Below are positions 1 to 64,000 of a stretch of 64,000 bases of DNA, piece after piece (positions within the stretch are counted from its first letter, which is position 1; each line of letters starts with the position of its first letter). Origin of the DNA: a phage. The stretch lies in the NCBI GenBank assembly GCA_018093385.1, contig GCA_018093385.1_4808.1; one strand, written 5' to 3'. The position numbers and the translations under genes were made by a program. A model generated the notes under the pieces. The model had not been told where the DNA came from, made no database searches, and was given only the letters and a program-made list of their open reading frames with translations.

Positions 1-83
1 AAAAAAACAATTAACTCCATTTTGAATTAATTTAAATTAATTTTTTTCTACATCCTCATACTTATACTAAACTTATATTTATA

Positions 84-140
84 CGTATCATCCGTAAGAT
101 ATAAGTAAAAACAAAGACTTGCGGCAATACGGATGATACG
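84..140. repeat. 13-bp perfect inverted repeat CGTATCATCCGTA (84-96) / TACGGATGATACG (128-140) with 31-bp spacer, preceded by an AT-rich tract (1-83); copy A of an iteron-like element
   Basis: Read directly; same arms and spacing recur at 16034-16089. Confidence 0.8.
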
Positions 141-315
141 TCACGATACGCTTCAACCAGCCAGCAGCGGCTAAGTCATTGATTTGCATAACAAGCGGCA
201 AAAGGGATGGATTTCTTTTATACGTATCAAACAGTACACCACGCACCACGGTCCGCAATTCTATTTGCACTATGATTTGTGTATGTTTATAGCCATAATG
301 AACATCAATCTGCAC

Positions 316-344
316 TTGAATATAATGTCCATCCATTGTATAAT
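316..344 (+). promoter_or_regulatory. sigma70-like promoter TTGAAT-N17-TATAAT upstream of TerS-like gene
   Basis: Consensus hexamers with 17-bp spacer; first 14-bp repeat sits near predicted +1. Confidence 0.5.
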
Positions 345-364
345 TCACACTATTAATTTGCACT

Positions 365-853
365 ATGGGATTTTGCACTATGAGTCAAGATTATGTAGCG
401 ATGCCTGAAGACTTTGAAGACCCGCGATTCGCAGAGCACAATCAGGCTTTATTCGATGAGTTCATTGACCTTGTTATTCAGGGCCATGACATGCGCGCAG
501 CTTTTGCACTAGTATTTGGAATGGAAGTTGCAACGGATAACTACACTGGCCAGCGAATCCTTTGCGCGCAACGCAATCCATACTACAAAATGCGCTTCAA
601 AAAGCGTATGGAAGAGATGCCACTCAAGGATTTGTGGAGCGTAAAAGGCGCAATTCACAATTTGGTTAAGCTTGTGCGTGATCCAGAAGTCGCGGCGTCA
701 GCCAAGCTTAATGCGATTCGTGAACTGAATATCATCTACGGCATCACGATGATTGACGAAAACGGTAACAGCAAGATGGGCCGTTCTATGGACGATTTCT
801 ACAAGGATTTTGGAGAGGCGGCCAAAGAAGGAGAGCAATTCTCCCGCCACTAG
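365..853 (+). CDS. Terminase small subunit-like DNA-binding protein (putative); start may be ATG 380
   Basis: HTH-like N-region and C-terminal AASAKLNAIRELNIIYGI resembling the conserved TerS segment; embedded in repeat array. Confidence 0.45.
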   Translation: MGFCTMSQDYVAMPEDFEDPRFAEHNQALFDEFIDLVIQGHDMRAAFALVFGMEVATDNYTGQRILCAQRNPYYKMRFKKRMEEMPLKDLWSVKGAIHNLVKLVRDPEVAASAKLNAIRELNIIYGITMIDENGNSKMGRSMDDFYKDFGEAAKEGEQFSRH

Positions 854-967
854 CCAATTTGCACTATGAAACGGCCCTAGAACACATTGCCTCCACTTCT
901 AGGGCCATCGGTAATACGACGGGGAAGGTTGCAACCGTAAACGCGTTAGAAAGTGTATTATTATAAG

Positions 968-1231
968 TCATCTTTTAGTCACCTTACGTAACAATTTACG
1001 ACCTTCAACCGTCCAATCGAACGATTCCACCAGCAGATTCGCACTATAACCTAAGACGATGCGCCCTTTCTCGTTATCGACCCGCCAACAAGTCTCGAAT
1101 AGCATTCGATTTGCACTATTAACTATTGCCGCAACTCGCGTAGGATAAGCGCAATTTGCACTATGGTCGTAAAGGGATAAGGTGCGACCACTTCCGATGG
1201 ACAACGTAGCGATGAGAATGAGCGTGTTCAT
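968..1231 (-). CDS. Hypothetical protein (weak; overlaps repeat array)
   Basis: 87-aa ORF, modest SD. Confidence 0.3.
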   Translation of the reverse strand: MNTLILIATLSIGSGRTLSLYDHSANCAYPTRVAAIVNSANRMLFETCWRVDNEKGRIVLGYSANLLVESFDWTVEGRKLLRKVTKR

Positions 1232-1281
1232 AAGCCACCAATTTGCACTATGAAAAGCGACCCCGAAGGGCCGCCATTCGA

Positions 1282-1908
1282 TTAGATAATCTGGAAGGTG
1301 TAGGACTTGTTGCCGAACTCGAAGTTCAAGCGTCCAGCTTCTTTAAGCTTCATGCGGAAGCGAATATGCTTGCTATCCGGTAAGCCCAGCGCGGCGAACG
1401 CTACGCGGACCGATTTGAACTCTCCTACACCCTCGACCATAACGCCGTTACGGGTGAGACGCTTTTGCGCCACTTCCTTATTATCCCAACTTTTTGCAAT
1501 ACCTTCGCTATTCGAACGGCGATGGGAAGGAGTGCCATTTTGCACTACGCAATTTGCACTATCGTTCAGGCCGCTTTTAACGAAGGCTTCATACTCTTCG
1601 TCGGTCATCGCATCGAGTTCTTCCTGAGTCGGCTCGGCCTTTTTAACGACCGCACGCGCCTTATGCGTTTTTACATCGCTGGACACTTCCTCGCGCGGCT
1701 TCGCGTCGGGAATGGGCGATTCGTTGGACGGCTCATCGAGCGCGTTTAAGGACTCGATTAACGCGATTACGCGAGTCTCGGCGGTCCGGCGGTCCGCAAA
1801 CTTCTTAATCGGTTTTGAGCCGGAATTTGCATTATAGAATGCAACGAGGTCGACGGTCTTAGTTGCGATAACGTCGCCGCTAGTCGAGAAACGATTTAAG
1901 CTAACCAT
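1282..1908 (-). CDS. Hypothetical protein
   Basis: 208-aa ORF with AGGAG SD 6 bp upstream of ATG. Confidence 0.55.
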   Translation of the reverse strand: MVSLNRFSTSGDVIATKTVDLVAFYNANSGSKPIKKFADRRTAETRVIALIESLNALDEPSNESPIPDAKPREEVSSDVKTHKARAVVKKAEPTQEELDAMTDEEYEAFVKSGLNDSANCVVQNGTPSHRRSNSEGIAKSWDNKEVAQKRLTRNGVMVEGVGEFKSVRVAFAALGLPDSKHIRFRMKLKEAGRLNFEFGNKSYTFQII

Positions 1909-1988
1909 AATAAACTCCTATTTGTTAGGGCGCTAGGCGCGAAAGAATTTTATTAAAGCGCCGCGCACGACGCTCTAAAAATCCTCTC

Positions 1989-2273
1989 TTACGCTTCGAC
2001 GAGGGAGAAGGTCTCAAATTCTTCTTCGCCCATAACGAGTAAGATATTACCGATTTCGACCGCTTCGAAGAAATATCCGTTAACGTTTACTTCGAAGGCT
2101 TCGCGGTCCGATTCCGGTAACGCCGCGTAAAGTTTAAAAGCCTCGGCGACCGTTACCCCACCAGCCTCGATAGTTTGGTCTACGTTCGCGGCGTAGACTT
2201 CGGATAAAATTTGTTTTACGCCGTAGTTCTCGACGATAGCGTTACGGATAGAAGAAACGTTAAGAATAGCCAT
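1989..2273 (-). CDS. Small hypothetical protein, paralog family member 1 of 3
   Basis: 94 aa, AGGAG SD; related to 2499-2801 and 2909-3199 products. Confidence 0.55.
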   Translation of the reverse strand: MAILNVSSIRNAIVENYGVKQILSEVYAANVDQTIEAGGVTVAEAFKLYAALPESDREAFEVNVNGYFFEAVEIGNILLVMGEEEFETFSLVEA

Positions 2274-2342
2274 TTTAAACTCCTAGTTCTCGACGGGCGT
2301 TAACGACCTATTCGTTAACTCATCCCGTCCCGATATGAGTAC

Positions 2343-2370
2343 ATTATAATATAGTGTAGAAAAAAGTAAA
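2343..2370 (-). promoter_or_regulatory. Promoter TTTACT-N16-TATAAT driving 1989-2273
   Basis: Shares core aaaagtgctttact...tacact...tataatgt with the promoter at 2813-2841. Confidence 0.5.
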
Positions 2371-2414
2371 GCACTTTTTCGATAAAAATGAGATAAATTA
2401 TTTTATCTTTTTTC

Positions 2415-2442
2415 TTTACTTCTTCATACACTCGCGTATACT
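2415..2442 (+). promoter_or_regulatory. Promoter TTTACT-N16-TATACT driving 2499-2801
   Basis: Same promoter family as 2343-2370 and 2813-2841. Confidence 0.5.
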
Positions 2443-2498
2443 TGTTTATATCGAGACGGGCGATGGCCCTTCCTTCTACTAGCATCGGGAGTTTTATT

Positions 2499-2801
2499 AT
2501 GACCACTTTAATCTCTTCTATCCTTACTTACGACGAAGACCGTTTAACCGTTCGCTCTCTTATCGCCGCCGTTAACGCGGAACTAGAATCCACCATTATT
2601 AAGGTCCGCGCGGTCGCTTTCGTCGGCCTTTCCTTCGACGATATTAAGTACGCCGAACGTAGCGCCATCCGCTTCGCGAAGACCGACGACGAAGCCGTTA
2701 CCCTTATCGAGACGGTTACGCCGCGCGGCGAAGCGTTAATTATCGTCGAGTATATCGACGTAGAAGGCGATAAGGCTTATAAATATTTTATTGCAGAATA
2801 A
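2499..2801 (+). CDS. Small hypothetical protein, paralog family member 2
   Basis: 100 aa from internal ATG with GGGAG SD; ORF track gives a longer 2442 start. Confidence 0.5.
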   Translation: MTTLISSILTYDEDRLTVRSLIAAVNAELESTIIKVRAVAFVGLSFDDIKYAERSAIRFAKTDDEAVTLIETVTPRGEALIIVEYIDVEGDKAYKYFIAE

Positions 2802-2812
2802 CGAAAAAGTGC

Positions 2813-2841
2813 TTTACTTCTTCGTACACTAAGACTATAAT
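2813..2841 (+). promoter_or_regulatory. Promoter TTTACT-N17-TATAAT driving 2909-3199
   Basis: Consensus hexamers; third member of repeated promoter family. Confidence 0.55.
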
Positions 2842-2908
2842 GTTTTATATCGAGAGGGGATGAGGTAGCGAATAGGTCGCTACCCGCCCGACCAACTAGG
2901 AGATTATT

Positions 2909-3199
2909 ATGATTACTTTAGCCGCTATCCGTTCCGCTCGCGTCGAGACTTCCGAAAACTCTAACGTATTTGGCGAAACCTTAGAGAGCGTTTATCTCTC
3001 TAACGTAGACGCAACTATCGAACCTATTTATGAGCCGATCAACTTCCTCGACCTTTACAAGTATCGCGACGAGGACATCGTATCATCCCGCGTAACGATT
3101 AACGGCTTCGTCTATACGATTACCGAAATCGGCGGCGAATATCTCGCTGTACCGCAACTCGGCGGCGAAGTAACTTATTTTAAAATTGTCTCCTTATAA
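2909..3199 (+). CDS. Small hypothetical protein, paralog family member 3
   Basis: 96 aa, AGGAG SD. Confidence 0.55.
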   Translation: MITLAAIRSARVETSENSNVFGETLESVYLSNVDATIEPIYEPINFLDLYKYRDEDIVSSRVTINGFVYTITEIGGEYLAVPQLGGEVTYFKIVSL

Positions 3200-3219
3200 T
3201 ATCCTTCCGTTACTAATAG

Positions 3220-3244
3220 GCCGCGCTTAGTCGCGGCTTTTCTT
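3220..3244 (+). terminator. Rho-independent terminator (GCCGCG-loop-CGCGGC followed by TTTTCTT)
   Basis: GC stem plus T-run directly after stop of 2909-3199. Confidence 0.6.
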
Positions 3245-3895
3245 CGTCCCTATCTCGATGCGCTTCTCCGCGAAAACTCCTTTATCCTTCCCTTCGTCGT
3301 CGCATAATCTTCGTCGAGATGCTCCTTAGTTCGCATAACAGGTATTACGTTAAATGGAGAACATCGCGTAAGTCCTTGTTTTATATAGACACCTATATCG
3401 GACCGTTAAGGCGGGTCGCGTAAGTCGTTGTTTTATAAAGGTGCAAAACTTTCCCTTCGTTCCGAACTAAAACGAGAAATATGCCGACCCTTCGCCCGAA
3501 AATAGTACGCATGCGAAATTACACGCATCTAGAATAATCCCCACCGATATTATACTACACGCAATCATTCGCTTTCGAATCATTATGCTTCATATTATTG
3601 TGTATCGAATCATTCGCTTTCGAATTGTAACGCTGGAAACTGTAACGGCGATTGATTATTGCGTTCGTGTGGTTTTTATGGCATGGGTCTTTTGGTGCGT
3701 TTTGGTACTTGATGAAATTTGCAGTACACTAATCAAAATACGACACATTTGGTCCACTAACTTTTCAAGAAAAAGTCCTGGACAGTACCGTACTATTTTG
3801 TGCCCACAGTAAATTTGCAGTACACTCCTGCGCGGCAGGCAAAAGAAAGGGCCGCCACAGCGACCCACGATTCACGGTTAAATCAGCAACACCCA

Positions 3896-4291
3896 CTATT
3901 CGCTCTTATGGGCATCACCAAAGCCATCCGCAATCTGGCTGATCAATGATTCAATGGACACAGTTTTACCAATTGATCGAGCGGTAATAGCAAGCATATT
4001 ATCAATCAAACCATGATTGGATGCATATGGTCCAGGTTTTGAATCATCTTCAGGACAACCAAAAAGCTGGTCGCGCAAACTTTCGAGAGAACGCTCAATA
4101 TTTTCCAGCTTCTCTTCTAAATCAGATTGGCGACGTAAAACCCATGTTAAGTCTCGGTTGCCGACTTCCAACCCATCAGAATCGCAAGCTGGAACGTCAA
4201 TTTTGATGCTGCCACCAAAGGCCATTCCGCTGCCTTTAGTATATGTGTTGTGAATAGAATCATTCTTATTTGACATATCATTACCTTTCAT
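3896..4291 (-). CDS. Hypothetical protein (start may be second ATG at 4276)
   Basis: 131-aa ORF. Confidence 0.45.
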   Translation of the reverse strand: MKGNDMSNKNDSIHNTYTKGSGMAFGGSIKIDVPACDSDGLEVGNRDLTWVLRRQSDLEEKLENIERSLESLRDQLFGCPEDDSKPGPYASNHGLIDNMLAITARSIGKTVSIESLISQIADGFGDAHKSE

Positions 4292-4349
4292 GAGGGTGAT
4301 TAACTTGAATTATAATAAAGCCGCATGGCGCGGCATTCAAATCGATTTA

Positions 4350-4598
4350 TTAATTGTGACGATTTGATTCATCAATCGATACCAATTGTGCAGGGTCGCC
4401 GGATACCGTTGCGCCGACGATACCCATCTGAGAGAAAAATTCTGAATAGACTTCTTTCCAGTACTTGCGCGCTGCTTCCTGGGCTTGACCTTTGCGCTTG
4501 AAGCTTTTGCCTTGAAAGATGAAACGGTCACTTGTCGCGCGATACTCCACCACGCCTTCCAGCCATTGTAAGAATGCTACTGATTCATTTTGATTCAT
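4350..4598 (-). CDS. Hypothetical protein
   Basis: Internal ATG with GAGGT SD; longer ORF-track version overlaps upstream gene. Confidence 0.4.
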   Translation of the reverse strand: MNQNESVAFLQWLEGVVEYRATSDRFIFQGKSFKRKGQAQEAARKYWKEVYSEFFSQMGIVGATVSGDPAQLVSIDESNRHN

Positions 4599-4605
4599 GT
4601 TAACC

Positions 4606-4998
4606 TCAAAGGTCCAAGAAAAATTTAAGCCAGCTTTCCGCAATCTCGCGGCCAGTAGCCAATCGGTCTGTCTTTTCCATAGGTCTGCACACGCCACAGG
4701 GTAATCCTTTCTGTAGGCGTGTACTATTGCCAATTTTTACCCAAACTTGGCCAGCTTGGTCGACATAAGCTTGGCAACCCATGATTTCGAGTCGTTGTAG
4801 ACACTGGCGAATCGTTTTCAGCTTCTCACCGGACCGGATAGAGCGCGGTCGCGACCGCTGACCGTTTTTATTCACTGTACGCTTGGCGACCGGAATATCA
4901 TTGGTGCGCTGCGGCTTGGGTCGGTAATAAGCCTCTTCGCCAGGAGTCGCACCTGGCGTCAGTTCACGCTTAAGCGCCTTTTCAATGTCTATGATCAT
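4606..4998 (-). CDS. Hypothetical basic protein
   Basis: 130-aa ORF, Arg/Lys-rich N-half. Confidence 0.45.
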   Translation of the reverse strand: MIIDIEKALKRELTPGATPGEEAYYRPKPQRTNDIPVAKRTVNKNGQRSRPRSIRSGEKLKTIRQCLQRLEIMGCQAYVDQAGQVWVKIGNSTRLQKGLPCGVCRPMEKTDRLATGREIAESWLKFFLDL

Positions 4999-5092
4999 AA
5001 TTTATGCCGCAGCAGCATGAATTATTGCGTAAACAATTCCTAACAGGGCGACAACGCAAATCGTGCCCCAAAATGCAAAGCGCCGTGCCTCT

Positions 5093-5299
5093 TTATCCAT
5101 TGTCCACTGCTCCAATATCCGTTAAGAACTCGTGCAAAGCACCTTTCTTGTTGAGTTTTTGCATAGTCTTGATATCATCAAGTGATATACTTTGATCGCT
5201 TTGCTGTTTATCAATGCAAACAAGACTGCCTTTGGCCTTGATGGTCATGCCTTTGGCTTCGATACTTTTTACAAAATCTGACAACACTTTAATTTCCAT
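5093..5299 (-). CDS. Hypothetical protein
   Basis: 68 aa, GGAGAAGG SD. Confidence 0.45.
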   Translation of the reverse strand: MEIKVLSDFVKSIEAKGMTIKAKGSLVCIDKQQSDQSISLDDIKTMQKLNKKGALHEFLTDIGAVDNG

Positions 5300-5579
5300 T
5301 AGAGCCTTCTCCGCTGTTAATGTTGTCCAGAATCAAGGTCGGAATTTCATCTTGAGTCCTGACTTTGTAATGAGAAGGCATCTTGCTTTCTAACAATGCC
5401 TGTTCGGCTTCTCCCTTTGTCTCAAAGAGCGGGATGCACCAATCAACTGCGTTGCCATGTTCATTGCCTGTAACGGCTTTCAAAAAGACAAGGCGTTTGT
5501 CTGCAGGGTCGATGCCGCAAATTAAGTATTTTGGAAGAGCCTTTGCTTTCTGAGCCTTATCAACATCTTCAAATTTCAT
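5289..5579 (-). CDS. Hypothetical protein
   Basis: 96 aa, GAGGTG SD. Confidence 0.5.
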   Translation of the reverse strand: MKFEDVDKAQKAKALPKYLICGIDPADKRLVFLKAVTGNEHGNAVDWCIPLFETKGEAEQALLESKMPSHYKVRTQDEIPTLILDNINSGEGSNGN

Positions 5580-5660
5580 AAATCACCTCACTTGTTAACG
5601 TATAATGAGTATAACTTAATTGCGCATAAAGTAAAGGCGCTTTTCAGCGCCTTGAGTGAA

Positions 5661-7994
5661 TTATTTCGCTGATTTCAGCGCGGCTATCTCTGCCTCTAGT
5701 GATTCAACCTTTTTCATCAACTCCTGCACCACGTGCATCGTGTCAAGAAGCATTGGAGTTGTGTCTAGTTGTTTTTGTTCAACCTCTACGCCTTCGCTCG
5801 GATAGAATTTCACCGTTTTTACATACAACGGGTCAATAATCTCTGCTTGTTGAGCGATGACACCCCTTCTTACCCTTTCCTTTTCATCATTGTTGTAAAT
5901 AAATGTCACATATTCCAACGATGAAAGGTTGCTCCATGCTTTTTCAACCGTTCCTGGCTGTATGTCATGCTTCAAATTCTCATCAGAGATGGCATTCTTT
6001 TGAAGAGTATAAAAGCTATCTGATCCAAGAATTGATACAGAGAAAAACACATCATGAGAGTTAGGCTGTATGTTCATCCTTGTCTGGTACTGCGCATTAT
6101 CATCTCCAACGACGAGCCAAGTGCCCTGCGCAAAACTTCCGTTATTGTTGTGGATCAAACCGTGGTGAAGCGTTGTGGCATAACCTGTATCAACCTGTTG
6201 ACCGCCGCTAAAAAGACTGTTGAAAGCATAGTTTTGACCCATTGACTGTCTCACCGTTGCATAGGTGCCGATTCTTGTTCCAGTCTCACTCCAAGACATT
6301 AAGCTTCCATATCTCGCGGCGAATCTGTCGCTGCTAAGAGTTCCTGCATCATCAAATGCAAGGTCTTTAGTCACCCCTTTTGTTTTATTGTACACAGACA
6401 GTATTGCATAATAAAATCCATCCATGTATGCATCGCATCGCAATCCGGCATCAGCTTCAACAACAGTACCAATTTTGTATTGTGCCCTTACTTGCCCTGA
6501 AGACCCCTTAACCCCAGAGCCTGGTCGAACAGAATCCGCATTGATAACTGACCATTGCGTATTCGCGGCAACAAAGCCACCAGATGCACGAATCACCCAA
6601 ACACCGACAAAGTTGCGCGGCACGATTTCAGCCGCTGATCTTCCGTATACAGGGCTTGATCGAGAAGCGTCAAAGTTTGTTTGTATGAATCTTGAACCAG
6701 AACCTGCTGCTGCTGGAGAGTCCCCAGAAGTGATCGACTGAAAAGCGCCATTAGTCGCCACCTGACTTGGCGCAGAAGCCAACGTGACCATTGTGCGCGG
6801 CGCGGAGTAAGTTATATTTGGTGCACCTGACTCAGAAACGACTCCATTTGATGATGGATTGCCTCCATCACCTCGACCGAACAGGGCCTGAATAGAACCC
6901 GTCTGCACGCCGTTTCGGTCCGGCACACGAAATGTTGTCGTTCCGTTACCTAAAGAGTATTTACCGCGTTTCGCTGGGTCCGCTAACCAATCTGCATCTG
7001 CAATAGGTGAAAGCATTTGCGCATACGCCCAAAGTTCAGGCCAGTCAGCGCGGTTTAACAACTGCCCATCAGCAACGACTTCATACGGTTGAATATAAGC
7101 ACGGCTGTCGCGTAAGTGGAAGTCACCGACGCCATAGTTCATAACGCCGTTCATACTTGGTCCAACGGTGCCTGTGTTTACTAAGTTCTCAACCCAACGC
7201 TTGGTCGCGGCATCATGATCGTTTACTGGGTCACCAGCAAGCGGTGTTGCACCTTGTGGACGAATATTCAACCATGCTTGCGCATTGTCGGCTGACCCTG
7301 TGCCGCCCATAGAAGTCGGAACGATGTTTTGATCAGCGACTGTGCCAAATCCAAAAGCGGACTTCATACCCTGAATGGTAGTTTGGCCTGTGCCGCCGTT
7401 GGCGACTGGGATTATGCTTGACTCGGAATAAATCATGACCCAAGGAGACCACGTGCTATTTTGAGCGTTGAATCTTCTTTGGTAAGTATTGTTAATGGAA
7501 TATGATGTGTATTTTTGAATGCAACTTTCGGTCGATACTCCTGTTTGCAACACCTCTAAGACTCCTGCTTGTTCAACAGGATAGTTCAATCCAAAAGAGG
7601 CGGCGCCATCAGAGTTCTGATAATATTGCCCAAACCAGCTGCCGGTAAGAGCATTAAGATTCATGCCGGAAGGAACAGTGCCAAAATTTCGCAAGGTATT
7701 GGTCAAAGTCGCAGCAGTTGTTCGAATGGAAAGCATGTCACCAGCCGCCCATGCACGCGCTGCAGTTCCTTCCTGCGCACGCTGCACGGTTAGCACGTTT
7801 CCAACTACGGCTGTTACTGTGACGATTTCAAATTGGAGGCCTGTTGCAGCGTCGACGATTGTCGCCACTACACGCTCGTTCGCGGCCAAGGTCGGAAAGC
7901 CCGACCCTGAGCGGATTGTGATTGTGGTGTCTGAAGTCGTCGTTGGCTGGGCAAGCGCGACCTCAAAGTTGTTTTTGAATATTAGCCTTGGCAT
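5661..7994 (-). CDS. Tail fibre/tailspike protein with C-terminal intramolecular chaperone (peptidase S74-like) domain
   Basis: C-terminus LKHDIQP...GVIAQQAEIIDP...coiled-coil tail matches the self-cleaving chaperone module; Gly/Ser/Thr-rich body. Confidence 0.7.
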   Translation of the reverse strand: MPRLIFKNNFEVALAQPTTTSDTTITIRSGSGFPTLAANERVVATIVDAATGLQFEIVTVTAVVGNVLTVQRAQEGTAARAWAAGDMLSIRTTAATLTNTLRNFGTVPSGMNLNALTGSWFGQYYQNSDGAASFGLNYPVEQAGVLEVLQTGVSTESCIQKYTSYSINNTYQRRFNAQNSTWSPWVMIYSESSIIPVANGGTGQTTIQGMKSAFGFGTVADQNIVPTSMGGTGSADNAQAWLNIRPQGATPLAGDPVNDHDAATKRWVENLVNTGTVGPSMNGVMNYGVGDFHLRDSRAYIQPYEVVADGQLLNRADWPELWAYAQMLSPIADADWLADPAKRGKYSLGNGTTTFRVPDRNGVQTGSIQALFGRGDGGNPSSNGVVSESGAPNITYSAPRTMVTLASAPSQVATNGAFQSITSGDSPAAAGSGSRFIQTNFDASRSSPVYGRSAAEIVPRNFVGVWVIRASGGFVAANTQWSVINADSVRPGSGVKGSSGQVRAQYKIGTVVEADAGLRCDAYMDGFYYAILSVYNKTKGVTKDLAFDDAGTLSSDRFAARYGSLMSWSETGTRIGTYATVRQSMGQNYAFNSLFSGGQQVDTGYATTLHHGLIHNNNGSFAQGTWLVVGDDNAQYQTRMNIQPNSHDVFFSVSILGSDSFYTLQKNAISDENLKHDIQPGTVEKAWSNLSSLEYVTFIYNNDEKERVRRGVIAQQAEIIDPLYVKTVKFYPSEGVEVEQKQLDTTPMLLDTMHVVQELMKKVESLEAEIAALKSAK

Positions 7995-8032
7995 TTTACG
8001 GTCCTCGTTTTGTCGACAACCGTATTATAACC

Positions 8033-8374
8033 TTAATTTCTTTTGAGAGGAATATGACGGTGGCTGCCATTATTTGGTTTAATAATGAGCATAAAAACGA
8101 TTAGAAAGATGATGGCTGATATACTTAATTCAATCAGCGCGGCTTGAGATATAGATTGATCTTCATGATACTGCTTTTGCATTTCTGCTTTCTTCTGAGC
8201 GCAAACTTCAGGTGATATGTAATCGCCTTTTGAGTTGCCATAATAAATTTCGCCATTCTCAGAAATAAGCCTGCCGCAAATATCCGTTTCAGCCTGTGCG
8301 CTTGACATCATAATAACAGTTCCGATGATAGCGGCGATAGTCCAGATTAACAGTTGTGATAAAGTGTTGTTCAT
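8033..8374 (-). CDS. Secreted/membrane-anchored small protein
   Basis: Start MNNTLSQLLIWTIAAIIGTVIMMSSAQA with AGAGG SD; C-terminal hydrophobic segment. Confidence 0.5.
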   Translation of the reverse strand: MNNTLSQLLIWTIAAIIGTVIMMSSAQAETDICGRLISENGEIYYGNSKGDYISPEVCAQKKAEMQKQYHEDQSISQAALIELSISAIIFLIVFMLIIKPNNGSHRHIPLKRN

Positions 8375-8570
8375 AATAACCTCTTTAAATTCCCTTCCCA
8401 TTTCGGGAAGGGTGATAATTATTTTACGCGAAAGAATAGGCGCGTGCCACACAGCGAGTCCCAACGGCCCTCACCATCCCATATCGACCCAACACCAGCA
8501 GCGATTGGGCCAGCAGAATTGGCGGAATTGGCCCAGGCAAGACGTTTCAACTTCCAACTGCACCATCGAT

Positions 8571-8804
8571 TCACAGTTCATCTCCAGATTGCAAAATAAG
8601 ACCCGCATAGAGGATTGCCAAAGCCAAAGGTGCACCACCACCAGCCTCTCTATTCTCTTTGATTTGAAGAGTATCCTTAAGGAATTGCAACTGAACGTTG
8701 AATTCATTTTCAATTCCAAGAACTCCAGCCAATTCTTTTACAGAATCTGCATATGCCTTGTCTAGCAATTCTTTTGGTACTGTTAAAGTCAATTCATTTG
8801 CCAT
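8571..8804 (-). CDS. Hypothetical protein
   Basis: Internal ATG with GGAG SD. Confidence 0.4.
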   Translation of the reverse strand: MANELTLTVPKELLDKAYADSVKELAGVLGIENEFNVQLQFLKDTLQIKENREAGGGAPLALAILYAGLILQSGDEL

Positions 8805-9015
8805 TTTCTTTCCACTCCACAAATGTGCTGCCGCTTGTTTCTCTATTTAGCAGGTATCTGCCGCGCATTCCATGAAGGCTGAATTCAACCGTCGATGGAT
8901 TAGATTTTGAAAGCCATATAGGCTGCCCGTCGAATGGACCGCCTACGCATGTATATTTCGCTTTTGGCTCACTCCTTTTGGGCTGTTTTGCCCGCTCTTT
9001 TATTGATAGTCTCAT
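8794..9015 (-). CDS. Hypothetical protein
   Basis: 73 aa, AGGTG SD. Confidence 0.45.
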   Translation of the reverse strand: MRLSIKERAKQPKRSEPKAKYTCVGGPFDGQPIWLSKSNPSTVEFSLHGMRGRYLLNRETSGSTFVEWKENGK

Positions 9016-9230
9016 CAGTCTTCACCTTGAGATTCCAGACAAGTAAGGACAAGCCACGTCATCGGAAGAATCAAAACCAGAGAAATGAGGGACCAGATAG
9101 ACCAGCACAAGATGACAGACTTGAATGTGTGAACGTCGCCAAACGCAGCAGTAAAACAGAATCCCATTACAAATGCAATAGCTGTGGAATGGTTATCTAT
9201 GGCTTTGATGGCACGGTCGATGAGTTTCAT
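9015..9230 (-). CDS. Small two-TM membrane protein (holin-like topology, function unproven)
   Basis: 71 aa, GGAGGT SD, two hydrophobic helices. Confidence 0.5.
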   Translation of the reverse strand: MKLIDRAIKAIDNHSTAIAFVMGFCFTAAFGDVHTFKSVILCWSIWSLISLVLILPMTWLVLTCLESQGED

Positions 9231-9256
9231 ATTACCTCCGGTTTTGAGTTAATATG

Positions 9257-9285
9257 ATTATAACGCAGACTTTCAGAAAGGCAAA
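9257..9285 (-). promoter_or_regulatory. Promoter TTTGCC-N17-TATAAT for the 9230-to-3896 minus-strand gene set
   Basis: Hexamers with 17-bp spacer in divergent intergenic region. Confidence 0.5.
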
Positions 9286-9377
9286 CTTTTTGTGAATTTT
9301 AATCAAAAAAATGGCCAGAAAAAATCTGGCCGAAAGATCACCCTTTATCCACTACTAAGCTGGAATCATAATTTTAC

Positions 9378-9407
9378 TTGATATAGCTTGTACAAGCAAA
9401 CTATAAT
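9378..9407 (+). promoter_or_regulatory. Promoter TTGATA-N18-TATAAT upstream of large terminase
   Basis: Near-consensus hexamers; implies terminase start may be ATG 9441. Confidence 0.45.
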
Positions 9408-10868
9408 ATGAATAAAATATTAACACATAATTGGAAATTCATGTACCAGTTGAATCCTGCTTTAAAAGAAGTCTGGAAGACAAAAGCGCGATACAAAGTG
9501 ATATACGGCGGTCGTGCATCTTCCAAATCGCACGATGCCGCTGGTTTTGCTATTTATTTGGCGGCAAACTTCAAATTAAAATTCCTTTGCGTTCGACAAT
9601 TCCAGAACAAGATTTCTGAATCTGTATATACTCTATTAAAAGACAAAATAGAGATTTCTGATTTTAAAGATGAGTTCAATTTATTAAAGAACTCTATCGA
9701 ACACAAAAGAACTAAATCTGAATTTCTATTTTATGGTATCGCACGTAACGTTGATGAAATCAAATCAACAGAAGGCGTTGATGTTCTTTGGCTGGAAGAA
9801 GCGCACGCGCTTACTGAAGAACAGTGGGACATTATTGAGCCGACAATACGTAAAGAAGGGTCCGAAATATGGATCATCTTTAACCCTGATGAAGAGGCCG
9901 ATTTCGTATATCAAAACTTTGTTATGCGACCGCCGAAGAATGCCATTGTTAAAAAGATAAACTGGCAAGACAATCCATTTTTGTCGCAAACGATGCTGGA
10001 CGTTATTGCAGGCATGTACGAGCGTGACCCGAAAAAGGCAGAGCACGTTTATGGCGGCGTGCCGAAGACTGGCGGCGACAAATCTGTAATCAACCGCGCA
10101 TTCGTTAAGGCCGCGCTTAATCTACACAAGCACCCCACGCTGGGCTGGAGTTTGTCAGGGTCTAACCGTATAGGCTTTGACGTAGCGGACGATGGCGACG
10201 ACCTTAACGCCACTGCATTCGTCACAGGAAACGTATTGCGCGGCATCAAGACGTGGGAAGGCCTGGAAGATGAATTGTTGAAATCGGCAAGCGGAGTTTG
10301 GAAAGATGCGCTTACATTCGGCGCTTCCATAACTTATGACGCCATCGGTGTCGGCGCTTTTGCTGGTTCAAAATTTGATGAACTAAACGAGTATGCAATA
10401 CATGAAAATCCATCATTTCCAAGAATCGAATTTAATGCGTTCAACGCGCAAGGGTCTGTTGATGATCCTGATGACGTTTTTCTTGAATTACCACACGTTG
10501 AAATACTCAATAAAGACCATTTCGCAAACATAAAAGCGCAAAAATGGACTGAAATTGCAGAGAGATTCAGAAAGACATACGAATATGCAACTGGGCAAGC
10601 CGTATATCCGACTGATGAATTGATTTCAATCGACACCGATGGTATACCGGAACTTGGGATTCCAGCTTGGACTACTGAAGAGATTGAGACGTTTCTTTTT
10701 GAGATGTCAGCGCCGCGCAAGGATACATCTGTTCTTGGTAAGTTCAAAGTTGAATCTAAAAAGGACATGGCAAAGCGCGGAGTCAAATCACCTAACAAAG
10801 CGGACGCAGCAATCATGGCATTGATGAAACCAATCGTTGCAGCATCCGGCTTCTTCTCTAACCTTTAA
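9408..10868 (+). CDS. terL: Terminase large subunit
   Basis: Walker A-like YGGRASSKS, Walker B VLWLEEAH, nuclease-type C-half; canonical position before portal. Confidence 0.85.
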   Translation: MNKILTHNWKFMYQLNPALKEVWKTKARYKVIYGGRASSKSHDAAGFAIYLAANFKLKFLCVRQFQNKISESVYTLLKDKIEISDFKDEFNLLKNSIEHKRTKSEFLFYGIARNVDEIKSTEGVDVLWLEEAHALTEEQWDIIEPTIRKEGSEIWIIFNPDEEADFVYQNFVMRPPKNAIVKKINWQDNPFLSQTMLDVIAGMYERDPKKAEHVYGGVPKTGGDKSVINRAFVKAALNLHKHPTLGWSLSGSNRIGFDVADDGDDLNATAFVTGNVLRGIKTWEGLEDELLKSASGVWKDALTFGASITYDAIGVGAFAGSKFDELNEYAIHENPSFPRIEFNAFNAQGSVDDPDDVFLELPHVEILNKDHFANIKAQKWTEIAERFRKTYEYATGQAVYPTDELISIDTDGIPELGIPAWTTEEIETFLFEMSAPRKDTSVLGKFKVESKKDMAKRGVKSPNKADAAIMALMKPIVAASGFFSNL

Positions 10869-10871
10869 CAA

Positions 10872-11111
10872 TTAAAGCATTCCGTGCTGAAGGTCTAGTT
10901 TTCTTGCAGCAAATGACCTGGCACGGAATCGCTTACCCGCTCTTACTGCCTGCCGAATCTTCTTTTGCATACACTTACGGTCAAAATCGTTGCGGTCAAC
11001 GGCTTCGAGCAAATCCCGACGCAAAGCACCTAGTGTCGCCTTTTCGGATACTTCTATGCCCAGCGCGGCTGCAACGTCTTTCAAAACATCGAGTTCGGTT
11101 AATGTTCTCAT
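10872..11111 (-). CDS. Small hypothetical protein, basic C-terminus; second gene of inserted 2-gene unit
   Basis: 79 aa, AGGGG SD, ATGA overlap with upstream gene. Confidence 0.5.
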   Translation of the reverse strand: MRTLTELDVLKDVAAALGIEVSEKATLGALRRDLLEAVDRNDFDRKCMQKKIRQAVRAGKRFRARSFAARKLDLQHGML

Positions 11112-11524
11112 TTGATAATCCCCTTGATGTCTGATTCAGCCATAAAAATGGGAGTGCCGTTTCCAGGAACGATTGAGCGGGTAATTTTGTCAAACAGATC
11201 GCCTTCCTCGACATGAATCTTGTAAAAGAGATTCTTGGAGTTCGAAGGGCACAAACCGATGAATTTGCCGATGCCGCGCACGCATTCATCTTCAAAGTAT
11301 ACCGTTTCACCTTCGAGAGATTCGATGCTCTGGACAGGGTATACTTTACGACCCATAAGCCATTCGTCAAGCGTCGCCTGCAACACGTTTCGCGAATCTA
11401 AAATCCATGGGTCAATTTTCGCATCAGGGTATCGCGCGGCTGTCGCCTTTGCCAATTCTTCATATTCGCAGACGTTGACAACTTCGCCTTCGTGGATAAC
11501 TACAAATACAATTGTTGTGCTCAT
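11108..11524 (-). CDS. Hypothetical protein; first gene of inserted 2-gene unit
   Basis: 138 aa, strong AAAGGAG SD. Confidence 0.55.
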   Translation of the reverse strand: MSTTIVFVVIHEGEVVNVCEYEELAKATAARYPDAKIDPWILDSRNVLQATLDEWLMGRKVYPVQSIESLEGETVYFEDECVRGIGKFIGLCPSNSKNLFYKIHVEEGDLFDKITRSIVPGNGTPIFMAESDIKGIIK

Positions 11525-11552
11525 TTCAATCTCCTTTCATTTGGTTAAATAA

Positions 11553-11580
11553 AATATAACTCAAAATGATACAAAAGCAA
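11553..11580 (-). promoter_or_regulatory. Promoter TTGCTT-N16-TATATT for the inserted unit
   Basis: Read on minus strand in AT-rich intergenic region. Confidence 0.45.
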
Positions 11581-11619
11581 AATATTTTATGAACTATTTA
11601 TGATAACCATACATATCAT

Positions 11620-11648
11620 TTGCTTACAAACACATGAATATTTATAAT
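11620..11648 (+). promoter_or_regulatory. Promoter TTGCTT-N17-TATAAT upstream of portal
   Basis: Hexamers with 17-bp spacer, followed by AGGTGG SD. Confidence 0.5.
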
Positions 11649-11685
11649 ATAGATTGATTCCCTTTCACTGTCAGGTGGCGTTACA

Positions 11686-14061
11686 ATGAAAATTCTTGGC
11701 ATAAAACTCTGGGAGAAGACGCAACCAGAAGCCGAACCAGCGGAGATGCCGCCAGGCGACCCATTGGCACCGTTTGAACGCCTTGAAAGGCGCGGCAGCG
11801 GTCAACGCTGGGAAAAGACTGAAAGCAATCGACCGACCTTTAAAACGGTTGATGACTTCCCTTTATATGAGCCTGATATCAACGGGGACGGCGTTGCAAT
11901 CATCAAAGGTCGCTCAGTAGATTCAGCAACCGTATCCAAAAAAGTTATGGATAATGCCTTAAAGAACATCAGTTCAGAAGGGCAGGTGAATCCATACACA
12001 GTGCCTATTCAGTTGCAAAACTGGTACTTGTCGCAGTCATTCATCGGCTATCAAGCTTGCGCCATCATCGCGCAGCACTGGCTGGTGAACAAGGCTTGTT
12101 CCATGGTAGGTCGCGATGCGGTCCGTAAAGGCTGGGAAGTCAAATCCAGTTCTGAGTCGGAATTGTCAGTACAGGCCAGCGAACGCCTAAAGCAAATTGA
12201 TAAAGAATTTAATATCAAAGAGCACTTAGTTGAAGCCGAACGATTCAAGAATATTTTTGGCATCCGCGTCATCATATTTGATGTGCGCAGTGATGACCCA
12301 GAATATTATAGTAAACCTTTTAACATCGATGGTGTGACAAAAGGGTCTTATAAGGGAATCATTCAGGTTGACCCTTATTGGATGATGCCATTCTTGACGT
12401 CTGAAAACACTGCAGACCCTGCGTCACAGCATTTCTATGATCCAGAATACTGGGTTATCAGCGGACAGCGTTATCATCGCAGCCACCTAATCATCTTGCG
12501 CAACGATGAGCCAGCTGATATTCTCAAGCCGACTTATATCTACGGCGGCATTCCTCTGACTCAGCAGATTTATGAACGTATCTATGCCGCTGAACGTACC
12601 GCTAACGAAGCGCCATTGCTGGCGATGTCTAAGCGTACAACCACGCTGCGGACCGACGTTGACAAGGCGATTGCCAATGAGCGGTCGTTTGCCGAACGTC
12701 TGATGATGTGGATTAAGTACCGCGACAACTATGCGGTAAAAGTGCTTGGTCAGAAAGAAGAGATGGACCAGTTTGACATCAACTTGTCAGACTTCGACAG
12801 CATCATCATGAACCAGTACCAGCTGGTGGCTGCAATCGCAAAAGTGCCGTCGACGAAGCTATTAGGGACGTCACCTAAAGGCTTTAACGCCACTGGTGAG
12901 TTCGAGATGGTCAGCTATCACGAAGAATTGGAAACTTGTCAGCAGCACGATTTGACGAAGATTCTGGACCGTCACTATAAAATCCTTTTGAAATCTGAAG
13001 GTGTTGAAGTCGACGTTAAAGTGGCATGGGAGCCAGTTGGTTCACTTACTGCTACTCAGCTTGCAGAGATTAACGACAAACGAGCGAATACTGGTAAGAC
13101 TCTCATTGATGCTGGCGTCATCTCCCCTGATGAAGAGCGCGACCGCATCAAGGACGACAAAAACAGCGGCTACAACCGTTTGCCAGAAGATACAGCAGAA
13201 GAAACCCCAGGGATGTCTCCAGAGAATATGGCATTGCTTGGCAAGTCTGCTGGTGAAGTTCTGCAAGGTAAAGCCGATATTGAACAGGCCAAAGCTGATG
13301 TCGTCAAGATGGGCGGCCAGTTCTATAGTGAGACTGGTATCATGCCGGAAGGTGCCGCGCGCGGTGAGTTGGCAGAAAACCCTGACAGGGCGCCAGTTGA
13401 GATCAACATGGATGATACCGATGACGAATCAAGCCATCAGGTTGATGTCCTAACGCAACTGAAAGAAGGTCTGGAGGGTATTGCTGACTATTACCTTAAA
13501 GAAGGTCAGGATGTGGATTTTGACCCTCAAAAAGACGCAAGGTCTGTGCAGCCGTCTACCCTTCCAAGCGTAAAAGGCAATGTAGTCAACTTGCGCCACA
13601 ATGTAGGGAAGATGGATGCCTCATCGCTGCCTAAGATGAAGTTGCACGGGATGATTCTTGGTATTGAGAATCCTCGCAACAGCATTCGCAGGGGCAACAG
13701 CCTTGATGGTGAATGGGCAGTTAAGATGCCGCACCATTACGGATTTATCAAAGGCACCAAGGGCGCTGATGGTGATGAAGTCGACTGCTTTGTTGGACCA
13801 AATATGAAGTCGCCTAAAGTATTCATCATTAACCAAAATGATAATTATTCTGGCGAATTTGATGAACACAAGTGTATGCTTGGATTTGATTCAGCAGAAG
13901 AAGCGAAAGAAGCTTATCAAGCATCATTTGGTAACGGTTGGAATGGATTTGACTCAATCCACGAATTGGATGTAAACTCATTCAAGGAGTGGTTGAAGGG
14001 TGATTGCTCTCAAGCATATGGAGCACTCAATAATCCTACTAATTCACCGAAGCAAGGTTGA
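11686..14061 (+). CDS. Portal protein with C-terminal inorganic-pyrophosphatase-like segment
   Basis: 791 aa between terL and Mu-F-like gene; C-terminus has HYGFIKGT...DGDEVDC...AEEAKEAYQASF. Confidence 0.65.
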   Translation: MKILGIKLWEKTQPEAEPAEMPPGDPLAPFERLERRGSGQRWEKTESNRPTFKTVDDFPLYEPDINGDGVAIIKGRSVDSATVSKKVMDNALKNISSEGQVNPYTVPIQLQNWYLSQSFIGYQACAIIAQHWLVNKACSMVGRDAVRKGWEVKSSSESELSVQASERLKQIDKEFNIKEHLVEAERFKNIFGIRVIIFDVRSDDPEYYSKPFNIDGVTKGSYKGIIQVDPYWMMPFLTSENTADPASQHFYDPEYWVISGQRYHRSHLIILRNDEPADILKPTYIYGGIPLTQQIYERIYAAERTANEAPLLAMSKRTTTLRTDVDKAIANERSFAERLMMWIKYRDNYAVKVLGQKEEMDQFDINLSDFDSIIMNQYQLVAAIAKVPSTKLLGTSPKGFNATGEFEMVSYHEELETCQQHDLTKILDRHYKILLKSEGVEVDVKVAWEPVGSLTATQLAEINDKRANTGKTLIDAGVISPDEERDRIKDDKNSGYNRLPEDTAEETPGMSPENMALLGKSAGEVLQGKADIEQAKADVVKMGGQFYSETGIMPEGAARGELAENPDRAPVEINMDDTDDESSHQVDVLTQLKEGLEGIADYYLKEGQDVDFDPQKDARSVQPSTLPSVKGNVVNLRHNVGKMDASSLPKMKLHGMILGIENPRNSIRRGNSLDGEWAVKMPHHYGFIKGTKGADGDEVDCFVGPNMKSPKVFIINQNDNYSGEFDEHKCMLGFDSAEEAKEAYQASFGNGWNGFDSIHELDVNSFKEWLKGDCSQAYGALNNPTNSPKQG

Positions 14062-14062
14062 T

Positions 14063-14914
14063 ATGGCTTTTAAAGCTTCGAAAAAACGTGAACGTCGCTC
14101 GCCCGATAGAATCGGGCGCGGCAGTCCGATAATCCCATCCAACGCTATTGCGATGGCCTATCGTCGTGAGATGAAAGGTCTTTGCTATGCGATGATTGAC
14201 GACTATCAAGCAGGAATTGCTGAGTGGCTTGAAAAGAAGCAGGTTAAAAAGTTCTTTGCGCAAGACTCTGCTGATTCAACTTTTCAGACCTTGATGAAGC
14301 GACTGCAACTGAAATGGGCAAAAGCTTTCGCCCGTGTCGGGTCAAAGATTGCCGCAGATTTCATCAAGTCAGTTGAAAAGGGTGCCACTTCTGCTACATT
14401 TGCAAGTCTTAAATCTGCAGGAATAGAAGCGCCAAAAGCCACATATAATAAATTCGTTGAGAACACTCTTAAAACAAGCGAGACGTTCAACACGACTTTA
14501 GTGACTAAGGTTGGCGAAGATATTCACAACAGGGTGTACGAAGCGGTGATGCTTTCGCTTACTTCGCCAGACCCAGCGCAACAAGGCACGTCCGGCATTC
14601 AGGCGGCATTAAGGAATGTAAAACACTTCTCTGCAAAACGCGTAGACCTTATTGCAAAAGACCAAACAAGCAAACTTTATTGCGTATTAAGTGATGAAAG
14701 GATGCGACAGAATGGCGTTGAGGAATTTGAGTGGGCGCATTCAGGAGCAGGAAAAGAGCCGCGAATATCGCATGAGCACGTCGACGGAATGAGATTTAAA
14801 CTTGATGACAAGCGCCTATGGGAAGTTGGCGGCGAATTGAAGTTCAAAAAGGGTGACATCGGTCCTCCTGGATGGGCGATACACTGCAAGTGCAGAAAAA
14901 TACCAATTATCTGA
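14063..14914 (+). CDS. Head morphogenesis protein (Mu gpF / SPP1 gp7-like)
   Basis: Position after portal; Cys/His-containing C-terminal region. Confidence 0.5.
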   Translation: MAFKASKKRERRSPDRIGRGSPIIPSNAIAMAYRREMKGLCYAMIDDYQAGIAEWLEKKQVKKFFAQDSADSTFQTLMKRLQLKWAKAFARVGSKIAADFIKSVEKGATSATFASLKSAGIEAPKATYNKFVENTLKTSETFNTTLVTKVGEDIHNRVYEAVMLSLTSPDPAQQGTSGIQAALRNVKHFSAKRVDLIAKDQTSKLYCVLSDERMRQNGVEEFEWAHSGAGKEPRISHEHVDGMRFKLDDKRLWEVGGELKFKKGDIGPPGWAIHCKCRKIPII

Positions 14915-14921
14915 GGTCATT

Positions 14922-15842
14922 ATGACGATACCAATCAACACATTCCCTCTATCTGGACAAACTCCAGTCTTGCCTGCGGTGTATGCTAATGGCTTGGCAA
15001 TTGTCTCAGAATTCACTTCTGATAAAAACTTGATTGTTCCACTGAGCCCGCCGCTTGCATCAGGGTATAACTCAGTAGGCCAATTCTTTATGATTGGCAA
15101 TGATGGCGATTCGACCAGCAAGCCTAATCTGACATTGTCTGTACCTAAGATGGACATCACAGACGTTCAAACTGGCTTGACTGCATCAACAATCACCATT
15201 GCTTTTGGAGAAGCGGTGATTATAGGAATGGAGTCTGGAGGGTCCAAGAATGCTGTCGCCGTTAAGGTAGTCAAATCCAGCGACAACCAATACACGTTAC
15301 CAGCTGCGACGGCTTCCGTTCTCGGCGGCGTCAAAATAGGAAGCGGAATAAGCGTCGCAGGTGACGGTACAATTAGCGTCACTCAATACTCATTGCCGAT
15401 TGCGTCAGCATCTACTTTAGGCGGCGTAAAGGTCGGTACAACTCTATCAATTGATGGTTCCGGTGTGCTTAACGCAGCGGAAAGCACCGTCCAGAATGCC
15501 ACGAACAGTGTTAGCAATCCTCCAACCACTTTGGTTAATCTGGCAACCTTAAACCTTCCTGCAGGAAAGTGGCTTGTGACGGCAAGTCAGTTGACTGTCG
15601 CGACAGCAGGAATTCAAGCGAACACCGGAATTACAGCCAAATTGTCAACAAGCGATTCAGATATTACGGATGATGCATTTACGATGTCAGCTGGCATTCG
15701 GGCTGCAGGTCGTTTCGGCGGCAATATTCCAACAAAGATAATTACTCTTGCCGCGCCTGGCGATGTGTATCTAAACTATCAATGCACAGATGCGTTGACA
15801 TCTACCGTTTACGGACAGATCACCGCAATCAAGCTGAACTAA
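14922..15842 (+). CDS. Structural protein with internal tandem Gly-rich repeat
   Basis: GAGGT SD; repeated LGGVK(I/V)G...(D)G(T/S)(I/G)...segments. Confidence 0.5.
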   Translation: MTIPINTFPLSGQTPVLPAVYANGLAIVSEFTSDKNLIVPLSPPLASGYNSVGQFFMIGNDGDSTSKPNLTLSVPKMDITDVQTGLTASTITIAFGEAVIIGMESGGSKNAVAVKVVKSSDNQYTLPAATASVLGGVKIGSGISVAGDGTISVTQYSLPIASASTLGGVKVGTTLSIDGSGVLNAAESTVQNATNSVSNPPTTLVNLATLNLPAGKWLVTASQLTVATAGIQANTGITAKLSTSDSDITDDAFTMSAGIRAAGRFGGNIPTKIITLAAPGDVYLNYQCTDALTSTVYGQITAIKLN

Positions 15843-15852
15843 AGAGGAAGTT

Positions 15853-15990
15853 ATGCAAAAGATTATTCAGTCACGTTATGTTAAAGTGCGAAATATTAAT
15901 TGCAACTCTTTGCTTTCTTGGAAATGGGCTGTTTACGACTCGATGTTAATTGGCGTTTTAGTTGCAGGAGTGCTATTTAATATTCACTGA
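15853..15990 (+). CDS. Small membrane peptide (45 aa, one TM)
   Basis: Strong AAGAGGA SD 6 bp before ATG; below ORF-track length cutoff. Confidence 0.4.
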   Translation: MQKIIQSRYVKVRNINCNSLLSWKWAVYDSMLIGVLVAGVLFNIH

Positions 15991-16020
15991 ATTCATCGGC
16001 AAAGGATTGCCGCGAGTTTT

Positions 16021-16300
16021 ATACGTATAATGACGTATCATCCGTATCAAGTAAGTTGTTGTTTTCAAAAGAATCTTACGGATGATACGGATGATACGCA
16101 TTGCCGCCGTACTATATAGGAATTCAAATAAATTAATTTAAAATTATATATCTAATTTAATTTTATTTTTTTATAAACTCTTATATATGAAAAGTATCCG
16201 TATCATCCGTATCATCCGTAGCACACCAGTGATAGCGCGGCTTATACACCGATACGGATAAAAATACGCCTCATTTTATCCGTATCATCCGTATCACACT
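16021..16300. repeat. Iteron-like element copy B: inverted repeat CGTATCATCCGTA (16034-16046) / TACGGATGATACG (16077-16089), AT-rich core (16100-16190), direct ATCCGTATC repeats (16195-16221, 16278-16295)
   Basis: Read directly; identical arms and spacing to 84-140. Confidence 0.8.
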
Positions 16301-16352
16301 AATAAAGGCGCGGCTATATCGGTCGTTATACATATTCAAACCATAATTATTG

Positions 16353-16382
16353 TTTGCCTAAGTTTTTTTCATTAGATATAAT
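16353..16382 (+). promoter_or_regulatory. Promoter TTTGCC-N18-TATAAT upstream of scaffold/capsid genes
   Basis: Hexamers followed by GAGGGTGG SD. Confidence 0.45.
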
Positions 16383-16411
16383 ACACAATACTTATTTGAG
16401 GGTGGATGCGA

Positions 16412-17824
16412 ATGCAAACGGCACGCGAAATTGACAAAAATGGATTCTTGACGATTATGGGTTGTCCAATTTCGTCATTTGGCATTTTTGATTATTCTGC
16501 TGGTCAAGTTGGTCTTGATGGTGATCCGAATCGCATCGTAAAAGTCTATCGCCCTGAGTCAGCGGTGAAAGACCCCGAAGCGATAGATTCATTCAAAAAT
16601 ATCCCTTTCATCGACAATCACGAAATGCTTTCTGGATTTGAAGGTGATGAGGATAACACAGCACCCGAAGAGTATGGAGTTGATGGCGTTCTGACTGGCA
16701 ATGTTTATTATGACAAGCCATGGATGCGCGGCGACCTTAAAGTGTTTAGCCGTCGTCTGAAGAAGGCCATTGATTCTGGAAAGGTTGACTTGTCTTTGGG
16801 CTATGACTGTGAATTCATCATACAGTCTGGAGAGTTTGACGGGCAGCCGTATGAAGTGGTGCAGACAACTCTTCGCGGCAACCACATTGCTCTCGTGGAC
16901 GTTGGTCGAGTACCAGGTGCACGGGTGCTGGATGGTCGTTGCTTTGACCATCTTTGTTTGACGACTGTAACACCATCCAACGAGGATTTAGACATGCCAA
17001 AACCGTTAAAAGGTAAAGCGCGTGATAATGCTGTTGAACAGCTGAAATCACTGATCCCTGCGCTCGAACAATTTCTGAATGAAGAGAGTACTGAAGCTGC
17101 TCATCAGGACGAAGTTGAAGTGAAAGCAGAAGAGAAGGACTCAACCGAAAATCGTGAAGAAGTAATGGTTGATCCAGAAGTCAAGGCAGAAGCAGAAGAA
17201 ACCCCAGAAGGTGAAGAGAAGTTTGAAGTTGAAACTGAATCTCACGCCAGCGGCGAACTTCCGCAATTGATCAGCCAAATCGAAGCACTTATTGCAAAAC
17301 TGAAAGGTGGCGCGGTAGGTGATGAAGAAGAAGTTGAAGCCGAAGTCAAAGACGAAGAAGTTGAAGTCAAGGCTGAAGATGTATCACCTTGCGACAAAGC
17401 TGAAGATGTGGTTAGCGGCCTGCAAAACAGCAACGTAAAGGGGGCTTCGGTCGAAAAAGATGACAAACCGACAAAAGCGGCGAAAGCGTCGCCAGGTCCA
17501 GCAAAAGGGGAACACTCAATGGCATCTGATTCAGCAGTTGCTGCTTTCTACGCTGATTCTGCTCGTAAGAATAGCCTCTACCAGCGCCTGTCTAAAGTTG
17601 TTGGTGCCTTTGATCATGCAACTATGGACTCCAAGTCCGTAGCGAAATATGGCGCTAAAAAGTTAGGCTTGAAGTGCGTTGATGGTGCTGAGTTTGACGT
17701 GGTGGATAATTATCTGCGCGGCGTTGAGCACGGTCAGAAACAGCGTGTAGTCGCAAAACAAAAGGCCGCTGCGGATTCTGCAGCAACTGACGAAGCATTT
17801 GAAGCTTGGTTGAAAGGGGAATAA
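16412..17824 (+). CDS. Scaffolding/prohead maturation protein (acidic repeat-rich)
   Basis: Glu-rich EVEAEVKDEEVEVKAE repeats; immediately upstream of capsid gene; ORF-track start 16406. Confidence 0.55.
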   Translation: MQTAREIDKNGFLTIMGCPISSFGIFDYSAGQVGLDGDPNRIVKVYRPESAVKDPEAIDSFKNIPFIDNHEMLSGFEGDEDNTAPEEYGVDGVLTGNVYYDKPWMRGDLKVFSRRLKKAIDSGKVDLSLGYDCEFIIQSGEFDGQPYEVVQTTLRGNHIALVDVGRVPGARVLDGRCFDHLCLTTVTPSNEDLDMPKPLKGKARDNAVEQLKSLIPALEQFLNEESTEAAHQDEVEVKAEEKDSTENREEVMVDPEVKAEAEETPEGEEKFEVETESHASGELPQLISQIEALIAKLKGGAVGDEEEVEAEVKDEEVEVKAEDVSPCDKAEDVVSGLQNSNVKGASVEKDDKPTKAAKASPGPAKGEHSMASDSAVAAFYADSARKNSLYQRLSKVVGAFDHATMDSKSVAKYGAKKLGLKCVDGAEFDVVDNYLRGVEHGQKQRVVAKQKAAADSAATDEAFEAWLKGE

Positions 17825-17826
17825 AC

Positions 17827-18444
17827 ATGACTTTCCAAACTAGTGTAGGCCGTCAATATACAACTGGCTTTCCTGGCGACATCGTTCGCGACGGCCCACA
17901 GCGTGGGAAGCCAGGCCGAATCGTTAGCGCCAACGACGGTGCAAACGTAAACGCCATCAGCCGTGTGTTTGGTTTTAAAGCTGACGTATCATTAATGGGT
18001 ACTGGCCAAACCAAAACCTTGGGCGCGCAGGACTTTGAAGTTGAACTGGGCGGCACCAATTACTATGGCATCCTTGGCAACAGCAAGCGTTACGCTCTGT
18101 ATGGCAACTCTACTGGTCCTTTGGGCGCCAGCATGGTTCTGCCTCAATATAGCGAAGGCGAGTTCTACGATATGTGCACGGGCCTCGTAGTTGAAGTATT
18201 CAACCCAAGCACCAGTCCGCAGACGCTGAACTACGGCGACCTGCTCGCTTATGTACCTAAAGGCATTTCCAGCGGTAACAACCCGAACAACTTGCCTATC
18301 GGTGCAATTATCGCCTACACTGGCTCACTGCCAACTGGCATGGTTGCCATTCCAGGCGGTATCGTGATTGACCCGACTGCTATTGCCCTTTCCGGCCCAA
18401 GCGTCCAGTCTTCCACTTATACCATTGTACAATTGACTCGTTAA
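17827..18444 (+). CDS. Head structural protein (Gly-rich; decoration or capsid-associated)
   Basis: Internal ATG with AAGGGG SD. Confidence 0.45.
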   Translation: MTFQTSVGRQYTTGFPGDIVRDGPQRGKPGRIVSANDGANVNAISRVFGFKADVSLMGTGQTKTLGAQDFEVELGGTNYYGILGNSKRYALYGNSTGPLGASMVLPQYSEGEFYDMCTGLVVEVFNPSTSPQTLNYGDLLAYVPKGISSGNNPNNLPIGAIIAYTGSLPTGMVAIPGGIVIDPTAIALSGPSVQSSTYTIVQLTR

Positions 18445-18458
18445 TAGGCAGGTGAATA

Positions 18459-19598
18459 ATGACTCGCATTAGCCAAACACACTCTCGCCTCCCAGCGAGC
18501 AAGGTGCGCCCTTTTGATATGCAATCCGTCACTGACGCGGCTGTTTCCCAGCTTGCTCGTATCGGTATTGTGTTTGATTCCGCGATTGTGCGTGATCAAA
18601 TTGAGCACTTAAACCGTGCAGGCGCTTTTCGCGTAGGTGACGCCGCGTTTACTGCGCCGCAGACTACTCCGTCAATCCCGACCCCGTTGCAATTCCTGCA
18701 GCAATGGCTGCCTGGCTTCGTCAAAATCATGACCGCTGCTCGTAAAATCGACGAGCTGGTTGGTATTGATACCGTTGGTCAGTGGGAAGATGCGGAAATC
18801 GTTCAGGGTATCGTTGAACCAGCTGGCACCGCAGTTGAATATGGTGATTTCACCTCTATTCCTCTGGCAAGCTGGAACGTAAACTTTGAACGTCGTTCTA
18901 TCGTTCGTGGCGAAATGGGCATGGCAGTTGGTATGCTGGAAGAAGGCCGCGCGTCTGCTATGCGTCTGAACTCCGCAGAAACCAAGCGCCAGCAGGCTGC
19001 TGTATCTCTGGAAATCATGCGTAACGCAATCGGCTTCTATGGTTGGTACAACGGGAACAACCGCACATTCGGCTTCCTGAATGATCCAAACCTGCCAGCA
19101 GCGATGACTTCCCACACCACTTCCGGCTGGGCTACTGCGACTTTCCAACAGGTAACTGCAGACATCCGTTTGATGGTTCGTCAAATTCGTGTGAACTCTC
19201 AGGACCAGATTGATCCAGAGAAAGTTGACATGACTCTGGCGCTGCCGACTAACTCTATCGATTGGCTGTCCAACACCACTGACTTCGGTATTTCTGTACG
19301 TGACTGGATCACCCAGACTTATCCGAAGATGAAGATCAAATCTGCACCGGAACTCAACGGCGCACTTGGCAGTGACCCGACTTTCTTGAACGTGGCATAC
19401 CTGTACGCTGATCACATCGATTCCTCAATTGATGGTTCAAGCGATGATGGTTCCGTATTCAGTCAGCTGGTTCAAACCAAGTTCATGACTCTGGGCGTTG
19501 AAAAGCGTGCTAAGAGCTACGTTGAAGACTACGCAAACGCAACAGCAGGCGTTCTGCTCAAGCGTCCGTTCGCAGTCGTCCGTATGACTGGTATTTAA
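18459..19598 (+). CDS. Major capsid protein (putative)
   Basis: 379 aa, AGGTGA SD, follows scaffold, followed by hairpin. Confidence 0.6.
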
Positions 19599-19623
19599 TT
19601 GCTGTGATTACACAGTAAAACAC

Positions 19624-19653
19624 ATGGGGCGTGGTCGAAAGGCTTCGCCCCAT
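19624..19653 (+). terminator. Terminator-like hairpin after capsid gene (ATGGGGCG-loop-CGCCCCAT), no clear T-run
   Basis: 8-bp GC-rich stem. Confidence 0.4.
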
Positions 19654-19713
19654 ATCAATAGACCTCAAGGGCTGTAGGGGCTTATCTGAGGCTTATATAA
19701 ATAGGACTACAAA

Positions 19714-20178
19714 ATGTCAAAATACATCGTTTCAACTATGTCTATGTCAGTTAACTACACTTTCTATACGGAAGTGAAAGAAAACCCGAATGCAAAAGCT
19801 GGTTCAGGCGCTCTTCCAAATATTCGCAAACAGATTCTAATCAAAGGCGGCGCTGGTCTTACTTCAGCAACTTCCGGCTTTGGTGAAATGGCAAAAGGCG
19901 CTGACGGTGCACCTTTGTGGACTCCTGAAGGAATCGTCACCGTTGTAAGCGATGCAGATTTTGAGCATCTGAAAGATCATCACGTGTTTAAGCAGCATCT
20001 TGAAAAAGGTTTGGTGAAAGTCGTAAATCACGACATTGTTGGCAATCACAAAGCCGTCGCCAAAGAAGTTCGCAGCATGTCAGACGACCCGTTTGCGCCT
20101 ATGACGCGCGAAACTGCTGACAAGCGCATCAAGGTAAAATTGAGCGGCGACCAAGAAGATGATTTATTCCGCGTTTAA
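19714..20178 (+). CDS. Hypothetical head/neck structural protein
   Basis: 154 aa in structural block. Confidence 0.45.
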   Translation: MSKYIVSTMSMSVNYTFYTEVKENPNAKAGSGALPNIRKQILIKGGAGLTSATSGFGEMAKGADGAPLWTPEGIVTVVSDADFEHLKDHHVFKQHLEKGLVKVVNHDIVGNHKAVAKEVRSMSDDPFAPMTRETADKRIKVKLSGDQEDDLFRV

Positions 20179-20183
20179 ATAAG

Positions 20184-20648
20184 GTGAATGCCATGTCATT
20201 AGATTACGAAAAGTTCAGAATTAAATTTCCACAGTTTGCTGATCAGGTTAAATTCCCTGACACAACACTTCAAGTATTCTATGACATGGCATGTGAATTT
20301 ATTGAATCACAAGACAGTCCTTGTCGTGTTTTAAATGGCAGTAAATTGGAGCTGGCATTGGAATATATGACGGCTCATCTTTTATGCATAGCCGCAGACC
20401 AACAAGTGTCTGTGTCTTCTGGTGACGGAGTTGAACAAGGCGGCTTCGTGACTGGCGCAACAATTGGTGACATCACAGTGAACAAAGTCGCGCCGCCTGC
20501 GAGTGATGGCTGGGAATACTGGTTATCAAGCACTCCATATGGCATGGCGCTGTGGGCGCTTCTTCAAGCACTGGCCGTTGGCGGCTTGTCATTCGGCGGT
20601 CTTCCAGAGCGTGAAGGATTCCGTAAAATTGGTGGGGTATTCTGGTGA
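20184..20648 (+). CDS. Head-tail connector/adaptor-like protein (putative)
   Basis: Position; AGGTG SD. Confidence 0.4.
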   Translation: MNAMSLDYEKFRIKFPQFADQVKFPDTTLQVFYDMACEFIESQDSPCRVLNGSKLELALEYMTAHLLCIAADQQVSVSSGDGVEQGGFVTGATIGDITVNKVAPPASDGWEYWLSSTPYGMALWALLQALAVGGLSFGGLPEREGFRKIGGVFW

Positions 20649-21031
20649 GGATTCCTGGCGTAAACTTATATCGAGTTGCGACAAAGGTTATCGGTCGCCA
20701 ACCGATTCAATATTACATGTACAAGGGGCGCACCCTTGATAAGATGCGCAACTATGTCACTACATATGAAGAACCAATCACCTTACTTGCTTCGGTGCAG
20801 GCTGTACTTCGAAACCAATACGTTGAGCTTGGTTTAGAGCTTCAAAAGAACTATGTCAAAATCTGGGTGGACAAAGACATTGTTGACCTTGACCGCGACG
20901 CTTCCGGCGACTATTTTGTGTTTGGTGGCAAAACGTACAAGATGGAAGATGAAACGACATGGTTTGACCAAGATGGTTGGACGTCTTGCCTTGCCGTGGA
21001 AGTAAAACAAAGCTTTCCAGTGTCTACTTGA
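20645..21031 (+). CDS. Hypothetical structural protein (GTG start)
   Basis: Overlaps previous stop. Confidence 0.4.
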   Translation: MRIPGVNLYRVATKVIGRQPIQYYMYKGRTLDKMRNYVTTYEEPITLLASVQAVLRNQYVELGLELQKNYVKIWVDKDIVDLDRDASGDYFVFGGKTYKMEDETTWFDQDGWTSCLAVEVKQSFPVST

Positions 21032-21038
21032 GGTGTAT

Positions 21039-21614
21039 ATGACAGATGTCGACCTGATTGACATGCTGGCAACGCGAATTGAAGAAGGTCTGTCGGCGTA
21101 TAGTCGTGCAGACCTTTCTGCTGTTCCGGTCCAGAAAAAATACCAACCGACTCAACAGGGAATTCCGACTGGTGATCAGATTTGGTTTAACCTTTTATTC
21201 TCAGTCCCATTCGGTTGGTCAATGAGAAAGAATGAATTTGTCAATGATGAATCTCAATTCGTTAATGGCAAATTTAAAGATATTGAAGATCAGATATACG
21301 CAACACGTTTTCAAATTAGCGGCTTATTCCCAGAAGTCCCTGGCAATCCAGAAAAGCCTACGGCTAATGACGTTTTGACTTATTTGGCAAGATTCATAAC
21401 CCACAAGGCTAATTTAAGGGATTGGTTTAAAAAGCATCAGGCTTCAGTATATAGAGTCGACATGAACAACAATGAAAAGTTCTATGACGACATGTCGCAG
21501 TTTGAATCATTCCCTTCTTTTGATTTGGTAATCCTTCACAGAAACGCAATTTCAATTGACACGCCTGCTGTTGCAAGAGCTGTTAATAACGATTTAGGCG
21601 ATATTCCGGTGTGA
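21039..21614 (+). CDS. Hypothetical neck/tail completion protein
   Basis: GAGGTG SD; alternative GTG start 21033. Confidence 0.45.
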   Translation: MTDVDLIDMLATRIEEGLSAYSRADLSAVPVQKKYQPTQQGIPTGDQIWFNLLFSVPFGWSMRKNEFVNDESQFVNGKFKDIEDQIYATRFQISGLFPEVPGNPEKPTANDVLTYLARFITHKANLRDWFKKHQASVYRVDMNNNEKFYDDMSQFESFPSFDLVILHRNAISIDTPAVARAVNNDLGDIPV

Positions 21615-21615
21615 T

Positions 21616-22101
21616 ATGACAAAATCAAAAATGATAGAAAAACAGATAAAGGCGCTTCAATCAATGAAGGGTCTTACTGTTGAGGCAGGATGGTTCGACT
21701 CTACCAGATACCCTTCAGAAACTGGTGGAGAAGGTATTCTGGTGTCAGAAGTTGCGCGGCTTAATGAGTTTGGTCACATAGCCGTTTTGAACTTTGGACA
21801 AGGACCAGTCAGGGTAGAAGTTCCACCCAGACCATTCATGAGATACGCCTATGAATTATTCGTTAGTGAGCGCAGTGAAATAGAGAATAAAATTGCTAAA
21901 AAGATTTTTTCCGGTAAAATAGACGCTAGACAGGCATTGGGTCAAATTGGGCTTGCGATGGAAGCAAAGATTGTCGAATCAATTAAAAACGGACCGTGGC
22001 AGCCAAACGCCAGATATACTGTACGTGTGAAGGGATTCGACAAACCTTTGATTCACACCAGCCTCATGTGGCAATCTGTCAGCAGCCAAGTCATTAAATA
22101 A
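21616..22101 (+). CDS. Hypothetical tail completion protein
   Basis: 161 aa, coupled start. Confidence 0.45.
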   Translation: MTKSKMIEKQIKALQSMKGLTVEAGWFDSTRYPSETGGEGILVSEVARLNEFGHIAVLNFGQGPVRVEVPPRPFMRYAYELFVSERSEIENKIAKKIFSGKIDARQALGQIGLAMEAKIVESIKNGPWQPNARYTVRVKGFDKPLIHTSLMWQSVSSQVIK

Positions 22102-22113
22102 GAGGACACCGAC

Positions 22114-23652
22114 GTGATCAGTCAATCTCGTTATATTAAAATTGTATCAGGGGTCGGAGCAGGCGCGGCTGTTGCAGTTCGCAAACTGTCGCTTCGCATC
22201 ATGACTTCCAATACAGTTCTGCCGCCAGGCATTGTAGCAGAATTTTCAACTGCTGATGCCGTTGGATCATATTTTGGTTTTTCTTCCGAAGAATACAAGC
22301 GCGCAGCACTGTATTTTGGATTCATCAGCAAGCAAATCAACTCGCCTGATTCAATCAGCTTTTCTCGCGTTGTATCCACGGCGATTCCTGCAATGGTTAT
22401 CGGCGACACTGAGCCTAAAACGCTTGCTACTTTCCAGGCATTCACTGGCGCTATCTTAAGCATCACTTATGACGGCACAGACTACCTGACTGACGCCATC
22501 AACCTTTCAGCGGCAACAAGTCTTGCCAACGTAGCGGAACTCTTGGAAACGGCAATCAACACCAAGTTTGCAGCAGAAGGTGGCACGTCGGTGCCTGCAC
22601 TTGCTGATGCGGAAGTGTATTGGAATGCCAACACCCAGCAGTTCACTTTGGAAGCCGCTCCGTCGACCGCTGGTGCTGGAAACCTTTCGATTAACGTCAC
22701 AGGTCAACCGACAGACCCATCTCAGGCGCTTGGTTGGACGACTACTGGCACCGTTACGGTTGCTGGACAGGGTGTAGCAAGTCCGGTAGAAGCCATCGCG
22801 GCATCTGTGGAGATTTCCAACAACTTTGGCTCATTCCTTTTCGCTGGAGCAGACCGAACGCTGGAAGAAATCACAGCCGTTGCAGCTTGGACTCACTCGC
22901 AGAACAACATGTACATGTATCTGTTCTCGACTGCATTCGCCAACATCGGCTCATACTATACCGCGTTGAAAGGTTACTCAGGCGTTGGTATGATGATCCG
23001 TGCAACTAACCTCGCGAATGATTACATCGACCAGGCACCTGCTGAAATTCTTGCGGCGACAAACTATAACACTGTAAATGCAACTCAAAACTATATGTAT
23101 TATCAGTTTGAAACGCGAAATGTAACCGTATCGACTGATTCACGCGCAGATACTGCTGATCAAAACCGTGCAAACTATATCGGTGCGACTCAGCAAGCTG
23201 GTCAAACTCTCGCGTTCTTCCAGCGTGGTGTTCTGATGGGCGGGTCTACCGCAGCAGTTGACATGAACACTTATGCCAACGAGATGTGGCTTAAATCTGC
23301 TATCACTTCTCAGCTGTTCAGCATGTTCTTGAATCTTGGTCGCGTGCCTGCAAACGAAGAAGGCAAAGCGACTGTCCAAGCCATGATTCAAGTTGCTGTT
23401 GACAATGCGAAGGTTAACGGCACCATCTCTGTCGGTAAGGCGCTGACGGAAATTCAGAAACAGTACATCACGCAAACCTCCGGTGACAACACTGCTTGGC
23501 GGCAGGTTGAGACTATCGGTTATTGGTTGACTGTCGATTTTGACACTGAAACCACTTCCGATAACCGCACCGAATACTATGCAACATACACGCTAATCTA
23601 CTCTAAAGATGATGCTGTGCGTCGCGTTGAAGGTCGTGACGTTCTTATTTAA
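22114..23652 (+). CDS. Tail sheath-like protein (putative; GTG start)
   Basis: 512 aa, AGAGGA SD, directly upstream of tube-like gene. Confidence 0.45.
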   Translation: MISQSRYIKIVSGVGAGAAVAVRKLSLRIMTSNTVLPPGIVAEFSTADAVGSYFGFSSEEYKRAALYFGFISKQINSPDSISFSRVVSTAIPAMVIGDTEPKTLATFQAFTGAILSITYDGTDYLTDAINLSAATSLANVAELLETAINTKFAAEGGTSVPALADAEVYWNANTQQFTLEAAPSTAGAGNLSINVTGQPTDPSQALGWTTTGTVTVAGQGVASPVEAIAASVEISNNFGSFLFAGADRTLEEITAVAAWTHSQNNMYMYLFSTAFANIGSYYTALKGYSGVGMMIRATNLANDYIDQAPAEILAATNYNTVNATQNYMYYQFETRNVTVSTDSRADTADQNRANYIGATQQAGQTLAFFQRGVLMGGSTAAVDMNTYANEMWLKSAITSQLFSMFLNLGRVPANEEGKATVQAMIQVAVDNAKVNGTISVGKALTEIQKQYITQTSGDNTAWRQVETIGYWLTVDFDTETTSDNRTEYYATYTLIYSKDDAVRRVEGRDVLI

Positions 23653-23699
23653 ATAATTGCCGCCGTAACTGGCGGCCATCTCTCTGAGAGGAATCTGTA

Positions 23700-24167
23700 A
23701 TGATTAACGTTTCCGGTTTTGGCGCTTCGATTCGTTTGGTAGCATCAAACACTTTTCCTAATGGTGTGACACTTTCTGATTTTGCAGATGATGCTGATCC
23801 GATTGACGCGCCGGACCTGCAAATCTCTGAGGCTGCAATGGGCCTTAACGGTGACTTAGTAGTGTGGAACCGTGCAAACCCGCTTGAAGTAGGTGTGAAC
23901 ATCATCCCTACTTCTGAAAGTGATGTCAACTTGGACGTTCTTGCAGCTGCAAACCGCGTAGGCAAGCGCAAGAACTCCGCAAAAGATGTGATCACACTTG
24001 TGCTGACTTATCCTTCTGGAATGGTTATCACGCTAAACAAAGGCACCTTGACAACTGGTTCCGTAATTCCTGGCATCCAGTCTCAAGGTCGTGTGAAAAC
24101 ACGTCAATATCGCTTCAAGTTTGAGAACGTAGTCAAAACTGGCGTGAGCAACCAAGAGATTTTATAA
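23700..24167 (+). CDS. Tail tube-like protein, paralog 1
   Basis: Homologous to 25118-25615 product (MINVSGFGASIRLVA vs MVNISGFGTSIRIVAL; shared LITYPxG). Confidence 0.5.
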   Translation: MINVSGFGASIRLVASNTFPNGVTLSDFADDADPIDAPDLQISEAAMGLNGDLVVWNRANPLEVGVNIIPTSESDVNLDVLAAANRVGKRKNSAKDVITLVLTYPSGMVITLNKGTLTTGSVIPGIQSQGRVKTRQYRFKFENVVKTGVSNQEIL

Positions 24168-24496
24168 TGTATCAAATACCACTTGACAGCGTACCTAACC
24201 AGAATATCAGCTTTAACGTTGACGGTGCATATTGGCAGTTGCACATTTTTGCCGCTATCGAGCACATGTGTGCCGACGTATATCGCAATGGTGAACTTTT
24301 GATTCAAGGGGTGCGCTGTTTTGGTGGTATCCCAATGGTGCCTTATAAGTATCTCATGATTGGGTACGGTAATTTCATTTTCGACAGCGTACCTGATTAT
24401 GAAAGTTTTAACTCTGGCGGCTGTAATCTATATTACATGTCAGAATCTGAGTTGGCTGAATTCCAGGCCACTGCTGAAGCGGAGTTTGCAATTTGA
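24167..24496 (+). CDS. Hypothetical tail protein
   Basis: 109 aa. Confidence 0.4.
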   Translation: MYQIPLDSVPNQNISFNVDGAYWQLHIFAAIEHMCADVYRNGELLIQGVRCFGGIPMVPYKYLMIGYGNFIFDSVPDYESFNSGGCNLYYMSESELAEFQATAEAEFAI

Positions 24497-24849
24497 CAAC
24501 TCTAACCATTGAAGTGAACGAAAATAATGACCTTTTTCTACCTGATGGAAGAAACTTAAATATTCTTTCAGGAGAAAAAGCGATGGTGCAAGTAATCAAG
24601 GCCGCGCATCAGATGCGACTTGGTGAAGACTTGTACGATATAGAAAACGGGGTCGATTATTTGGGGACCGTTTTCAAGTCGCCCGTTGACGAAGACGGTG
24701 CGCGAAAGTCGATTGCAGATGCTATTCTGAAGAAAGCAGACGTTGCCGGAATCGACTCATTGACTGTCACCATCCAAAACGGTATCCTTGGATTCACTGC
24801 AGAAGTGGTGACTATTTATGGCGAACGTATAAAGGTGAGTAATCAATAA
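24493..24849 (+). CDS. Hypothetical tail protein (TTG start)
   Basis: 118 aa. Confidence 0.35.
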   Translation: MTTLTIEVNENNDLFLPDGRNLNILSGEKAMVQVIKAAHQMRLGEDLYDIENGVDYLGTVFKSPVDEDGARKSIADAILKKADVAGIDSLTVTIQNGILGFTAEVVTIYGERIKVSNQ

Positions 24850-25115
24850 TGGCACAAGTAATTCATTTTGCAAATGGCGTCATGAAATTTGGCGAAAAAT
24901 TTGAAGACGCATCAGAGCTGTTTAATAAGAAGGTTGAGCCTGTTACAGAAATCAAAGAGCAGGTCGAAGAAAAGTCCGTTGAACAAAAACTCGATTTTGA
25001 TTCCATGAGCGTTTCAGAATTGAAGTCTTACGCCAAAGAAAATGGCATCGACATCAAGGGTCTTTCTTATAAGGATGAAATTCTTGCTGCAGTTAAATCT
25101 GCATCTGCGGAGTAA
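24849..25115 (+). CDS. Small protein with C-terminal HeH/Rho-N-like motif
   Basis: MSVSELKSYAKENGIDIKGLSYKDEILAAV. Confidence 0.45.
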   Translation: MAQVIHFANGVMKFGEKFEDASELFNKKVEPVTEIKEQVEEKSVEQKLDFDSMSVSELKSYAKENGIDIKGLSYKDEILAAVKSASAE

Positions 25116-25117
25116 AC

Positions 25118-25615
25118 ATGGTCAATATTAGTGGATTTGGCACAAGCATTAGAATTGTCGCTCTTCAATCTTTTCCTGTTGGGCTGAATATCAGTTCTTT
25201 GTCTGATGACCAGGATTCGCTAATTATTGAGGAAGTTGAATCAGTAGGTTATCAACTTACTTATGACGGCGGCATTTGCATATACGACAAAGCCGCCGTC
25301 GTTCGCGTATCCATTGCGGTCATTCCAAACACTGAAGATGACATAAATCTTAAGCTTTTATTATCTGCCCGTAAAGGTGGATTCAAGTGGTTGCCAATTC
25401 AGGATGTGACATCGATGCTCATTACATATCCTGACGGTGGAAGGGTGGCATTCTCTAACGGAACGATAATCAGCGGTCCGCTTGGTGACTCCATAGAGCA
25501 ATCAGGCCGTCGCAAGACAAACCGATACACATTTGTGTTTGCCAGCTACGGTGGCGCACAGAGCACGTCTCAAGTTGCCAAGGGCGTGGTGCAGAGCATA
25601 TTGGGGTCCATTTAA
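25118..25615 (+). CDS. Tail tube-like protein, paralog 2
   Basis: Homologous to 23700-24167 product. Confidence 0.5.
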   Translation: MVNISGFGTSIRIVALQSFPVGLNISSLSDDQDSLIIEEVESVGYQLTYDGGICIYDKAAVVRVSIAVIPNTEDDINLKLLLSARKGGFKWLPIQDVTSMLITYPDGGRVAFSNGTIISGPLGDSIEQSGRRKTNRYTFVFASYGGAQSTSQVAKGVVQSILGSI

Positions 25616-26148
25616 TGGCTATCGATTTACTGTCATATAGTCTATCAAACAGAAGCTTCACGATAAAGAGCTTCAACCTTGGAGAAGTATCCACGCTTGG
25701 ATGGGCCATAGTCAACGTCAAAATAAGACTCCAAGCGAAGATATTCAAAAACCAAAGGGAAGACGGCAGCTATATTGTCGATGGCAGAGTAAAGATGCCG
25801 CGAATACTCACTGTCACCGTGATAGCTCAGACGAAAAGCGCATCAGATGCAATAGCTAAGATGTTGCAAAACAGGTCGACTATATACACAATTAATTCCC
25901 GTGGTTTAATATTCGAACGTATGGTGCTGCAAAATAACAACTTCAGCCAGGACGCTGACAATATAACGTCTCAGCCCATACAATTGGTCTTCCATGAGAT
26001 ATTAACACAGCAGGATGTGTCTATTCAAACAGCGCAGGCAGGCGACTCAACAGTAATAGAGCGCGGCATTGCATACATAAAAGAAACTTCTGCCAGCGTC
26101 ACTGGCGTCGCTACAAAGGTGATGAATGGTATCAAGGGGATGTTCTGA
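25615..26148 (+). CDS. Hypothetical tail protein
   Basis: 177 aa. Confidence 0.4.
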   Translation: MAIDLLSYSLSNRSFTIKSFNLGEVSTLGWAIVNVKIRLQAKIFKNQREDGSYIVDGRVKMPRILTVTVIAQTKSASDAIAKMLQNRSTIYTINSRGLIFERMVLQNNNFSQDADNITSQPIQLVFHEILTQQDVSIQTAQAGDSTVIERGIAYIKETSASVTGVATKVMNGIKGMF

Positions 26149-26708
26149 TGGACTTCGTTTCGATTCTGCTTTCTGGTCAATCTTTGACCATAACGAATGA
26201 GTCAACAGGTCTTCCTGTCTGGACAAGGCTTTCACCTGTTTCTGCAGAAATAACATCCCCAGCAGAAACAACTCAATTCCCTCTTGCTGGTACAGCCATG
26301 CAGGTTGTCGAAGTATCAAGCACGTCATCAGTAAGCAATTTACAGGCTGCAAAGGTTGTAATGCCAGCCCATATGGCGTTAAACGTAATTTGCAATGACC
26401 AGTCTACAATTGAAAATATCATAAATTCATTTGATGATGACGAAGTCACATTTTCAATAACTTCACGAAGCATCATTGCCAGTAAAATGTCGATGTCCGA
26501 CGTTGAAATAACCCAGTCAGAAGAAAACTTGAATGGAGTCTCAATAGTAATAACCTTCGAGCAAACGTCATTTAGCATTCAAGGAAGCTTCGACCCTAAA
26601 CAATCTGCAGACGAATCATCAAATGGTGTTGCTATTAAAGAACCAGTCAGTTTGACTACAACTGTGAGTTCGTTATATAATAAAATAAAATCAACAGTAG
26701 GAATATAA
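26148..26708 (+). CDS. Hypothetical tail protein
   Basis: 186 aa. Confidence 0.4.
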   Translation: MDFVSILLSGQSLTITNESTGLPVWTRLSPVSAEITSPAETTQFPLAGTAMQVVEVSSTSSVSNLQAAKVVMPAHMALNVICNDQSTIENIINSFDDDEVTFSITSRSIIASKMSMSDVEITQSEENLNGVSIVITFEQTSFSIQGSFDPKQSADESSNGVAIKEPVSLTTTVSSLYNKIKSTVGI

Positions 26709-26709
26709 A

Positions 26710-27126
26710 ATGAAGATCACCAACAAACAAACTGGTCGTACAGTAGAAATTAAAATCAGCAAAATGACTGCGATGGAAGGATGGAATATTCAGCGTCGCT
26801 TTGTCGAATTTGCAATGTCGAAAGACCCTGCGTTCCGTTCAGAGTATACGATGGAAGTGTTGAGCTTCGCAAAAGTCGAGCTTGATGTGGGCCAAGAAAT
26901 CCCATTAAGCACTGGTGCACTAATTGACAACCATCTTGGTGACTGGGAAAACCTTAAAGAAGTCTTCGAAGCAGTCCTCATGGAGAACGGTATAAACCCA
27001 GATACTCACGCCGAGCGTGAAGGCTACTGGGAACAAGCTGGCGGCGAAATGGCTGCAGCATTCATCGGCGAATCGATGCGATTAATCGCGCCATTCCTCA
27101 GCGGCGAGACTCCAAACAAGGGGTAA
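26710..27126 (+). CDS. Tail assembly chaperone (putative, by position)
   Basis: 138 aa directly upstream of tape measure gene. Confidence 0.4.
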   Translation: MKITNKQTGRTVEIKISKMTAMEGWNIQRRFVEFAMSKDPAFRSEYTMEVLSFAKVELDVGQEIPLSTGALIDNHLGDWENLKEVFEAVLMENGINPDTHAEREGYWEQAGGEMAAAFIGESMRLIAPFLSGETPNKG

Positions 27127-27129
27127 ACT

Positions 27130-29310
27130 GTGTCTGACTCATTAGAAAAATTTGTGCTTCAATATACGGTGGACTTGAAAGAGTCCATCAATCGTCTTGA
27201 GCAATTGCAAGATAAAGTTGATCAGACAAACAAAAAGGCGAAATCCGCTGGAAAAGATTTCTCTGGAGCATTCAAAGATGTTTTTGGCGAGCTAAAGCCG
27301 CTTACTGGTGAGCTAGGGTCAATTGACGGAATACTTGCGCGGCTGACATATCGTTTTGCCGCGCTTGTTCCTGTGGTAGCAGGATTGGCTGTCGTCGTCA
27401 AATCCATCGTTGATGTTCGAAAAGAATACGAAGCGCAAAGAAAGCTTGGTTTTGAAGCCGGACTGTCTCCAATGGGTGTCGAACAACTACAACGACAGTT
27501 GAATGAAAGTTCAGGTGGCATCCTTGGCGCACAGGGGTCGCGCGATTTAATCAGCAAAGCTTCTAATCTGGCATTCAATGCATACACCAACCCCGATGTG
27601 ATGAACAAGGACAACTTGTTGTTGAACAAGATGGGGACAAGTCCTTTCAACAGTAACGGCGGCATCAAAGACACGAATCAGCTGCTTGATGAAATTGGAA
27701 CAAAGCTGAGAAGTGTTAATGAGCAAACCGCTCGTGCCATTGGTGCTTTGGCAGGATTCACGGCTGATGAAGTCCGCGCCCTTCGTGAGCGCAACCAGTC
27801 TGTGAAAGAAAGCACCCGTATAAGCGACGAAGAAACCGCGAAGCTGCAAAGACAGCAAGCTGCTCTTGAGACTATACGAAATAGTATGGGGCAAATTCAA
27901 GAAGATTGGCGGCGTATTGAGTTGGTAATTGGTGAAAATGTCATGCCTGCATTCTCGACTCTTGTCAGCAAAACTGCTGATACAGTCGAAGGATTCCAGA
28001 TGATGTTTCAGAGAATGTCTGACGGATGGAGCGAATTTGTCGACAACTTCATCGCTGACTTGAAACATCCGTTTGACAAGCAGGCCGCTGTCAACGAACG
28101 TCACGAAAGAGCGGTTGACCGATGGATCACCCAAATGGCTGATGGCGATGTTAAACGCCAAAGGAATCAAGAACAGAACGCTGCTGAACAACGTTCTGCA
28201 CAGGCTCTTTTTACTCGTGATATAAATCTTTTTTCAAGTGCTGTGTCAACCTTTGCTGGCGTGATTGATGAGCGTCAAGCTTGGGCGGCATGGGCAGGTG
28301 AAATCGGGCGCAGCGCAGGGCAATCCGCGATGCCTGGAACACCAGCATTGAATACTGGCGCGACCGTAGGGAATAATCTTGGGTCAGGGAATCCGACAGC
28401 ATATGACTCAATATATGAGGAAGCTTCAAAACGCTATGGCATACCTGTAGCGATGATGAAGGCTGTAACTGAAGTCGAATCTGGATTCAATCCAAATGCT
28501 GTGAGCGGAGCAGGCGCGACTGGTTTGATGCAAATCATGCCTTCTAACTTCAAGGGTCTTGGAATAACAGATGGTAATGATCCTCGACAAAACATTATGG
28601 GCGGCGCTCAACTTTTGAAAGAGTATCTTAACGCCGCCAACGGCGATTGGAATCTTGCGCTGACGATGTATCACGGCGGCTACGACCGAAGCGGCTGGGG
28701 CAAGAACACACGCGCGTATCCTGGAAAGGTGATGGCCGCTCTCGACCGACAATCCAATGGCGAGTATGCCACGGCAGCGCCGCAAGGTGCACCAGTTACT
28801 CCAGTACTTAGCGGTAGCGGAGCGGAAGCGCCAAAGGGCCGTTATGCACCAGTACAAGGTCAATCGCGCCAAACGGTGCAATACAGGCAATTGCAAGAAG
28901 CCATTGCAGGATACCTGAACGTACCAGTTGAGCAGTTGATGCAGGGACAAGTCAACAAAGGTGATATTGACTTTGCTCAAACTTACCTTAAGCTTGGCAC
29001 GCAAAGGGATTATATTAAAAACATGCAACTGGCTTCAACTCCAGGTGTAAGACCGAACATTCAAGCCGAAGCTATGAAAAACGCTCGTCTTGCTGCATTC
29101 CAACTTGAAGCATTTCAGAAATACGGCGGCGACCTTTCCGCGAATAGTCGACCTGGTGGGCGTGATATTACTATGGGTCAGAAAAACGTTGTCATCAACG
29201 TCAACGGCGCTCAAGACCCACGCAGCACGGCATTCGAAACGAAACGAGTGCTTGAACAAGATGATATAAACGACATAAACAACCTTACTGCTACACCTTT
29301 GAAGTGGTGA
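27130..29310 (+). CDS. Tail tape measure protein with lytic transglycosylase (SLT) domain (GTG start)
   Basis: Coiled-coil-rich N-half; SLT motif TEVESGFNPNAVSGAGATGLMQIMPSNF. Confidence 0.75.
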   Translation: MSDSLEKFVLQYTVDLKESINRLEQLQDKVDQTNKKAKSAGKDFSGAFKDVFGELKPLTGELGSIDGILARLTYRFAALVPVVAGLAVVVKSIVDVRKEYEAQRKLGFEAGLSPMGVEQLQRQLNESSGGILGAQGSRDLISKASNLAFNAYTNPDVMNKDNLLLNKMGTSPFNSNGGIKDTNQLLDEIGTKLRSVNEQTARAIGALAGFTADEVRALRERNQSVKESTRISDEETAKLQRQQAALETIRNSMGQIQEDWRRIELVIGENVMPAFSTLVSKTADTVEGFQMMFQRMSDGWSEFVDNFIADLKHPFDKQAAVNERHERAVDRWITQMADGDVKRQRNQEQNAAEQRSAQALFTRDINLFSSAVSTFAGVIDERQAWAAWAGEIGRSAGQSAMPGTPALNTGATVGNNLGSGNPTAYDSIYEEASKRYGIPVAMMKAVTEVESGFNPNAVSGAGATGLMQIMPSNFKGLGITDGNDPRQNIMGGAQLLKEYLNAANGDWNLALTMYHGGYDRSGWGKNTRAYPGKVMAALDRQSNGEYATAAPQGAPVTPVLSGSGAEAPKGRYAPVQGQSRQTVQYRQLQEAIAGYLNVPVEQLMQGQVNKGDIDFAQTYLKLGTQRDYIKNMQLASTPGVRPNIQAEAMKNARLAAFQLEAFQKYGGDLSANSRPGGRDITMGQKNVVINVNGAQDPRSTAFETKRVLEQDDINDINNLTATPLKW

Positions 29311-29314
29311 TAAT

Positions 29315-30187
29315 TTGAAAAAGAGAATCCTTAAAGTCACCTTATCTATGCCGGATGGCACAAGCCAAGTGCTTGATGAAGGATTGATGCTTAGATGCCG
29401 AATCAAAAAGGCAGCACTTTCCGTGCAAAATAAGGCCACAATCGAAGTCGCAGGATTGACAGGGTACTTGAGAGAGTACCTGCTTTCCAACTTCACCGCA
29501 TTCAACAAACGTCTGCGTGATCAAGGCCAATTGGCGGCGAATTATGTCAACGTAACAATTGAAGCTGGATATAGAGAAGGCAACGTTGTTAGTAGCAACT
29601 TAGTCTACAAGGGGCAAGTCACAACGGTCGAGATAACAGCGCCGCCGCCGAACATCGTCATACGCATCACTTGCTACACCAACCAGATAAACAGGACTAA
29701 GTTTATCACTCAAGCTGCACCGTCAAACCCAACATTCAAAGAGTTTGTGGAGTGGTCGGCAAAGCAAATGGATATTGATACTGTTATATGCGATACTTCG
29801 ATTAACAATCAGCGCCTTGTTAACCCAGGCCGCACAACATATGTTGCAGCCGCCTTGCTGCTTGAGATTCAGAACTATCAAAGGAACTCTATTGCGGCAT
29901 ATATCGATGATGATACGCTCATCGTCAAGGATAAAGACAAAATTCTGAATCCAGAACAGATAACGGTGATTGAGGAATTTGTCGGAATACCGATGTGGAA
30001 CGAGTGGGGCGCTGACTTCACTTGCATGTATAACGCGGATTTGAAGCTTGCCCAAGGTGTGAAATTCAAATCAGTCTTAAACCCAAGCTTGAACGACACC
30101 ACATTTGTCATCATGCAACTTGAATATGATTTAGCAAGTCGTGATGATATATTTACGGTGACGGGCGGCGTTGCACCATCGGCCTGA
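29315..30187 (+). CDS. Distal tail/baseplate hub protein (putative; TTG start)
   Basis: Position after tape measure. Confidence 0.35.
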   Translation: MKKRILKVTLSMPDGTSQVLDEGLMLRCRIKKAALSVQNKATIEVAGLTGYLREYLLSNFTAFNKRLRDQGQLAANYVNVTIEAGYREGNVVSSNLVYKGQVTTVEITAPPPNIVIRITCYTNQINRTKFITQAAPSNPTFKEFVEWSAKQMDIDTVICDTSINNQRLVNPGRTTYVAAALLLEIQNYQRNSIAAYIDDDTLIVKDKDKILNPEQITVIEEFVGIPMWNEWGADFTCMYNADLKLAQGVKFKSVLNPSLNDTTFVIMQLEYDLASRDDIFTVTGGVAPSA

Positions 30188-30189
30188 AT

Positions 30190-30711
30190 ATGAGAAAGAA
30201 TAAAGTAATTGAGCTGTTTGGAGTTACTTATGAAATACACCAATTCAGCGCAATAGACGCGTTTGAAATGGTTGATGCGATAAGCATATTAACTCCACTT
30301 GAATTATTAAGTGAATGTCATGTTATTAAATATGACGGAACTAAAGTCAGATTAAACTCTGAGAAGGCCATCAGTGAAGAAGTGAAAAGTGTGCCAAATC
30401 ACTTGCCGCCCAACCTTGTATTGAAAGTTCTAATGGAAGCGGTAAAGAAGCACAATTTTGGATTCCTCAGTGATTGGAAAGGCACTAAGATTCCAAATAG
30501 ATTCTTGGCTGACGTCCCGACCGTAGAGCCTAATTATCTTGAGCCGATGGTTGCAAGCCTAATAAACAATGGTCTTGCTTCGTTAAAAGAATTGGAAGAA
30601 TATTATTCATTGCGTGATGCATTCGCTATGTTTGATGGACTAATAGCAAAATCACTTAATGAAGCCTACTCAAACGAAGCTGCCATTAAAGAATCAAAGT
30701 CAAATCGCTAA
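30190..30711 (+). CDS. Hypothetical tail protein
   Basis: 173 aa. Confidence 0.4.
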   Translation: MRKNKVIELFGVTYEIHQFSAIDAFEMVDAISILTPLELLSECHVIKYDGTKVRLNSEKAISEEVKSVPNHLPPNLVLKVLMEAVKKHNFGFLSDWKGTKIPNRFLADVPTVEPNYLEPMVASLINNGLASLKELEEYYSLRDAFAMFDGLIAKSLNEAYSNEAAIKESKSNR

Positions 30712-30715
30712 AATA

Positions 30716-30744
30716 TTGCTTATAGACTCCTTATAGATTATAAT
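30716..30744 (+). promoter_or_regulatory. Internal promoter TTGCTT-N17-TATAAT before baseplate genes
   Basis: Hexamers followed by AGGAG SD. Confidence 0.4.
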
Positions 30745-30768
30745 TTGTTGATCAGATATAAGGAGTCT

Positions 30769-31497
30769 ATGATGGCAGAGAAGTTAACTCAACTTACAAG
30801 CCCCAACCAAACTGACAAATCAAGTATGTTTGCCGCGCTGCAGGGAATGCTGGACCGTGGCAAGTATACCACTGACGGCATGATTCCTGCACAAGTAATA
30901 TCTTATGACCGCAAACAGAATTTAGCAGTCATAAAGCCTGTTATTCATTTCGTAAGTCTTGATGATAAACCAGTGGAGCGTCAACCTCTGGTGTCAATTC
31001 CTGTATTGGCAATCGGCGGCGGCGGCTTTGTAATCAACTTTCCTTTGAAAGAAGGTGATTTGGGCTGGATATTCGCTGGCGACCGCGAGTTGTCGACATT
31101 CCTTGAAGAATTGAAGCCGACCGCGCCCACCAATGGTCGCGCGAAAACTTTCGCTGATGGACTGTTCATACCGGATGTATTTCGAAAATACACCATAAGC
31201 GGAGAGGATGCAGGCTCAATGGTAATTCAGTCCCTCAGCGGCGCTGTACGAATTGCATTAAGTGATGACTCGATAAACATAACCGCATCAGCTGGGGTAA
31301 ACGTGAAAACACCAATCACCACTATCGACCAACAACTGATAGTGAATGGAAAGGCAACATTCAATGGTGGTATAGAAGGGAAAGAAGGAACGACGGCAAC
31401 GCTTCCGACTGGCACCACAATCGGCGGCACAAATGTATCCACTCACGGGCACATAGGTAACGGACCTGGAAACAGAACTGGGGATATGATAGAATGA
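30769..31497 (+). CDS. Baseplate spike/assembly protein (gpV-like, putative)
   Basis: OB-fold-like N-region; start at ATG after AGGAG (ORF track 30745). Confidence 0.45.
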   Translation: MMAEKLTQLTSPNQTDKSSMFAALQGMLDRGKYTTDGMIPAQVISYDRKQNLAVIKPVIHFVSLDDKPVERQPLVSIPVLAIGGGGFVINFPLKEGDLGWIFAGDRELSTFLEELKPTAPTNGRAKTFADGLFIPDVFRKYTISGEDAGSMVIQSLSGAVRIALSDDSINITASAGVNVKTPITTIDQQLIVNGKATFNGGIEGKEGTTATLPTGTTIGGTNVSTHGHIGNGPGNRTGDMIE

Positions 31498-32765
31498 GTG
31501 CACAATATTCTTACATAGTAAGCACTGGTGTAATAACCATCGACACAGCCGATTTGCTGGCTGACGTTCAAAGTGAATGGATTGAGTCATTAGGGGTCGG
31601 GCTTGACGTTGATGCATCGACACCGCAAGGCACCCTAATCGCGACAGAGACTTTGGCAAGAACTTCAGTCATGAAGAACAACGCCGAGCTGGGAAGTCTC
31701 ATCAACCCTAATTATTCATATGGCGTATACCTTGATGCCATCGCGGCATTGCTTGGTATTGAGCGAACGAAAAACATCAGCACGATGTTGAAAGGAATTA
31801 CCGCAGAAGGAACGCCGCTGTTGGAAATTCCTGCTGGAAGTTTGCTGACGGATTCAAACGGCACATACTGGTATGTTCTTGAAGACGTTCAAATCACTTC
31901 GACTGGCAAGACAAGCAACATGACTCTTGCATCAAAAGATTATGGCTCATTTACTGTTGCCCCTGATGAAGAGTTTACAGTGGTGCAAGGTTATGACGTC
32001 ATCGGATGGTCAAGAACGTATTCAACATCATCAACGACGACTGTGCCAGGGACGCAATACATGGGCGACGGAGCGTTAAAGGCCGCACGCGTTAAGCGTC
32101 TTTACCAGCAGGGCATTGCATCGCTTGGTGCCATTCGCGCTCGCGCCATGTCTGTCGACGGCGTGGAATCTGTGATGGTCGTGGAGAACGACACGGGATT
32201 GCCTGGAACGGTACGCGGCATCACCTTTTCAACGCCTAACGGTGTTTGGGTGTGCGCAAGCGGAACTTTCGATAAGCAAGTTTTTGCTGAGACCATTTTC
32301 AAAGCGAAAATGGGCGGCCAGCCGTGGGACTTTGGTGCTGACAACCAGGGCAATCCAGTCAACTCTCCTGATGGAATAGAAGTTGTCGACGAAGAATCAC
32401 AACTGTCTTATTTTGTGAAGTTCAACACTGCAGTAATATATGACTTGTATGTCGATATTACTGTTTCAAGAGGCACCGCAACCGCCGATGCGGAATCTAT
32501 TATTGCCGCTGTGTTGAATTACGGCAATGGCAATTTTAACGGTGAGCAAGGGTATACAGTAGGTCAATCTCAATCTTCTTTTGAAATTGCTTCAGCAGTG
32601 TCTTGCGAGTATCCAGGCTTGTATATTAAAGATTGCAAAATTGCAGCAGTTAAAAGCGGACAGGCAGCGCCAAATTATCCATCCGATTACGGCAGCGAGT
32701 GGATTGCAAATCCTTGGGATAAGGCGAATACTATGCGCGGCTTCATCAACGTTAAATTTGTGTGA
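31494..32765 (+). CDS. Baseplate J-like protein (putative)
   Basis: 423 aa, position. Confidence 0.45.
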   Translation: MSAQYSYIVSTGVITIDTADLLADVQSEWIESLGVGLDVDASTPQGTLIATETLARTSVMKNNAELGSLINPNYSYGVYLDAIAALLGIERTKNISTMLKGITAEGTPLLEIPAGSLLTDSNGTYWYVLEDVQITSTGKTSNMTLASKDYGSFTVAPDEEFTVVQGYDVIGWSRTYSTSSTTTVPGTQYMGDGALKAARVKRLYQQGIASLGAIRARAMSVDGVESVMVVENDTGLPGTVRGITFSTPNGVWVCASGTFDKQVFAETIFKAKMGGQPWDFGADNQGNPVNSPDGIEVVDEESQLSYFVKFNTAVIYDLYVDITVSRGTATADAESIIAAVLNYGNGNFNGEQGYTVGQSQSSFEIASAVSCEYPGLYIKDCKIAAVKSGQAAPNYPSDYGSEWIANPWDKANTMRGFINVKFV

Positions 32766-32771
32766 GGAACT

Positions 32772-35510
32772 ATGCAAAAGTTTGACACAAACCTGTTGCA
32801 AAACCTTAAGTGGATGCAGAACAATGCACCAAACATTACGTCTTTGGTGCAAAAGAAAAGTGACTGGTATGAAAGATACCAAGATCAGTTTTGGGCTGAC
32901 TGGTACAATAACATTTTTAACATTGACACTTGTGATGCAATGGGCATTTATATTTGGTGCGACATTCTTTGCATACCAAGAGACTTTGTGGACTTAAGCA
33001 ATTATGAGCACAACTGGGCGTTTGGACCGACGCGCGACAACTTTGAAGGTGCGGACAACATCGGCGGCAACTTCTTTGGTGCTGGCGGGAAGGTTGTCAA
33101 GAATATCGAAGAAGCGCGCATACTTCTTAAGCTTCGTTATCTGACGCTTACAAGTGATGGCCGCATCGAAAGTATCAACCGCATGCTTAAGTGGATTTTC
33201 AACCGTGGAGAGGCTTGGGATTACTCTTCATCACGCTACGCATATGTGACCGACAATACTCAAGGCGCGGTGTCTTCGTCTGAATCAACCAATGGCTCAT
33301 TCCTTCTGTACGACTGGCAAGGGTCAACTGAGATTCAGCATGATTATAAGCAGATACTTTTAAGCCATGGCAACAACGCCGGACTGACCATCAGCGGAGT
33401 GTCAGGCACCGTGTCACGGATGGCGCACCCAGATTGGTACTCATGGGGAAATGGTTCCGGCACAGGGCTTGTCGGCGGCGACACCAGACAGTATGGTGGG
33501 CCTGATTACTATGGGCAGTTGTGTGGTGATTACCCAGGCGAGGCCATAGAGAATTTTGCCAACGCAGTAAGGGTCATCAAGACGGCTTCAAGCGGTGAGC
33601 CTGTGTATTCTTTGGCCAATAATCCAAGTGCCAAATCAATTTCGCTTCCTTCGCAGGCTGGCGTCAACGTTTGCTATAGCTTCTACATAAAGGTGCTTTC
33701 TGAAAACGTCGCTTCTGTTTCTGTTACAGAGAATAGTGATGCATCGAGTAATGGAAAGCTGTTTGACCCCGTCACTGGCCAGTTCAACTTGGACCCGTCA
33801 TTGAGCTATTTCATCAAAGGCAAATTCGATGGAGTAAGAAGGGAATCAAACCGTGGTGGCATAAAAGCAATTGGCGGCGATTGGTATCGAATCTGGATTG
33901 TAGAGCAGACGGCAACCGCTGCTTCTGGAGTAAGTACCAGCTTTTCAATAGAGTTGAAGGCGACTGCCGCTGGATCAACTCAAACTCGTGAATTGCCTGA
34001 AGGGTCTGATGCTCTTTTGTTTGGATACTCGATTTGCGTCTGCGACCCTGTTCAGAATCCAAATGGACCTGAGCCTTATTTTTATGGAACGCAAAACCCT
34101 CCTTCTGACGGAACAGCAATCCTGTCTGTAACGGCGGGAACACTCAATAACATCTCCTGTGCAAACGGACCGCTGACGACAAGAAACGGTGTAGTTGGCG
34201 AGTCATTCATGCAACCTGGCTCATCACTTGCATACTCTGGCTCAATCGGCGGCCACCCGTACCCAGGGAACGCCACGCTGATTGCAGAGACTGATGGAAT
34301 CAGACGCTCATGGAACGTTAGCAGGCTGGATGGAGTACCGCCGCCGCCGACCGCCGACTATTACATGGAATACGTCATCGGACCTTATTTCGCCAACAAC
34401 CTGTCTGACAACTTTAAGACGCTAGTTGGTGACAGGAATGAAGGATTCTTGCCAGCAAATGCCGGAATACGCTGGCAGCTTTACCAAGAAGTCGCAGACT
34501 TATCTGATATTGATTTGACTGTCAGCGACATAACAGACACGCGCGTAGGATTTGAAACGGAAGGTGTTGCGTGGATTAACACTGACGGTATCATCAGAGT
34601 TGGCGGCATCAACGAGTGGCCGCTGAACAACTTCAACGGTGTGATACGCCAGCTTGAATCTTTGAAAGGTGTAAACCAGGTCGTCGACGGCGCGCTTGTC
34701 AACGACTATTCAATCTCAAAAGCATCAAGAGATGACTTTGGTCGTGAAATACCACGCGCGGCAATCACTAACTATTGGCGCTACACACAGCCAAATGACG
34801 GTACATCTTTTGGCAATATCATTGAGGATGGCGCAAACACTGTCACAGCGACGCCAATCAGCGGTGTGCCCAACCAGTTCCCATCATTCAAGCTTTCCGC
34901 TACAATAGGGACTGTGCCAACGTCCGGTTATGCACGCGCTGTACTTGCTACTAAATACACTGGCACCCTGACTGGCCCTTTGTCATTTATCGCAATAGTC
35001 AAAAACAACACGGTTAACGGTCAAAAACTTTTTGTAACTGTACCGGATGGGATGGGTGGCTATATCCCTAAATTCTACAACATAGGCGCAGGTGATTTGC
35101 AACGTATCGAAATTGACCTTGCCGCTGAGATTGTTGAAGGCGCTACCTGGGATGGATCAACAGGCGGCATCAGCATCGGTTTGATATCAGGGAAAGACTT
35201 GCCGACCGAAGTTGGTACGACTCTTGAACTTGATATTTTAAGCTTGATGCTTGTGTCTGGTAGTACGATGAATGCGCTTGCAATTTCAACAAGCGAAGAT
35301 TTCGCAAAGAAAACTGCGACTTCTATATACATCAAAAACCCAGGATCACTTGCCACTGGAGTTCAATTGATTGCTTCTAATGGTGATGTTGTAGCAACAG
35401 TAAACTTTCCGAGAAGTGCTGCTGGCGGTTATGTTTCAAGCATGAACATAACTGACTTAACTGGTGATTGGGCATCGACCCTTTTATCAAAAATTAAATA
35501 CATCGTGTAG
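32772..35510 (+). CDS. Large tail/baseplate protein, putative host-specificity component
   Basis: 912 aa, Gly/Ser/Thr/Asn-rich. Confidence 0.5.
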   Translation: MQKFDTNLLQNLKWMQNNAPNITSLVQKKSDWYERYQDQFWADWYNNIFNIDTCDAMGIYIWCDILCIPRDFVDLSNYEHNWAFGPTRDNFEGADNIGGNFFGAGGKVVKNIEEARILLKLRYLTLTSDGRIESINRMLKWIFNRGEAWDYSSSRYAYVTDNTQGAVSSSESTNGSFLLYDWQGSTEIQHDYKQILLSHGNNAGLTISGVSGTVSRMAHPDWYSWGNGSGTGLVGGDTRQYGGPDYYGQLCGDYPGEAIENFANAVRVIKTASSGEPVYSLANNPSAKSISLPSQAGVNVCYSFYIKVLSENVASVSVTENSDASSNGKLFDPVTGQFNLDPSLSYFIKGKFDGVRRESNRGGIKAIGGDWYRIWIVEQTATAASGVSTSFSIELKATAAGSTQTRELPEGSDALLFGYSICVCDPVQNPNGPEPYFYGTQNPPSDGTAILSVTAGTLNNISCANGPLTTRNGVVGESFMQPGSSLAYSGSIGGHPYPGNATLIAETDGIRRSWNVSRLDGVPPPPTADYYMEYVIGPYFANNLSDNFKTLVGDRNEGFLPANAGIRWQLYQEVADLSDIDLTVSDITDTRVGFETEGVAWINTDGIIRVGGINEWPLNNFNGVIRQLESLKGVNQVVDGALVNDYSISKASRDDFGREIPRAAITNYWRYTQPNDGTSFGNIIEDGANTVTATPISGVPNQFPSFKLSATIGTVPTSGYARAVLATKYTGTLTGPLSFIAIVKNNTVNGQKLFVTVPDGMGGYIPKFYNIGAGDLQRIEIDLAAEIVEGATWDGSTGGISIGLISGKDLPTEVGTTLELDILSLMLVSGSTMNALAISTSEDFAKKTATSIYIKNPGSLATGVQLIASNGDVVATVNFPRSAAGGYVSSMNITDLTGDWASTLLSKIKYIV

Positions 35511-35520
35511 AGGAACGGCA

Positions 35521-37308
35521 ATGCCAACACTTATTAACAGACCTTTCGCGCAAAGCGGTGATGTATCCGTGGTGCCGGATGCAAGTCCAAGCGGTTATGT
35601 GAACTTCCAGCGCGGCTACACCCCTGACTATGCACTTGCGCTAGAAGCCGGAAACGTAGCCGCGAAAGCAGTTGAACGTGAGTCGATGAACTGGTTGCTG
35701 AATCTGATCACCGACAACCTTATGTTCATACAGGACCACGGCGCTCAACAGTATTTCTCGTCTGACTTGAAGCCAGATGGATACCCGAAAAATGCCATCG
35801 TTGTCAGCAACTCTGGCACCCCTTCAGCGCCTGAATGGCGCATTTTCCAGAGTGTGGTAGACGGCAACACCAGCGCAGTCCCAGCTAACGGCGAAACGGA
35901 ATCTTGGCAGGAATTGACGCTGCCTAGCGAAGCGAGAAAATATATTCCTATGCCTGCTGGCGGCGATGCGCAAAACCCGTATTTTGTTCGCGGACTGATT
36001 TCAAACTTTGTGGACTTTGATAATATCACGACTTCCACAACTATTGTCATTCAATCTGATGCCGTTGCCGCTCTCTGCTCTAACATCCCGAATGCGGTTG
36101 GTGCGACGAAGGTTGCAGGACGTCTCCAGGTTTGCGCTTGGCAGGTTGATGCGCAGACTTTCGCCCTGCAACAATACACGTCAATGAACGGATATGTTTT
36201 CACCCGCTCTTATACGTCTGGTGCTTGGAGTGCTTGGATTCAAAATGCAACTGTTCAAGACGTGCAAATCGGCACGCCGAATCTTGCATCAGGTAAAGGC
36301 GCACAAGATATAATCCTTACCGTTCCGGCAGGTTATGCATGGCCGCCGTCAGCAGGTAGTCGCCTGACAATTGTCAATGATGTAACGACTACCGGACCTG
36401 TTACCGTGACCATTGGTGCAAACAAAGTTGCAGTCCTTGGATTCGACGGCGGCGAGCTGCCAGCAGGGTCCATCGTCGGCCTTCTTCCTTTTACTATTAT
36501 TTATGACGGCACCGTTTGGCGTCTTCTTCAAGCATTCGGCGCGGCGCAAATCGGTGTCGATGCTAGTGAGCCGCAACAGTTTGTTACAAAGCGCCAACTC
36601 GATGCTTTGGCCGCGAAGTTGATCACTATGGGTGATGTGTTCGAAGTCGGTGAGACTCGATTCTTGACTAATGGCACCAACCCAAATACTAAACTGGGCG
36701 CTTACGGTCAGGTATGGACCAGATTGCCTGATAACATGGTCATCAGGACGTCTGGCACGGCAAGAAACGGTCTTGACACTGGAGGTGCAGACTCTGTTAC
36801 TCTTACTGCCGCCATGCTTCCTCTGCACAATCACAGCGTTAACATAACTACGCGACAAAGTGGTCCATGGTCCAATACCACTGGAGACGCAGGCAACCAT
36901 AACCACACAGGCGATACCAGTCAAAACGGTGCTCACGTGCACGGAATGGATTCGGCAGGCAACCACCACCATGACAGTAGCTGGGGTGAGGCGAATACGA
37001 ATGATGCGCGGTATGGCGTGTATGATGGGACGCACAACAACTTCGGAAGTCGAAAGGGCGGCGACTGGGACAACTATAAATACAACACCTCAACTAACGG
37101 CAACCACGTTCACAATATTCAATCTTCTGGGTCACACACTCATGGGTTGAATATAAATTACGCTGGCAATCACAGCCATGGATATACCCTCCCCGCTCAC
37201 ACTCACGATGTGGTCGGTAACACTGGCGATGCAGGGCAGTCCGTCCCAACGGCTGTTTCAACTCTGCCGCGATATGTCGTCTTGAACGGCTGGTACAGAA
37301 GCGCATAA
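35521..37308 (+). CDS. Tail fibre protein with C-terminal His-x-His repeat region
   Basis: HNHSV, NHNHTGD, HVHG, NHHHD, HVHN, HTHG, NHSHG, HTHD repeats; start after GAGGAA SD. Confidence 0.65.
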   Translation: MPTLINRPFAQSGDVSVVPDASPSGYVNFQRGYTPDYALALEAGNVAAKAVERESMNWLLNLITDNLMFIQDHGAQQYFSSDLKPDGYPKNAIVVSNSGTPSAPEWRIFQSVVDGNTSAVPANGETESWQELTLPSEARKYIPMPAGGDAQNPYFVRGLISNFVDFDNITTSTTIVIQSDAVAALCSNIPNAVGATKVAGRLQVCAWQVDAQTFALQQYTSMNGYVFTRSYTSGAWSAWIQNATVQDVQIGTPNLASGKGAQDIILTVPAGYAWPPSAGSRLTIVNDVTTTGPVTVTIGANKVAVLGFDGGELPAGSIVGLLPFTIIYDGTVWRLLQAFGAAQIGVDASEPQQFVTKRQLDALAAKLITMGDVFEVGETRFLTNGTNPNTKLGAYGQVWTRLPDNMVIRTSGTARNGLDTGGADSVTLTAAMLPLHNHSVNITTRQSGPWSNTTGDAGNHNHTGDTSQNGAHVHGMDSAGNHHHDSSWGEANTNDARYGVYDGTHNNFGSRKGGDWDNYKYNTSTNGNHVHNIQSSGSHTHGLNINYAGNHSHGYTLPAHTHDVVGNTGDAGQSVPTAVSTLPRYVVLNGWYRSA

Positions 37309-37316
37309 GGTGATTT

Positions 37317-37961
37317 ATGATTAATGCAAACGTAATATCTAAAGGGACCGGATGCAGCATGGATGTTGCTGAAAAATGGGTCGACCCCTTCAAGCAGGCT
37401 TGTGAGCACTACGGAATCAAAAGCAAGAATGCCATCGCGGCGCTGCTTGCAAACGTAGGAGTGGAAACAGGCAGTCTGAAGACCTTTGTGGAAAACCTGA
37501 ATTATTCCGCTCAAGGTCTTGCTAATACGTGGCCTAGCCGTTACAGCGCCAGCGGTCGTTTCGGTGGCGCACCAAACTCCTTGGCATTGTCGATTGCCCG
37601 TAAACCAATGGAAATCGCCAATAATACATATGCAAACCGAATGGGAAATGGTTCGGTAGCATCTGGCGACGGTTGGAAGTACCGTGGCCGTGGTGCCATT
37701 CAGCTGACTGGAAAGGACAACTATGCAGAGTATTCAAAGCAATCAGGGTATGACGCATTGAATAACCCTGACATTTTGACTGAGCCGAAATACATTGCTG
37801 ACAGCGCGGCATGGTTCTTCAAGAACAGCGGTTGCATTCCACTTGCCGATGCGGGCGCATTTGATTCGACCGTGAAGCGGATTAACGGGGCCGCGCCAAA
37901 TACGGCTAACCATGGGGATTTGCGACGGAAGCGTTACAAGGGAGCACTAGCAGTTATGTAA
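37317..37961 (+). CDS. Endolysin, glycoside hydrolase family 19-like
   Basis: GWKYRGRGAIQLTGKDNY resembles the GH19 core; AAGGTGA SD. Confidence 0.65.
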   Translation: MINANVISKGTGCSMDVAEKWVDPFKQACEHYGIKSKNAIAALLANVGVETGSLKTFVENLNYSAQGLANTWPSRYSASGRFGGAPNSLALSIARKPMEIANNTYANRMGNGSVASGDGWKYRGRGAIQLTGKDNYAEYSKQSGYDALNNPDILTEPKYIADSAAWFFKNSGCIPLADAGAFDSTVKRINGAAPNTANHGDLRRKRYKGALAVM

Positions 37962-37962
37962 G

Positions 37963-37993
37963 AAAAAGGCCCATATGGGCCTTTGTTTATTTT
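37963..37993. terminator. Bidirectional rho-independent terminator (AAAGGCCC-ATAT-GGGCCTTT, T-run after)
   Basis: Perfect palindrome between convergent genes. Confidence 0.75.
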
Positions 37994-38217
37994 ACGGCTT
38001 CAACCTGGACGGGCGGCGCGGAACTTGTATCAATGTCTGGCAAGTCGAAGTAATACCCCGCCATGCCAATCACGCCAACAATCGCGGCCCGTGCCACCTT
38101 GTTGCTAATTGACTCCCCAATAAGCTTTACCAACAGGGACAAGATTTGAGACGTCAAAGCCTTTTTCAGCCTTTTGTTTTCTTCCAAATCTTTCTGCATA
38201 ACTACCACCCATGTCAA
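37987..38217 (-). CDS. Small hypothetical protein with short hydrophobic segment
   Basis: 76 aa. Confidence 0.4.
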   Translation of the reverse strand: MTWVVVMQKDLEENKRLKKALTSQILSLLVKLIGESISNKVARAAIVGVIGMAGYYFDLPDIDTSSAPPVQVEAVK

Positions 38218-38756
38218 CGCACATCCTGTGTCTTAACATTACCTGAAGCATCTCTTAAGGGCAGTGGATAGTAGGCCATTTGGTAGTCTGATACGCCTTC
38301 AACATGATAAAACACGATTACGTCTTTGCTGTTGATGAGCATGTTAACGACATCTGATTTATCTTCTGGAGTGAGTATGAGTGCGCCGCCTGTCCTGCTG
38401 TCTACTGCAACAGGGTATGTCTTGTCGACAAGGCCGCTGTCCAATGTATTATACCTGACAACGATTTCAGGGGCATCAACTTTTGCAATTGACATTCCGA
38501 ACACAAACGACACGACTTGGCGACCGCGATCATTCATTACGCACATCTTTTCCTTGTCAAACCTTTCCTTTATCACATCGTATTTGTTCCAGCAAAATTC
38601 GAACGATTGACCGTTGTTAAAATATCTCGTTAACACTTTGGCATTACTATTTGGCGGCGTAAACATACTTTCAGCCGCTGCACTTTTGGTGAAGAACAAA
38701 ACTGTCAGCATAGCCATGATGATGATCAAAACGATCTTTAAATTTTTCGATTTCAT
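38214..38756 (-). CDS. Secreted protein (signal peptide)
   Basis: Lys-rich start then hydrophobic core ending AAA; AAAGGTG SD. Confidence 0.5.
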   Translation of the reverse strand: MKSKNLKIVLIIIMAMLTVLFFTKSAAAESMFTPPNSNAKVLTRYFNNGQSFEFCWNKYDVIKERFDKEKMCVMNDRGRQVVSFVFGMSIAKVDAPEIVVRYNTLDSGLVDKTYPVAVDSRTGGALILTPEDKSDVVNMLINSKDVIVFYHVEGVSDYQMAYYPLPLRDASGNVKTQDVR

Positions 38757-38832
38757 TATAATTCACCTTTTGATTACGAATATTAATAGTATAGGCCGAA
38801 GGTTTTGAAAGTAAATAAGGCGAAAGGTAAAT

Positions 38833-38860
38833 AAAAGAAAAGCCGGAGATTTCCGGCTTT
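38833..38860 (-). terminator. Rho-independent terminator after ligase gene (GCCGGA-GATT-TCCGGC, U-run on minus strand)
   Basis: Stem plus A-run on plus strand. Confidence 0.65.
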
Positions 38861-38932
38861 ATGTATACACTGTATGTTAAATTCTATAAAACGACGCGAT
38901 AGATTATCCGCACCAATTATTTATCTAGTGTC

Positions 38933-39910
38933 TTAAAAATACTCCATATCGGTAATATCACGGAAGCATTTATACAAAGCAGAGCGCGGCACATCAACAA
39001 TGCCAAAGTTAAAGAATTTATACGTTAGATATTTATCGCGATAGTTCTCGCGATTCTCCCAAAGCATTTTTCTCTCTGCCATAGGCATTGAACCAGCGGA
39101 TACGCGGAAAGGAATCATCTCACCTTTTTCATCCACATATTTTGGATTGACGACTACGAATGAGCCAAGGTGTCCTTTCGCAACTAAACCTTCAGCCTCT
39201 TTTGAACGCTTGGTGCGACCCAATTCGTCAATGAATGCTTCGTTGTTGTTCTCCATCATCTCAACGAAGTCTATGATCAATCCTTCTTCATCGGTCCACG
39301 GCTTGTCCTTCCACACATCACGTGACTTCGGCGTCGCGCGGCCATGCTTGTATTTGCCCGTCCAAGACTTGCCATACAAGCCTTCATATCCAAGCTGGTC
39401 TGCTTCGATTTGCATCGCCGCGTACTGTTCCATATTTTCGATGTTTCGATATTCGAGAGCGCGAAGGAATGGGCGTCGACCATGGTTGATGAGATGTTGA
39501 TTAACTTCAGCAACTCTAGCTCGATAGTTTGCATAACGCTTTTCAAAAGGCAGATCAGGTTCGCTAAAGTCATCAAACACCCACCATGTAAAGTTAGTGA
39601 TTGCATCAGTGTTCATGCATGCAGTATAGGCCTGTTGCATGACGTTCTTGTCATTTGGATTGCCGTCGATTAGCTCTCCATCAAGTCCGTGAATTAATTC
39701 ACCCAAGAAGAGGAACTCTTTTTTGATTTGAATGTTGCGCAGCGCCATGCCGGACGTGCCCATTGGCAAGTTGTCATACGCCATTGCGCGTATGCCATCG
39801 ACCTTGAATGACAATCCGCAAGGCAGCGGCACGTCTTCGCCGCGCTCGATTATTTGCTTACGCTGGCAACCCTTCATTGGTTTTAATGCTTTGATTTCTC
39901 CTGCCATCAC
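38933..39910 (-). CDS. ATP-dependent DNA ligase
   Basis: Nucleotidyltransferase motif I KVDGIR; AAGGAG SD. Confidence 0.7.
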   Translation of the reverse strand: MMAGEIKALKPMKGCQRKQIIERGEDVPLPCGLSFKVDGIRAMAYDNLPMGTSGMALRNIQIKKEFLFLGELIHGLDGELIDGNPNDKNVMQQAYTACMNTDAITNFTWWVFDDFSEPDLPFEKRYANYRARVAEVNQHLINHGRRPFLRALEYRNIENMEQYAAMQIEADQLGYEGLYGKSWTGKYKHGRATPKSRDVWKDKPWTDEEGLIIDFVEMMENNNEAFIDELGRTKRSKEAEGLVAKGHLGSFVVVNPKYVDEKGEMIPFRVSAGSMPMAERKMLWENRENYRDKYLTYKFFNFGIVDVPRSALYKCFRDITDMEYF

Positions 39911-40500
39911 TCAAACTCCTTATTCATCACTTGTTCCAGCGCATAGGCGTAAGCCTGATCAGTCGATTTGATAAACGTGCCGTTGTACATGACGCCTTTG
40001 CGGTCTTTGATGTCTTCGTAGGCAGCTTGCGCACAGTCGGATAAGCGAAGGCCATAATCATGAGCTACGCCGGAAAGGTAATCGACTGCGGCCATGATGG
40101 TGACGTCAATATCCATGGTTTGATTCTTGGCAATAGCATCACCAAGTCGTCCAAGGGTCTTTGCCAGGCGAAGGATAAATGAATGAGGGTGAGCGCCTTT
40201 ATCAGCGCAACCGCCGCCATTAATGTTTTCGATTTCAGCACCGTTTTGCGCTGCCAGGATGGTCAACACGACAAGGCAATCGCCAATGTCGTCCTTAATT
40301 GCGGCTTGCAAGTCACAGATGGCCTGCTCTGTATATCCAATTTCGGGGTCGAAGAACACAAGGTCATGGAGTTGATCAACGTGGTCGGTCAACTCCCCAA
40401 ACTCGCTGATAAGCTTCGGGTATTGGTCCTTAAGGTCGCAACCTTGGATGATGTTACGGTCAGAAGCCCACTGGCGAATGTTTGCATAAATCTGGTTCAT
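39907..40500 (-). CDS. MazG-like nucleoside triphosphate pyrophosphohydrolase (putative)
   Basis: EFGELTDHV...DIGDCLVVLTILA and RLAKTLGRLGD segments resemble MazG helices. Confidence 0.45.
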   Translation of the reverse strand: MNQIYANIRQWASDRNIIQGCDLKDQYPKLISEFGELTDHVDQLHDLVFFDPEIGYTEQAICDLQAAIKDDIGDCLVVLTILAAQNGAEIENINGGGCADKGAHPHSFILRLAKTLGRLGDAIAKNQTMDIDVTIMAAVDYLSGVAHDYGLRLSDCAQAAYEDIKDRKGVMYNGTFIKSTDQAYAYALEQVMNKEFE

Positions 40501-41015
40501 TTATTTTCCTTTGATGCATTGAATTGATCGATTTTTATTTTAGCCTGATTATAAGTATCAATCAAGCTATTAACTTTCTCTTTTAATCGGCTTGTTTCTG
40601 CGGCGAACTGAACAAGAAATCTGACATCTCCTTCTGATAGTCCACAGTTTCCTTCTGGGATAGAGAGGCGTCCAGTGGTCGCAGAGTCGGGCATACTCCT
40701 GAGTAACTCACGGGAGCAGCTGAGTTGCGCGCGCAGCTTGATATTCCCAGACTTGTAACGAGCAATAGTGTCATCAGCAACCAGTTGCGCTTCCTGGCGA
40801 CCTTTCTCATATGCCGATGCCGATTCAACCTGTAAAGATGCAATTTGCTCTTCGAGTGCATTTATCTTGTCCTTACGCTCATTCAGCGATGTCAGATATT
40901 GGTTATCCTTGGCCAGTGATGCGTTGGTTTGCTGCAGGTCTTCAACGTATGATCCAGCGGCAAACGCGCCAACAAGGGCCAGAATCTTCAGGAGCGGTAC
41001 AATTCTTTCTATCAT
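40497..41015 (-). CDS. Rz: i-spanin (Rz-like)
   Basis: N-terminal TM, coiled-coil body, C-terminal resemblance to lambda Rz. Confidence 0.6.
   Translation of the reverse strand: MIERIVPLLKILALVGAFAAGSYVEDLQQTNASLAKDNQYLTSLNERKDKINALEEQIASLQVESASAYEKGRQEAQLVADDTIARYKSGNIKLRAQLSCSRELLRSMPDSATTGRLSIPEGNCGLSEGDVRFLVQFAAETSRLKEKVNSLIDTYNQAKIKIDQFNASKENK
40583..40861 (-). CDS. Rz1: o-spanin (Rz1-like lipoprotein) embedded in +1 frame inside Rz; start uncertain (40861, 40810 or 40774)
   Basis: Basic n-region, hydrophobic LLMTLLLVTSLGI, lipobox-like ISSC, Pro-containing mature part with second Cys. Confidence 0.5.
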   Translation of the reverse strand: MHSKSKLHLYRLNRHRHMRKVARKRNWLLMTLLLVTSLGISSCARNSAAPVSYSGVCPTLRPLDASLSQKETVDYQKEMSDFLFSSPQKQAD

Positions 41016-41024
41016 GATGCACCA

Positions 41025-41056
41025 GATAAATAAAAGGCCGCCAATCGGCAGCCTTG
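41025..41056 (-). terminator. Rho-independent terminator (imperfect GC stem plus U-run on minus strand)
   Basis: AAGGCTGCC-loop-GGCGGCCTT then TTTATTTAT on minus strand. Confidence 0.5.
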
Positions 41057-41072
41057 TTGATTTGATTGTCGA

Positions 41073-41933
41073 TTAAAACTCTTCTGCGTCGGCAGGAGTT
41101 TCATTGACAGGACCAGCGGCACCGCTTGCTTCTTCCTGCTTGCTGCGGTCGATGTTAACGTTGCCGCCCACTACGTCATTGTGGAATGCCTTGGCGACTT
41201 CGTACAGACCTTTGTCCTGCACCAGACCTTCCAGCTCAAACTTCAGAACGGACCAGGTGTTGCCGTCTTTGGACTGGGATGCAGTACCCATGCGAACGAT
41301 GTTCATAAAGGTCGGCGGCGTTTTCAAACCTTGCGGAGTTTGAACTTTCTTCTGCTGCAGCGCGGTCATCAGCATACGAGACGGCTTGATCATCGAAGAA
41401 GTCAAAGACAGCATGGCGCTGCCAAATTCACCCGTTTCTTCGTTCAACAGAATCACGAAGTGGTTACGTGTATCTGCATAGTAAGGAGATTTCTTCTCGT
41501 GCACTTTGCCGTTTTCGTCCGGCACAAATACCTTACCGTTGATCTCAACAGCGCGGCCTGCCGCGACTTCTGCATCAACGTGCTCTTTGGTGAATTCACC
41601 TTTAAAGCCTTTGTCGTCGGACTCGCGACCGCCCCAAAGAATGAAGGTACGTTTGAATGCGCAAGGGATGATCTGCACGCCTTTCTTACCGTCATACAAC
41701 TCACCAGTAACGGTGTTGTAAAGCATGCCAGCTTTTGCGCCAGGAACGTGTTTTGGATCATCTTCGTCGACCATAGGAGACATCTTCTGCAGTACGACGA
41801 TAAAAGGAATGGCATATGCATCGGCATCGGCACCTTCAAAACCAGCGCCAAAATCGGTCATGTCGACAAAATCAGCCATAGCGGACATCTGGGTGTTTTT
41901 CACTGCAACTTCGGTAGTTTCTTTCTTAGACAT
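41073..41933 (-). CDS. Putative ssDNA-binding/recombination protein with acidic C-terminal tail
   Basis: C-terminus ETPADAEEF (acidic, terminal Phe, as in SSB and T7 gp2.5 tails); replication-module context. Confidence 0.35.
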   Translation of the reverse strand: MSKKETTEVAVKNTQMSAMADFVDMTDFGAGFEGADADAYAIPFIVVLQKMSPMVDEDDPKHVPGAKAGMLYNTVTGELYDGKKGVQIIPCAFKRTFILWGGRESDDKGFKGEFTKEHVDAEVAAGRAVEINGKVFVPDENGKVHEKKSPYYADTRNHFVILLNEETGEFGSAMLSLTSSMIKPSRMLMTALQQKKVQTPQGLKTPPTFMNIVRMGTASQSKDGNTWSVLKFELEGLVQDKGLYEVAKAFHNDVVGGNVNIDRSKQEEASGAAGPVNETPADAEEF

Positions 41934-41992
41934 TTGATATTTTCCTATAGTATCAAGTTTCGTGGCAACCTGATTTCAAGATAAAGGTTAAA

Positions 41993-42550
41993 TTACTTTT
42001 TGCTTTTAGGCAAGGTTATTTTAGCTTCTTTGTATTCAAAAACGCTAATATCTTCACTAACTGGATTGCCTGCTTCCAGCTGTTCTTTTACAAATGACTT
42101 CAGTGTAGCAGAATGAACGCCTTGTTTCAATGTGGCTTCAACACCATCTTCACGCAGCGCGGCAACAATCTCTTGCGCCTGTTCGATTTCTTCGCGACCG
42201 AACTCAGCCGTGACGCTGGACTTGATCAGGCCGCCGTAACCGTTGTTGACAAGCCAATCGAAAACTTTTAATTCGTTTTCTTTCTTGATCGAAGCATTCA
42301 CCTTGGACTCGACCTTGATTTTGGTCTTGTCCTCAAGCTTGATCTCAGACACGCCAAGCTCATCCATAACGCCAGGAAGCAGAACAGTTTTGATTTCACT
42401 GATTCGCTGCTTTTGCATATCAGCTTCATCTTCAAGCTCTGTCAAAGCTTCTTGGCGTTCTGCCAGTTCAGATACTAAGCGCGCAAGGCGCTCTTGAATG
42501 CTCTCAGGAGCGACCTGCGGCAAATCATCTTCCCAATTAATATTGCTCAT
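41993..42550 (-). CDS. Hypothetical coiled-coil protein
   Basis: 185 aa, GAAGG SD. Confidence 0.45.
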   Translation of the reverse strand: MSNINWEDDLPQVAPESIQERLARLVSELAERQEALTELEDEADMQKQRISEIKTVLLPGVMDELGVSEIKLEDKTKIKVESKVNASIKKENELKVFDWLVNNGYGGLIKSSVTAEFGREEIEQAQEIVAALREDGVEATLKQGVHSATLKSFVKEQLEAGNPVSEDISVFEYKEAKITLPKSKK

Positions 42551-42810
42551 ATTTTACCTTCTTGCATTAGCCCTTCAACACGGGTCATTTGATAACGTTC
42601 AGGTTTCCAAGCCGCCAAAGCCTTCTCAGCGCCTTTCAAGGTTTTATATGCCTTGATGCCAGGCATAATAACGGTATTCACCCCAGCACCGTTGCCATAA
42701 TCAAACTCTTTAACAACGCGGAACATCCCGTCAATTTCTTTGACCAAAAGACGTTTGAAAGCGATTGCGCCAGTAGCTTCATTTTTGTAACGTTCAAGGA
42801 TGCGTACCAT
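42547..42810 (-). CDS. Hypothetical protein
   Basis: 87 aa, GAGGA SD. Confidence 0.45.
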   Translation of the reverse strand: MVRILERYKNEATGAIAFKRLLVKEIDGMFRVVKEFDYGNGAGVNTVIMPGIKAYKTLKGAEKALAAWKPERYQMTRVEGLMQEGKI

Positions 42811-42842
42811 TTTGTATTCCTCTGTTTCGTTTCGATGAAGTA

Positions 42843-42871
42843 ATTATGACTCATCTTCCGTGACAAGTCAA
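42843..42871 (-). promoter_or_regulatory. Promoter TTGACT-N17-CATAAT; shares about 30 bp with the promoter at 49676-49704
   Basis: ttcgtttcgatga(a/g)gtaa(t/a)tat(g/a)actcatc present at both sites. Confidence 0.45.
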
Positions 42872-42884
42872 ATTATTTTTGATA

Positions 42885-44408
42885 TTAATTCATCTTTTTG
42901 CCGTCGAGGATGTGATCAGCAAGCATAGATTTCATGCTCAGTGAACGCTGAATTTCTTCGTCGATGGTATCAACACCAATAAAATCAACATACAGCACGC
43001 TTGATTTGGTGCCGATGCGGTGATTTCGGTCTTCGGATTGTTTGCGCAACTCGTTGTCATAGTTGCAAGAATAATAGATTGCCAAGTCGGCGGCGGTAAG
43101 CGTGATTCCGATGCCTGCCGCTGCAGCGTGACAAACCAAGACTTGCGTTCCACCGTTCTCGACTGTGTTTTTCTGGAAGTCATCAATCAAGAACTCGCGC
43201 TGCTCTTTTGATGTTTCACCGTTGTACACACCAGTGACCACGCCTTCAGACTCAAGCCAATCCTTAATCTGGTTCATCTCTTCCTTAAAGATGGCCCACA
43301 CAATGAATTTGCGCTCTGGGTCGTCTTCCAGCACCCCTTCCACATAGTCCTTAAAGGCCGTGAATCGTGGGTTGTCTTCCATGTAGACCATCTCATCATA
43401 CACCTTAACAAAGCCTGATGTCACCTGCTTCATCTTAGTGCGAGATGCGATCATCTCAAACTTAACGTTTTCTTCTTCGCCTTTGTACTCCATCAGATAG
43501 TTGTACTCATTCTTGAGTTCATCGTAAACATCGCGTTGTTTAGGCGACAACTCGAAGTCAATAAACTTGTACACCTTCTCTGGAAGGTCCGGCAAGTATT
43601 CCGCTTTTGTCGCACGAAAATAGTGCGGTTCCATCAGCCGGATAAGCTTGTCAAGGTTCTTGTACATCGGTCGGCCAAACTGGTCTTTGCGCGGCACTTG
43701 CGGAATCCCATAGCCATTGCCGCCGATTTTCTTGAGAATGGCCTGCATCTCTGGGTCGTGCGCTTCAAGTAGCACTGTGAATTCAGAGTTGAATGCACGG
43801 AACGATTTGGTGCCAAGCAAGCCAGCTTCAAGGAAGTGGTATTGCATGTAAATATCAGCAGGCGAGCGTGGCAGCGGCGTACCAGAAAGGATTCGACGGG
43901 CCTTTGCCAGCCGTCCCAATTCCACAACCTTGATGGAGCGTTTGGCTGTGTTATTTTTGATACGCGTCGATTCATCAATGATCATCAAACAGCGGTATTT
44001 CTTCAAGACCGACTCAATGTGTTGATAACCGACTGGTGTGTTGACGGTGTCAATGTTGAATGAGAAGATGCGCGCAGGCACTTCGCCTTCAGGGTAGTGA
44101 TCAGCAAACATCTTCTCCCAAAGCGCCTTGCCCTTTTTAGTCTTCATCTTGTCATTGCCGCGCCAGTAATGACCAATCCATTTAATGGAAAGGTGCTCTG
44201 GTGCTTCACGACGAATCCAGTTTGAGTGTACACCGTTAGGAGCGATTACAACCATGGCATCAAACGCGCCAGCAGTGAAATGCTTTTCAAACTCTGCCAA
44301 AGCAGTCCAGGTTTTGCCAAGACCCTGTTCCATGAAATAGGCAAAGTATTTTCTGCGGCCTGCTTTATCAAGCGCCAATAATTGGTGGCGCATTCCTTGT
44401 GTTTTCAT
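42885..44408 (-). CDS. SNF2-family helicase
   Basis: GLGKT Walker A, DEST Walker B-like, helicase C-region. Confidence 0.8.
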   Translation of the reverse strand: MKTQGMRHQLLALDKAGRRKYFAYFMEQGLGKTWTALAEFEKHFTAGAFDAMVVIAPNGVHSNWIRREAPEHLSIKWIGHYWRGNDKMKTKKGKALWEKMFADHYPEGEVPARIFSFNIDTVNTPVGYQHIESVLKKYRCLMIIDESTRIKNNTAKRSIKVVELGRLAKARRILSGTPLPRSPADIYMQYHFLEAGLLGTKSFRAFNSEFTVLLEAHDPEMQAILKKIGGNGYGIPQVPRKDQFGRPMYKNLDKLIRLMEPHYFRATKAEYLPDLPEKVYKFIDFELSPKQRDVYDELKNEYNYLMEYKGEEENVKFEMIASRTKMKQVTSGFVKVYDEMVYMEDNPRFTAFKDYVEGVLEDDPERKFIVWAIFKEEMNQIKDWLESEGVVTGVYNGETSKEQREFLIDDFQKNTVENGGTQVLVCHAAAAGIGITLTAADLAIYYSCNYDNELRKQSEDRNHRIGTKSSVLYVDFIGVDTIDEEIQRSLSMKSMLADHILDGKKMN

Positions 44409-44827
44409 TACAATTCCTCTAAATACTTGATGATGTGATGAATAGTTCCCTTCACGATTATCTCACGTTGAACGTCTGCAGTATTATAACGCTTTAATTC
44501 AATAGAAGGGTGGACTAAATAAAACATCTTCTCAGAATCAACCTTAAGCAGAACAAATGATGGGTATTTCCAATCATTCCACGAAGAAAGAAAGCTGCAT
44601 TGGCCTTTCTCAAATGCATTTCTGAAAGGTGCAGTGGTGGCCCTTGCAGGCCACGATTCAAAGAACTTCATTTCAAGCCAAAAGCCGCGCCCTTTCCGGT
44701 TGGTGCCGATTACGTCCGGCACGCCATCGCCCGTCATTGACTCGATTCGTTGAAGCTTCAATACCGATTCTGAATGCTTCTTCAAAGGCACGAATATGTA
44801 TTTCTGCTCACGGTTATTTGTTGCCAT
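44408..44827 (-). CDS. VRR-NUC domain nuclease
   Basis: GVPD...LEMK PD-(D/E)xK-type motif; adjacent to SNF2 helicase. Confidence 0.6.
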   Translation of the reverse strand: MATNNREQKYIFVPLKKHSESVLKLQRIESMTGDGVPDVIGTNRKGRGFWLEMKFFESWPARATTAPFRNAFEKGQCSFLSSWNDWKYPSFVLLKVDSEKMFYLVHPSIELKRYNTADVQREIIVKGTIHHIIKYLEEL

Positions 44828-47711
44828 CTGGATACACCTGTTTGATCACGTCAACGATGAACATATCAATGCCTTCAAGCTTGCGACCTTTCATCAGGAA
44901 GAATGCGCCGTTCCCGACGTTTTCAGCGATGTACTTCCCGTACTTCTGGAACTTCTCTGGACGAATCCTGAAGCGCATTGGCGAGTCGGTCGAGTCGTCT
45001 TTGCACATAAGGTCGATGAACTGAGTCTCAAGCTTGTTCCCGTACTGGTCAAACTCTGCGTAGCGGCCATCAGCTTGAAGACCCTTTTTAAGCTTGCCGT
45101 GCTTTGTATAGATGCCGCGCTCAAGTCGTTTACGGATGCGTGTTGCTTCGTTCTCGTCCGCAAGCACTTTCTTTGTCAACTTGCCGATTACTATTGCGCG
45201 CTCGTCATCACCGACTTCCTTCATCTGGCGTATTGAAGCGCCGGACGTCACACCAATCAGATACGGGTCATTATACGCCCAGCCGAACTTTGTGTGCATC
45301 TCTGTAAGGTCGCCGTATTTTACTTCAGCATTGGCCAATGCGTCCTTTTGCTTCTGCGTTAAGGTTCCGGCTTCACGCGCTTCGATATACTTCATCGCTT
45401 TCACCATGCCGTACCCTTTCGCATTCATGATGCCGCCGATTAGCTTTCCGTTCGCGATGGTCCAGTTCATTGAAGAGTGATCAGGGTCGATTGGCACATA
45501 ATCCACACCTTCCTTCGCAAGTTCACGTAATATCGCAATCGTCTGGTCTTCGTCCTTAGCAGCGCGTAAGCAGGCTGCGGCAAATTCCAACGGGTAGTGT
45601 CGCTTAAGCCACAAGGTCCAGTAGGTCACGACCGCGTATGACACGGAGTGTGACTTGTTAAAGCCCCATGACCCGAACGTGGCCATCGCTTGCCAAAGCT
45701 TTCTTGCATCCGCTTCCGGTACGCCGTTATTGATTGCGCCTGCAACAAAGTCCTCGCCAAGCTTGTTAAAGTATTCTTCACCCTTACGGCCTGACATCGC
45801 CTTACGCACAGCTGACGTTTTCGCCCAGTCAAATGAACCAATCTCTTTAACCACGGCCATGATTTGCTCTTGGTAAAGAAACACGCCGTAAGTCTCTTTC
45901 AAGTACGGCTCAAGCTGCGGCACGTCGTACTCAATCGGCGCACGTCCTGCCGCGCGTTCAATGTATTTCTGGGCCATACCGGATGACAACGGGCCAGGTC
46001 GACCCAAAGCTGTCAGGTTGTCGATTTTGTTAAAGTTGTCGACGTGCACAAAGTTTGTTACTGAGCGTACAGCATCACCTTCAAACTGGAAGATGCCTGA
46101 CATCTTGTTTTCGTTAAGAATGTCAAGGACGCTTTGATCATCAAGTTTGATTCCGTAGAGCGTTTCAGCATCAATAACGCCTGTATCAGAAATAATGCCG
46201 AGAGTACGAAGGCCCAGCGCATCAAGCTTCAAAAGGTTGAGGTATTCACTGTCAGGCTTATCGATTTGCGCAATCCCTTCTGCAGTTACAGTACAGTAAT
46301 CAGAGATTGGGTCATTACACACAATGATGCCCGCTGCGTGAACACCTGTGTGAGACGGGTGAATCTCAAGGTCACCCATGCAACGCGCGGCGTCAGGATA
46401 TTTCGCCACGAACTCTTGGCCCGTGGTCGTTGTTGCAAAGGTATCCTCCAGGCCGTGACCATAACGGGCGTCACCGGATGAGTATTCAAGCAATGCGTTT
46501 TTAATGTTGGCCGTTTCGTGGTATCCAATGTTGAACTTCTTACCAACCTGCGCCATTACTGAGTTGGCCTTAAGAGTGTTGATGTTGCCAAGCTTCGCAA
46601 CGTTCATTTCGCCGTATTTCTCTTTAAGATAATCAAACACCATATAGCGTTTGGTATCTTCAAAGTCGATGTCGATGTCAGGAAGGTCGGCGCGGCTTAC
46701 GTCGATGAATCGGGCAAACAGCAGCTTATACGGGATTGGGTCCACTTCCGTGATGCCGAGGCAATAGCAAACAAGTGAACCGGCCGATGAGCCGCGAGCA
46801 GGACCGACGAGCATTTTTGTTTTTGCGAATCGTACAAGGTCCGCTACTACCAGAAAGTATGAGTCGAAATCTTTCAGCTGAATCTGGTGAATTTCTTCGT
46901 TGAAGCGGTCCTCGTATTCCTGAGTCCATTCTTTGATGTGACCTGCTTTTAGACGGTACTCCATGCCCTCGCGAGCAAGCTTTACCATGTCACCAGCAAG
47001 TTGAATAATCGGTGCCTTACGCAATTTCAGGTCAAGTCCGACTATGCCGTTTGCTATGTCAACAGCATTGGCCGTTGCCTGATTGAGCTCGTCTTCAGTC
47101 AAGATGCCTTTAAGCTGTTTGCGCAAGTCTTCCGAGTCAACGATGCAGTGCGGCTTGACCGTGTCGCGCACTTCCCAAGCATAAGCGAAGTCAACGTGCT
47201 CAGGAGAAGGCATGTGATTGTATCCGGTTAAAACCAGCGGCCTTCCGTTGCTGCGGTGAGCCAACACCTGGCGCTTAGCCAAAAGGAACGACGATGGGTT
47301 GACGTCTATATAGTCGTAGTCCTCTGGCCGCAGCAGCTCCACGGCACCGCCACAGAATTTAACGACGCCATCAAGCGCACCGAACTCTGCACGGGTAAGC
47401 CCACCGCGCTGCGTTGAAAGTGTTGTAGCGTTGTAAAAAGATTTTAAGTCAAGGGCCAATATCCAAGCCTTCGGTTTGAATCCCTTTTTAGGGTCCGCAT
47501 CAGGGTCGATGATTGGAATCTCCATTCCAAACATAGGCTTAATATCATTTTTCTGGCATTCCTTTTCCCAGCGAACGTGACCCCATGTGTTGTTATCAAC
47601 TAATGCCGCGACTTCGCAGCCCAACTCTTTGAGCCGTGCTATAATTTCAGGATGCCGTCCATAAACTTCTTTGAACGTGTAACCGCTGCGAACTCTCAAT
47701 TGTGGAAACAT
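44814..47711 (-). CDS. dnaE: DNA polymerase III alpha subunit-like replicative polymerase (DnaE-like, PHP domain)
   Basis: 965 aa; PHP-like N-terminus, DIDIDFED segment, polymerase core. Confidence 0.75.
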   Translation of the reverse strand: MFPQLRVRSGYTFKEVYGRHPEIIARLKELGCEVAALVDNNTWGHVRWEKECQKNDIKPMFGMEIPIIDPDADPKKGFKPKAWILALDLKSFYNATTLSTQRGGLTRAEFGALDGVVKFCGGAVELLRPEDYDYIDVNPSSFLLAKRQVLAHRSNGRPLVLTGYNHMPSPEHVDFAYAWEVRDTVKPHCIVDSEDLRKQLKGILTEDELNQATANAVDIANGIVGLDLKLRKAPIIQLAGDMVKLAREGMEYRLKAGHIKEWTQEYEDRFNEEIHQIQLKDFDSYFLVVADLVRFAKTKMLVGPARGSSAGSLVCYCLGITEVDPIPYKLLFARFIDVSRADLPDIDIDFEDTKRYMVFDYLKEKYGEMNVAKLGNINTLKANSVMAQVGKKFNIGYHETANIKNALLEYSSGDARYGHGLEDTFATTTTGQEFVAKYPDAARCMGDLEIHPSHTGVHAAGIIVCNDPISDYCTVTAEGIAQIDKPDSEYLNLLKLDALGLRTLGIISDTGVIDAETLYGIKLDDQSVLDILNENKMSGIFQFEGDAVRSVTNFVHVDNFNKIDNLTALGRPGPLSSGMAQKYIERAAGRAPIEYDVPQLEPYLKETYGVFLYQEQIMAVVKEIGSFDWAKTSAVRKAMSGRKGEEYFNKLGEDFVAGAINNGVPEADARKLWQAMATFGSWGFNKSHSVSYAVVTYWTLWLKRHYPLEFAAACLRAAKDEDQTIAILRELAKEGVDYVPIDPDHSSMNWTIANGKLIGGIMNAKGYGMVKAMKYIEAREAGTLTQKQKDALANAEVKYGDLTEMHTKFGWAYNDPYLIGVTSGASIRQMKEVGDDERAIVIGKLTKKVLADENEATRIRKRLERGIYTKHGKLKKGLQADGRYAEFDQYGNKLETQFIDLMCKDDSTDSPMRFRIRPEKFQKYGKYIAENVGNGAFFLMKGRKLEGIDMFIVDVIKQVYPDGNK

Positions 47712-48253
47712 TATTTACTCCAGATGTCATATACGCCAATTTGTTGGCAGACTTTGTGCAGTAATATTACGTCGTCTAATGCACGGTGCTTCTGTTCATA
47801 TTTTCCGAAATATAATTCATACAGCTCTTGAAGCTTAACTCTTCGGCCAAAAATAGGCAAGGTTTGCTCAACTGTACATATGTTTATTTCTGGAAAATTA
47901 ACATCATCAAGCGTAAGTCCTTCGCGCTGTAGTGCATAATCAAGAATGTTTTTATCGAACGCATGGTTGTGCGCGATAGTTGCATCAGTCTTCTTGAAGA
48001 TTTCTTTTAGCTGCGGGACGAAATTGATGAACGGTGGATTGCACTCAAGGTCTTCATTTGTTAATCCGGTAATCTTTGTGATGATTTCTTCGATCACGAT
48101 TTCAGGATTAATTATGAATTCAAACGTTTCAAGAATCTCTTTGCCGTCTGTCAGCAAGCCTGCAAATTCAATAGGGCGCGGCTGCATTCCAAGCGGCGCT
48201 TTCGGGTGCACGGTTAATCCGGTTGTTTCGAAGTCATAAGGGAGAAATAACAC
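47711..48253 (-). CDS. DnaQ-like 3'-5' proofreading exonuclease (GTG start)
   Basis: Exo motifs YDFETTGL, HNHAFD, HRALDD; AGGAGG SD. Confidence 0.75.
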   Translation of the reverse strand: MLFLPYDFETTGLTVHPKAPLGMQPRPIEFAGLLTDGKEILETFEFIINPEIVIEEIITKITGLTNEDLECNPPFINFVPQLKEIFKKTDATIAHNHAFDKNILDYALQREGLTLDDVNFPEINICTVEQTLPIFGRRVKLQELYELYFGKYEQKHRALDDVILLHKVCQQIGVYDIWSK

Positions 48254-48263
48254 ATTGGCCTCC

Positions 48264-48292
48264 TACAAAAAGGCCGCCCATTAGGACGGCCA
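48264..48292 (-). terminator. Rho-independent terminator between the enzyme island and the exonuclease gene
   Basis: GGCCGTCC-loop-GGGCGGCC followed by TTTTTG on minus strand. Confidence 0.55.
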
Positions 48293-48307
48293 CAGATTCA
48301 CGATTCG

Positions 48308-48859
48308 TTATACAGTGTACGGAGTACCGTCTTGATTTAAGCGCACGATAAACTTCAAATCAACGCCGATGATTTCACGCGTATCAAAGATCACATAGTT
48401 GTAACGACGTTGACCAGCAATGTTCGGGTTGGTATGAGAGTCAGTTACAACTTCCTGTGCAACCTGAATACCTTCTTCGCTAAAGAACTTACGCCATTCA
48501 GCAAGTTCAGCGGCAGTCACGTGCATACCAAGGTGGCTGACCTGATTGTCATGCGCATCGATATATTCGATGTTTTCGTTAATCCAGTTGCAGCCCATTG
48601 TGTAGTCAAGGATTTCAAGCTCAAGAGGCTTACCAGCGCCGCCATCAGTACCGTTGCCAGCCTGATAGTTGAAGCGCAAGTCAGCTTCATTGGTGCAATC
48701 GTCGCGACGACCTTTAAAGTCATCAGCTTCAAATACGCGACCAGTAGCAACAACATGATCATGGAACCATTCTGTCAGGCCGATTTTAGCCAAGAAATCC
48801 TGTGCGCGCTGAGCATCTGGAATTGACAGGGCGATTTGTTCAATTTTAAAATGTGGCAT
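48308..48859 (-). CDS. VOC-fold (glyoxalase/dioxygenase-like) protein, putative
   Basis: Two beta-alpha-beta-like modules; weak motif-level call. Confidence 0.35.
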   Translation of the reverse strand: MPHFKIEQIALSIPDAQRAQDFLAKIGLTEWFHDHVVATGRVFEADDFKGRRDDCTNEADLRFNYQAGNGTDGGAGKPLELEILDYTMGCNWINENIEYIDAHDNQVSHLGMHVTAAELAEWRKFFSEEGIQVAQEVVTDSHTNPNIAGQRRYNYVIFDTREIIGVDLKFIVRLNQDGTPYTV

Positions 48860-48955
48860 TTTGTTTCCTTAATTAAATATTATTGATTAATTACTGTGTT
48901 GTCTTCGTCCTGTTTCTTTTCAGGAGCGGGTGTGACAACTTCAAATGTTCGTGAT

Positions 48956-49639
48956 TTATTTACCAAATGGAATATCAGTACCAGACATAAAGCGCCATGC
49001 GCCTGTAATTAAGATATGGCGAATGAAGTCAGCAATTACTTGCGGCTCAGTCTCCAATCCATTCATCAATGCCTTTTTCTGGTATTCAGCGGCGTATTCA
49101 GGAGTCCAGCCGCGAGTCGCGCAAACTGCATCTTCAATCTGTTTAGACATGCCAGTGCCGCGCAACTTGTTAGGACTAATAGAGAATACCGTGATGCCGT
49201 ACTTAGGCGTAAGTTCGTGAGCCATCTGCTTGCTGATCATAAGCGCAGCGGCCTTGGATGCATTATAACACAAGCTGGACGTCATAGGAATATGCGCAGC
49301 GTTGGAAACGATGTTGATCACAAAGCCTTTGTTGTCGATAAGACTTTTCAGCGCAGCCTGAGTCGTGTTAACGAAAGAGAATGCGTTGGTGTGCATAACG
49401 CGGTTAAACTCTTCATAGTTTACATCTTCAAACCAATTGTTAGAGTTGACACCAGCACAGTTGATCAAGCCTTCAACATCATATGGGCTTAAAATTTCTT
49501 TCATCTGTTTAGCATCGCGGACGTCATATCCGTATGCTGAATCGATGCCAAGCACGTTATGACCGTAAGCGCCAAGGGTGTCAAAAATAGATTTACCAAG
49601 ACCGGAATTGGAACCTGTTACAACAATTACTTTTTTCAT
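48956..49639 (-). CDS. Short-chain dehydrogenase/reductase (classical SDR)
   Basis: TGSNSGLG, NCAG, YNASK motifs. Confidence 0.7.
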   Translation of the reverse strand: MKKVIVVTGSNSGLGKSIFDTLGAYGHNVLGIDSAYGYDVRDAKQMKEILSPYDVEGLINCAGVNSNNWFEDVNYEEFNRVMHTNAFSFVNTTQAALKSLIDNKGFVINIVSNAAHIPMTSSLCYNASKAAALMISKQMAHELTPKYGITVFSISPNKLRGTGMSKQIEDAVCATRGWTPEYAAEYQKKALMNGLETEPQVIADFIRHILITGAWRFMSGTDIPFGK

Positions 49640-49660
49640 TTATTTATCCTTTTTGGACTT

Positions 49661-49704
49661 CGTTTCGATGAGGTAAATATAACTCATCGAAACGCACAAG
49701 TAAA
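49661..49704 (-). promoter_or_regulatory. Promoter TTTACT-N17-TATATT with 12-bp perfect inverted repeat (49661-49672 / 49683-49694) centred on the -10
   Basis: Read directly on minus strand upstream of SDR gene. Confidence 0.5.
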
Positions 49705-50580
49705 CTATTTATTGAAATTAATATTATGGGTGTTTACAAGACGTTCACACATGGCGCTATAAACACCATCGTCGTGTATTGAGTCTTCGTGCTTCAGGCC
49801 GCTGATTGCGAAGCGTGTAAGCTTGACAATCTTAAGCTCGAACAGATGCCACATGTGGTAGTCTTCCGGTGTTTTCAGCGTCACGCCATTAGGGAACAGT
49901 ACCTGCATAACCTGACCTACCATCACAGCGTTATCGCCATAGACAGCGTTGCGCTCACGGAAGGTCGCGGCCATCGCATCAAGAATATCGGCGGCGGTTG
50001 CTGGGCCTTGTGGTTCAACTTCAACAACTTTAGTCTCTTCTTTCCCTGTTGCGCTTGGATCAACTGCTAATTGCTGCACCATTTCACCTGCCTTGCAAAG
50101 ATTAAATGTAAAAGCGATTTTATTTTGAGCAACGGAATTATAATACAAGGCTTCATCTTGCATCGCCGCGAGTACGTCTTGTCGGTCGTCGAATACATTA
50201 ATGATTCGATAATCGCCGTGCCGCAAAGCGTGCGATAGCCATCCAGATTTCATAATAGTTGATGGACGTTTGTCGCCAGAGTCTCTCATCTTGATTGTAA
50301 ATTCATCAAAAGGGAAAACATTGTCCAGACGTTCAAAAGTCACTTGTCTGTATTTTTCTGGCCTTGCAGTCCAATATTCAACCGCCTCACCGCGAAGAGA
50401 TGCCGACTCTACTGCTGATGCAATGTGAGGATAGAACTGATCATAACCAATACCGCTGTGATAGTCATCATAGTCTGACAACGGACCTGCCACCTTGATG
50501 CGGTCTAAGCGCCAACGGTCATCAAACAGCGTTCCGTCAAGGTCGAATACGTTTAAGATTTCGCTGTTTTTAATGCTCAT
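49705..50580 (-). CDS. HAD-superfamily phosphatase-like protein with uncharacterised C-terminal domain
   Basis: HAD motif I DLDGTL near N-terminus. Confidence 0.5.
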   Translation of the reverse strand: MSIKNSEILNVFDLDGTLFDDRWRLDRIKVAGPLSDYDDYHSGIGYDQFYPHIASAVESASLRGEAVEYWTARPEKYRQVTFERLDNVFPFDEFTIKMRDSGDKRPSTIMKSGWLSHALRHGDYRIINVFDDRQDVLAAMQDEALYYNSVAQNKIAFTFNLCKAGEMVQQLAVDPSATGKEETKVVEVEPQGPATAADILDAMAATFRERNAVYGDNAVMVGQVMQVLFPNGVTLKTPEDYHMWHLFELKIVKLTRFAISGLKHEDSIHDDGVYSAMCERLVNTHNINFNK

Positions 50581-51380
50581 CCTTTTGATACTCCATCTTT
50601 AGCAACTGGATTGTTGGTGATTGGCATTGCACTCCAAAACTGGATGCGCAACTCTTCTTGCTGTGCCGTGGTATCCATCCAATCACGATACCAAGGGCAA
50701 TGGGCTTTGCCATGACGAGGAAACGCGCACTTACCCATACCGATGCACTGGGGCTGTAGTAAAGGATTGGCCCACGGGTGCACCTTAAGGACTTCCGCAA
50801 CCATTGCACGGAATACTTCTTGATACTCGCCTTGAGTACGCGTGCACAAGCGGTTAGAGGCCATTTGTTGCAGAGTGCGCAAGTTGAACTTTGCCATGAT
50901 ATGCGTTTGCATATTAGAAGGCAACACGGCACGTGCATCTTGAATCTCTGCGCCAGCCGCGCGAAGTTCTTGGTATAGGGCGTCAATGGTTGCCATTGCA
51001 TCATCCCATTTCTCTGCCAGTTCAGCAGCCTTCTCGTCATGACGAGTCCATCCCTTTGGATCATCCTCTGGGTAAGTAAATTTGGCAGGACGAATCGCAT
51101 CAAATGCTGACGACTCCTGAGCGCGGCTTGTGCGTTCTTGATATGCACCTGTGCGTGTGCGCACCATCTGATGAGTCATATTCTTTGATACATCAGTGAT
51201 GTCAAAGATATAGTCCACAAAGTCAAAAGGCGACTTGATTGTATCAAGCATGTAGCGCCAGTGCTCTTGCTTCTCTGATTCTGTCATCTCAGAGACTGGC
51301 TTACCAGTCATGCGCGTGTTCTTTGTTTCCAGCAAAAGGTCAAGTGCATCTTGGGTGTATCGAATTAATTCAACTTTCAT
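50577..51380 (-). CDS. thyX: Flavin-dependent thymidylate synthase (ThyX-like)
   Basis: VRTRTGAYQERTSR resembles the ThyX RHR...S...R signature. Confidence 0.55.
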   Translation of the reverse strand: MKVELIRYTQDALDLLLETKNTRMTGKPVSEMTESEKQEHWRYMLDTIKSPFDFVDYIFDITDVSKNMTHQMVRTRTGAYQERTSRAQESSAFDAIRPAKFTYPEDDPKGWTRHDEKAAELAEKWDDAMATIDALYQELRAAGAEIQDARAVLPSNMQTHIMAKFNLRTLQQMASNRLCTRTQGEYQEVFRAMVAEVLKVHPWANPLLQPQCIGMGKCAFPRHGKAHCPWYRDWMDTTAQQEELRIQFWSAMPITNNPVAKDGVSKG

Positions 51381-51393
51381 TTTAATTATCCTA

Positions 51394-51840
51394 TTAACGG
51401 TAATTCACTAGTTGCTGATCACCAGAGAAGGTGCAATGATAAACGAATTGTGCGTTATAAAGCAACTGAAAACTTTTCTTTGGTTCATTATTAGAACTCA
51501 TTGATGTAAAGATTTCTGCACCAGAACGGTTTTCACCAATCAGGTTAATAAAGCCGCCAGTTGAACGAGGCTGAACGAAAGTGAAACGCTGCATCCACGG
51601 AGTCCGGTTGGCACCTTTTCCGGTGAATCCCTGAATCTGAATATTCAGACCTTCTTGCTCGTTCACACCGATGTAAGTGGTAATTGTTGCGCCAGTCGTC
51701 GCTGCGGTCTTGCCGTCCATCGCTTCGCAATCGTAAACAGCGATTGAATCGGAAGTACGGACAGCGGCTTCAGTCGCTTCCATATACATGGTTCCGAGAA
51801 TAGCAGTCGCGGCAAGCGCGATTCCAGTGATGCGTTTCAT
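51394..51840 (-). CDS. Secreted protein of unknown function
   Basis: Signal peptide MKRITGIALAATAILGTMYMEATEAA; AGAGGAAA SD. Confidence 0.5.
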   Translation of the reverse strand: MKRITGIALAATAILGTMYMEATEAAVRTSDSIAVYDCEAMDGKTAATTGATITTYIGVNEQEGLNIQIQGFTGKGANRTPWMQRFTFVQPRSTGGFINLIGENRSGAEIFTSMSSNNEPKKSFQLLYNAQFVYHCTFSGDQQLVNYR

Positions 51841-51858
51841 TTTCGTTTCCTCTATGAG

Positions 51859-51905
51859 TTCTGCTTCAATGATTAAAGTATACGCCCATTGAAGCAGAAA
51901 GCAAA
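51859..51905 (-). promoter_or_regulatory. Promoter TTTGCT-N17-TATACT with 13-bp perfect inverted repeat (51859-51871 / 51887-51899) flanking the -10
   Basis: Read directly; same architecture as 49661-49704. Confidence 0.5.
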
Positions 51906-52901
51906 TTATTTATTAGCAATATAAGCAAATTTTTGATAGTTATTTGCTTTGATGAGTTTTTCAACTTCAGCAAGGTCATGAGCGACGTCATCAAGCAAAA
52001 TGTTTCGCCAAGTAGCGAATCGACCGACACTAAATACGTTCAAATCCATAGTCAACTGGAGCAGTAAGGCGTGGCGCAAGTCTTTCGGAATGTCGACAAT
52101 TTTGCCATACTTCTGGTCAACCTTTTCAACTTCTTCCAAAGAGATGTCATTCCATGAAAGACCAAAAGCGGTAAGAACTTCATCCACTTCTGCACGCAGC
52201 TTCATGTCGCGATAACGGGTAATGCCGCCAGCGGCTTCAACTGCTGCCGCGCTGACGCTTACCAATGGAATTGTTTCAATGATCAGCGTGTCACCAGTGA
52301 TTGATGCGCGGTAAGTCCTTACAGAATAGTCAGGGAAGTAAATTGTTTGATAAAGTTCACACTTGCGCTTAATCTTAAAACGATAAACGCGAATATTTGC
52401 CTTATCAAACGAGAAGTCGAGCTTTTGATCAATACCAGCAAGCTTCATCATGACTGGCAGCGGCGATGTGTTGATGATTGGCGTCTCGCTATAGCCGCAA
52501 AGCGTGTCGACCGGAGTATTAAAGAATATACGGTCACCCAGTTTATCGACAAGTTGATCATAAAAGTCATCCGGCGCTATGTAGCGCGTAGCAGTTTGAA
52601 GCTTCATGATTGAGCGGCTGCCAAACTGGTTGGTGACTTTCATAGAGTACATATTGGCAAGGTTAATCGGGCAGTGGCCGTGATAGTAGTTGCCACGAAA
52701 ATACACAGCCTTATCGACTGTCACGGCCTTAAAGGGGATTCCGGTAATACGGCTTACTTCTTCGCCGCGAAATCGTAGCAGCGCCTTGTGCTGCGCGACG
52801 CGTTCGCCTGCTTCGTACACAATAGAGTTCGGAAAGTGACAAGCCGTGATAAGTCCTGCCAGTCCGCCGCCGATAATCATTACAGGTTGTTTCATGTTCA
52901 T
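51906..52901 (-). CDS. FAD/NAD(P)-binding oxidoreductase (UDP-galactopyranose mutase / amine-oxidase-like fold, putative)
   Basis: N-terminal Rossmann IIGGGLAGL; C-terminal GRFATWRNILLDDV resembles the family tail. Confidence 0.5.
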   Translation of the reverse strand: MNMKQPVMIIGGGLAGLITACHFPNSIVYEAGERVAQHKALLRFRGEEVSRITGIPFKAVTVDKAVYFRGNYYHGHCPINLANMYSMKVTNQFGSRSIMKLQTATRYIAPDDFYDQLVDKLGDRIFFNTPVDTLCGYSETPIINTSPLPVMMKLAGIDQKLDFSFDKANIRVYRFKIKRKCELYQTIYFPDYSVRTYRASITGDTLIIETIPLVSVSAAAVEAAGGITRYRDMKLRAEVDEVLTAFGLSWNDISLEEVEKVDQKYGKIVDIPKDLRHALLLQLTMDLNVFSVGRFATWRNILLDDVAHDLAEVEKLIKANNYQKFAYIANK

Positions 52902-52978
52902 TTGTCCTTTGTGGGTGATATGATAAGTATAATAGCTAAATTATCTTACAGCAACAAGTCATTTTATTTAGTACAGAC

Positions 52979-53006
52979 GAAAAAAGACCCACAACTAGTG
53001 TGGGTC
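52979..53006 (-). terminator. Rho-independent terminator (GACCCACA-loop-TGTGGGTC, U6 on minus strand)
   Basis: Perfect 8-bp stem and AAAAAA on plus strand. Confidence 0.7.
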
Positions 53007-53034
53007 AATTACCGCTACATAACCGTCCTAGAGG

Positions 53035-53877
53035 TTATTCTGCTTGATCGTCGTGCTCTTCGGCATCTGCTTCGGATTCAACATCGATGAACTCGATGTG
53101 GCCCATCTCTTCCAGTTTGCTCAGGTAAGAGCGAACTGAAGCGCCAAACAGCTGATCTTTAACTTTTTCACCCAGCTCGTCGATAGACTGCGGCTGACCG
53201 ATTTCACCTTCTTTGATCGCAGCCAGTACGCGACCACGGGTGGAATGTTCTTGCGGCTGGCTCAGGCCGTTTCCGGTGTAAACAAAGTGAGTTGCTTTAG
53301 CGCGACGCTGACCATTAGCTTTCTTGGCGGCTTTACGCTCTGCAATCGCTTTGCGACGCTCTTCAGCTTCTTTCTTACGCTGTTCTTTCTGTTGTTCTGC
53401 AGCTTCTTTCGCCGCGATCTTAGCAGCTTCACGCTCTGCCTTGCGTTTCGCTTTCGCTTCTTCTTTAGCCTTTTCTTTTTCGGCTTTCGCTTCTGCACGG
53501 GCCTGATCACGTTCAGCCTTTTTCGCCGCAGCTTGTTCAGCTTTCAGGCGCTTGGCTTCTTCTTTCGCCTTTGCCTTTTCAATTTCTTTAGCGGCTTTAG
53601 CGGCTTCACGCTCTGCCTTCTTAGCAGCAGCCTTTTCAGCACGCTCTGCAGCCTTCTTAGCGGCTTCTTCAGCACGCTTCTGAGCCTTCTCGTCAGCAGC
53701 CTGCTTGCGTTTCAGCGCAGCTTCTTCACGCTTGGCTTGTTTTTCCTGCTCACGCTTCTGGCGTTTTTCTTCGGCTTCTTTCTTTTTAGCCAGGCGTTTT
53801 TCTTCAGCCACGCGACGACGTTCTGCTGCGGCTGCTTGTTTTTCTTCTTTAGATAATACTTTGATTGCTTCGGCCAT
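53035..53877 (-). CDS. Lys/Ala/Glu-rich low-complexity protein with globular C-terminal domain
   Basis: About 190 aa of KAE repeats then about 85 aa of normal composition; ATG 53877 has AAGGA SD (ORF track 53883 is GTG). Confidence 0.5.
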   Translation of the reverse strand: MAEAIKVLSKEEKQAAAAERRRVAEEKRLAKKKEAEEKRQKREQEKQAKREEAALKRKQAADEKAQKRAEEAAKKAAERAEKAAAKKAEREAAKAAKEIEKAKAKEEAKRLKAEQAAAKKAERDQARAEAKAEKEKAKEEAKAKRKAEREAAKIAAKEAAEQQKEQRKKEAEERRKAIAERKAAKKANGQRRAKATHFVYTGNGLSQPQEHSTRGRVLAAIKEGEIGQPQSIDELGEKVKDQLFGASVRSYLSKLEEMGHIEFIDVESEADAEEHDDQAE

Positions 53878-54036
53878 ATTCACAGTCCTTAAATAAATTA
53901 GTTTATTTTATATTCCCCGTTTGGGATAACTTAATTATGCCTTCAGTCGCCGCCAGTAGCAACTAAAAACTATGGCGGCAATGCCACTTTAATTAAACTG
54001 ATTTTCAGTTTTATTTTTCGTAAATTTACGTCAACA

Positions 54037-55221
54037 TTAACGCGCTTTCAAATCACGGTACACGGTCAGATTCTTCTTAGCACGGGTGATAGCGGTGTAC
54101 ATCATCTTGGAGTACGGAACGCCGCGCAAGATTTCTTCCAGCACGCACACATTGTCCCACTCGCTGCCTTGCGATTTGTGCACCGTGATGACATAGCCAT
54201 AATCCATCCCGCCAACAGCGCGTTGGGCCTCTTTGCGCACTTCCTGATCAGTAGAGAAGGAAAGAGGATTAATCTTAACCTTTATATCTTTGCCATCGGT
54301 AAGCGAGCGCAAATTGACATACATGATTTCATTGGACTCGTCTTCGTCCCTTTCAAAGTCCGGCACTGGCTCATAGCTAATAACAATCCCTTGCTCGCCA
54401 TTACAGAATCCTGGCCCGTGCTGGTTGAAGGTGCAAATAACTTTCTCGCCGATTCCTGGCATTGGCGTTATACGTCCGCTCACTTGCCGTAATAATGAAT
54501 TCCATTTATCTTTGGTGCTATTATAGGAGCAAATAATTTGATCATCTTCGCCCATGAATTTCTTCAATGCAGTAACGCGCGGCGATTCTGCCAATACTTT
54601 GACGTCATCGTATTCACGCGGAGGAAGGCGGTTGCCTTGGCGCACGAAGAAGGAGGCGCGGATTATATTGGACTCTTTCCCTTGCCGCATGATTTCTGTT
54701 AACAGTACGTCAACGGCTTCTTCGGTAAAGTAGGCGGCGGCTTTTACCGGAGGGACTTGTCCAATGTCGCCTAATGCCAGCACAGGGATGCGGTGATCAA
54801 GAAGGCGCTCTGTGTCCCACTCGCCAACCATCGACGCTTCATCGAGTACAACAAGGTGCGGCCTTTCGTCCAGTTTTGACTTTCTCGAAAAGATTGGCTC
54901 ATTGTCGTCATTTACGCCGCGCACGTTATAGATGAACTGGTGAAGGGTCTTAGCGCCACGACAGCCTTTTTGCTTTAATCGGCTTGCAGCCTTTCCGGTC
55001 GGCGCAATATAGATAGCGCCGTACTCACCGACACAGCGGCGCACAATCTCGCGAGCAATAGAGGTTTTACCAGTCCCTGCATAGCCAGCGATGAAAAACA
55101 CGCGCTTCGTCGTTTTACCGTCCTGCAATCGCTTGTACCATGCAACGGCTTTCTCGATGGCGTCGATTTGTTGCGCGTTAAACTGAATCACTGGCTCATC
55201 ATTAAATTCTGGAATGTTCAT
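54037..55221 (-). CDS. SF1B helicase (Dda/RecD-like)
   Basis: Walker A GYAGTGKT, Walker B VVLDEASM, GDIGQVPP, TVHKSQGSEWD. Confidence 0.8.
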   Translation of the reverse strand: MNIPEFNDEPVIQFNAQQIDAIEKAVAWYKRLQDGKTTKRVFFIAGYAGTGKTSIAREIVRRCVGEYGAIYIAPTGKAASRLKQKGCRGAKTLHQFIYNVRGVNDDNEPIFSRKSKLDERPHLVVLDEASMVGEWDTERLLDHRIPVLALGDIGQVPPVKAAAYFTEEAVDVLLTEIMRQGKESNIIRASFFVRQGNRLPPREYDDVKVLAESPRVTALKKFMGEDDQIICSYNSTKDKWNSLLRQVSGRITPMPGIGEKVICTFNQHGPGFCNGEQGIVISYEPVPDFERDEDESNEIMYVNLRSLTDGKDIKVKINPLSFSTDQEVRKEAQRAVGGMDYGYVITVHKSQGSEWDNVCVLEEILRGVPYSKMMYTAITRAKKNLTVYRDLKAR

Positions 55222-55547
55222 TATAACTCCACTACGCTTTCAAGGTCCAGATATACTGGAATAAAATGGCAATCTTCTTTTCGTTCAAACATCTCACCAT
55301 CAACATGGCTGAAGAAAACAGTTGTGTTTGGTATCTTCCATCCTTTCTCGTCGCGCACTAAGTACGCCATGGATTCAACAGGGATGTACAGCGATACCGG
55401 ATTTGCGGCAAAAATAAATTTGATTCTGTCTGGTTGACCCAGGAATCGCATGATTGTCAGGCTTGAATTCAATCTTGTATTAAGGAAGGACTCAACGATT
55501 CCGACGTGTGTTGCACGTTCGCGTTGCTTCGTCTCTTTTTCGTTCAT
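55221..55547 (-). CDS. Hypothetical protein
   Basis: 108 aa, ATGA-coupled to helicase. Confidence 0.45.
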   Translation of the reverse strand: MNEKETKQRERATHVGIVESFLNTRLNSSLTIMRFLGQPDRIKFIFAANPVSLYIPVESMAYLVRDEKGWKIPNTTVFFSHVDGEMFERKEDCHFIPVYLDLESVVEL

Positions 55548-55585
55548 TTCAGGCGACCTTTGTTAGTGCGGAAATATTTTCTGAT

Positions 55586-55614
55586 AGTATAATTGCAGAT
55601 ATAGTATAAAGCAA
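55586..55614 (-). promoter_or_regulatory. Promoter TTGCTT-N17-TATACT
   Basis: Divergent intergenic region. Confidence 0.45.
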
Positions 55615-55650
55615 AGTAAATCGAAATTGTGAACTAAATGGTAAATATTG

Positions 55651-55678
55651 TTGACTTTGTATCACTCAATATTATACT
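55651..55678 (+). promoter_or_regulatory. Promoter TTGACT-N16-TATACT upstream of primase-polymerase gene
   Basis: Hexamers followed by AAGGAAAG SD. Confidence 0.5.
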
Positions 55679-55707
55679 GCAGGTATTGATCACCGAAGGA
55701 AAGAAAG

Positions 55708-56790
55708 ATGGCTAGTTTAAGAGAAGAAGCAAAAATAATTGAAGAGTTTTTAACAGAACTCCAAAGAGGCATCCCAGAAGATGAGCGCGTCATGACGGTG
55801 TTTGCTCCTGAAGCAACGGTGCAGACTGATGAGCGCGGCAAGAAGATCAACAGCAGCTTCTGGCCTAAGCCTTGGAAGTTGGGCAAGCCGCTCATGCAGC
55901 ACCAAAACGGCTATGCGTGCATCAGTTCAATGCGTAAGGCTCCCAACCCAAAGACGGGTGAGATGCGATACTGGCGTACAGAGTCAGCCTTTGGTCACGG
56001 CATGGCGATGATGGTCGACGACATCGGTCACGGTAAAGGGTCCAAAGGCGATTTAGATTTGGAATTCTTTTTTGAGCGACTGAAGCCGACTGTCATCGTC
56101 GAGACTTCACCGAACAATCACCAGCTTTGGTACTTCTTTAAAGAACCGATTGACCATCTTATTCAGTTCAAAGCGTTCCTTGGGTCTTTCGTTAACATGG
56201 TACTCAAGAAGGGCGGCGACAACACGATTAAAGACGTAACGCGCGTGGGTCGTGTTCCTGGGTGCATCAACAACAAGCGTGTGACTCACGACGGCCCCTA
56301 TAAATATGTCGATGAGAACGGCGACCCGTTCCGCTGCCGACTTGTCCATGCAGACTACTCATTGCGCTACACCATCGAAGACATTTGTCAGGCATTTGGC
56401 TTTCACGTCGTCATGCCGCAAAAGCGTGAAATTCAAATTGACGTTGATGAATACAAATACGACGCTGTTTGGTATAAGATAGCCCAGCAAATCCTTGCGC
56501 GCAATAAGATGGGCGAGGGGTCTGATGGCGATGTTGTTGAAAACATGTCGGGCAAGTGCCGCATCATCTGTCCTTGGGGTGAAGAGCATACCAACGGCGA
56601 CCCGTATGGCGCTTACTTTCGCGGCCCTATCCCTGGTGCAGAACATGAGTTTGTGTTCGGTTGCGCTCACGACTGTCACCGGAAAGGGGAAGGCAAGAAA
56701 GGTTGGACTGCTTTTGTTGAAGCAATCGTCATGCCTTATATTGAGAATCAACTTGACATGATAAATCGTCGTGCAGGTGGCATAAAATAG
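55708..56790 (+). CDS. Primase-polymerase (archaeo-eukaryotic primase-like) with Cys/His-rich C-terminal region
   Basis: Motifs MVDDIG, SPNNHQLWYFF, RVPGCINNK; C-terminal CPWGEEH...CAHDCH. Confidence 0.6.
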   Translation: MASLREEAKIIEEFLTELQRGIPEDERVMTVFAPEATVQTDERGKKINSSFWPKPWKLGKPLMQHQNGYACISSMRKAPNPKTGEMRYWRTESAFGHGMAMMVDDIGHGKGSKGDLDLEFFFERLKPTVIVETSPNNHQLWYFFKEPIDHLIQFKAFLGSFVNMVLKKGGDNTIKDVTRVGRVPGCINNKRVTHDGPYKYVDENGDPFRCRLVHADYSLRYTIEDICQAFGFHVVMPQKREIQIDVDEYKYDAVWYKIAQQILARNKMGEGSDGDVVENMSGKCRIICPWGEEHTNGDPYGAYFRGPIPGAEHEFVFGCAHDCHRKGEGKKGWTAFVEAIVMPYIENQLDMINRRAGGIK

Positions 56791-56848
56791 TTTGCTTTTA
56801 TTTTCATAGCAACTATAATCATTTTATGAACTGAAGCAGAGGTGATTC

Positions 56849-56995
56849 ATGCAAAGCGAAGAATTGAACATCGAGGTTGAATGTCTGTTAAAGTCGTTAG
56901 AACCTAAACCAGCAGAGCTTCCGACCCTTCAAGGCGTCATGGCTCACCATCAAGCGGCTGCGGCCAAACACTACTCTGAATTTGTTAAGGAATAA
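56849..56995 (+). CDS. Small hypothetical protein (48 aa)
   Basis: GAGGTG SD; below ORF-track cutoff. Confidence 0.35.
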   Translation: MQSEELNIEVECLLKSLEPKPAELPTLQGVMAHHQAAAAKHYSEFVKE

Positions 56996-56998
56996 AAG

Positions 56999-57289
56999 AT
57001 GAACGAACCAAAAATGATGACCGTTGAAGAAGCGCAAAAGCTTCGTGTTGAAAACGAGCTTAAGCTTGTCAACCAGATTCTCCCCTTGTTTGCAGGATAC
57101 GCAGTGGAGGAAGTTGTTGGTGCAATCCTTAACGTATCCACGCATGTAGCTATGAATCTTCAGGCCGAGCGATTCAACACGCTGCTGACTATTAAAGACC
57201 TTACAGTCAGTGCAACGTTCACAGTTGAGCCAGTCAATTTTGACGAAGCTTCAGCCGCGATTCAACAGCAAAGAGATCAAGAGGTGTAG
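56999..57289 (+). CDS. Hypothetical protein
   Basis: 96 aa, AAGGA SD. Confidence 0.5.
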   Translation: MNEPKMMTVEEAQKLRVENELKLVNQILPLFAGYAVEEVVGAILNVSTHVAMNLQAERFNTLLTIKDLTVSATFTVEPVNFDEASAAIQQQRDQEV

Positions 57290-57290
57290 C

Positions 57291-57554
57291 ATGGGTGCTT
57301 TCCGTAACGAGTTCATCTGGAACGTTACCAGCAATCTCTCGACTTGTCCTAACTGTGCGAGCGATGTTATCAAGGTGCGGCAGCATCGCAACGCGGAGGA
57401 AGGTGCCTGGGAAGATGGCGACCTTGTAGAGTGCCAGTGCTGCTCTCATGAAGGTGTTGTGGAACTTCACGCTGGCGAAGGTTGTCCACCAGCAGAACGT
57501 ACAGCACGCGTTGAATGGGATGCAACAGACTCCATTGGTGATCCTCAACAGTAA
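57291..57554 (+). CDS. Small zinc-ribbon protein
   Basis: CPNC ... CQCC pairs; AGAGGTG SD. Confidence 0.45.
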   Translation: MGAFRNEFIWNVTSNLSTCPNCASDVIKVRQHRNAEEGAWEDGDLVECQCCSHEGVVELHAGEGCPPAERTARVEWDATDSIGDPQQ

Positions 57555-57673
57555 ATTTAGGTATAGATACTTATGAAAGCCGTAAAGAAATACACATTAA
57601 TCATTTCCCTTGTCATCATCCTGGGGCTATTATATGTATTGGATATGGCATATTATTTGGCAGGGGTGAGTGG

Positions 57674-57964
57674 ATGAATATTGTAATTCTTTATGGTGAA
57701 AATATCAGCGATGACGACATCGAAGTTGCCGTTGATGTTTACGGTATCGATGAGGTGAAACGTGTTGAAGAAATTAGTGGCGCAAATCTCAATGAGATTG
57801 TCAAAGAGGCTGGCTGTCCTTCGGAAGAGATTCTGGTGGTTACTAACGATGACCTGTCTTCTATGGATCATTTGCGCCGCATCTTCACCGATTGCCAATA
57901 CCTTCATGCTGTTCAATCAGTAAACAAATTGAGAAAGGCATACGCCAACCAATTTCCTTGCTGA
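57674..57964 (+). CDS. Hypothetical protein
   Basis: 96 aa. Confidence 0.45.
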   Translation: MNIVILYGENISDDDIEVAVDVYGIDEVKRVEEISGANLNEIVKEAGCPSEEILVVTNDDLSSMDHLRRIFTDCQYLHAVQSVNKLRKAYANQFPC

Positions 57965-58015
57965 TAGTTCACCAGTTATATTGCTTTAAATTGAGTTTTA
58001 CTATATTAATATACA

Positions 58016-58040
58016 ACGCCAGATTTCTGGCGTTTATTTA
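58016..58040 (+). terminator. Rho-independent terminator (ACGCCAG-ATTT-CTGGCGT, T-rich tail)
   Basis: 7-bp stem plus TTTATTT. Confidence 0.6.
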
Positions 58041-58100
58041 CCGCACCCTGAAAGGATATATCCATGCAACAATATAACAAAGCCGTATCAGGAGGATTAA

Positions 58101-59771
58101 ATGTCAATTAATAATGACAATCTTCCAGAGGATACAGGTGATGAATTTGGTGCAATCTTTGACGAAATTCAAGATGCAGGCGTTTCGGAAGAAATGCAGG
58201 CAGCAGAGCAGCAAGGCACCAGAGCTAAAATCAGCCTTCAACATAAAGCTGTTGAAAAAGATTCAGAGCGCATGGAATGCTACGGTGAAGAAGACTTGGT
58301 TGAAAGAGCACGCTTGCTCGCCTCACTTCAGGTAATCAAGTTCCCTCACTACAAGCCTACCAAAGATGACTTCGTTCTACAGGCAGACCGGACGAGTGAC
58401 ATGAACCGTTATGCGGTGTTCGACGCGTTGTTTGATAAGGGAAGTGGCGTCGTTCCATTCCCTCACAAAGATACTTTTCGTGGGCGCTTAGTCGACCATC
58501 GCGGCGAAACATTCACCGACCGTACTTTGGAAGTCACAGAGATAGTTGCCGCTGTCGACGCAGCAGGATTGTCCAACCCAAACTCACGTCAGGTCGCTCA
58601 ATCCTATAAGGAATGGGCCATGCGTTATCAGCGCGACGACCTGATGGACTTCTTCTACAAGAAGCTGCCTGAATGGGACGGTACTGCGCGCATCGAGAAA
58701 TACCTTATCGAGCTATTCCGACCGTTCGATACAGAGTTAAACCGACAAATCGGTGTGTATTTTTGGCTATCGCTCTACAACCGCCTGACCAACCCTGGCT
58801 GTCAAGCGCCAATCTCCATCGCGCTCATCGGCGGCCAGAATGCAGGGAAGAGTTATTTTAGCAAGCTGCTTTGCGAAGCTATTATGAACGACCGCCACGC
58901 AACACCGATTCCGTTGAACTTAGCCGCGCAAAACTTCAACCCGTTCTTGCGAGCTATTACGGGTCGCTCAATTATCGCGAACGTTGGCGAGATGACAGGC
59001 TTTAAAAAGGCCGACATCGAAAACATGAAAGCATTCCTGACTAAGACGGAAGATGACCTGGACTTCAAATTTGAAGATACGCAGGTTAAACCACGCCAGT
59101 GGATTGCTATCATGGACGGCAACGAATACGCAGGCATGCAGCGTGATGACACGGGCAACCGTCGTGTGTACCCTATCTTTGTTGGCCAACTCGCCGACAA
59201 GGACGGGCAACCGAACTGGTCGAAAGATTTCCAAGCTGACCTTTCCACTTTGAAAGAAGACGTTTGGCAGTTGATGGCTGAGTGCGCTGCATGGATGGAG
59301 AAGCACGGCGAAGCAGGTTACAATGCATTTGTTGGTGAAACATCTCGCATGCTTACTGAGTTTAGTAAGAACGAAATGGAACGTGCGCGCGGCGTTATTC
59401 GTGATGAGATGGTGGACAACGACCTTGTTGAAGTCGTCATCACCGCGCCTTATGACCGACATCACAGCGGACGCTGGCACATCACCAGTGGTGCTATTGC
59501 TATGGGATTCAGAGCGAAGTGTGGCAAGTCGCCTTTCTCTCGTACCCTTGCGCCGCACATGTCGAAGCTTGGTTTTGAGCCTGCAACCTATCGCAACCAG
59601 CGCGGGTACTTTACGCCGCTGATTAAGAATGAAGCAGGAGAATACATTTCTGATTTGATGACCATCTTAGCGTATCTTATCCGCGATGAGTCTGACCCTG
59701 AAGATATTGAATTCTTGAAGAAGGTTATTGAGCGTAAACGTTCTTTGGGAAGAGATAAGGATGAATTCTGA
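58101..59771 (+). CDS. VirE-like P-loop NTPase (primase-associated helicase-like)
   Basis: Walker A LIGGQNAGKS; GGAGG SD; follows primase-polymerase gene. Confidence 0.55.
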   Translation: MSINNDNLPEDTGDEFGAIFDEIQDAGVSEEMQAAEQQGTRAKISLQHKAVEKDSERMECYGEEDLVERARLLASLQVIKFPHYKPTKDDFVLQADRTSDMNRYAVFDALFDKGSGVVPFPHKDTFRGRLVDHRGETFTDRTLEVTEIVAAVDAAGLSNPNSRQVAQSYKEWAMRYQRDDLMDFFYKKLPEWDGTARIEKYLIELFRPFDTELNRQIGVYFWLSLYNRLTNPGCQAPISIALIGGQNAGKSYFSKLLCEAIMNDRHATPIPLNLAAQNFNPFLRAITGRSIIANVGEMTGFKKADIENMKAFLTKTEDDLDFKFEDTQVKPRQWIAIMDGNEYAGMQRDDTGNRRVYPIFVGQLADKDGQPNWSKDFQADLSTLKEDVWQLMAECAAWMEKHGEAGYNAFVGETSRMLTEFSKNEMERARGVIRDEMVDNDLVEVVITAPYDRHHSGRWHITSGAIAMGFRAKCGKSPFSRTLAPHMSKLGFEPATYRNQRGYFTPLIKNEAGEYISDLMTILAYLIRDESDPEDIEFLKKVIERKRSLGRDKDEF

Positions 59772-60418
59772 TGAATAAAGCAATCAACATCGCTAAATTC
59801 TTTCAACATCTTGGTGAACTGAACAAAGAAAGTGACGTTCACGGCGAAGAAATGAACCGAATGATCTCAACCGTGTTGCGCGGCTTTGGTTATGATAAGG
59901 ACTCAATCACTTGCAAGCGCACAAAGCTTGTCGATGAGTCTTATCTTTACTACGTAGAGCTGCGCATTGGGAAAGATGTGATGATCATTGACCCTAAACT
60001 GGAAGGGGCGCACTGTTTTGGCGCTCACCCTCGTGCGAGTGAATTCAAGGGTCGCGGTCGCAACCGAATCCAGAAGCTTGATGATGCAGGCGACTTGAAC
60101 ATTGCAATGTTCCTCAAAGAGTTCCTTGCTCTTCCAAAGGTTGCATCATCCACGGGCCGCGATGACCCTTGCAAGATTGGCTTCAGAACTAAAGATTTGC
60201 GCAATGCGCTACGCAAGAAGGGATTTGTGCCTTCTTATGACAACGTCGCCGCGCTGATGGCTTCAATGGAGGAAGCTGAAGCGATGGACAAGGTGCGCGG
60301 CTATTTCCTGAATACAGGCTTCACCATGTATGAATGGCACACGAAGGGATTGACTGTCGCCGACTTCATCTATTCATTAGAGCAGAAGTATGTACGCAAT
60401 ATGCAGGCCACAGGATAA
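59771..60418 (+). CDS. Hypothetical protein
   Basis: 215 aa, overlapping start. Confidence 0.5.
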   Translation: MNKAINIAKFFQHLGELNKESDVHGEEMNRMISTVLRGFGYDKDSITCKRTKLVDESYLYYVELRIGKDVMIIDPKLEGAHCFGAHPRASEFKGRGRNRIQKLDDAGDLNIAMFLKEFLALPKVASSTGRDDPCKIGFRTKDLRNALRKKGFVPSYDNVAALMASMEEAEAMDKVRGYFLNTGFTMYEWHTKGLTVADFIYSLEQKYVRNMQATG

Positions 60419-60457
60419 TCATCATCAAAATATTTGCTTTTCTGACGAGGTGATATT

Positions 60458-60682
60458 ATGATTAATTTAGACAGGATTGAGTTAGCACTTAGTACCTTAA
60501 TCAAATATTACCAGTTTGCTTTTAAGGCTAGTTTGTTCGGCTTGTTCAATCCTCATCAAGCAGCAAAGGCGCGAAGCAATGCTAACCGCCTGCGCTGTAC
60601 TGGTATAGTTATCCACGACCGGATATTGACAGAGGGTAGATTCAGCCATGAATACACAAGGGAGAATAACAAAGCAACGTAG
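60458..60682 (+). CDS. Hypothetical protein
   Basis: 74 aa, GAGGTG SD. Confidence 0.45.
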   Translation: MINLDRIELALSTLIKYYQFAFKASLFGLFNPHQAAKARSNANRLRCTGIVIHDRILTEGRFSHEYTRENNKAT

Positions 60683-60857
60683 GGCTTTACAAGTCCTCAT
60701 CCACTACCTGTCACGCCTTTATCCAACGGCGCACGAGCAGAATCCATCAACGGGTCACCTGTTTAAGCGCCGTAACCTTTCATTGAAGACATTCGCTTTA
60801 ATCCAATACGACCGCTACCTGGACGGGCGCTACTGCGGCCCGAAGGACTCGCTATGA
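60648..60857 (+). CDS. Hypothetical basic protein (weak)
   Basis: 69 aa, overlaps upstream gene by 35 nt. Confidence 0.3.
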   Translation: MNTQGRITKQRRALQVLIHYLSRLYPTAHEQNPSTGHLFKRRNLSLKTFALIQYDRYLDGRYCGPKDSL

Positions 60858-61132
60858 TTACTACATACAAAGTGTTCTTTGTCAAGTGCACATCATCTAT
60901 TGATGACCAATTTACTGCTGGTAAAAACTATTGCGTGATTTCCAATCCAAATATCGATATAATCTTGAACGATTATGACATCTATGAACCTATGCCAGCG
61001 ACTGCGTTTGAGGTCGTCGGTCATGTGCGACTCAAGACCAATGTCGAAAATATGCACGACCCGTTGTTTAAGAAGCACATTAAGAATGCCATGCAAGACT
61101 TCTGCGCGGCAATGTTTAAATATTATAAGTGA
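60854..61132 (+). CDS. Hypothetical protein
   Basis: 92 aa, AAGGA SD. Confidence 0.45.
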   Translation: MITTYKVFFVKCTSSIDDQFTAGKNYCVISNPNIDIILNDYDIYEPMPATAFEVVGHVRLKTNVENMHDPLFKKHIKNAMQDFCAAMFKYYK

Positions 61133-61140
61133 GTTGAAGA

Positions 61141-61361
61141 TGAGCAAGAAAACCCTTAAGGCTGGCGACCGTATCCGTTGGGTGTCAGGACAGCACATGC
61201 GTGCGGGCACCATCCTTGAGCTGGATGAATACCTTACCGATTCTCGCGGTCGCAATCATTACCGTGTAAGAATCGATACAGTAAAAGAAGATGACAAGTC
61301 AATGGTTGGTGAAGTGGTCATCGTTACTCCACGTCAAATTAAGGCGGCTTGTGAAGCATGA
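61141..61361 (+). CDS. Hypothetical protein
   Basis: Internal ATG of ORF 60975-61361. Confidence 0.4.
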
Positions 61362-61513
61362 ATAAATATCAATTTAGCGATAATAAAATCAGTAAGGCGG
61401 ATGCAATCAAGCAGCTTCGTCGCGTACTTGAAGCCAGCGGCCATACGAAAGAGCGTGCACGCGTCCTAGCCAAAGAACATTATAAACGTTTTGTGTCACA
61501 AATCAGAGGTTAA
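61358..61513 (+). CDS. Small hypothetical protein (51 aa)
   Basis: ATGA-coupled; below ORF-track cutoff. Confidence 0.35.
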   Translation: MNKYQFSDNKISKADAIKQLRRVLEASGHTKERARVLAKEHYKRFVSQIRG

Positions 61514-61515
61514 TT

Positions 61516-62010
61516 ATGATCATCCATCGCCCTTTAATGTTAAAGAAAGAAGAAGCTAAAGAAATTTTACACGCATTGAGACGTGCAGAAGCAGATGTTA
61601 AACTTCGCGTAAAGGTAAGAGGCTTCATTATGAAGCAGTTCGAAAGTGATGATGTTGACTATGCCATTGATGAATTGCTGAAGCGCAACGTCAAGGGTGC
61701 AACAAGACCTATTTACCATCAATCTCGTTGCGTACAAGCTCCTATCAAGACTTATGTTGATAAAAAGCCGCGCCTTAAGCCTGTTCCGGCTGATAAAATA
61801 GAAGTCGGTGATGTTATCGTCTGCGTCTATTACGGCAGTCAGATTTTCAATGCTGTTGTAGTAAGACGATACAGTATAAACGGCTGCCAATACATGGAAG
61901 TGACAAACGCAAAGAAAGAACCTGGCAGCTTGAACGTGGCTTACGCATTAAGGGAATTCAACAGTCCTTCTTGCACTCTTTATAAGGTACTCGACCATGG
62001 CTCATGTTAA
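61516..62010 (+). CDS. Hypothetical protein
   Basis: 164 aa. Confidence 0.5.
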   Translation: MIIHRPLMLKKEEAKEILHALRRAEADVKLRVKVRGFIMKQFESDDVDYAIDELLKRNVKGATRPIYHQSRCVQAPIKTYVDKKPRLKPVPADKIEVGDVIVCVYYGSQIFNAVVVRRYSINGCQYMEVTNAKKEPGSLNVAYALREFNSPSCTLYKVLDHGSC

Positions 62011-62344
62011 AGACGAAGTGTTGTTTGGCGCAGAGATTAAGAAACGTGTCAGAGAAATGGCAGGAGAAGAAAGAGTGAAGTCGCTGCGAAAAGGTTTTGA
62101 TCACATCAACGGCGTATCCGGCACGAAGGAGATGGGCGTGTTGGTAAAAGACATTCGCATTGGCGATGTCATGGTCATCGACCGACAAGCGCGCGTCGTT
62201 ATCCAGGTACAACCGAACGATGATGAAGGATGTGTCCTATTGAAGCTGAAGAAACTTTCATCCAGCCCAGCGAAAGCCGTGATCAAGAAGGTATGGCCCG
62301 AAGGATTACGCAAACTCATCCGTCGACCCGTGGAGAATGTATGA
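61997..62344 (+). CDS. Hypothetical protein
   Basis: 115 aa. Confidence 0.45.
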   Translation: MAHVKDEVLFGAEIKKRVREMAGEERVKSLRKGFDHINGVSGTKEMGVLVKDIRIGDVMVIDRQARVVIQVQPNDDEGCVLLKLKKLSSSPAKAVIKKVWPEGLRKLIRRPVENV

Positions 62345-62580
62345 TGGAAGATTATATCAACGCTATGTATATGGCATTCTATGTCGTGCAACTTCCGAAT
62401 GGCGCGGTATTCTATGGCGAGTATACCTTTGACGTTCAATATGACGTTTCAGAGCGTACAGTGTTAACAAGGGAGTTGATTTCTGACCTTAAGGACGACA
62501 TCAAACGCGTCGCGCGGCAGCAGTTCAATTTGGATGACACCGTCATCGTTCGAATTACCGGAATAACAGAGGTGCAGTGA
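62341..62580 (+). CDS. Hypothetical protein
   Basis: ATGA-coupled internal start of ORF 62230-62580. Confidence 0.4.
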   Translation: MMEDYINAMYMAFYVVQLPNGAVFYGEYTFDVQYDVSERTVLTRELISDLKDDIKRVARQQFNLDDTVIVRITGITEVQ

Positions 62581-62909
62581 TGACCCGTGATCAGATACTC
62601 GCCGCGCATGAGCGTGGATTAATAAAAGAAGTGTGGAAGAAGGCCAATGCTTTTGCTGATTCTTATTACTTCTTAAAGAAGTGCATAAAAGAAAATGCAA
62701 GAATGGGCAACACAGTATTGACTTTTAATCTTCTGTCTTATGGCGAAAAGCTTAATGCAATATATGCTTGTCGACTAGCCAGCATGAAGTTCGATAGAGG
62801 AAATTACGGAGAGTTGACCATCTATCGATTCTCTCACCGGACGGGTGATACAAAGATAACAAGGACGCGTGACCAGATAGAGATTGACCTACTCCACTAT
62901 GTAAAATGA
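62577..62909 (+). CDS. Hypothetical protein
   Basis: 110 aa, ATGA-coupled. Confidence 0.45.
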   Translation: MMTRDQILAAHERGLIKEVWKKANAFADSYYFLKKCIKENARMGNTVLTFNLLSYGEKLNAIYACRLASMKFDRGNYGELTIYRFSHRTGDTKITRTRDQIEIDLLHYVK

Positions 62910-62994
62910 ATATCAAAAAGGTGAGCTAAATGCTTGCCTTTTCTTTTATCAATACTTATACTCTTTTCATCAAGACTAACAAGTGAGGTGAATT

Positions 62995-63312
62995 ATGATT
63001 TACTTAGGAATGGACGAGGGTGCTTACAAAGACCTTTCAAGGGTGCCAAACGTTAAGTTGGACACAGCTGTACACATCAAGCCTTGGCCAATCGCCCACC
63101 CAGACGTTGTTGTCCCAGTCGCTCCTGGCACGCGTTACGTGGCCATTGATGACGACGGAGTCATTCACTGTTATTCGGAAAAACCAAAGTATATAGAGCA
63201 ATATCACGGTTGGTTTTTGGACGAGCGTGCAATGGCGCGTTACTGCGGCGAAGTCGGTCTGGAAGGCTGGAGCTTCGAGGCTAGTGAATCGTGTGTCGAG
63301 GTGCAATTATGA
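62995..63312 (+). CDS. Hypothetical protein
   Basis: 105 aa, GAGGTG SD. Confidence 0.5.
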   Translation: MIYLGMDEGAYKDLSRVPNVKLDTAVHIKPWPIAHPDVVVPVAPGTRYVAIDDDGVIHCYSEKPKYIEQYHGWFLDERAMARYCGEVGLEGWSFEASESCVEVQL

Positions 63313-63527
63313 ACGCCGCGCTGGGTAAGTTGCCATTCAATAAGCGTAATGAGTTGCGCATGGTATCGCGCTTTCAACAAACGCATTTATCACTAATCAA
63401 GATTGCAAACAAGGCATACTCTCTAAATTGTCCTGAAGAAGAATGGAAAGAATTGAATGAGCGTCGTAAACAATTACAACATGCTGCATTCAAGCTGCAG
63501 CAATATGCTATGGAGTATGCAAAATGA
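63309..63527 (+). CDS. Hypothetical protein
   Basis: Internal ATG with GAGGTG SD. Confidence 0.4.
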   Translation: MNAALGKLPFNKRNELRMVSRFQQTHLSLIKIANKAYSLNCPEEEWKELNERRKQLQHAAFKLQQYAMEYAK

Positions 63528-63808
63528 AGATGCAAAGATGTCCCCATTGCTTGTCCACGATGCGGCTTACTGCTGAAGAATATTTACATCACGTTAACGT
63601 TTGTGATGCTAATCCTGAAAACTCGACACGTTACTATTATCATTATCATGCGGAAGCAGAAGACGGCTCAGGCGCAACAGGCATCGTCACTACGAAAGAA
63701 ATGGTGATCACAAAAAAGGCGTATGAAAGCCTGCTGGATACAATCAAGGAAGTGTCTGGCAAAGAAATAGTCTGCATTAAATCTTTATCTTTCTTGCACG
63801 AGGTGTGA
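63524..63808 (+). CDS. Small Cys/His zinc-binding-like protein, paralog 1
   Basis: N-terminus MKMQRCPHC...HHVNVCDANPENS. Confidence 0.45.
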   Translation: MKMQRCPHCLSTMRLTAEEYLHHVNVCDANPENSTRYYYHYHAEAEDGSGATGIVTTKEMVITKKAYESLLDTIKEVSGKEIVCIKSLSFLHEV

Positions 63809-63809
63809 A

Positions 63810-64000
63810 ATGAGAATGAAGCGTTGCCCTTACTGCCACGATGTGATGCACCTTCCACACGAAGAGTTTGTGCAGCACATGACTAACTGTGATAAGAATC
63901 CTAATAGCGAAAGCCAACTTGAAGAAAGAATGTTCTTGGTGTCATTCAAAGCTTCTGCTTATGAAGTGCAACGTTCTTACGGCGCACCAAGTACGATTTA
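63810..64000 (+). CDS. Small Cys/His zinc-binding-like protein, paralog 2 (3' partial at window edge)
   Basis: N-terminus MRMKRCPYC...QHMTNCDKNPNSE parallels previous gene; GAGGTG SD. Confidence 0.4.
   Translation, partial: MRMKRCPYCHDVMHLPHEEFVQHMTNCDKNPNSESQLEERMFLVSFKASAYEVQRSYGAPSTI

Follow-up and report, generated by a model that had tools for sequence, protein, structure and literature searches.

An iteron-flanked, AT-rich element at the homology-placed left end of a Wifcevirus genome and its twin upstream of the prohead protease gene

Does an AT-rich, repeat-bearing element found at the very edge of a stretch of phage DNA mark a physical end of the genome, an internal replication origin or only the place where a sequence happened to be cut? 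The question is raised by the first positions of the 64,000 nucleotides analysed here (the window), which derive from a Wifcevirus, a PB1-like E. coli myophage, with 92-97% identity to 29 GenBank records (first 3 kb compared), and which stop about 4 kb short of the genome's end. In the initial annotation, the element (copy A, below also element A) was described as starting with an AT-rich tract at position 1, its upstream part being cut off by the window, and, on condition of a linear genome, as possibly marking a physical terminus or the boundary of a terminal repeat instead of an internal origin. For phages with long direct terminal repeats (DTRs), the duplication of the repeat and the choice of the ends are poorly understood outside T7.

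The left end of the terminal repeat

Over positions 1-80, the AT content amounts to 83.75%, compared with a mean of 53.9% (sd 7.2) for segments of 80 nt, and in a scan of the whole window only 0.06% of such segments were as AT-rich, which bears out the description of copy A as opening with an AT-rich tract at the window edge. The truncation had been recognized correctly as well: all permuted relatives have a left iteron block, ATCTTACGGATGATACGGAT(GATACG), with its end some 28 nt before window base 1, and always keep it, although the DNA in this upstream region is highly divergent between subgroups. The full element A comprises about 330 bp with the left iteron block, about 110 nt of AT-rich DNA and the right iteron block; positions 1-140 are the AT tract and the right-hand iteron pair, the left block being missing (Table 1).

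The 12-mer iteron GTATCATCCGTA occurs in eight exact copies in the 64 kb, confined to two clusters (85-139 and 16035-16293). When up to two mismatches are allowed, 15 matches are found where 3.2 are expected, with at least 15 reached in 0 of 100 shuffles, and 13 of the 37 copies of the core hexamer CGTATC fall within 1-260 and 16000-16330, where 0.34 would be expected. If single-stranded, the inverted arms of A could fold into a 14-bp stem (z = -5.3), this high hairpin potential being a trivial result of the inverted repeats. Besides the copy between the arms of A, exact copies of the spacer motif are located at 16053 (+) in copy B and, near the right DTR end, at 3370-3382 and 3422-3434 (+). 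In the degenerate form AAGTYBTTGTTTT, the motif sits between inverted iterons in both A and B and is, by our own comparison, what we take to be an IHF-like site with one mismatch. A known RNA as the identity of the element was ruled out, as neither Rfam at gathering thresholds nor ARAGORN gave a match in the window. Within the AT tract of A, the promoter scan yielded no sigma-70-like candidate, and the GC skew, which tracks gene orientation, gives no pointer to an origin.

The records of five relatives, Mansfield, WFC, WFH, SP13 and Ro157lw, all begin at the same ATTTT, which corresponds to window position 19. [quoted passage not shown] Position 19 is homologous to the first virion bases of these relatives, with flanks that are 92-97% identical, and by this homology the packaged DNA is predicted to start there. 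This start would lie in the AT tract of A, some 46 nt past the left iterons and with 66 nt separating it from the right ones; the window edge is 18 nt outside the boundary. As the cut would fall inside A, the left iteron block would remain in a single place, the internal junction that precedes the right-hand copy of the repeat. On the right, the DTR can be taken to end at about 3692, after the PhageTerm result for Mansfield and the equivalent position in Kyle, or 80 nt further at about 3772, after the WFC record; the right-end sequences of Mansfield and WFC are both present in the window.

These records also bear on the simplest explanation, namely that the edge position is meaningless, the sequence having been cut arbitrarily or its assembly having broken at a repeat common to A and B, and that the element is an ordinary internal feature. 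Copy A is indeed internal in many deposited records, and a 68.5-kb metagenome contig from a close relative (IMG/VR contig 3300045988_152943, our L027, positions 1-27) starts exactly at the ATCTTACGGATGATACGGATGATACGC of copy B. Since the ATCTTACGGATGATACGGATGATACGC block is common to A and B, the assembly of this contig probably broke at the repeat, a caution against reading contig ends as termini. The records with an internal A are, in turn, circularized assemblies of DTR genomes, and that five records in which the repeat was determined or duplicated share a starting base 18 nt inside the window, as well as the PhageTerm evidence for Mansfield and MTx, leaves the idea of a meaningless edge with hardly any credibility. 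In practical terms, the position of the boundary provides guidance for opening, assembling and rebooting such genomes, in which the repeat common to A and B can interrupt assembly.

The suggestion of a physical terminus or terminal-repeat boundary is therefore supported by homology, through the records of the five relatives that start at window position 19. Such a boundary and an internal origin turned out not to be true alternatives: the element, which is whole in the circular map or the concatemer, has the architecture of a Rep-type origin, and its internal twin B has it too.

Table 1. Positions of the terminal repeat, the two iteron modules and the associated genes in the window
Feature	Position	Strand	Remarks
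Direct terminal repeat (DTR)	19 to ~3692 or ~3772		placed by homology with relatives
AT-rich tract of element A	1-82	.	84% AT; bases 1-18 outside the DTR, 19 onward inside
Iteron GTATCATCCGTA, left arm of inverted pair	85-96	+	
Spacer motif AAGTCTTTGTTTT between the iteron arms of A	108-120	-	4 exact copies in window
Iteron GTATCATCCGTA, right arm of inverted pair	128-139	-	
Partial iteron copies	141-150 (GATACG) and 222-229 (ACGTATCA)		
Small terminase (TerS) gene	380-853	+	360 nt inside the DTR; phmmer E = 7e-34 to PDB 7uxe 'Small terminase'
Copy B, complete twin of A	16024-16320	.	iterons on both sides of AT tract
Copy B iterons, left	16035 (+); 16077-16097 (-,-)		
Copy B AT tract	~16110-16190		up to 91% AT
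Copy B iterons, right	16196-16220 (+,+,+); 16251 (-); 16278-16293 (+,+)		
RepB-type primase gene	55708-56790	+	Pfam RepB_primase 1.1e-36; in the neighbourhood of the helicase gene
VapE-like SF3 helicase, SaPI Rep-like	58101-59771	+	Pfam VapE-like 1.6e-28; candidate iteron-binding initiator

Copy B and the modules of other genera

Completed with the upstream sequence of a relative that is 97% identical, A aligns with copy B at 70% identity over 316 columns. The twin is located upstream of the prohead protease gene (16406-17824) and is kept at 95-99% identity in 29 of 29 Wifcevirus records; it also contains, at 16073-16099, the 27-mer ATCTTACGGATGATACGGAT of the relatives' left block, and AATTAATTTAAA is common to the AT tracts of both copies. 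The Wifcevirus cut-site sequence AACTCC/ATTTTG (the stroke marks the cut) is found in A and is absent from B. In the AT tract of B, there is a single weak sigma-70 match (9 of 12) at the edge of the tract, no better than chance. Other AT-rich spots of the window, a divergent promoter region at 11.5 kb and a gap at 55.2-55.7 kb beside the primase gene, are without iterons.

With TerS and the prohead protease as handles, modules were located in other genera, and the pair of A and B recurs in Kylevirus, Myosmarvirus and Pbunavirus, one copy upstream of TerS and its twin upstream of the prohead protease gene. The iterons are lineage-specific, with GTATCATCCGTA in Wifcevirus, GGTTATT in Kyle, ACTTTTCG in MTx and GTAATTTGG in Pbunavirus (SCUT-S1, JG024), and within a genome A and B are 70-74% identical (aligned for Wifcevirus, Kyle and MTx). 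PhageTerm places the DTR of Serratia phage MTx at 1-3566, and the record of Pantoea phage Kyle holds a 3603-bp DTR twice; both left ends are at the equivalent point of the phage's own A, between the left iterons and the AT tract. For JG024, a long-read study located the starts of 36 of 161 reads at 59,376 +/-5, a putative pac site (PMC10913387), which maps inside the homologous A, between its left and right GTAATTTGG iterons. Unlike the DTR phages, JG024 was reported as circularly permuted and headful packaging, and the repeat architecture is not described by its authors. The packaging cut falls inside A in four genera, including this relative reported as a headful packager, with one point in a conserved origin-like module being the left end in Wifcevirus, Kylevirus and Myosmarvirus and the putative pac site in the therapeutically used Pbunavirus. 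The Pbunavirus records PAP8, Pa204 and PA11P1, from a genus reported to be circularly permuted, have their first base some 616-619 nt ahead of TerS, which the alignment to SCUT-S1 places at the AT tract of their own A or within it.

The DTRs published for Wifcevirus, Myosmarvirus and Kylevirus (PMC6563267; PMC6753283; GenBank MK618717, MN038177) agree with the present placement, with a length of about 3.6-3.8 kb and a left end about 360 nt upstream of TerS, but the reports give the repeat length only, and no mention of iteron modules or of a boundary inside one was found in them. Although the Wifcevirus DTR has already been published, the iteron modules, the twin arrangement and the end inside a module appear to be undescribed; a literature search on iterons and origins in PB1-like phages found nothing relevant.

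Beyond these genera, a module of iterons and AT-rich DNA upstream of TerS is also present in metagenomic relatives, Burkholderia WTB, Aeromonas Gekk3-15 and an integrated element of Caballeronia, and the order rep, module, TerS is shared by Pbunavirus, Myosmarvirus, WTB, Gekk3-15 and the Caballeronia element. The latter (positions 1503-6859 of our locus L042, Caballeronia sp. chromosome contig JALQDQ010000018.1) carries first an integrase, next a VapE-like helicase with 43% identity, then the iteron module (GTAACTC) and last a homologue of TerS (27% identity, E = 4e-18), so that the trio of rep, module and TerS occurs also in a prophage-like or satellite-like context. With this order found even in a bacterial integrated element, synteny does not separate TerS from Rep as the binder.

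Candidate binders and functions of the modules

Terminase sites with repeats that flank the cut are well represented by P1 pac, SPP1 pacL-pacC-pacR and lambda cosN-cosB. Repeats around a cut site beside the TerS gene are the classic layout of terminase recognition, and the iterons might accordingly be TerS recognition sites, in which case A would be a pac/cos-type site with TerS oligomers on both repeat sides and TerL cutting between, while B would be a second TerS-binding site, uncut and perhaps used for synapsis or regulation. As in the P1, SPP1 and lambda sites, the cut lies between repeated motifs and close upstream of the TerS gene, which is found downstream of A in every lineage examined, and the inverted iteron pair with its IHF-like, A/T-rich spacer motif resembles the R3-I1-R2 arrangement of lambda cosB. 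This assignment is also favoured by the ends that map within A in four genera (homology for Wifcevirus, Kyle and MTx, published long reads for JG024) and by the cut-site sequence in A, which is retained in a relative with 68% TerS identity and missing from B. In contrast to the known sites, however, the site is not single in the genome, as a complete second copy with the same iterons is present, uncut and far from the terminase genes, and the genome has a fixed DTR of about 3.7 kb instead of cohesive ends or headful permutation. Binding by TerS would leave it poorly explained why four genera keep a conserved, co-evolving twin within their head operon, and iterons do not accompany the right DTR end, where they are absent in Wifcevirus, MTx and Kyle. 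The identity of the TerS gene itself was settled solely via PDB 7uxe, the TerS of Pbunavirus E217, with no function returned by Pfam and PHROGs for this or the other DTR ORFs, and the E217 homologue has, according to a review, no appreciable DNA binding in vitro (PMC9611059). Taking both sides together, we regard TerS recognition as unlikely, if deserving of serious consideration.

A complete alternative is offered by the Rep-like helicase, with its hypervariable, predicted C-terminal winged helix, in combination with an architecture as in the replicons of the SaPI elements. By phmmer the helicase matches PDB 7pds, SaPI1 Rep1 (4e-11), which is also the best Foldseek match in the PDB of its AF2 model (mean pLDDT 83; E = 4e-17, about 479 aligned columns, 451-residue chain). 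Residues 436-504 of the model are predicted to form a helix-helix-helix fold with a beta-hairpin, and in an alignment of 37 homologues the invariant columns end at residue 431, while the last approximately 110 amino acids are hypervariable, as is expected of a specificity domain that matches lineage-specific iterons. In the SaPI ori, which is located directly 3' of rep, an AT-rich centre is flanked by short iterons, at least two per side and in opposite orientation, to which the self-loading helicase Rep binds with its C-terminal winged helix (PMC9371898). The succession of iterons, AT tract and iterons is found entirely within the window for B; for A, the right side is found in the window and the left side in relatives.

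The likeness to the SaPI replicon (PMC9371898; PDB 7pds, 7ola) comprises lineage-specific short iterons of opposite orientation around an AT-rich centre, an SF3 initiator of the VapE type with a C-terminal winged helix, here a predicted domain, for which SaPI1 Rep1 is the best match in both sequence and fold, and, in most relatives, a module directly 3' of rep, as in Pbunavirus, Myosmarvirus, WTB, Gekk3-15 and the Caballeronia element. Wifcevirus differs in this last respect, its rep gene ending at 59771 with packed genes next, A following only about 8.5 kb on and B 16 kb beyond. Further differences are the iterons of 9-12 nt, which are partly contiguous, the presence of two modules per genome and the packaging cut and DTR boundary held by one of the modules, which has not been described for SaPIs.

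Two modules for one initiator have precedents. In P4 (alpha protein; ori and crr) and in SPP1 (G38P; oriL and oriR), one initiator serves two iteron clusters kilobases apart; in P4, this initiator combines a primase-helicase and a C-terminal domain for DNA binding, and one of the two SPP1 origins lies in the late region. The two separated clusters are shared with the genome analysed here, while the iteron sequences are unrelated, and to our knowledge neither P4 crr nor SPP1 oriR coincides with a genome end.

With rather more belief than doubt, we infer that A and B are Rep-type origin modules and that the terminase cut is placed inside A. The Rep-like (VapE) helicase would most likely bind the iterons of A and B through its variable C-terminal winged helix, melt the AT tract and load itself, and the terminase would make its initiating cut in the AT tract of A; the iteron modules are thereby given a named candidate binding protein. 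The assignment as origins is weakened by the distance of about 8.5 kb between the Wifcevirus rep gene and A, by iterons that are 9-12 nt long and contiguous, unlike the 5-6 nt SaPI type, and by the location of B within the head-gene cluster, an unusual spot for an origin. A literature search found no experimentally mapped origin for any PB1-like phage.

The location of both modules upstream of late genes gives rise to another explanation, in which they are operators or upstream regulatory regions of two strong late promoters, for TerS and for the protease-scaffold-capsid operon, where a bound phage regulator would time late expression and the terminus would be nearby merely through gene order. 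Rightward near-consensus sigma-70 promoters are indeed found downstream of A (299-344, TerS) and of B (16354-16382, TTGCCT-17-TATAAT, protease), and in Kyle, MTx and Pbunavirus, too, the modules are followed by promoters of this kind. Nevertheless, only two of many late transcription units have a module, the symmetric layout of iterons, AT tract and iterons is, at about 330 bp, much larger than typical operators, and no candidate regulator was identified. As this explanation also does not account for the ends occupying a common position within the module across four genera, we consider a purely regulatory role very unlikely.

If A and B are Rep-type origins, replication initiation and the formation of genome ends could even be mechanically coupled in PB1-like phages, a speculative extension that we hold to be rather improbable. 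The origin at A would fire into the terminal repeat and re-replicate the repeat at each concatemer junction, by which both neighbouring genomes would receive a repeat copy; the terminase would then cut melted or branched DNA at the AT tract of the origin, where the repeat ends would be determined by a polar array of ATTTGCANTA motifs together with the right-boundary motifs, and B would be the second origin. Such coupling would explain both why the left end or pac start is at the same point of the module in four genera and how the repeat is duplicated.

Motifs within the repeat and further repeats of the window

At the right boundary of the DTR, AAATTTGCAGTACAC is present twice (3716-3730 and 3812-3826), with the two copies flanking the WFC-type end at 3772 and the first lying about 25 nt downstream of the Mansfield-type end at 3692. 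In the equivalent place, just outside their own DTRs, Kyle has AATTTCACAGTACACTAATCA and MTx a weaker GATTTCACAC, and motifs of the AAATTTGCAGTACAC type may be a signal for the right end. Two adjoining repeats of 43 nt, 74% identical and with AATCATTCGCTTTCGAAT, are located at 3547-3634, about 60-150 nt before the Mansfield-type right end.

With up to one mismatch, ATTTGCACTAT has 10 copies, all on the plus strand and all in the first 1.8 kb of the DTR (263-1835), which ignore the strand of the genes, some being inside minus-strand ORFs. The looser ATTTGCANTA has 10 matches in the 64 kb, where 1.2 are expected, again all on the plus strand and all within 263-3822, including 3717 and 3813, and motifs of the GCACTAT type are also found upstream of TerS in the metagenomic relatives L016 and L017. 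ATTTGCACTAT and ATTTGCANTA are candidates for a polar packaging or replication signal or for a phage-specific promoter element. In the middle of the DTR, inverted copies of a cassette (2301-2384 and 2799-2882; 86-88% complementary) carry near-consensus sigma-70 promoters (TTTACT, spacer of 16-17 nt, TATAAT/TATACT) that drive divergent small ORFs and are probably early promoters of host takeover.

Outside the repeat, several families of imperfect direct repeats of 23-33 nt, with spacings of 33, 90 and 99 nt, occupy 53300-53810 within a minus-strand ORF (53035-53883), which suggests a repetitive, low-complexity protein. Towards the end of the window, two adjoining small ORFs (63524-63808 and 63811 onward) have similar Cys/His-rich N-termini, MKMQRCPHC...HHVNVCDANPEN and MRMKRCPYC...QHMTNCDKNPNS, and resemble a tandem pair of paralogues encoding a small zinc-finger-like protein.

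Follow-up and report, generated by a model that had tools for sequence, protein, structure and literature searches.

Organization of the left end of the Wifcevirus genome

The window analyzed here, a 64 kb stretch of DNA from a Wifcevirus (an E. coli myovirus), opens onto the left copy of a long direct terminal repeat (DTR). The first 2 kb of this repeat carry the small terminase gene terS on the plus strand and two minus-strand open reading frames (ORFs) coding for products of 87 and 208 amino acids (Table 1).

The terS product matches the small terminase of phage E217 (PDB 7UXE; phmmer E = 6e-34) as well as phrog_4783, which bears out an earlier designation of the gene as TerS-like. Its homolog in phage Mansfield is annotated as TerS, with a ribosome-binding site and start at the position equivalent to 380, and judging from this annotation 380 is likely the start codon here. 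The 208-aa protein had no match in Pfam or in the PDB profile search, and its homolog search returned near-identical sequences only.

Table 1. Features at the left end of the window, with the copies of the repeated motif.
Feature	Position	Strand	Description
Direct terminal repeat, left copy	19..3692		~3.7 kb; from WFH ends and Mansfield PhageTerm
AT-rich stretch	19..80		
Perfect 14-nt inverted repeat	83..141		ACGTATCATCCGTA / TACGGATGATACGT; 65-123 bp inside the cut
Motif copy 1	262..274	+	TATTTGCACTATG; upstream of terS; other Wifceviruses keep only GCACTATG
Putative terS promoters, two overlapping	299..344	+	sigma-70-like; TGAACA-16-TATAAT and TTGAAT-17-TATAAT; consensus scan only
Motif copy 2	355..367	+	AATTTGCACTATG; terS 5' leader; ATG at 365
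Motif copy 3	370..382	+	ATTTTGCACTATG; ATG at 380, probable terS start codon
terS, small terminase	380..853	+	157 aa; alternative ATG 365
Motif copy 4	501..513	+	CTTTTGCACTAGT, exact core; within terS, encodes AFALV of the putative helix-turn-helix
Motif copy 5	856..868	+	AATTTGCACTATG; intergenic, directly 5' of hairpin 872-906
Hairpin	872..906		separates convergent genes, directly after copy 5
87-aa ORF	968..1231	-	signal-peptide-like N-terminus; homolog found only in Kylevirus
Motif copy 6	1036..1048	+	GATTCGCACTATA; in 87-aa ORF; abuts reverse-complement Chi CCACCAGC (1027-1034)
Motif copy 7	1108..1120	+	GATTTGCACTATT; in 87-aa ORF, minus strand encodes NSAN
Motif copy 8	1153..1165	+	AATTTGCACTATG; inside minus-strand 87-aa ORF
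Motif copy 9	1240..1252	+	AATTTGCACTATG; intergenic, between 87-aa ORF start and minus-strand terminator hairpin
208-aa conserved protein	1282..1908	-	phrog_4730; adjoins terS throughout the PB1-like group
Motif copy 10	1537..1549	+	ATTTTGCACTACG; variable linker of 208-aa ORF
Motif copy 11	1551..1563	+	AATTTGCACTATC; 14 bp after copy 10; in 208-aa ORF
Motif copy 12, degenerate	1824..1836	+	AATTTGCATTATA; in 208-aa ORF
Further DTR promoters	2343-2442, 2813-2841, 3549-3623		

A one-way motif repeated through genes and intergenic DNA

About a dozen same-strand copies of a 12-13 bp word, ATTTGCACTAT, lie within the initial 2 kb of the DTR. Their consensus is cAATTTGCACTATg, with GCACTA as the invariant core. 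Degenerate copies included, we located 12 sites between 262 and 1836, all on the plus strand and irregularly spaced, with gaps of 14-355 bp over a span of 1.6 kb. The 8-mer TTGCACTA occurs exactly 10 times in the 64 kb window against an expectation of 2.6 for its entire length, and all ten occurrences lie on the plus strand within 1.3 kb (265-1561). With up to two mismatches allowed, the 13-mer AATTTGCACTATG yields 11 matches in the window, comprising 10 plus-strand matches at 262-1836 and a single stray at 43306. Shuffled controls (n = 100) gave a mean of 2.9 matches and a maximum of 7, with 0/100 reaching 11. An independent repeat search of the sequence recovered the same repeat families as the motif scan.

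An earlier note on this DNA had reported ten 14-bp direct repeats upstream of, inside and downstream of terS and through two opposite-strand ORFs. Repetition, common orientation and placement hold up, but the number and length were slightly generous, since the exact 13-mer is present only four times (355, 856, 1153 and 1240) and the remaining copies carry one or two mismatches. The copies at 1036 (GATTCGCACTATA) and 1824 (AATTTGCATTATA) were missing from that list or lay beyond its range. Two copies were said to supply candidate start codons of terS, and those at 355 and 370 indeed provide the ATGs at 365 and 380. A count over the 64 kb window, of the kind that had been proposed for the whole genome as a check on local enrichment, found the motif strictly local and not scattered, with 10/10 exact cores in 1.3 kb.

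The copies are distributed over non-coding DNA and three genes on both coding strands. Selection on the motif therefore acts on the DNA and not on the encoded proteins, and an artefact of protein repeats is ruled out by the same distribution. Two copies (1537 and 1551) lie within an indel-prone linker of the 208-aa protein. The three copies in the 87-aa ORF all read xAT-AGT-GCR-AAT.

Position of the array relative to the packaging cut

The two ends of phage WFH are identical over 3701 bp, and the DTR of Mansfield measures 3673 bp by PhageTerm. Window bases 1-18 correspond to the sequence preceding the right DTR copy in WFH, the left boundary lies at window base 19, and the right boundary in the window was placed by homology with WFH. 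The array adjoins the packaging-initiation cut defined by the WFH ends and the Mansfield PhageTerm result, as pac and cosB sites do, its first copy lying 243 bp inside the left boundary. Packaging starting elsewhere would have counted against the earlier reading; the boundary instead falls beside the array.

The direction of packaging was approached through the related phage JG024, whose pac end has been published and maps 601 bp upstream of terS. Of the two XbaI fragments that could represent its observed ~15 kb pac fragment, only the rightward one (14.6 kb) agrees in size, the leftward one measuring 21.0 kb, which indicates that packaging runs from the cut through terS. By homology with JG024, the array in the window is probably on the first-packaged side of the cut.

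A second set of repeats flanks the cut itself. In addition to the inverted repeat inside the boundary, direct copies of ACGGATGATACG are found just outside the cut in WFH. These repeats are specific to each phage, with ACGGATGATACG here, AATATCCGAA in Kyle, TAAACCGTT in PA1 and AAATATCG in PCSE1. An element past the right DTR boundary, beginning AATTTGCA in the window, initially seemed akin to the motif; the corresponding part differs in Kyle and PA1, and the element is thus separate from the motif.

Conservation of the array in related phages

Same-strand arrays with the GCACTA core occupy the same place in two Pantoea Kyleviruses. All copies share one orientation in each phage (12/12 in the window, 14/14 in Kyle and 13/13 in PA1). 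The copy at 1108 is orthologous to copies in Kyle (record position 1078) and PA1, and one copy is identical at 13/14 positions between the window and Kyle inside a protein that is only 28% identical. The placement of copies over the terS promoter and start is not conserved in Kyle and PA1. Within Wifcevirus, motif columns are 82% invariant and flanks 89%, indicating no extra conservation at this shallow divergence.

The array is absent from the other carriers of this TerS that we checked, including DTR phages of Serratia and Erwinia, and the motif is absent from Myosmarviruses despite their DTR of ~3.56 kb. We also scanned viral contigs for two motif copies within 32 bp, a requirement that Kyle-type spacing would escape. 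Among the matches listed, the array was present only in Wifcevirus, the others being unrelated low-GC coding or tandem repeats. Our literature search found no paper mentioning the array.

Clusters of true Chi sites occupy the corresponding place in sister phages, with matching orientation (CCACCAGC on the plus strand, the reverse complement of GCTGGTGG). Kyle has nine Chi sites in 255-1972 and six in its other ~66 kb, the left clusters of PA1 and MTx contain seven and four, and TropicalSun has five in the 500 bp following terS and just one elsewhere in its genome. Myosmarviruses carry Chi only (4-5 sites), Kyleviruses carry both arrays, and the window carries 12 motif copies with two Chi sites in the DTR.

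A putative packaging signal and its candidate reader

The array is most likely a packaging-related signal composed of putative protein-binding sites. More specifically, we tentatively propose that its sites bind protein in an orientation-dependent manner and flag the initial ~2 kb of the DTR to the packaging machinery. We infer that terminase or TerS would be the reader, with roles at both initiation and termination. In the concatemer, terminase (a TerS ring with TerL) would load on the same-oriented sites to the right of the left DTR boundary, and this loading would set the position and direction of the initiating cut and of translocation. Protein bound at copies 2 and 3, which overlie the terS leader and its start codon, may also throttle terS expression. 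The array in the next DTR copy could inform the arriving motor of its entry into the repeat, ahead of the cut at the right boundary.

A role of the array in terminase recognition is plausible, and the earlier reading of the repeats as TerS recognition sites stands in part. In its favor are the genuine TerS, the local confinement of the motif and the adjoining cut. Repeats pointing in the same direction are also what a rotationally symmetric TerS ring would read. The homologous E217 TerS (7UXE) is a decamer. The TerS proteins of the three motif-bearing phages share a clade-specific basic patch, (Q/R/K)RN, where other relatives have ESN.

Against this reading, TerS is only 41-42% identical among the window phage, Kyle and PA1, yet the motif core is invariant. 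The putative recognition helix reads DMRAAFALVF in the window, DETTALRVVF in Kyle and EELTAMRIAF in PA1, so that the site does not change together with the DNA-binding domain. The phage-specific repeats flanking the cut fit a co-evolving terminase site better than the motif does. Furthermore, the sites extend over 262-1836 with gaps of 14-355 bp and are not confined to a few hundred base pairs or less; to our knowledge, this span and irregular spacing exceed those of any characterized TerS site. The absence of the array from the other carriers of this TerS that we checked, DTR-forming Myosmarviruses among them, also counts against this reading, as do the lack of extra conservation in the motif columns within Wifcevirus and the unconserved placement over the terS promoter in Kyleviruses. 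The E217 TerS, moreover, is reported to have shown no appreciable DNA binding in vitro.

Alternative readings of the array

One alternative, which we regard as unlikely, is that the motif acts in DNA-end processing or recombination as a polar signal resembling Chi. A host or phage helicase-nuclease or translocase entering at the left end would read the bottom strand, 5'-ATAGTGCAAAT-3', and would thereupon cease degradation or initiate recombination of one terminal repeat with another, leading to concatemers. Such a role in end processing is suggested by the same-oriented Chi clusters that sister phages (Kyle, PA1, TropicalSun and MTx) carry at the array position, and by the series from Chi only in Myosmarviruses through both arrays in Kyleviruses to mostly motif in the window. 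All three arrays are clustered in one orientation within ~2 kb of the left end. The array has the strict polarity whichever way the genes run, the uneven spacing and the turnover of positions that typify signals read by moving enzymes, and an invariant motif suits a conserved reader. However, E. coli RecBCD reads GCTGGTGG, which the bottom strand of the motif, CATAGTGC, matches at only 4/8 positions, and we know of no enzyme that reads GCACTA or TAGTGC. The retention of both arrays in Kyleviruses means that the motif is no simple replacement for Chi. With rightward packaging, the left end would be the last to enter the cell, and protection of a leading end would be less obvious. The co-location may only reflect that both features need to be close to an end. 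No recombinase is annotated in these phages, and Chi sites clustered at the ends of phages that lack recombination modules are on record (PMC12315714), both of which favor the Chi-like reading.

In a rather improbable variant, the motif is a second orientation-dependent, end-proximal signal beside Chi, which switches phage DNA from degradation to recombination or replication via the terminal repeats. Its reader would be a translocating enzyme, from the host or a conserved phage one, entering at the left end, and the series from Myosmarvirus through Kylevirus to Wifcevirus would represent the motif taking over from Chi.

It also appears doubtful that the copies are sites for another conserved sequence-specific protein, of phage or host, that regulates or organizes the early DTR region; the array might then be, for instance, an operator or roadblock for terS, a sink for titration or a scaffold resembling a nucleoid. 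Two sigma-70-like promoters lie immediately upstream of copies 355-382 in the terS leader, and the DTR contains several strong-looking promoters and small, probably early, genes. An asymmetric site of 12-13 bp suits binding of a monomer, and the invariant core suits a well-conserved reader. On the other side, no copy is present at the further DTR promoters, and the promoter overlap is missing in Kyle and PA1. Operators do not need uniform polarity across 1.6 kb. No DNA-binding domain was found for the DTR proteins in Pfam, NCBIfam or PHROGs, and the nine proteins common to Wifcevirus and Kyle but not TropicalSun showed no informative domain. Among the matches listed in the viral-contig scan (pairs within 32 bp, which Kyle-type spacing escapes), the array was confined to Wifcevirus, which likewise speaks against this reading. 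For an array that titrates a transcription factor, which the earlier note had offered as its alternative, we found no specific support: copies 355-382 are the only ones overlapping a promoter region, an arrangement unconserved in Kyleviruses. The product of the 87-aa ORF was dropped as a candidate reader of the motif, as it looks secreted.

A replication origin with iterons that load a phage primase or helicase is very unlikely. The repeats are direct, the left end of the DTR contains the AT-rich stretch, and the primase gene of Pbunavirus ends ~370 bp before the pac end. Spacing from 14 to 355 bp shows no helical phasing, however, and the copies are spread through coding DNA and form neither regular tandem repeats nor a compact block. 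The AT-rich stretch was not accompanied by an initiator gene or protein in our search, Wifcevirus primase genes lie ~9 kb or more from the array, and the motif is missing from relatives that share the replication genes.

Least credible of all is a cluster of DnaA-box-like sites of the kind proposed for the injection-stop region of T5, whose terminal repeat has 8 DnaA boxes (bioRxiv 10.1101/866236), or of sites at which some other abundant host protein would hold or pull the DNA as it enters. TTTTGCACT fits the relaxed box TTWTNCACA at 8/9 positions, but the copies as a whole reach 7-8/9 here and only 5-6/9 in Kyle, the final position of the box invariably has T where A is required, and the best-conserved positions (G-CAC-TA, with G before CAC and TA after) are irrelevant to DnaA. 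DnaA boxes were rejected on these match counts and conserved positions.

Further candidates were discarded. Promoters for a phage polymerase or sigma factor are contradicted by the Bas100 genome, in which neither is annotated, by the seven copies that run antisense to genes and by the lack of a consistent -10 element after the motif. The motif resembles TTGCA of sigma-54 sites and agrees with the T4 MotA box aTTTGCTTtA at 8/10 positions, but in both cases the partner element is absent at the required spacing. A search of window bases 1-4200 on both strands against Rfam gave no match at E <= 1. Pairing of the terS leader with leftward mRNAs is possible in the window and is probably a by-product of a polar DNA motif that spans convergent genes; the start-codon placement relevant to such pairing is unconserved in Kyle and PA1.

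Comparison with known packaging and end-proximal signals

The array shares features with several known systems. Lambda cosB likewise places short repeats between the cut and the small terminase gene on the first-packaged side, a side assigned here by homology. In lambda, gpNu1 binds R1-R3, three 16-bp sites in mixed orientation within roughly 120-200 bp, aided by IHF, and the ends are cohesive. In contrast, the present array consists of 12 putative sites of one orientation that run through genes over 1.6 kb of a 3.7 kb DTR. As in the pac sites of P22 (gene 3), Sf6 (gene 1), SPP1 (pacL/pacR) and P1 (hexamers), the recognition DNA would overlap terS, and SPP1 and P1 also resemble the array in having several short repeated boxes. 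Those pac sites occupy only about 22 to 270 bp and belong to headful packaging systems, whereas the ends here are fixed and separate repeats flank the cut. SRL and SRR of T7 are likewise short imperfect direct repeats associated with a direct terminal repeat. Their 7-bp units are non-coding and lie just outside the 160-bp repeat, whereas the 12-13 bp unit described here is internal to a 3.7 kb repeat and also occurs in genes.

The terminal Chi clusters of LLS and its relatives also consist of a short polar word at one end in one orientation, and the active Chi orientation in LLS faces the end left open by terminase (PMC12315714). The motif is not Chi, and its sites face left, toward the first-packaged end as assigned by homology. 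The left terminal repeat of T5 is likewise long, bears early genes and contains conserved repeated elements; these are located within a large untranslated region and include inverted repeats, palindromes and canonical DnaA boxes (bioRxiv 10.1101/866236), whereas the motif here does not conform to a DnaA box.

How the two cut sites are chosen and the repeat duplicated is poorly understood in long-terminal-repeat phages outside T7. The array offers an unusually clean handle on this process, since its word is short, invariant and one-way, adjoins the packaging start on the inner side and is conserved in two genera. The phages that carry it can already be reassembled from synthetic DNA (PMC11074155), and vB_Eco4M-7 has been rebuilt by in vitro assembly. 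Should the reader prove to be terminase, its recognition would be dispersed and polar, a style that differs from the compact cos and pac sites described to date. Should it be something else, the Chi clusters of the sister phages point to an unknown signal at phage DNA ends. Such an end signal, if true, would bear on how very fast-growing, restriction-resistant phages of the therapeutic type survive host nucleases.

The terminal repeat

Window bases 1-6000 are matched at 90-95% identity by 33 records of phages infecting E. coli or Shigella, every one a Wifcevirus myovirus. The Mansfield, WFH and Ro157lw records begin at what is window base 19, and the WFH record holds both copies of a direct terminal repeat (DTR), with its first 3,701 bases equal to its last 3,701 at zero mismatches. 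Since window bases 1-18 are furthermore identical to the 18 bases preceding the right repeat copy in WFH, the left DTR spans window bases 19 to about 3692. On this sequence-based placement, the array of GCACTA-core repeats (the motif) is contained entirely within the left DTR.

Just past the right DTR boundary (23-24 bp), Wifcevirus and Kyle share a conserved element, GTACYTGG..AAATT(T)CA..GTACACTAATCA, which may guide the right-end cut. PA1 has a similar element. The 7-bp unit CGACCCA is present in six tandem copies just beyond the DTR of Mansfield (L001 3843-3884), versus essentially one copy at about 3860-3870 in the window.

A local array on one strand

The clustered, same-orientation repeats claimed in an earlier note were recovered with AATTTGCACTATG (≤2 mismatches), which gave ten + strand matches at 262-1836 and a single stray match at 43306, outside the array; none of 100 shuffles of the window attained 11 such matches. 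A count over the whole window bore out the local enrichment: all ten occurrences of the core TTGCACTA lie on the + strand at 265-1561, with none elsewhere in the window, where 2.6 are expected overall. Including the degenerate copies at 1036 and 1824, the array comprises 12 sites with the consensus cAATTTGCACTATg. Five are non-coding or in the leader of the small terminase gene (terS), one lies inside terS, and the minus-strand 87-aa and 208-aa ORFs hold three each. This spread over non-coding DNA and several ORFs rules out a by-product of protein repeats. The array is not described in the literature searched.

Conservation among relatives

Among the checked relatives with a TerS homolog, the motif was found in Wifcevirus and Kylevirus only. 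Pantoea phage Kyle, whose TerS is 41% identical to that of the window by alignment (43% by tblastn), has a DTR of 3,603 bp with 14 GCACTA words in each copy, all + and at 477-1478, versus 5 on + and 12 on - in the remaining ~66 kb. PA1, also a Pantoea phage (TerS 60% identical to that of Kyle), carries 13 motif copies, all +, from +270 to +1145 relative to the terS start (consensus aATTTGCACTAtg). Positions vary between genera, with one clear orthologous copy (window 1108, Kyle 1078, PA1 +740) that is 13/14 identical between window and Kyle although the encoded protein is just 28% identical. Copies 1537 and 1551 sit in the indel-prone, variable linker of the 208-aa protein, in a segment that is replaced in ECML-117 (L016). 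Together, these sequence comparisons point to the DNA word, its copy number and its direction, rather than fixed positions, as the target of selection. Across seven Wifcevirus genomes, whose shallow divergence makes the comparison uninformative on selection, motif columns showed no excess conservation over their flanks (82% vs 89% invariant).

The motif was not found in Pbunaviruses (E217, JG024 and others), XcP1, BcepF1, Salmonella phage PCSE1 or uncultured relatives. It is also missing from the Myosmarviruses TropicalSun and MTx, although their genus has a DTR of ~3.56 kb; this terminase family can thus produce a DTR without the motif.

Small terminase and packaging geometry

The ORF noted earlier as TerS-like proved to be a true small terminase, matching the decameric TerS of Pseudomonas phage E217 (PDB 7UXE) at E = 6e-34. 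Homologs were identified in 359 phage records and at 27 IMG/VR loci. The terS start codon is likely at 380. Two predicted sigma-70-like promoters terminate at 326 and 344, before terS, so that motif copies 355-367 and 370-382 fall in its leader and start codon. The distance from the DTR boundary inward to the terS start was ~310-380 bp in all DTR members examined.

JG024 is a headful-packaging Pbunavirus whose long reads, as published, begin at 59,376; an additional XbaI band of ~15 kb was also reported. In its record this pac end falls within gp77, 601 bp upstream of the terS start (59,977), and the closest XbaI sites lie 14,627 bp rightward and 20,954 bp leftward. As the band fits only the rightward fragment, JG024 packaging starts upstream of terS and proceeds rightward through it. 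Several Pbunavirus record starts, about 590-600 bp before terS, are consistent with this end. By homology, the window array would lie in the DNA that enters the capsid first, immediately inside the cut, which is where cosB sits in lambda with respect to cosN and Nu1.

TerS itself is not established as the motif reader. Its putative recognition helix diverges strongly among the three motif-bearing phages (DMRAAFALVF, DETTALRVVF, EELTAMRIAF), the repeats bordering the left DTR cut differ in each phage examined, and the array is spread much wider than any TerS site known to us. E217 TerS is likewise reported to show no appreciable DNA binding in vitro. The sole clade-specific TerS trait of motif-bearing phages is a basic (Q/R/K)RN, versus ESN in other relatives. 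Fast change, as in the cut-flanking repeats, is expected of a co-evolving terminase site, whereas an invariant GCACTA is not. Conserved blocks, GCGGCAA and CAGCGGCTAA, lie near these repeats; the cross-genus blocks TGCGGCAAT and CAGCGGCTAA are positioned 100-170 bp inside the left DTR boundary. The cut-flanking repeats and cross-genus blocks are better candidates than the motif for a terminase recognition or cutting signal.

Coordinates of boundary elements and of Chi reverse-complement clusters (L numbers denote phage loci)
Feature	Phage	Sequence or copies	Location	Remark
Cut-flanking repeat	Window/WFH	ACGGATGATACG, two copies plus one more direct copy	WFH L007 4508-4528, 4650-4715	Two copies immediately outside cut
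Perfect 14-nt inverted pair	Window/WFH		Window 83-96 and 128-141	Inside left cut
Cut-flanking repeat	Kyle	AATATCCGAA	L008 5400-5690	
Cut-flanking repeat	PA1	TAAACCGTT	L165 4000-4330	
Cut-flanking repeat	PCSE1	About fifteen, AAATATCG / ATATAACGG type	L006 360-720	
Right-boundary element	Window	Two occurrences	3715-3735 and 3811-3826	
Right-boundary element	Kyle		L003 3622-3647	
Right-boundary element	PA1		L165 about 8160-8185	
CCACCAGC cluster	Kyle	Nine	L003 255-1972	Six in remaining genome
CCACCAGC cluster	PA1	Seven	L165 -140 to +1432 from terS start	
CCACCAGC cluster	TropicalSun	Five	L043+L044 61135-61640	Within 500 bp after terS
CCACCAGC cluster	MTx	Four	L166 179-1276	
CCACCAGC in DTR	Window	Two only	1027-1034, 2158-2165	First abuts motif copy 6

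Alternative readers

The motif could instead be a Chi-like end-processing signal, read by an enzyme moving inward from the left end, a possibility to which we give limited weight. On the + strand, the Chi reverse complement CCACCAGC has the orientation recognised by RecBCD entering at the left genome end, and it clusters at the array's place and direction in sister genera. Both words are polar and face the left end, and they form a series from Chi only (Myosmarviruses) through Chi plus motif (Kyleviruses) to mostly motif (window). Their coexistence in Kyleviruses, however, speaks against simple replacement of Chi by the motif, for which no reader is known. TropicalSun has one Chi besides its cluster. 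In enterobacterial DTR relatives, dense one-way CCACCAGC clusters occupy the initial ~2 kb of the DTR and are nearly absent from the genome remainder; permuted Pbunaviruses showed no comparable cluster, whether of the E. coli Chi or of the Chi proposed for Pseudomonas.

That the motif is bound by some other conserved protein is an equally tentative proposal. The 208-aa protein (phrog_4730; 1282-1908, -), with conserved N- and C-terminal domains around its linker, is the opposite-strand neighbour of terS in all PB1-like genera and could be an unrecognised packaging-module partner; it had no match in Pfam, NCBIfam or PDB. The DTR proteins matched no DNA-binding families, the nine proteins common to Wifcevirus and Kyle and missing in TropicalSun gave no informative domain, and a well-curated Wifcevirus genome has no annotated phage RNA polymerase, sigma factor or recombinase. 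The 87-aa ORF (968-1231, -) begins with a signal-peptide-like segment and contains two conserved cysteines, with a homolog found in Kyle only; its motif copies impose three SAN tripeptides, in the identical reading frame each time.

Promoter, leader and RBS segments of small DTR genes recur at window 1897-2460 and 2799-2948 as 19-36 nt direct and inverted repeats, and the 94-aa and 96-aa DTR proteins resemble acidic paralogs. Such genes may be early, possibly anti-defence, cassettes.

An origin of replication is an unlikely reading of the array, and DnaA-type sites are unlikelier still.

Overall, the array is a real, local, one-strand feature under DNA-level selection, conserved in two genera. 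Its single most likely interpretation, short of an even chance, is a packaging-related binding array, favoured by a position that encompasses terS and lies close within the packaging cut; in view of the points raised above, we hold this interpretation loosely.

Follow-up and report, generated by a model that had tools for sequence, protein, structure and literature searches.

A TG/CA-Poor Island in the Terminal Repeat of a Wifcevirus Phage, a Candidate Early Anti-Defence or Host-Takeover Module

Introduction

Phage T7 has the early promoters A1-A3 and gene 0.3, which encodes Ocr, and its first-entering DNA is devoid of restriction sites. In the host-takeover module of phage SPO1, a separate strong early promoter and ribosome-binding site precede each of the takeover genes. 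Phage T5 is insensitive to restriction unless the relevant sites lie in its first-step-transfer (FST, or pre-early) DNA, i.e., in the terminal repeat (PMC10644984).

The window analysed here, a stretch of 64,000 nucleotides (NCBI GenBank assembly GCA_018093385.1), belongs to an Escherichia coli myovirus of the genus Wifcevirus. The literature on Wifcevirus isolates contains no mention of the compositional island described below or of the genome end that enters first. An earlier note, made from the sequence alone, had singled out positions 1909-3250 as an island of three small, strongly promoted genes, and had proposed early takeover or anti-defence functions for them. These limits proved to be too narrow, as the compositional island extends over about 1700-3500 and starts within a gene encoding a 208-aa protein.

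Results

The island lies entirely inside the direct terminal repeat (DTR) of the genome, a location that it shares with the FST region of T5 and the host-takeover module of SPO1. The features of the repeat that are relevant here are as follows:

19-3770, no strand: DTR of about 3.7 kb, with the inner boundary at about 3690-3770
1700-3500, no strand: TG/CA-poor, CG/TA-rich island of about 1.8 kb; on the left the depletion sets in gradually over about 1200-1900, and on the right it ends abruptly at about 3500
3364-3440, no strand: two 25-nt direct repeats in TG/CA-poor non-coding DNA past the terminator
3547-3634, no strand: two direct repeats of 43 nt, both containing the palindrome ATTCG..CGAAT, in compositionally normal non-coding DNA shortly before the inner end of the DTR

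The DTR is given as 1-3673 in the annotation of Mansfield. In the case of WFC, whose position 1 corresponds to about position 19 of the window in the alignment, nucleotides 1-3784 recur with 100% identity as the final 3784 nt. Neither the outer 1.7 kb of the DTR nor the terminal 200-270 bp of the right genome end is depleted in TG/CA. If the left end enters first, as in T5, non-depleted DNA would precede the depleted zone, and if the right end enters first, it is the terminal 200-270 bp that would do so. The non-coding stretch of about 500 nt at 3250-3770 contains both the 25-nt and the 43-nt direct repeats, and a search for DnaA boxes found none. A comparable repeat-rich stretch is present past the terminator of the metagenomic relative L028.

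In windows of 300 nt, the observed to expected ratio (o/e) of TG/CA is 0.16-0.35 in the island vs. 1.20±0.13 (minimum 0.72) elsewhere in the 64,000 nucleotides, where no such segment has an o/e below 0.6. The values for individual dinucleotides are 0.32 for CA, 0.28 for TG, 2.12 for CG, and 1.24 for TA in the island vs. 1.19, 1.18, 1.09, and 0.66, respectively, in the rest of the window, the G+C content of the island being unchanged. The k-mer comparison supports the description of the region as CpG-richer (o/e 2.1 vs. 1.09) and deviant in composition (Karlin delta* of 251, the background being 54±21 and at most 149). The CpG richness, which the earlier note had pointed out, is one aspect of a stronger signal, the near-absence of TG/CA, which had been missed. 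The shortage concerns both strands, every codon phase, and coding and non-coding DNA alike, and in the sense strand both TG and CA are scarce whichever way the genes point.

Among triplets, CTG/CAG is the most depleted one in the window, with 0.06 of its frequency in the rest of the genome. Certain tetranucleotides are scarce in the island as well, namely GATC (1 site vs. 20.7 expected), CCGG (3 vs. 16.5), and AGCT (6 vs. 19.3). A general avoidance of palindromes was rejected as the whole story, as TCGA, CGCG, TTAA, and TATA occur in the island in near expected numbers. Our literature searches found no report of a near-total exclusion of one dinucleotide from functional phage coding DNA, and the TG/CA-free pattern is apparently new to the literature.

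The genes and the expression signals of the region are listed below; the promoters were assigned by consensus match and the coding regions as open reading frames (ORFs):

1282-1908, minus strand: gene encoding a 208-aa protein (phrog_4730), downstream of gene A, with its first approximately 70 codons inside the island
1989-2273, minus strand: gene A, 94 aa, pI 4.05, acidic/basic residues 16/4, paralog of gene C
2292-2329, minus strand: stem-loop in the 5'UTR of the A mRNA (-19.4 kcal/mol, z -2.4)
2343-2370, minus strand: promoter P_A, TTTACT-16-TATAAT, with AAAAAGTGC upstream
2415-2442, plus strand: promoter P_B, TTTACT-16-TATACT, a diverged copy
2499-2801, plus strand: gene B, 100 aa, pI 4.55, acidic/basic residues 18/11, start codon ATG at 2499, a separate family
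2813-2841, plus strand: promoter P_C, TTTACT-17-TATAAT, with AAAAAGTGC upstream
2857-2889, plus strand: stem-loop in the 5'UTR of the C mRNA (-19.7 kcal/mol, z -2.25)
2909-3199, plus strand: gene C, 96 aa, pI 4.23, acidic/basic residues 14/6, paralog of gene A
3218-3249, plus strand: intrinsic terminator at the end of the B-C unit (stem 3218-3239 followed by a T run), annotated also in Mansfield and WFC

The coordinates of the ORFs confirm the presence of three small genes, two in the plus orientation and one divergent, and the terminator that had been predicted to follow them is indeed of the intrinsic type. The three had also been described as triplicated paralogs, which is correct for A and C and wrong for B. 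The products of A and C are homologous, as indicated by BLASTP (E 2e-5) and by the Smith-Waterman alignment (z of 7.1, and of 10.8 when A is compared to the WFC allele of C), and their alignment is colinear, with 19 invariant columns. The product of B is not similar to either of them (no BLASTP match, z <1, hhalign probability of 0.2). Similarly, promoters of one family are present ahead of all three genes, as had been claimed, but only P_A and P_C are near-identical, across about 25 nt upstream, while the P_B copy is more diverged.

The motif TTTACT-N15-18-TATAMT occurs five times in the window vs. 0.04 expected, and its -35 hexamers also shun TTGACA. The island genes have strong ribosome-binding sites and predicted promoters of the sigma-70 type, and the consensus matches indicate two inversely oriented predicted operons, one directed leftwards from P_A and the other rightwards from P_B and P_C. 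The leader stem-loops of A and C are homologous to each other, with compensatory changes in the stems. A search of Rfam had no match. A scan of metagenomic and viral contigs with the promoter motif revealed islands only in contigs of the Wifcevirus type, the other matches being chance ones in DNA of normal composition.

The dN/dS ratios of 0.07-0.10 for A, 0.18-0.22 for B, and 0.07-0.29 for C show that the proteins are under purifying selection; the ratio for the 208-aa gene is 0.02-0.12. Genes A, B, and C contain 7, 7, and 11 TG/CA dinucleotides, respectively, vs. 33-36 when they are recoded with the codon usage of the genome. His, Gln, Cys, Trp, and Met together constitute 1-4% of the residues of their products vs. 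10.6%, the major leucine codon CTG is not used in the island even once, and all frames are cleared of every NTG start codon. In the 208-aa gene, the depletion is stronger in the N-terminal 70 codons (11 TG/CA vs. 24.6 expected) than in the C-terminal part (38 vs. 52 expected).

A search of Pfam, PHROGs, NCBIfam, and PADLOC with the proteins encoded in the DTR, including A, B, and C, as queries did not reveal any family of known function or any known anti-defence family. The 208-aa and 162-aa DTR proteins match only PHROGs without assigned function, and the former had no match among PDB sequences. No homologs of A1, A2, or dmp were detected in the profile searches of the DTR. Outside the DTR, ten genes lacking annotation were compared to Pfam and matched only families similar to Pam3 gp33/gp34, and no nuclease or modification enzyme was recognised among the products of these genes and of the DTR. 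The AlphaFold models of C and B had pLDDT values (53 and 47, respectively) that were too low to permit a comparison of folds. Homologs of A, B, and C were not found outside this phage lineage in searches of 5.8 and 1.84 billion proteins, and an exhaustive search of the 1.84-billion-protein library with the A+C profile added one more family member, P0040. Weak repeated matches of A/C to Big_13 Ig-like repeats, which depend on a 'V.VNG..Y' hairpin motif, were judged meaningless. The proteins A, B, and C are small and strongly acidic (pI 4.0-4.6), like the DNA-mimic anti-restriction proteins Ocr and ArdA, and searches of Pfam, PHROG, NCBIfam, and PADLOC detected no sequence or profile similarity of any of the three to Ocr or ArdA.

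The island is present in all Wifcevirus loci, and its cassette content differs from isolate to isolate. Gene A is missing from ECML-117 and RCIP0319, and in WFC and Bas98 a different gene, encoding a 104-aa protein, takes its place. The non-homologous cassettes found at the same position are likewise depleted in TG/CA. In L028, which encodes homologs of B (125 aa) and C (103 aa, P0040), the o/e in the island is 0.00-0.03, and ATG start codons and promoter bases alone remain. Pantoea phage Kyle has the island as well (o/e 0.16-0.57), while the related phage PB1, which is without this module, has no island. The signature is kept through a 34% amino acid divergence of C and across three genera. 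The TG/CA-poor signature tracks the position in three phage lineages, irrespective of the genes that occupy it.

New substitutions that create TG/CA in the island are less numerous than expected (41 vs. 59.6, p 0.0013), and no such deficit was found in the flank. Recent island substitutions that destroy TG/CA (16) are fewer than those that create it. The creating changes exceed the destroying ones and yet stay below the neutral expectation, a pattern typical of mutation pressure that is counteracted by selection, and the polymorphism indicates that the selection against TG/CA is ongoing. These results show a ban on TG/CA that operates at the DNA level and has been kept in three lineages.

In published plating experiments, phages Bas98 and Bas99 resisted five restriction systems and were sensitive to EcoP1I. 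Their DTRs contain 0-1 site for each of the five resisted systems and 5-6 AGACC sites, in both orientations, for EcoP1I, whereas their genomes contain 18-19 EcoRI sites and 92-93 CACAG sites. From this correlation, which concerns six systems, with EcoRI and two type III systems alone being informative, we infer that the restriction phenotypes of Bas98 and Bas99 follow the site content of the DTR and not that of the genome. The island is targeted by nine of 67 enterobacterial restriction systems in a motif list assembled from general knowledge, while 1.8-kb control segments are targeted by 17.4±3.7 (minimum 10). The motifs in question show no enrichment in TG/CA. Avoidance of restriction sites therefore explains an approximately two-fold gain, but not obviously the near-absolute ban on a dinucleotide.

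Discussion

The explanation that we prefer, and to which we assign a probability of about 0.5, is that the region may represent an early anti-defence or host-takeover module written in 'stealth' DNA. The DTR would carry an early module of accessory genes, with the island as its promoter-proximal core, and host sigma-70 RNA polymerase would read the three promoters of one family. Transcription from P_A would run leftwards through A into the genes of the 208-aa and 87-aa proteins, and that from P_B and P_C rightwards through B and C, to stop at the intrinsic terminator. Genes A and C arose when promoter, leader hairpin, and gene were duplicated together in inverted orientation, B being unrelated. 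The products of the three genes are candidate factors of host takeover or of the broad anti-restriction seen in these phages. Like the FST DNA of T5 or the leading end of T7, the island DNA would be present in the cell, and would need to be transcribed, before protection is available, with anything recognisable in it having been purged. The island probably marks a piece of the genome that needs to survive before the phage is protected.

We infer the early timing, the function of the proteins, and the first exposure of the island DNA. The takeover or anti-defence role, which the earlier note had already suggested, is supported indirectly by the position in the DTR, the promoters and strong ribosome-binding sites, the acidic and lineage-limited proteins, the variable cassette content, and the restriction match; the proposal is weakened by the lack of a match to any anti-defence family. 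Also to be set against the 'stealth' reading are the lack of depletion in the outer 1.7 kb of the DTR and in the terminal 200-270 bp, the normal TG/CA content of the T5 FST (o/e 0.94), the ordinary signature of the SPO1 repeat, and the limited gain that site avoidance explains. More tentative, and in our opinion less probable than not, is the proposal that the removal of TG/CA from about 1.8 kb of first-functioning DNA constitutes a new kind of sequence-level evasion. Evasion could take the form of a 'vocabulary restriction', which would generally conceal the leading DNA from defences that target DNA, or of a self-immunity against the phage's own TG/CA-directed activity destroying host DNA, and its price would be five amino acids and the best leucine codon of the host.

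In its own right, self-immunity is the alternative that survives best, although we consider it unlikely. It assumes that an early activity of the phage itself, be it a host-DNA nuclease, a DNA-modifying enzyme, or a shut-off protein, hits DNA containing TG/CA, and that the DNA working at that time lacks the target. A ban at the dinucleotide level, nearly absolute in L028, suits one agent of short specificity better than many restriction enzymes. The signature is kept in phages of different hosts (E. coli/Shigella and Pantoea), and its absence from PB1, together with that of the module, suggests a cause that is passed on within the phage lineage. The compositionally deviant FST DNA of T5 encodes the A1 nuclease, which the DNA of T5 itself escapes. 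Against self-immunity are the TG/CA richness of the remaining genome (o/e 1.2), which would need delayed entry or some other protection, the failure to recognise a nuclease or modification gene in the DTR and among the ten unannotated genes, and the lack of reports on host DNA degradation by these phages.

A constraint at the level of RNA or expression, with UG and CA avoided in early mRNAs, e.g., as internal NUG starts or ribonuclease sites, is improbable. The depleted zone roughly corresponds to the first 1-1.3 kb behind the promoters of both divergent units, and all NTG start codons are gone in all frames, as such a constraint would predict. It does not fit the depletion of both TG and CA in the sense strand in either gene orientation and in every codon phase, the equal depletion (o/e 0.33-0.39) of the 260 nt past the terminator (3240-3500), or the avoidance of TTGACA even in the -35 hexamers. 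That CTG is never used speaks against tuning for expression and, as non-coding DNA and every codon phase are depleted too, weighs against codon or expression optimisation.

Slightly less probable still is a mutational origin, in which a local process in the repeat, such as hypermutation resembling the repeat-induced point mutation (RIP) of fungi or biased mismatch repair, would turn CA/TG to CG or TA. The region is duplicated DNA, and its (CpA+TpG)/(ApC+GpT) of about 0.34 and TpA/ApT of about 1.3 would be flagged by RIP indices. On the other hand, recent changes create TG/CA more often than they destroy it (41 vs. 16), with creation still below neutral, the G+C content has not shifted, and purifying selection keeps the genes intact. 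Moreover, only part of the DTR is affected, and the surviving TG/CA are start codons and promoter bases.

The concept of a foreign island is not supported, as the signature follows the position in three lineages whichever genes occupy it. We regard as very unlikely an acquisition from a donor genome having the same composition throughout, even if the delta* of 251 relative to the rest of the genome and the cassette turnover among isolates could be read in its favour. The proteins have no homologs outside the lineage among 5.8 and 1.84 billion proteins, and the signature fades gradually along the conserved 208-aa gene and survives the 34% divergence of C and the passage through three genera. 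We know of no genome that combines a CG o/e of 2 with a CA/TG o/e of 0.3. No tRNA or integrase context, as expected of a horizontally acquired island, was found among the ORFs, in the annotated relatives, or in the profile searches of the repeat.

Least probable of all is a primase desert, in which the lack of the host DnaG triplet CTG on either strand would keep the repeat from being primed, so that it stays single-stranded for recombination of the ends. No triplet of the window is more depleted than CTG/CAG (o/e 0.09), but in Kyle TTG (0.16), TGC (0.24), and TGA (0.29) are all more depleted than CTG (0.30), in L028 every TG triplet is depleted (o/e 0.04-0.26), and the both-strand depletion of the inner half of the repeat mismatches the geometry of end replication.

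If such a sequence-level evasion is real, myoviruses of Wifcevirus and Kylevirus would use a staged genome entry similar to that of T5 or T7. The deviant signature of the T5 FST would then have the same root, which would bear on the escape of T5 from its own A1 nuclease. A ban on a dinucleotide suggests that host or phage possesses a recogniser of very short specificity, which would be new to science; to our knowledge, no bacterial sensor of TG/CA has been described. The site content of the DTR provides a simple account of the resistance of Wifcevirus phages to EcoCFT_II and EcoRI but not to EcoP1I. Three families of small proteins (A/C, B, and the WFC/Kyle type) are candidates for broad anti-restriction or takeover functions. 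A deviant oligonucleotide vocabulary, which T5 has as well, may mark first-entering DNA in general and could predict the polarity of entry and the location of early modules in phages not yet characterised, while TG/CA-free recoding may help in the construction of defence-evading leading-end DNA.

Among known phenomena, the CpG suppression by which eukaryotic viruses evade ZAP and the fungal RIP resemble the island in that one dinucleotide is removed from coding sequence at the cost of codon and amino acid choice, and RIP, in addition, lowers CpA/TpG and raises TpA. They concern other organisms and mechanisms, and in the island CpG rises, the G+C content is unchanged, and the genes are functional. 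The host-takeover module of SPO1, located in a 13-kb terminal redundancy, is, like the island, an array of short genes in a terminal repeat. However, its host and proteins are different, and the SPO1 repeat has no island and no deviant signature, sharing the dinucleotide signature of the rest of its genome (delta* 31). The leading end of T7 has strong host-type promoters near the genome end and encodes a small, very acidic protein, as the island does. GATC is avoided in both, and the graded 'invisibility' of T7 has a parallel in the fading of the depletion along the P_A unit. The differences are that T7 avoids particular sites and the island a dinucleotide, and that Ocr is not similar to the island proteins.

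The FST region of T5 shares most with the island. Both are located in kilobase-scale direct terminal repeats and comprise two divergent operons of small, mostly uncharacterised genes behind host-type promoters, and both repeats have a repeat-rich non-coding stretch at the inner border, that of T5 being its injection-stop region. A restriction rule like that of T5 is suggested for Wifcevirus by the comparison of site counts with the published plating data. The T5 repeat is larger (10 kb vs. 3.7 kb in Wifcevirus, a myovirus), and the FST carries A1, A2, and dmp, of which no homologs were detected in Wifcevirus, nor were DnaA boxes. The DNA of T5 is transferred in two steps, a process that depends on the pre-early proteins A1 and A2. 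The T5 FST avoids AG/CT and GA/TC and is enriched in GCGC, with TG/CA not being avoided (o/e 0.94); nevertheless, with delta* values of 188 for the T5 FST and 251 for the island, both signatures are far from those of their own genomes.

TG/CA depletion of the island

A block at about 1700-3500 of the window, referred to here as the island, is nearly devoid of the dinucleotides TG and CA. In 300-nt windows, its TG/CA observed/expected ratio (o/e) is 0.16-0.35, while that of the other 60 kb has a mean of 1.20 (sd 0.13, minimum 0.72) and is nowhere below 0.6. CG and TA differ from the rest as well, and the G+C content and the remaining dinucleotides are unchanged. The CpG richness pointed out in the earlier note is real, but it describes the region only in part, as it is accompanied by the near-absence of TG/CA.

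Dinucleotide o/e in the island and in the rest of the window
CA: island 0.32; rest 1.19
TG: island 0.28; rest 1.18
CG: island 2.12; rest 1.09
TA: island 1.24; rest 0.66

The island contains the following features:

1989-2273, minus strand, gene A (94 aa)
2292-2329, minus strand, leader hairpin of A mRNA, homologous to that of C
2343-2370, minus strand, predicted promoter P_A, TTTACT-16-TATAAT
2415-2442, plus strand, predicted promoter P_B, TTTACT-16-TATACT
2499-2801, plus strand, gene B (100 aa)
2813-2841, plus strand, predicted promoter P_C, TTTACT-17-TATAAT
2857-2889, plus strand, leader hairpin of C mRNA, homologous to that of A
2909-3199, plus strand, gene C (96 aa)
3218-3239, terminator after C

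The depletion does not depend on strand or gene orientation, is present in all three codon phases, and covers the intergenic regions and 260 nt past the terminator. Its left edge falls within a conserved gene of 208 aa, the first 70 codons of which are depleted and the remainder much less so. The constraint therefore acts on the DNA and not on codons, and a donor genome did not leave it behind. The combined share of His, Gln, Cys, Trp, and Met is 1-4% in the products of A, B, and C, compared to 10.6% in 24 long ORFs of this phage. If these proteins were encoded with the codon usage of the phage, each gene should contain 33-36 TG/CA; 7, 7, and 11 are observed. The codons CTG, TTG, and GTG are not used in these genes at all, and TTGACA is avoided even in the -35 hexamers of the island promoters.

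Among 165 derived point changes in ten aligned Wifcevirus islands, those creating TG/CA number 41 vs. 59.6 expected from the base-change spectrum (p 0.0013) and those destroying it 16 vs. 10.9, while the adjacent non-depleted 416 nt show no deficit of creation (26 vs. 19.3 expected). With so much CG and TA in the island, mutation pressure keeps making TG/CA, and selection removes what arises. Hypermutation of the RIP kind is rejected, since erosion of TG/CA would yield the opposite pattern.

Other words are avoided too. In three islands pooled, with Markov expectation, GATC occurs once vs. about 21 expected (0.05; 0.44 outside the island), CCGG 3 times vs. 16.5, and AGCT 6 times vs. 19.3. Six-base palindromes without TG/CA are at 0.58 of expectation, compared to 0.74 in the rest, and the five-fold avoidance of CTAG seen elsewhere in the genome is absent here. 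Distinct hexamers are 16% fewer than in any comparable window, and 28% fewer in L028, a metagenomic contig of a related phage.

Several other stretches of the window deserve mention. Type II sites are strongly avoided throughout 4000-64000 (CTAG 0.2 and GATC 0.44 of expectation), and 16 of the 48 six-base palindromes without TG/CA, including AGATCT, AGCGCT, CGATCG, CTCGAG, GGATCC, and TCTAGA, are absent from these 60 kb (4-18 expected of each). At 16001-16500, the CpG o/e is 2.08 in an A+T-rich stretch (G+C 0.34) in which TG/CA is not depleted. The composition outlier at 53035-53883 (minus strand; AG/CT 1.4, AT 0.3, GC 2.2), which recurs at the syntenic place of Pseudomonas phage PB1 (about 50400-51400), is ordinary; it reflects a 282-aa protein rich in Lys, Ala, and Glu that is probably a coiled coil. 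In a nucleotide-metabolism cluster, the gene at 51906-52901 (minus strand) encodes a 331-aa protein without a Pfam match, whose N-terminal GGGLAG dinucleotide-binding motif suggests an FAD/NAD-binding fold.

Genes, promoters, and leaders

All three ORFs described in the earlier note are real, as is the terminator that it described, which follows C. Each gene is preceded by a GGAG-type ribosome-binding site, and dN/dS values of 0.07-0.29 indicate purifying selection and hence real genes. The claim of three paralogs is correct only for two: A and C are judged true paralogs from their alignment (BLASTP E 2e-5; 7.1 sd above shuffles, 10.8 sd with the WFC allele of C), which is colinear with 19 invariant columns, but none of the tests applied supports a relation of B to either. 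Likewise, one unusual -35 hexamer is common to the three promoter-like sites, but the near-identical copies are P_A and P_C, which match this closely from upstream AAAAAGTGC onwards. As a whole, the observation was real and partly misdescribed.

The P_A and P_C units also share a 65-nt hairpin-folding leader. The stems of the two hairpins carry compensatory changes (GGUAGCG/CGCUACC vs. GUUAACG/CGUUAAC) with a conserved loop; the element has no Rfam match and probably serves in stabilisation or regulation at the 5' end. The window contains five occurrences of the promoter pattern vs. 0.04 expected. Two sites of the family (both TTTACT-16-TATACT, minus strand) lie outside the repeat, one at 5608-5635, upstream of small repeat-adjoining minus-strand genes, and one at 38788-38815, in a CpG-rich stretch (38501-39000, CpG o/e 1.75). 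A Chi sequence, GCTGGTGG, lies within gene A (2158-2165, minus strand), where it is the source of two of the few CA of this gene; it is polymorphic among relatives.

Terminal repeat and conservation

The window belongs to a phage of the genus Wifcevirus, which comprises E. coli/Shigella myoviruses with genomes of about 68 kb, and 29 phage records match its 900-3700 region at 93-97% identity. In Mansfield, a direct terminal repeat is annotated over the first 3673 nt; in WFC, nt 1-3784 recur without change as the final 3784 nt of the record, and a repeat of about 3.7 kb is also given by Korf et al. As genome position 1 corresponds to window position 19, with the inner boundary of the repeat at about 3690-3770, the island lies wholly within the repeat. 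The first 18 nt of the window lie ahead of the position that aligns with the genome start of WFC and Mansfield; the source record has probably been permuted, or assembled in circular form.

The island is present in all Wifcevirus loci examined, with varying gene content. A different 104-aa gene replaces A in WFC and Bas98, ECML-117 and RCIP0319 are without A, an extra 69-aa gene follows C in ECML-117, and an extra 50-aa gene lies between B and C in AV128 and ECO71P1. The two non-homologous cassettes measured are both TG/CA-poor (o/e 0.23 for the WFC gene, 0.43 for that of ECML-117). An exhaustive profile search with A and C gave one further relative, P0040, encoded by L028. This more distant phage (terL DNA 75% identical; closest cultured relative Pantoea phage PA1) has the same layout and promoter (CTTTACTTCTTCGTACACT...TATACT), with a C-like, a B-like, and a third gene. 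Its TG/CA o/e is 0.00-0.03 across 1.2 kb, and the TG/CA left at 5968-7096 of this contig come solely from three ATG start codons and three bases in promoters. In Pantoea phage Kyle (genus Kylevirus), the corresponding position of the repeat is occupied by a less strongly depleted island (o/e 0.16-0.57) with four promoters of this type; among its acidic genes is one related to the WFC-type gene. No such island is found in the more distant PB1, which is without the module. Our literature searches found no earlier description of conserved TG/CA-free DNA, and this is the feature that matters.

Restriction sites

Against a working list of 67 presumed enterobacterial restriction specificities, the island is a substrate for 9 and that of L028 for 6, compared to 17.4±3.7 for control 1.8-kb windows (0 of 194 below 10). 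Nearly all of this gain comes from TG/CA-containing motifs. Literal TG or CA occurs in 23 of the 67, which is no enrichment.

Site counts and phenotypes of the related phages Bas98 and Bas99 were published by Humolli et al. The original paper shows the recognition sequence of EcoCFT_II, a BASEL type III system, in a figure alone; from these counts it was deduced as CACAG, the one pentamer to match the totals of 93 for Bas98 and 92 for Bas99.

Sites in Bas98/Bas99
EcoRI: genome 18/19; terminal repeat 0/0
EcoRV: genome 3/4; terminal repeat 0/0
EcoCFT_I (EcoAI): genome 4/3; terminal repeat 0/0
EcoKI: genome 5/5; terminal repeat 0/1
EcoCFT_II (CACAG): genome 93/92; terminal repeat 1/0
EcoP1_I (AGACC): genome 82/89; terminal repeat 5/6, in both orientations

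Both phages resist the first five systems and are sensitive to EcoP1_I; the window's own counts give the same picture. This correlation matches the rule established for T5, against which restriction, CRISPR, and Ssp are effective only when the terminal repeat's first-step-transfer DNA contains their sites (PMC10644984).

Interpretation and comparison with T5

According to the best-supported reading, to which we give a probability of about one half, the terminal repeat would carry an early accessory module with the island as its core. The island would be expressed by the host polymerase from three related predicted promoters, and its DNA would be selected to be maximally unrecognisable because it is exposed before phage protection is established. 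For the choice of TG/CA, one argument is cost: no other pair can be given up as cheaply, the price being no more than the five rarest amino acids. A smaller vocabulary also leaves fewer distinct words open to targeting. Obvious candidates for protection or host takeover are the acidic proteins, which fall into three families (A/C, B, and WFC/Kyle type), and the early or anti-defence role proposed in the earlier note is plausible, with indirect experimental support.

A near-absolute ban on one dinucleotide step is not obviously imposed by many different enzymes. It fits self-immunity, by which the phage would be guarded against an activity that it encodes itself and that targets TG/CA-containing DNA, as do the conservation in phages of different hosts and the open problem of how T5 DNA escapes the A1 nuclease; we rate this explanation next, although as unlikely. 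A cause at the RNA level is rejected, since the depleted stretch past the terminator should lack transcription and the sense strand is poor in both dinucleotides; avoidance of the DnaG triplet CTG is rejected because other triplets are more strongly depleted in Kyle. Expression tuning and foreign origin are rejected as well.

Should the left end enter first, as analogy with T5 would suggest, the depleted zone would form the inner half of the DNA that arrives first, with the repeats at 3250-3770 serving as a stop signal. Should the right end enter first, the island would lie 200-270 bp from the entering end, and the depletion would fade along the inward-reading P_A unit, as in progressive T7-like entry.

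The repeat resembles that of T5 in its two divergent predicted operons and in the non-coding, repeat-rich stretch at its inner border. No deviant signature was found in the SPO1 repeat. The first-step-transfer DNA of T5 (AY543070, 1-9000 vs. 10300-30000) has a strongly deviant oligonucleotide signature, ending at the injection stop region: CG 1.34 vs. 0.79, GC 1.58 vs. 1.06, AG/CT 0.79 vs. 1.10, GA/TC 0.76 vs. 1.00, GCGC enriched 9.7-fold, AGAG/CTCT at 0.17-fold, and Karlin delta* of 188 vs. a background of 14-19. Unlike in the island, TG/CA is not depleted there; the T5 signature may bear on the escape of T5 DNA from its own A1 nuclease.

Follow-up and report, generated by a model that had tools for sequence, protein, structure and literature searches.

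A conserved untranslated spacer that very probably holds the inner end of the direct terminal repeat in a Wifcevirus-type phage

What is the role of a repeat-rich stretch of phage DNA that lies between two convergent genes and carries no convincing gene of its own? We addressed this question for positions 3245-3895 of a 64,000-nt stretch of phage DNA (hereafter, the window), which separate the stop codons of a + strand and a - strand gene (Table 1). A preliminary description of the locus had recorded the convergent gene ends, which we found as described, together with several repeat pairs, and had proposed either a regulatory hub or a non-coding RNA locus. It overlooked what we regard as the main feature of the region, the boundary of a direct terminal repeat (DTR) inside it.

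The spacer and the inner end of the terminal repeat

The 1.6 kb around the region is 89-97% identical to 29 phage records, nearly all of which belong to the genus Wifcevirus (family Lindbergviridae) and which include ECML-117, FEC19, WFH, WFC, Mansfield and Bas98-101; by this measure, the window phage is a Wifcevirus-type E. coli myophage. Wifcevirus comprises E. coli myophages of ~68 kb that are relatives of the Pseudomonas PB1 group (PMC11990801), and the window starts 18 nt ahead of the first base of the WFH and Mansfield records. That these phages have a DTR has already been published: the Mansfield record carries a DTR at 1-3673 predicted by PhageTerm (PMC6753283; raw reads under accession SRR8893603), and WFH and WFC were reported with ~3.7-kb terminal repeats (PMC6563267).

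We located the repeat boundaries by comparing the two ends of the records that hold both DTR copies, namely WFH, Ro157lw and SP13, whose repeats are 3,701, 3,533 and 3,899 bp long, respectively. These three repeats and that of Mansfield share one end, at which ...GGGTCTTT (...GGGCATGGGTCTTT) is followed by T(T)GGTGCG outside the repeat, corresponding to the junction between window positions 3692 and 3693; in WFH, Ro157lw and SP13, the right-hand copy stops at the base homologous to window 3692. The same four repeats also share their start, where ...AACTCC(A) gives way to ATTTT between window positions 18 and 19. The WFC record alone deviates, its repeat extending 83 bp further to the right and ending between the two 16-mers described below. 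The window itself holds only one DTR copy, with the right genome end outside, and its boundary rests on homology. With these two boundaries, the region takes in 450 bp at the end of the repeat and the 200 bp of unique DNA that follow, and we consider it very likely that it represents the inner end of the DTR within a conserved untranslated spacer. A comparison of the left and right repeat boundaries with each other yielded no significant common motif, k-mer sharing being at the level of shuffled sequences; two inverted matches were marginal (E 0.03 each), one to a module-A-like word at ~106-124 and the other to ACGGTCCGATAT at ~248-259.

To analyze conservation within the genus, we aligned the window with 14 relatives (15 genomes). 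On both sides of the repeat end, the spacer is more conserved than the neighboring genes (Table 1), which bears out conservation in related phages, one of the checks proposed earlier. The quietest stretch, 3620-3800, surrounds the repeat end, with a pi of 0.012-0.03 over most of its length and a minimum of 0.012-0.02 at 3620-3700; the junction falls within the most conserved ~180 bp of the neighborhood. Judged from these alignments, the region is non-coding DNA under purifying selection. Transcription units close on it from both sides. The terminator of the + strand early genes is unchanged in all 15 genomes (pi 0.000 over 3220-3239), is also retained in a distant relative (contig L024, see below) and matches a terminator annotated in the Mansfield, WFH and WFC records, and the tail-fibre operon on the - strand ends at a terminator of its own. 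The L024 copy of the conserved palindrome listed in Table 1 is enclosed in the loop of a hairpin that resembles a terminator for the - strand.

Table 1 Features of the region and its surroundings (window coordinates)
Feature	Position	Strand	Basis or remark
Direct terminal repeat, 3,674 bp	19-3692		homology
Gene	2909-3199	+	pi 0.130, 15-genome alignment
Intrinsic terminator, closes + strand early genes of the DTR	3218-3239	+	8-bp stem with 6 GC pairs, then T run
Spacer inside the repeat	3245-3692		pi 0.048, 15-genome alignment
Module A, conserved non-coding block with two 25-nt repeats (core CGTAAGTCnTTG, 52 bp apart)	3322-3478		repeat search, alignment
Weak hairpin with T run	3507-3528	-	not conserved
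Module B part 1, 15-bp-periodic array of ~nine boxes of type (C)GAATCATT(C)	3533-3667		TRF period 15, register layout, autocorrelation
Module B part 2, conserved GTTCGTGTGG box, ~20-nt variable segment with the DTR end, then TTTGGTACT	3663-3709		pi 0.012-0.02, 15 genomes
Spacer, unique DNA	3693-3848		pi 0.034, 15-genome alignment
First AAATTTGCAGTACACT copy, 23 nt outside the DTR; conserved part GAAAT...GTACAC(T)	3715-3730	+	alignment
Palindrome AGTACCGTACT in a block also conserved in L024	3784-3794		read from sequence; pi 0.012
Second AAATTTGCAGTACACT copy	3811-3826	+	Wifcevirus only; absent from L024, L025, L026 and PA1
Intrinsic terminator, closes - strand tail-fibre operon	3849-3866	-	terminator-like hairpin; annotated in WFH and WFC
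Gene	3896-4291	-	pi 0.113, 15-genome alignment

Architecture of the region in near and distant relatives

A blastn search of the region against phages, set for distant matches, returned Wifcevirus and a 69-nt match in Pantoea phage PA1 (Kylevirus), which turned out to have the same layout as the window. A further distant set of three assembled contigs (L024, L025 and L026) was reached through homologues of the small terminase encoded by window ORF 365-853, to which their own small terminases are 68%, 51% and 47% identical, respectively; all three keep the gene order and have a 500-650-nt gap between the convergent genes. Searches of IMG/VR with the flanking 131-aa protein found Wifcevirus only and no distant relatives, and the pattern GCTTTCGAAT-N45-75-TTTGGTACT in the same database gave 11 unrelated chance matches in addition to two Wifcevirus sequences.

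The first repeat pair, previously noted as 24 bp long, is a 25-nt pair, TCGCGTAAGTCCTTGTTTTATATAG at 3364-3388 and TCGCGTAAGTCGTTGTTTTATAAAG at 3416-3440, whose copies agree at 23 of 25 positions and lie 52 nt apart; in shuffles of the 64 kb, 0.00 matches within three mismatches are expected. It belongs to module A, and in the 15 genomes it lies in low-diversity sequence. Module A is 70% identical to its counterpart in L024 and 66% identical to L026 2195-2349 (E 6e-17). Since in L026 it is found upstream of the early-promoter cassette and 1.1 kb from module B, module A is an independent element. We consider it a separate candidate module of a protein-binding type, which in Wifcevirus only happens to adjoin the genome-end site.

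Module B, which extends from 3533 to 3735, is separable from module A, as the four distant relatives show. Its first part is a periodic array, of which the second repeat pair provides the best-kept units: an exact 18-nt sequence, AATCATTCGCTTTCGAAT, occurs at 3563-3580 and 3608-3625, 45 nt apart (0.14 expected at up to three mismatches in shuffles), in place of the 17-mers given earlier at 3562 and 3603, coordinates that were off by 1-6 nt. Autocorrelation is strongest at lags of 15, 30 and 45. For the window, L026 and PA1, none of 2000 shuffles reached the observed value; in L025 the periodicity has a P of 0.0015, and in L024 the same lags come out on top with P=0.12, which is not significant alone, so that the 15-bp periodicity is significant in four of these five lineages. 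The cleanest array is that of L026, with nine consecutive AATCATT-N8 units at 3477-3611, while PA1 has ~fifteen units and the window ~nine. Within the genus, variation in the region is highest in the array zone at 3520-3620, where Bas100 has a deletion of exactly 45 nt, or three units, in register.

The second part of module B follows the array closely. In the window, L024, L025, L026 and PA1, the array is followed by a retained GTT(C/A)GTG(T/C)G (GTT.GTG.G), and TTGGTACT is invariant and single-copy; downstream of it, the pattern GAAAT..(G)TACAC(T)..TCA recurs across the lineages. The Wifcevirus repeat end falls in the variable segment between the two conserved boxes, 9 nt ahead of TTTGGTACT, and the array stops 25 nt before it, placing repeated elements directly beside the presumed terminase cut. 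The order of the elements is common to L024, L025, L026 and PA1, the repeat end itself being mapped in Wifcevirus records only, and the arrangement of array and box persists in relatives whose small terminase is only 47-68% identical. In the literature searched, we found no prior description of the periodic array, of the invariant box or of their conservation across genera.

The third repeat pair was confirmed as two exact 16-nt copies of AAATTTGCAGTACACT (Table 1); like the other two pairs, it would not be expected to arise by chance. Their alignment points to a mixed nature, with one part a conserved box (GAAAT..GTACAC) and another a genus-specific duplication: GTACAC is kept, and TTTGCA varies; within Wifcevirus it can read TTTGCG or TTTGCC, and beyond the genus TTGCCA or a still poorer match. 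The pair had also been linked to a 14-bp array through a common core. The word AATTTGCA is literally shared, but the link is weak, TTTGCA being the variable part; the related word TTTGCASTA occurs 12 times in the window, always on the + strand and between 264 and 3822, against 1.7 expected. Ten copies of TTTGCACTA(T) are found between 264 and 1561, all on the + strand whatever the direction of the gene, and this array is nearly invariant in the 15 genomes and also surrounds terS in L024 and L025. The TTTGCACTA array is clearly functional, but distinct from the 16-mers.

Alternative readings of the region

Two records, Mansfield (39 and 54 aa) and kaset, annotate short protein-coding genes in the region, and ORFs at 3393-3512 (-), 3319-3423 (+) and 3433-3528 (-) are open in most relatives. 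However, when all eight ORFs of at least 30 aa in 3245-3895 were translated in the window and the 14 relatives, none was conserved, in agreement with the original impression that no convincing ORF exists here; the candidates have frameshifts, stops or lost starts among the 14 relatives. A 1-nt deletion private to the window puts ORFs across 3767 out of frame in all relatives, those across 3860-3886 run into a heptamer tract of variable copy number and are likewise frameshifted in relatives, and the three ORFs that are still open each lose the start codon in at least one genome (Bas98 or WFH). The variable sites of these three ORFs are spread evenly over the codon positions (4/6/5, 5/2/5 and 6/4/6), whereas in the flanking genes variation concentrates at third positions, as expected (31/22/52 and 48/46/75). 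Most annotators, BASEL, WFH/WFC and AV128 among them, call no gene in the region, and we regard a coding function as hardly credible. A role through RNA also seems very unlikely. Here, tandem sigma-70-like promoters on the - strand (3578-3549 and 3623-3594) would drive either a short non-coding RNA ending at the 3528-3507 hairpin or a ~300-nt RNA running through module A. The promoter-like matches (10/12 and 9/12) indeed lie inside the 18-mer repeats with a terminator-like hairpin downstream, and the sequence past the -10 element resembles the start of the early-promoter cassettes. Yet the -10 element reads TATAAT only in the window and TH35, is GATAAT or AATAAT in the other genomes, and has no equivalent in the distant relatives. 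The hairpin is probably non-functional, as its 3' arm has non-compensated changes in most relatives and the segment 3520-3539 (pi 0.127) is among the most variable of the region. An Rfam search of the whole window at the gathering threshold, a covariance-model check of the kind that had been suggested, gave nothing meaningful, and at E<=1 on 3150-3950 it gave only one chance-level match, which overlaps the terminator; no tRNA genes were found. Folding energies did not exceed those of dinucleotide shuffles in stability on either strand (z -0.05 and +1.08), and for both strands of the module A block, RNAalifold across divergent relatives returned weak structures (-14 to -16 kcal/mol over ~190 nt) in which the covariation term was unfavorable. 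We thus found neither a covarying structure nor a known RNA family, and the proposal of a non-coding RNA locus was not sustained. The region probably works as DNA and not via a protein or RNA product; the term regulatory hub is acceptable loosely, for a cluster of cis-acting DNA sites.

As for DNA-level functions, the closest analogue of the region is the untranslated repeat region at the inner end of the T5 terminal repeat, although the likeness is architectural only. Both phages have a long DTR with early genes, + strand early genes (the pre-early genes of T5) and terminators that are followed by a repeat-rich, untranslated inner boundary and by convergent - strand genes, and direct repeats on both sides of the repeat boundary; the annotated T5 record has this layout in a 1.6-kb untranslated repeat region with the repeat end at 10139, compared to about 0.65 kb here. 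'Repeat Region 3' of T5, described by Davison, is likewise more conserved than the neighboring ORFs and is a probable injection stop signal (bioRxiv 10.1101/866236). By analogy, a host or phage protein might bind the repeat-rich untranslated end during ejection and pause or regulate entry, so that expression would begin with the early genes of the repeat; the three copies of a strong sigma-70 early-promoter cassette in the DTR would suit such a scheme. We nevertheless consider it quite improbable. Two-step DNA entry is known for T5 but has no report for these myophages, and the function of the T5 region is itself presumed. In T5, paired DnaA boxes lie within large inverted repeats and the 15-nt repeats are irregularly spaced, whereas our region has a strict 15-bp period, no large inverted repeat and no paired or clustered DnaA boxes (one match with one mismatch and no exact TTWTNCACA in 3245-3895), and BLAST found no homologues of the T5 repeat-encoded proteins, including A1 and A2, in the window. 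A direct sequence link was not supported either: GAATCATT and ATTTGCAC occur in T5 repeats C and D, but the sharing of 8- to 11-mers with the T5 repeats does not exceed that with control regions (P 0.1-0.7), and no protein homology accompanies it. A replication origin, in which 15-bp iterons would bind a phage initiator and the adjoining T-rich DNA would unwind, has in its favor the regularly spaced array (about 9-15 direct iterons) in non-coding DNA, its conservation across genera and the T tracts that adjoin it at 3672-3703. However, no initiator gene was recognized nearby, Pfam and PHROGs giving nothing for the DTR proteins; DnaA boxes are missing, and the GC content of the region (0.40-0.44) is not markedly AT-rich. 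Furthermore, GC skew tracks gene orientation with no extremum at the region, the array would occur twice per virion genome, and an origin would not account for the exact coincidence with the genome end. An origin is in our judgment no less doubtful a reading than entry control, and we rate both as improbable.

A possible packaging site at the repeat junction

The remaining explanation, and in our view the best one, is that the array and boxes at the inner junction form a cis site for genome-end formation, a reading for which we find the balance to be even. The product of ORF 365-853 is homologous to the decameric small terminase of phage E217 (PDB 7UXE, E 6e-34; PMC9611059). In the proposed mechanism, the junction of the ~3.7-kb DTR with unique DNA would be the cis-acting site, and the array with its flanking boxes would provide binding sites for the packaging machinery. 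They could be bound by the ring-shaped small terminase, whose gene lies 2.8 kb upstream within the same repeat, or else by an accessory DNA-binding protein. Once bound, the protein would place the large terminase for cutting or nicking at a constant distance, and that cut would set the right end of each packaged genome as well as one edge of the segment that is duplicated for both ends. A more specific version, in which the decameric small-terminase ring docks on the ~nine to ten boxes as on a track, each subunit taking one box, and sets the nuclease 25-35 bp away, is speculative and rather unlikely to hold as stated.

Several observations count against a packaging site. In vitro, no appreciable binding to DNA was seen for the small terminase of E217 (PMC9611059). 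The array varies within the genus, and Bas100 lives without three of its units; the WFC end lies 83 bp further right; and the left and right repeat boundaries have nothing significant in common. In Serratia phage MyoSmar, a member of the same family with a 3,559-bp DTR, terS is found at the same distance from the left end as in the window phage, but the repeat end is outside the convergent spacer and none of the motifs is present. In addition, the TTTGCACTA array, which surrounds terS, is just as good a candidate for the small-terminase site.

Packaging sites of better-known phages offer partial parallels. In the lambda-type cos site, cosB repeats lie beside the cosN cut, and in cos as well as in SPP1/P22-type pac sites, three or four sites are present and binding has been shown. 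These systems share with the window phage short repeated elements beside a precise terminase cut and a small-terminase gene in the same genome segment; they differ in giving cohesive ends or a headful series instead of a 3.7-kb duplicated end, and in having three or four sites with demonstrated binding, whereas here about nine sites follow a fixed 15-bp period and binding is predicted. The phiCbK-like phages resemble the window phage in their sharp boundaries, in boundary sequences that are nearly identical among relatives and in an intergenic right boundary (PMC3556154), but no periodic array has been described in them and the left boundary of phiCbK is inside terL. The best-studied relatives within the Lindbergviridae, the Pbunavirus phages PB1, E217 and JG024, share a homologous small terminase (41% identity) and the general genome plan. 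In contrast, these phages are reported as circularly permuted without a DTR, as was found for JG024 (PMC10913387), and in Pbunavirus, terS is directly followed by - strand genes without a spacer (Pa193). Salmonella phage PCSE1 also passes directly from terS to - strand genes, without such a spacer.

How genome ends are marked and cut in phages with long, exact terminal repeats is poorly understood, T5 included. The genome end of the window phage lies in a compact site of ~200 bp that is strongly conserved and whose architecture is simple and periodic. Since a homologue of its small terminase has been solved (E217, PDB 7UXE) and a member of the group, vB_Eco4M-7, has been rebuilt from PCR fragments by in vitro assembly (PMC11074155), the question is directly testable. 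True ends and their cis elements also matter for correct annotation, because two records call ORFs in the region, and the engineering and rebooting of these phages, which are considered against E. coli O157, gain from known ends. If the docking-track reading were true, a recognition-plus-cleavage site would have been defined for the first time in a long-DTR myophage, and the gain of this cis element would set the DTR-packaging enterobacterial Lindbergviridae apart from their circularly permuted Pbunavirus relatives.

Early promoters and gene content of the direct terminal repeat

Based on the sequence, three small genes of the direct terminal repeat (DTR) are predicted to be driven by three copies of an early-promoter and leader cassette with the layout CTTTACTTCTTCRTACACT...TATAAT...TATATCGAGAGGGG (see the table). 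The cassette is also present in the contig of a more distant relative, L026, where it lies upstream of the + strand genes (2441-2475). In the related phages ECML-117, F13, Ro157lw and SP13, an additional 210-bp gene, labelled 'transcriptional regulator' in some records, is located directly 3' of the 96-aa gene and just ahead of the non-coding spacer. The window does not contain this 210-bp gene, and the insertion point corresponds to window 3199-3245.

Coordinates of the cassettes, the 210-bp gene and the 13-mer TACGGATGATACG
Feature	Sequence	Position	Strand	Remark
Early-promoter and leader cassette	window	2336-2384	-	
Early-promoter and leader cassette	window	2414-2460	+	
Early-promoter and leader cassette	window	2812-2859	+	
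Extra 210-bp gene	L006 (relative)	3611-3820		
Extra 210-bp gene	L007 (relative)	3915-4124		
Extra 210-bp gene	L012 (relative)	2825-3034		
Extra 210-bp gene	L019 (relative)	3191-3400		
13-mer, inverted pair	window	84-96 and 128-140		just within the left DTR end
13-mer, cluster of six	window	16034-16293		near 16.1-16.3 kb

Extent of the repeat and variation within the spacer

In the record of the related phage WFC (L004/L005), the repeat ends between the two 16-mers, 83 bp to the right of the ends in WFH, Mansfield, Ro157lw and SP13; this shift reflects either a true difference or a less precise determination. An assembled contig of 3,755 bp, which encodes the protein P0006, carries the small-terminase gene at 351-833 and ends ~440 nt past the last + strand gene, thereby spanning almost exactly the DTR extent, as though the repeat had been assembled separately in that sample.

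Within the spacer, the window has a 1-base deletion at 3767 (TTTTC-AAG) compared with all 14 aligned relatives, and the 75-aa and 70-aa ORFs are specific to the window because of this deletion. A heptamer tract, (ACCCACG)n, at 3860-3886 separates the - strand terminator from the stop codon belonging to the gene at 3896-4291, and the copy number of the heptamer differs between genomes, with one copy in the window, two in F13 and Bas99, and about five in Mansfield, whose authors needed PCR to close their assembly in the area of the tract.

The Serratia phage MyoSmar (L045) carries three copies of CTCCTACAAAGCATGCTTATTTTTTT (2468-2590) within its ~900-nt G/T-rich spacer inside the DTR, so that the equivalent place is occupied by a repeat set different from that of the window. 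In phage T5 (L041), the copies of 'direct repeat C' (9468-9637) read TTAAATGAGAATCATTATC and similar, matching the E. coli Fur consensus, GATAATGATAATCATTATC, at ~15 of 19 positions. FhuA, the T5 receptor, is Fur-regulated.

Repeat families at the left end and around the small-terminase gene

The 13-mer TACGGATGATACG occurs in eight exact copies in the window, where about one would be expected even with up to two mismatches allowed, and WFH has two further copies immediately beyond the left boundary of its DTR (L003 3515-3537). The 13-mer resembles an operator to which a phage DNA-binding protein would bind.

The motif TTTGCACTA(T/C)G is present in ten copies at window 264-1561, against 1.7 expected in the whole 64 kb. 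Every copy is on the + strand, and the copies sit within and around the small-terminase gene, also running across - strand genes. They are nearly invariant among 15 genomes, and the surroundings of the small-terminase gene in the more distant contigs L024 and L025 hold five copies each. The array is a candidate for a pac-like or polarity signal.
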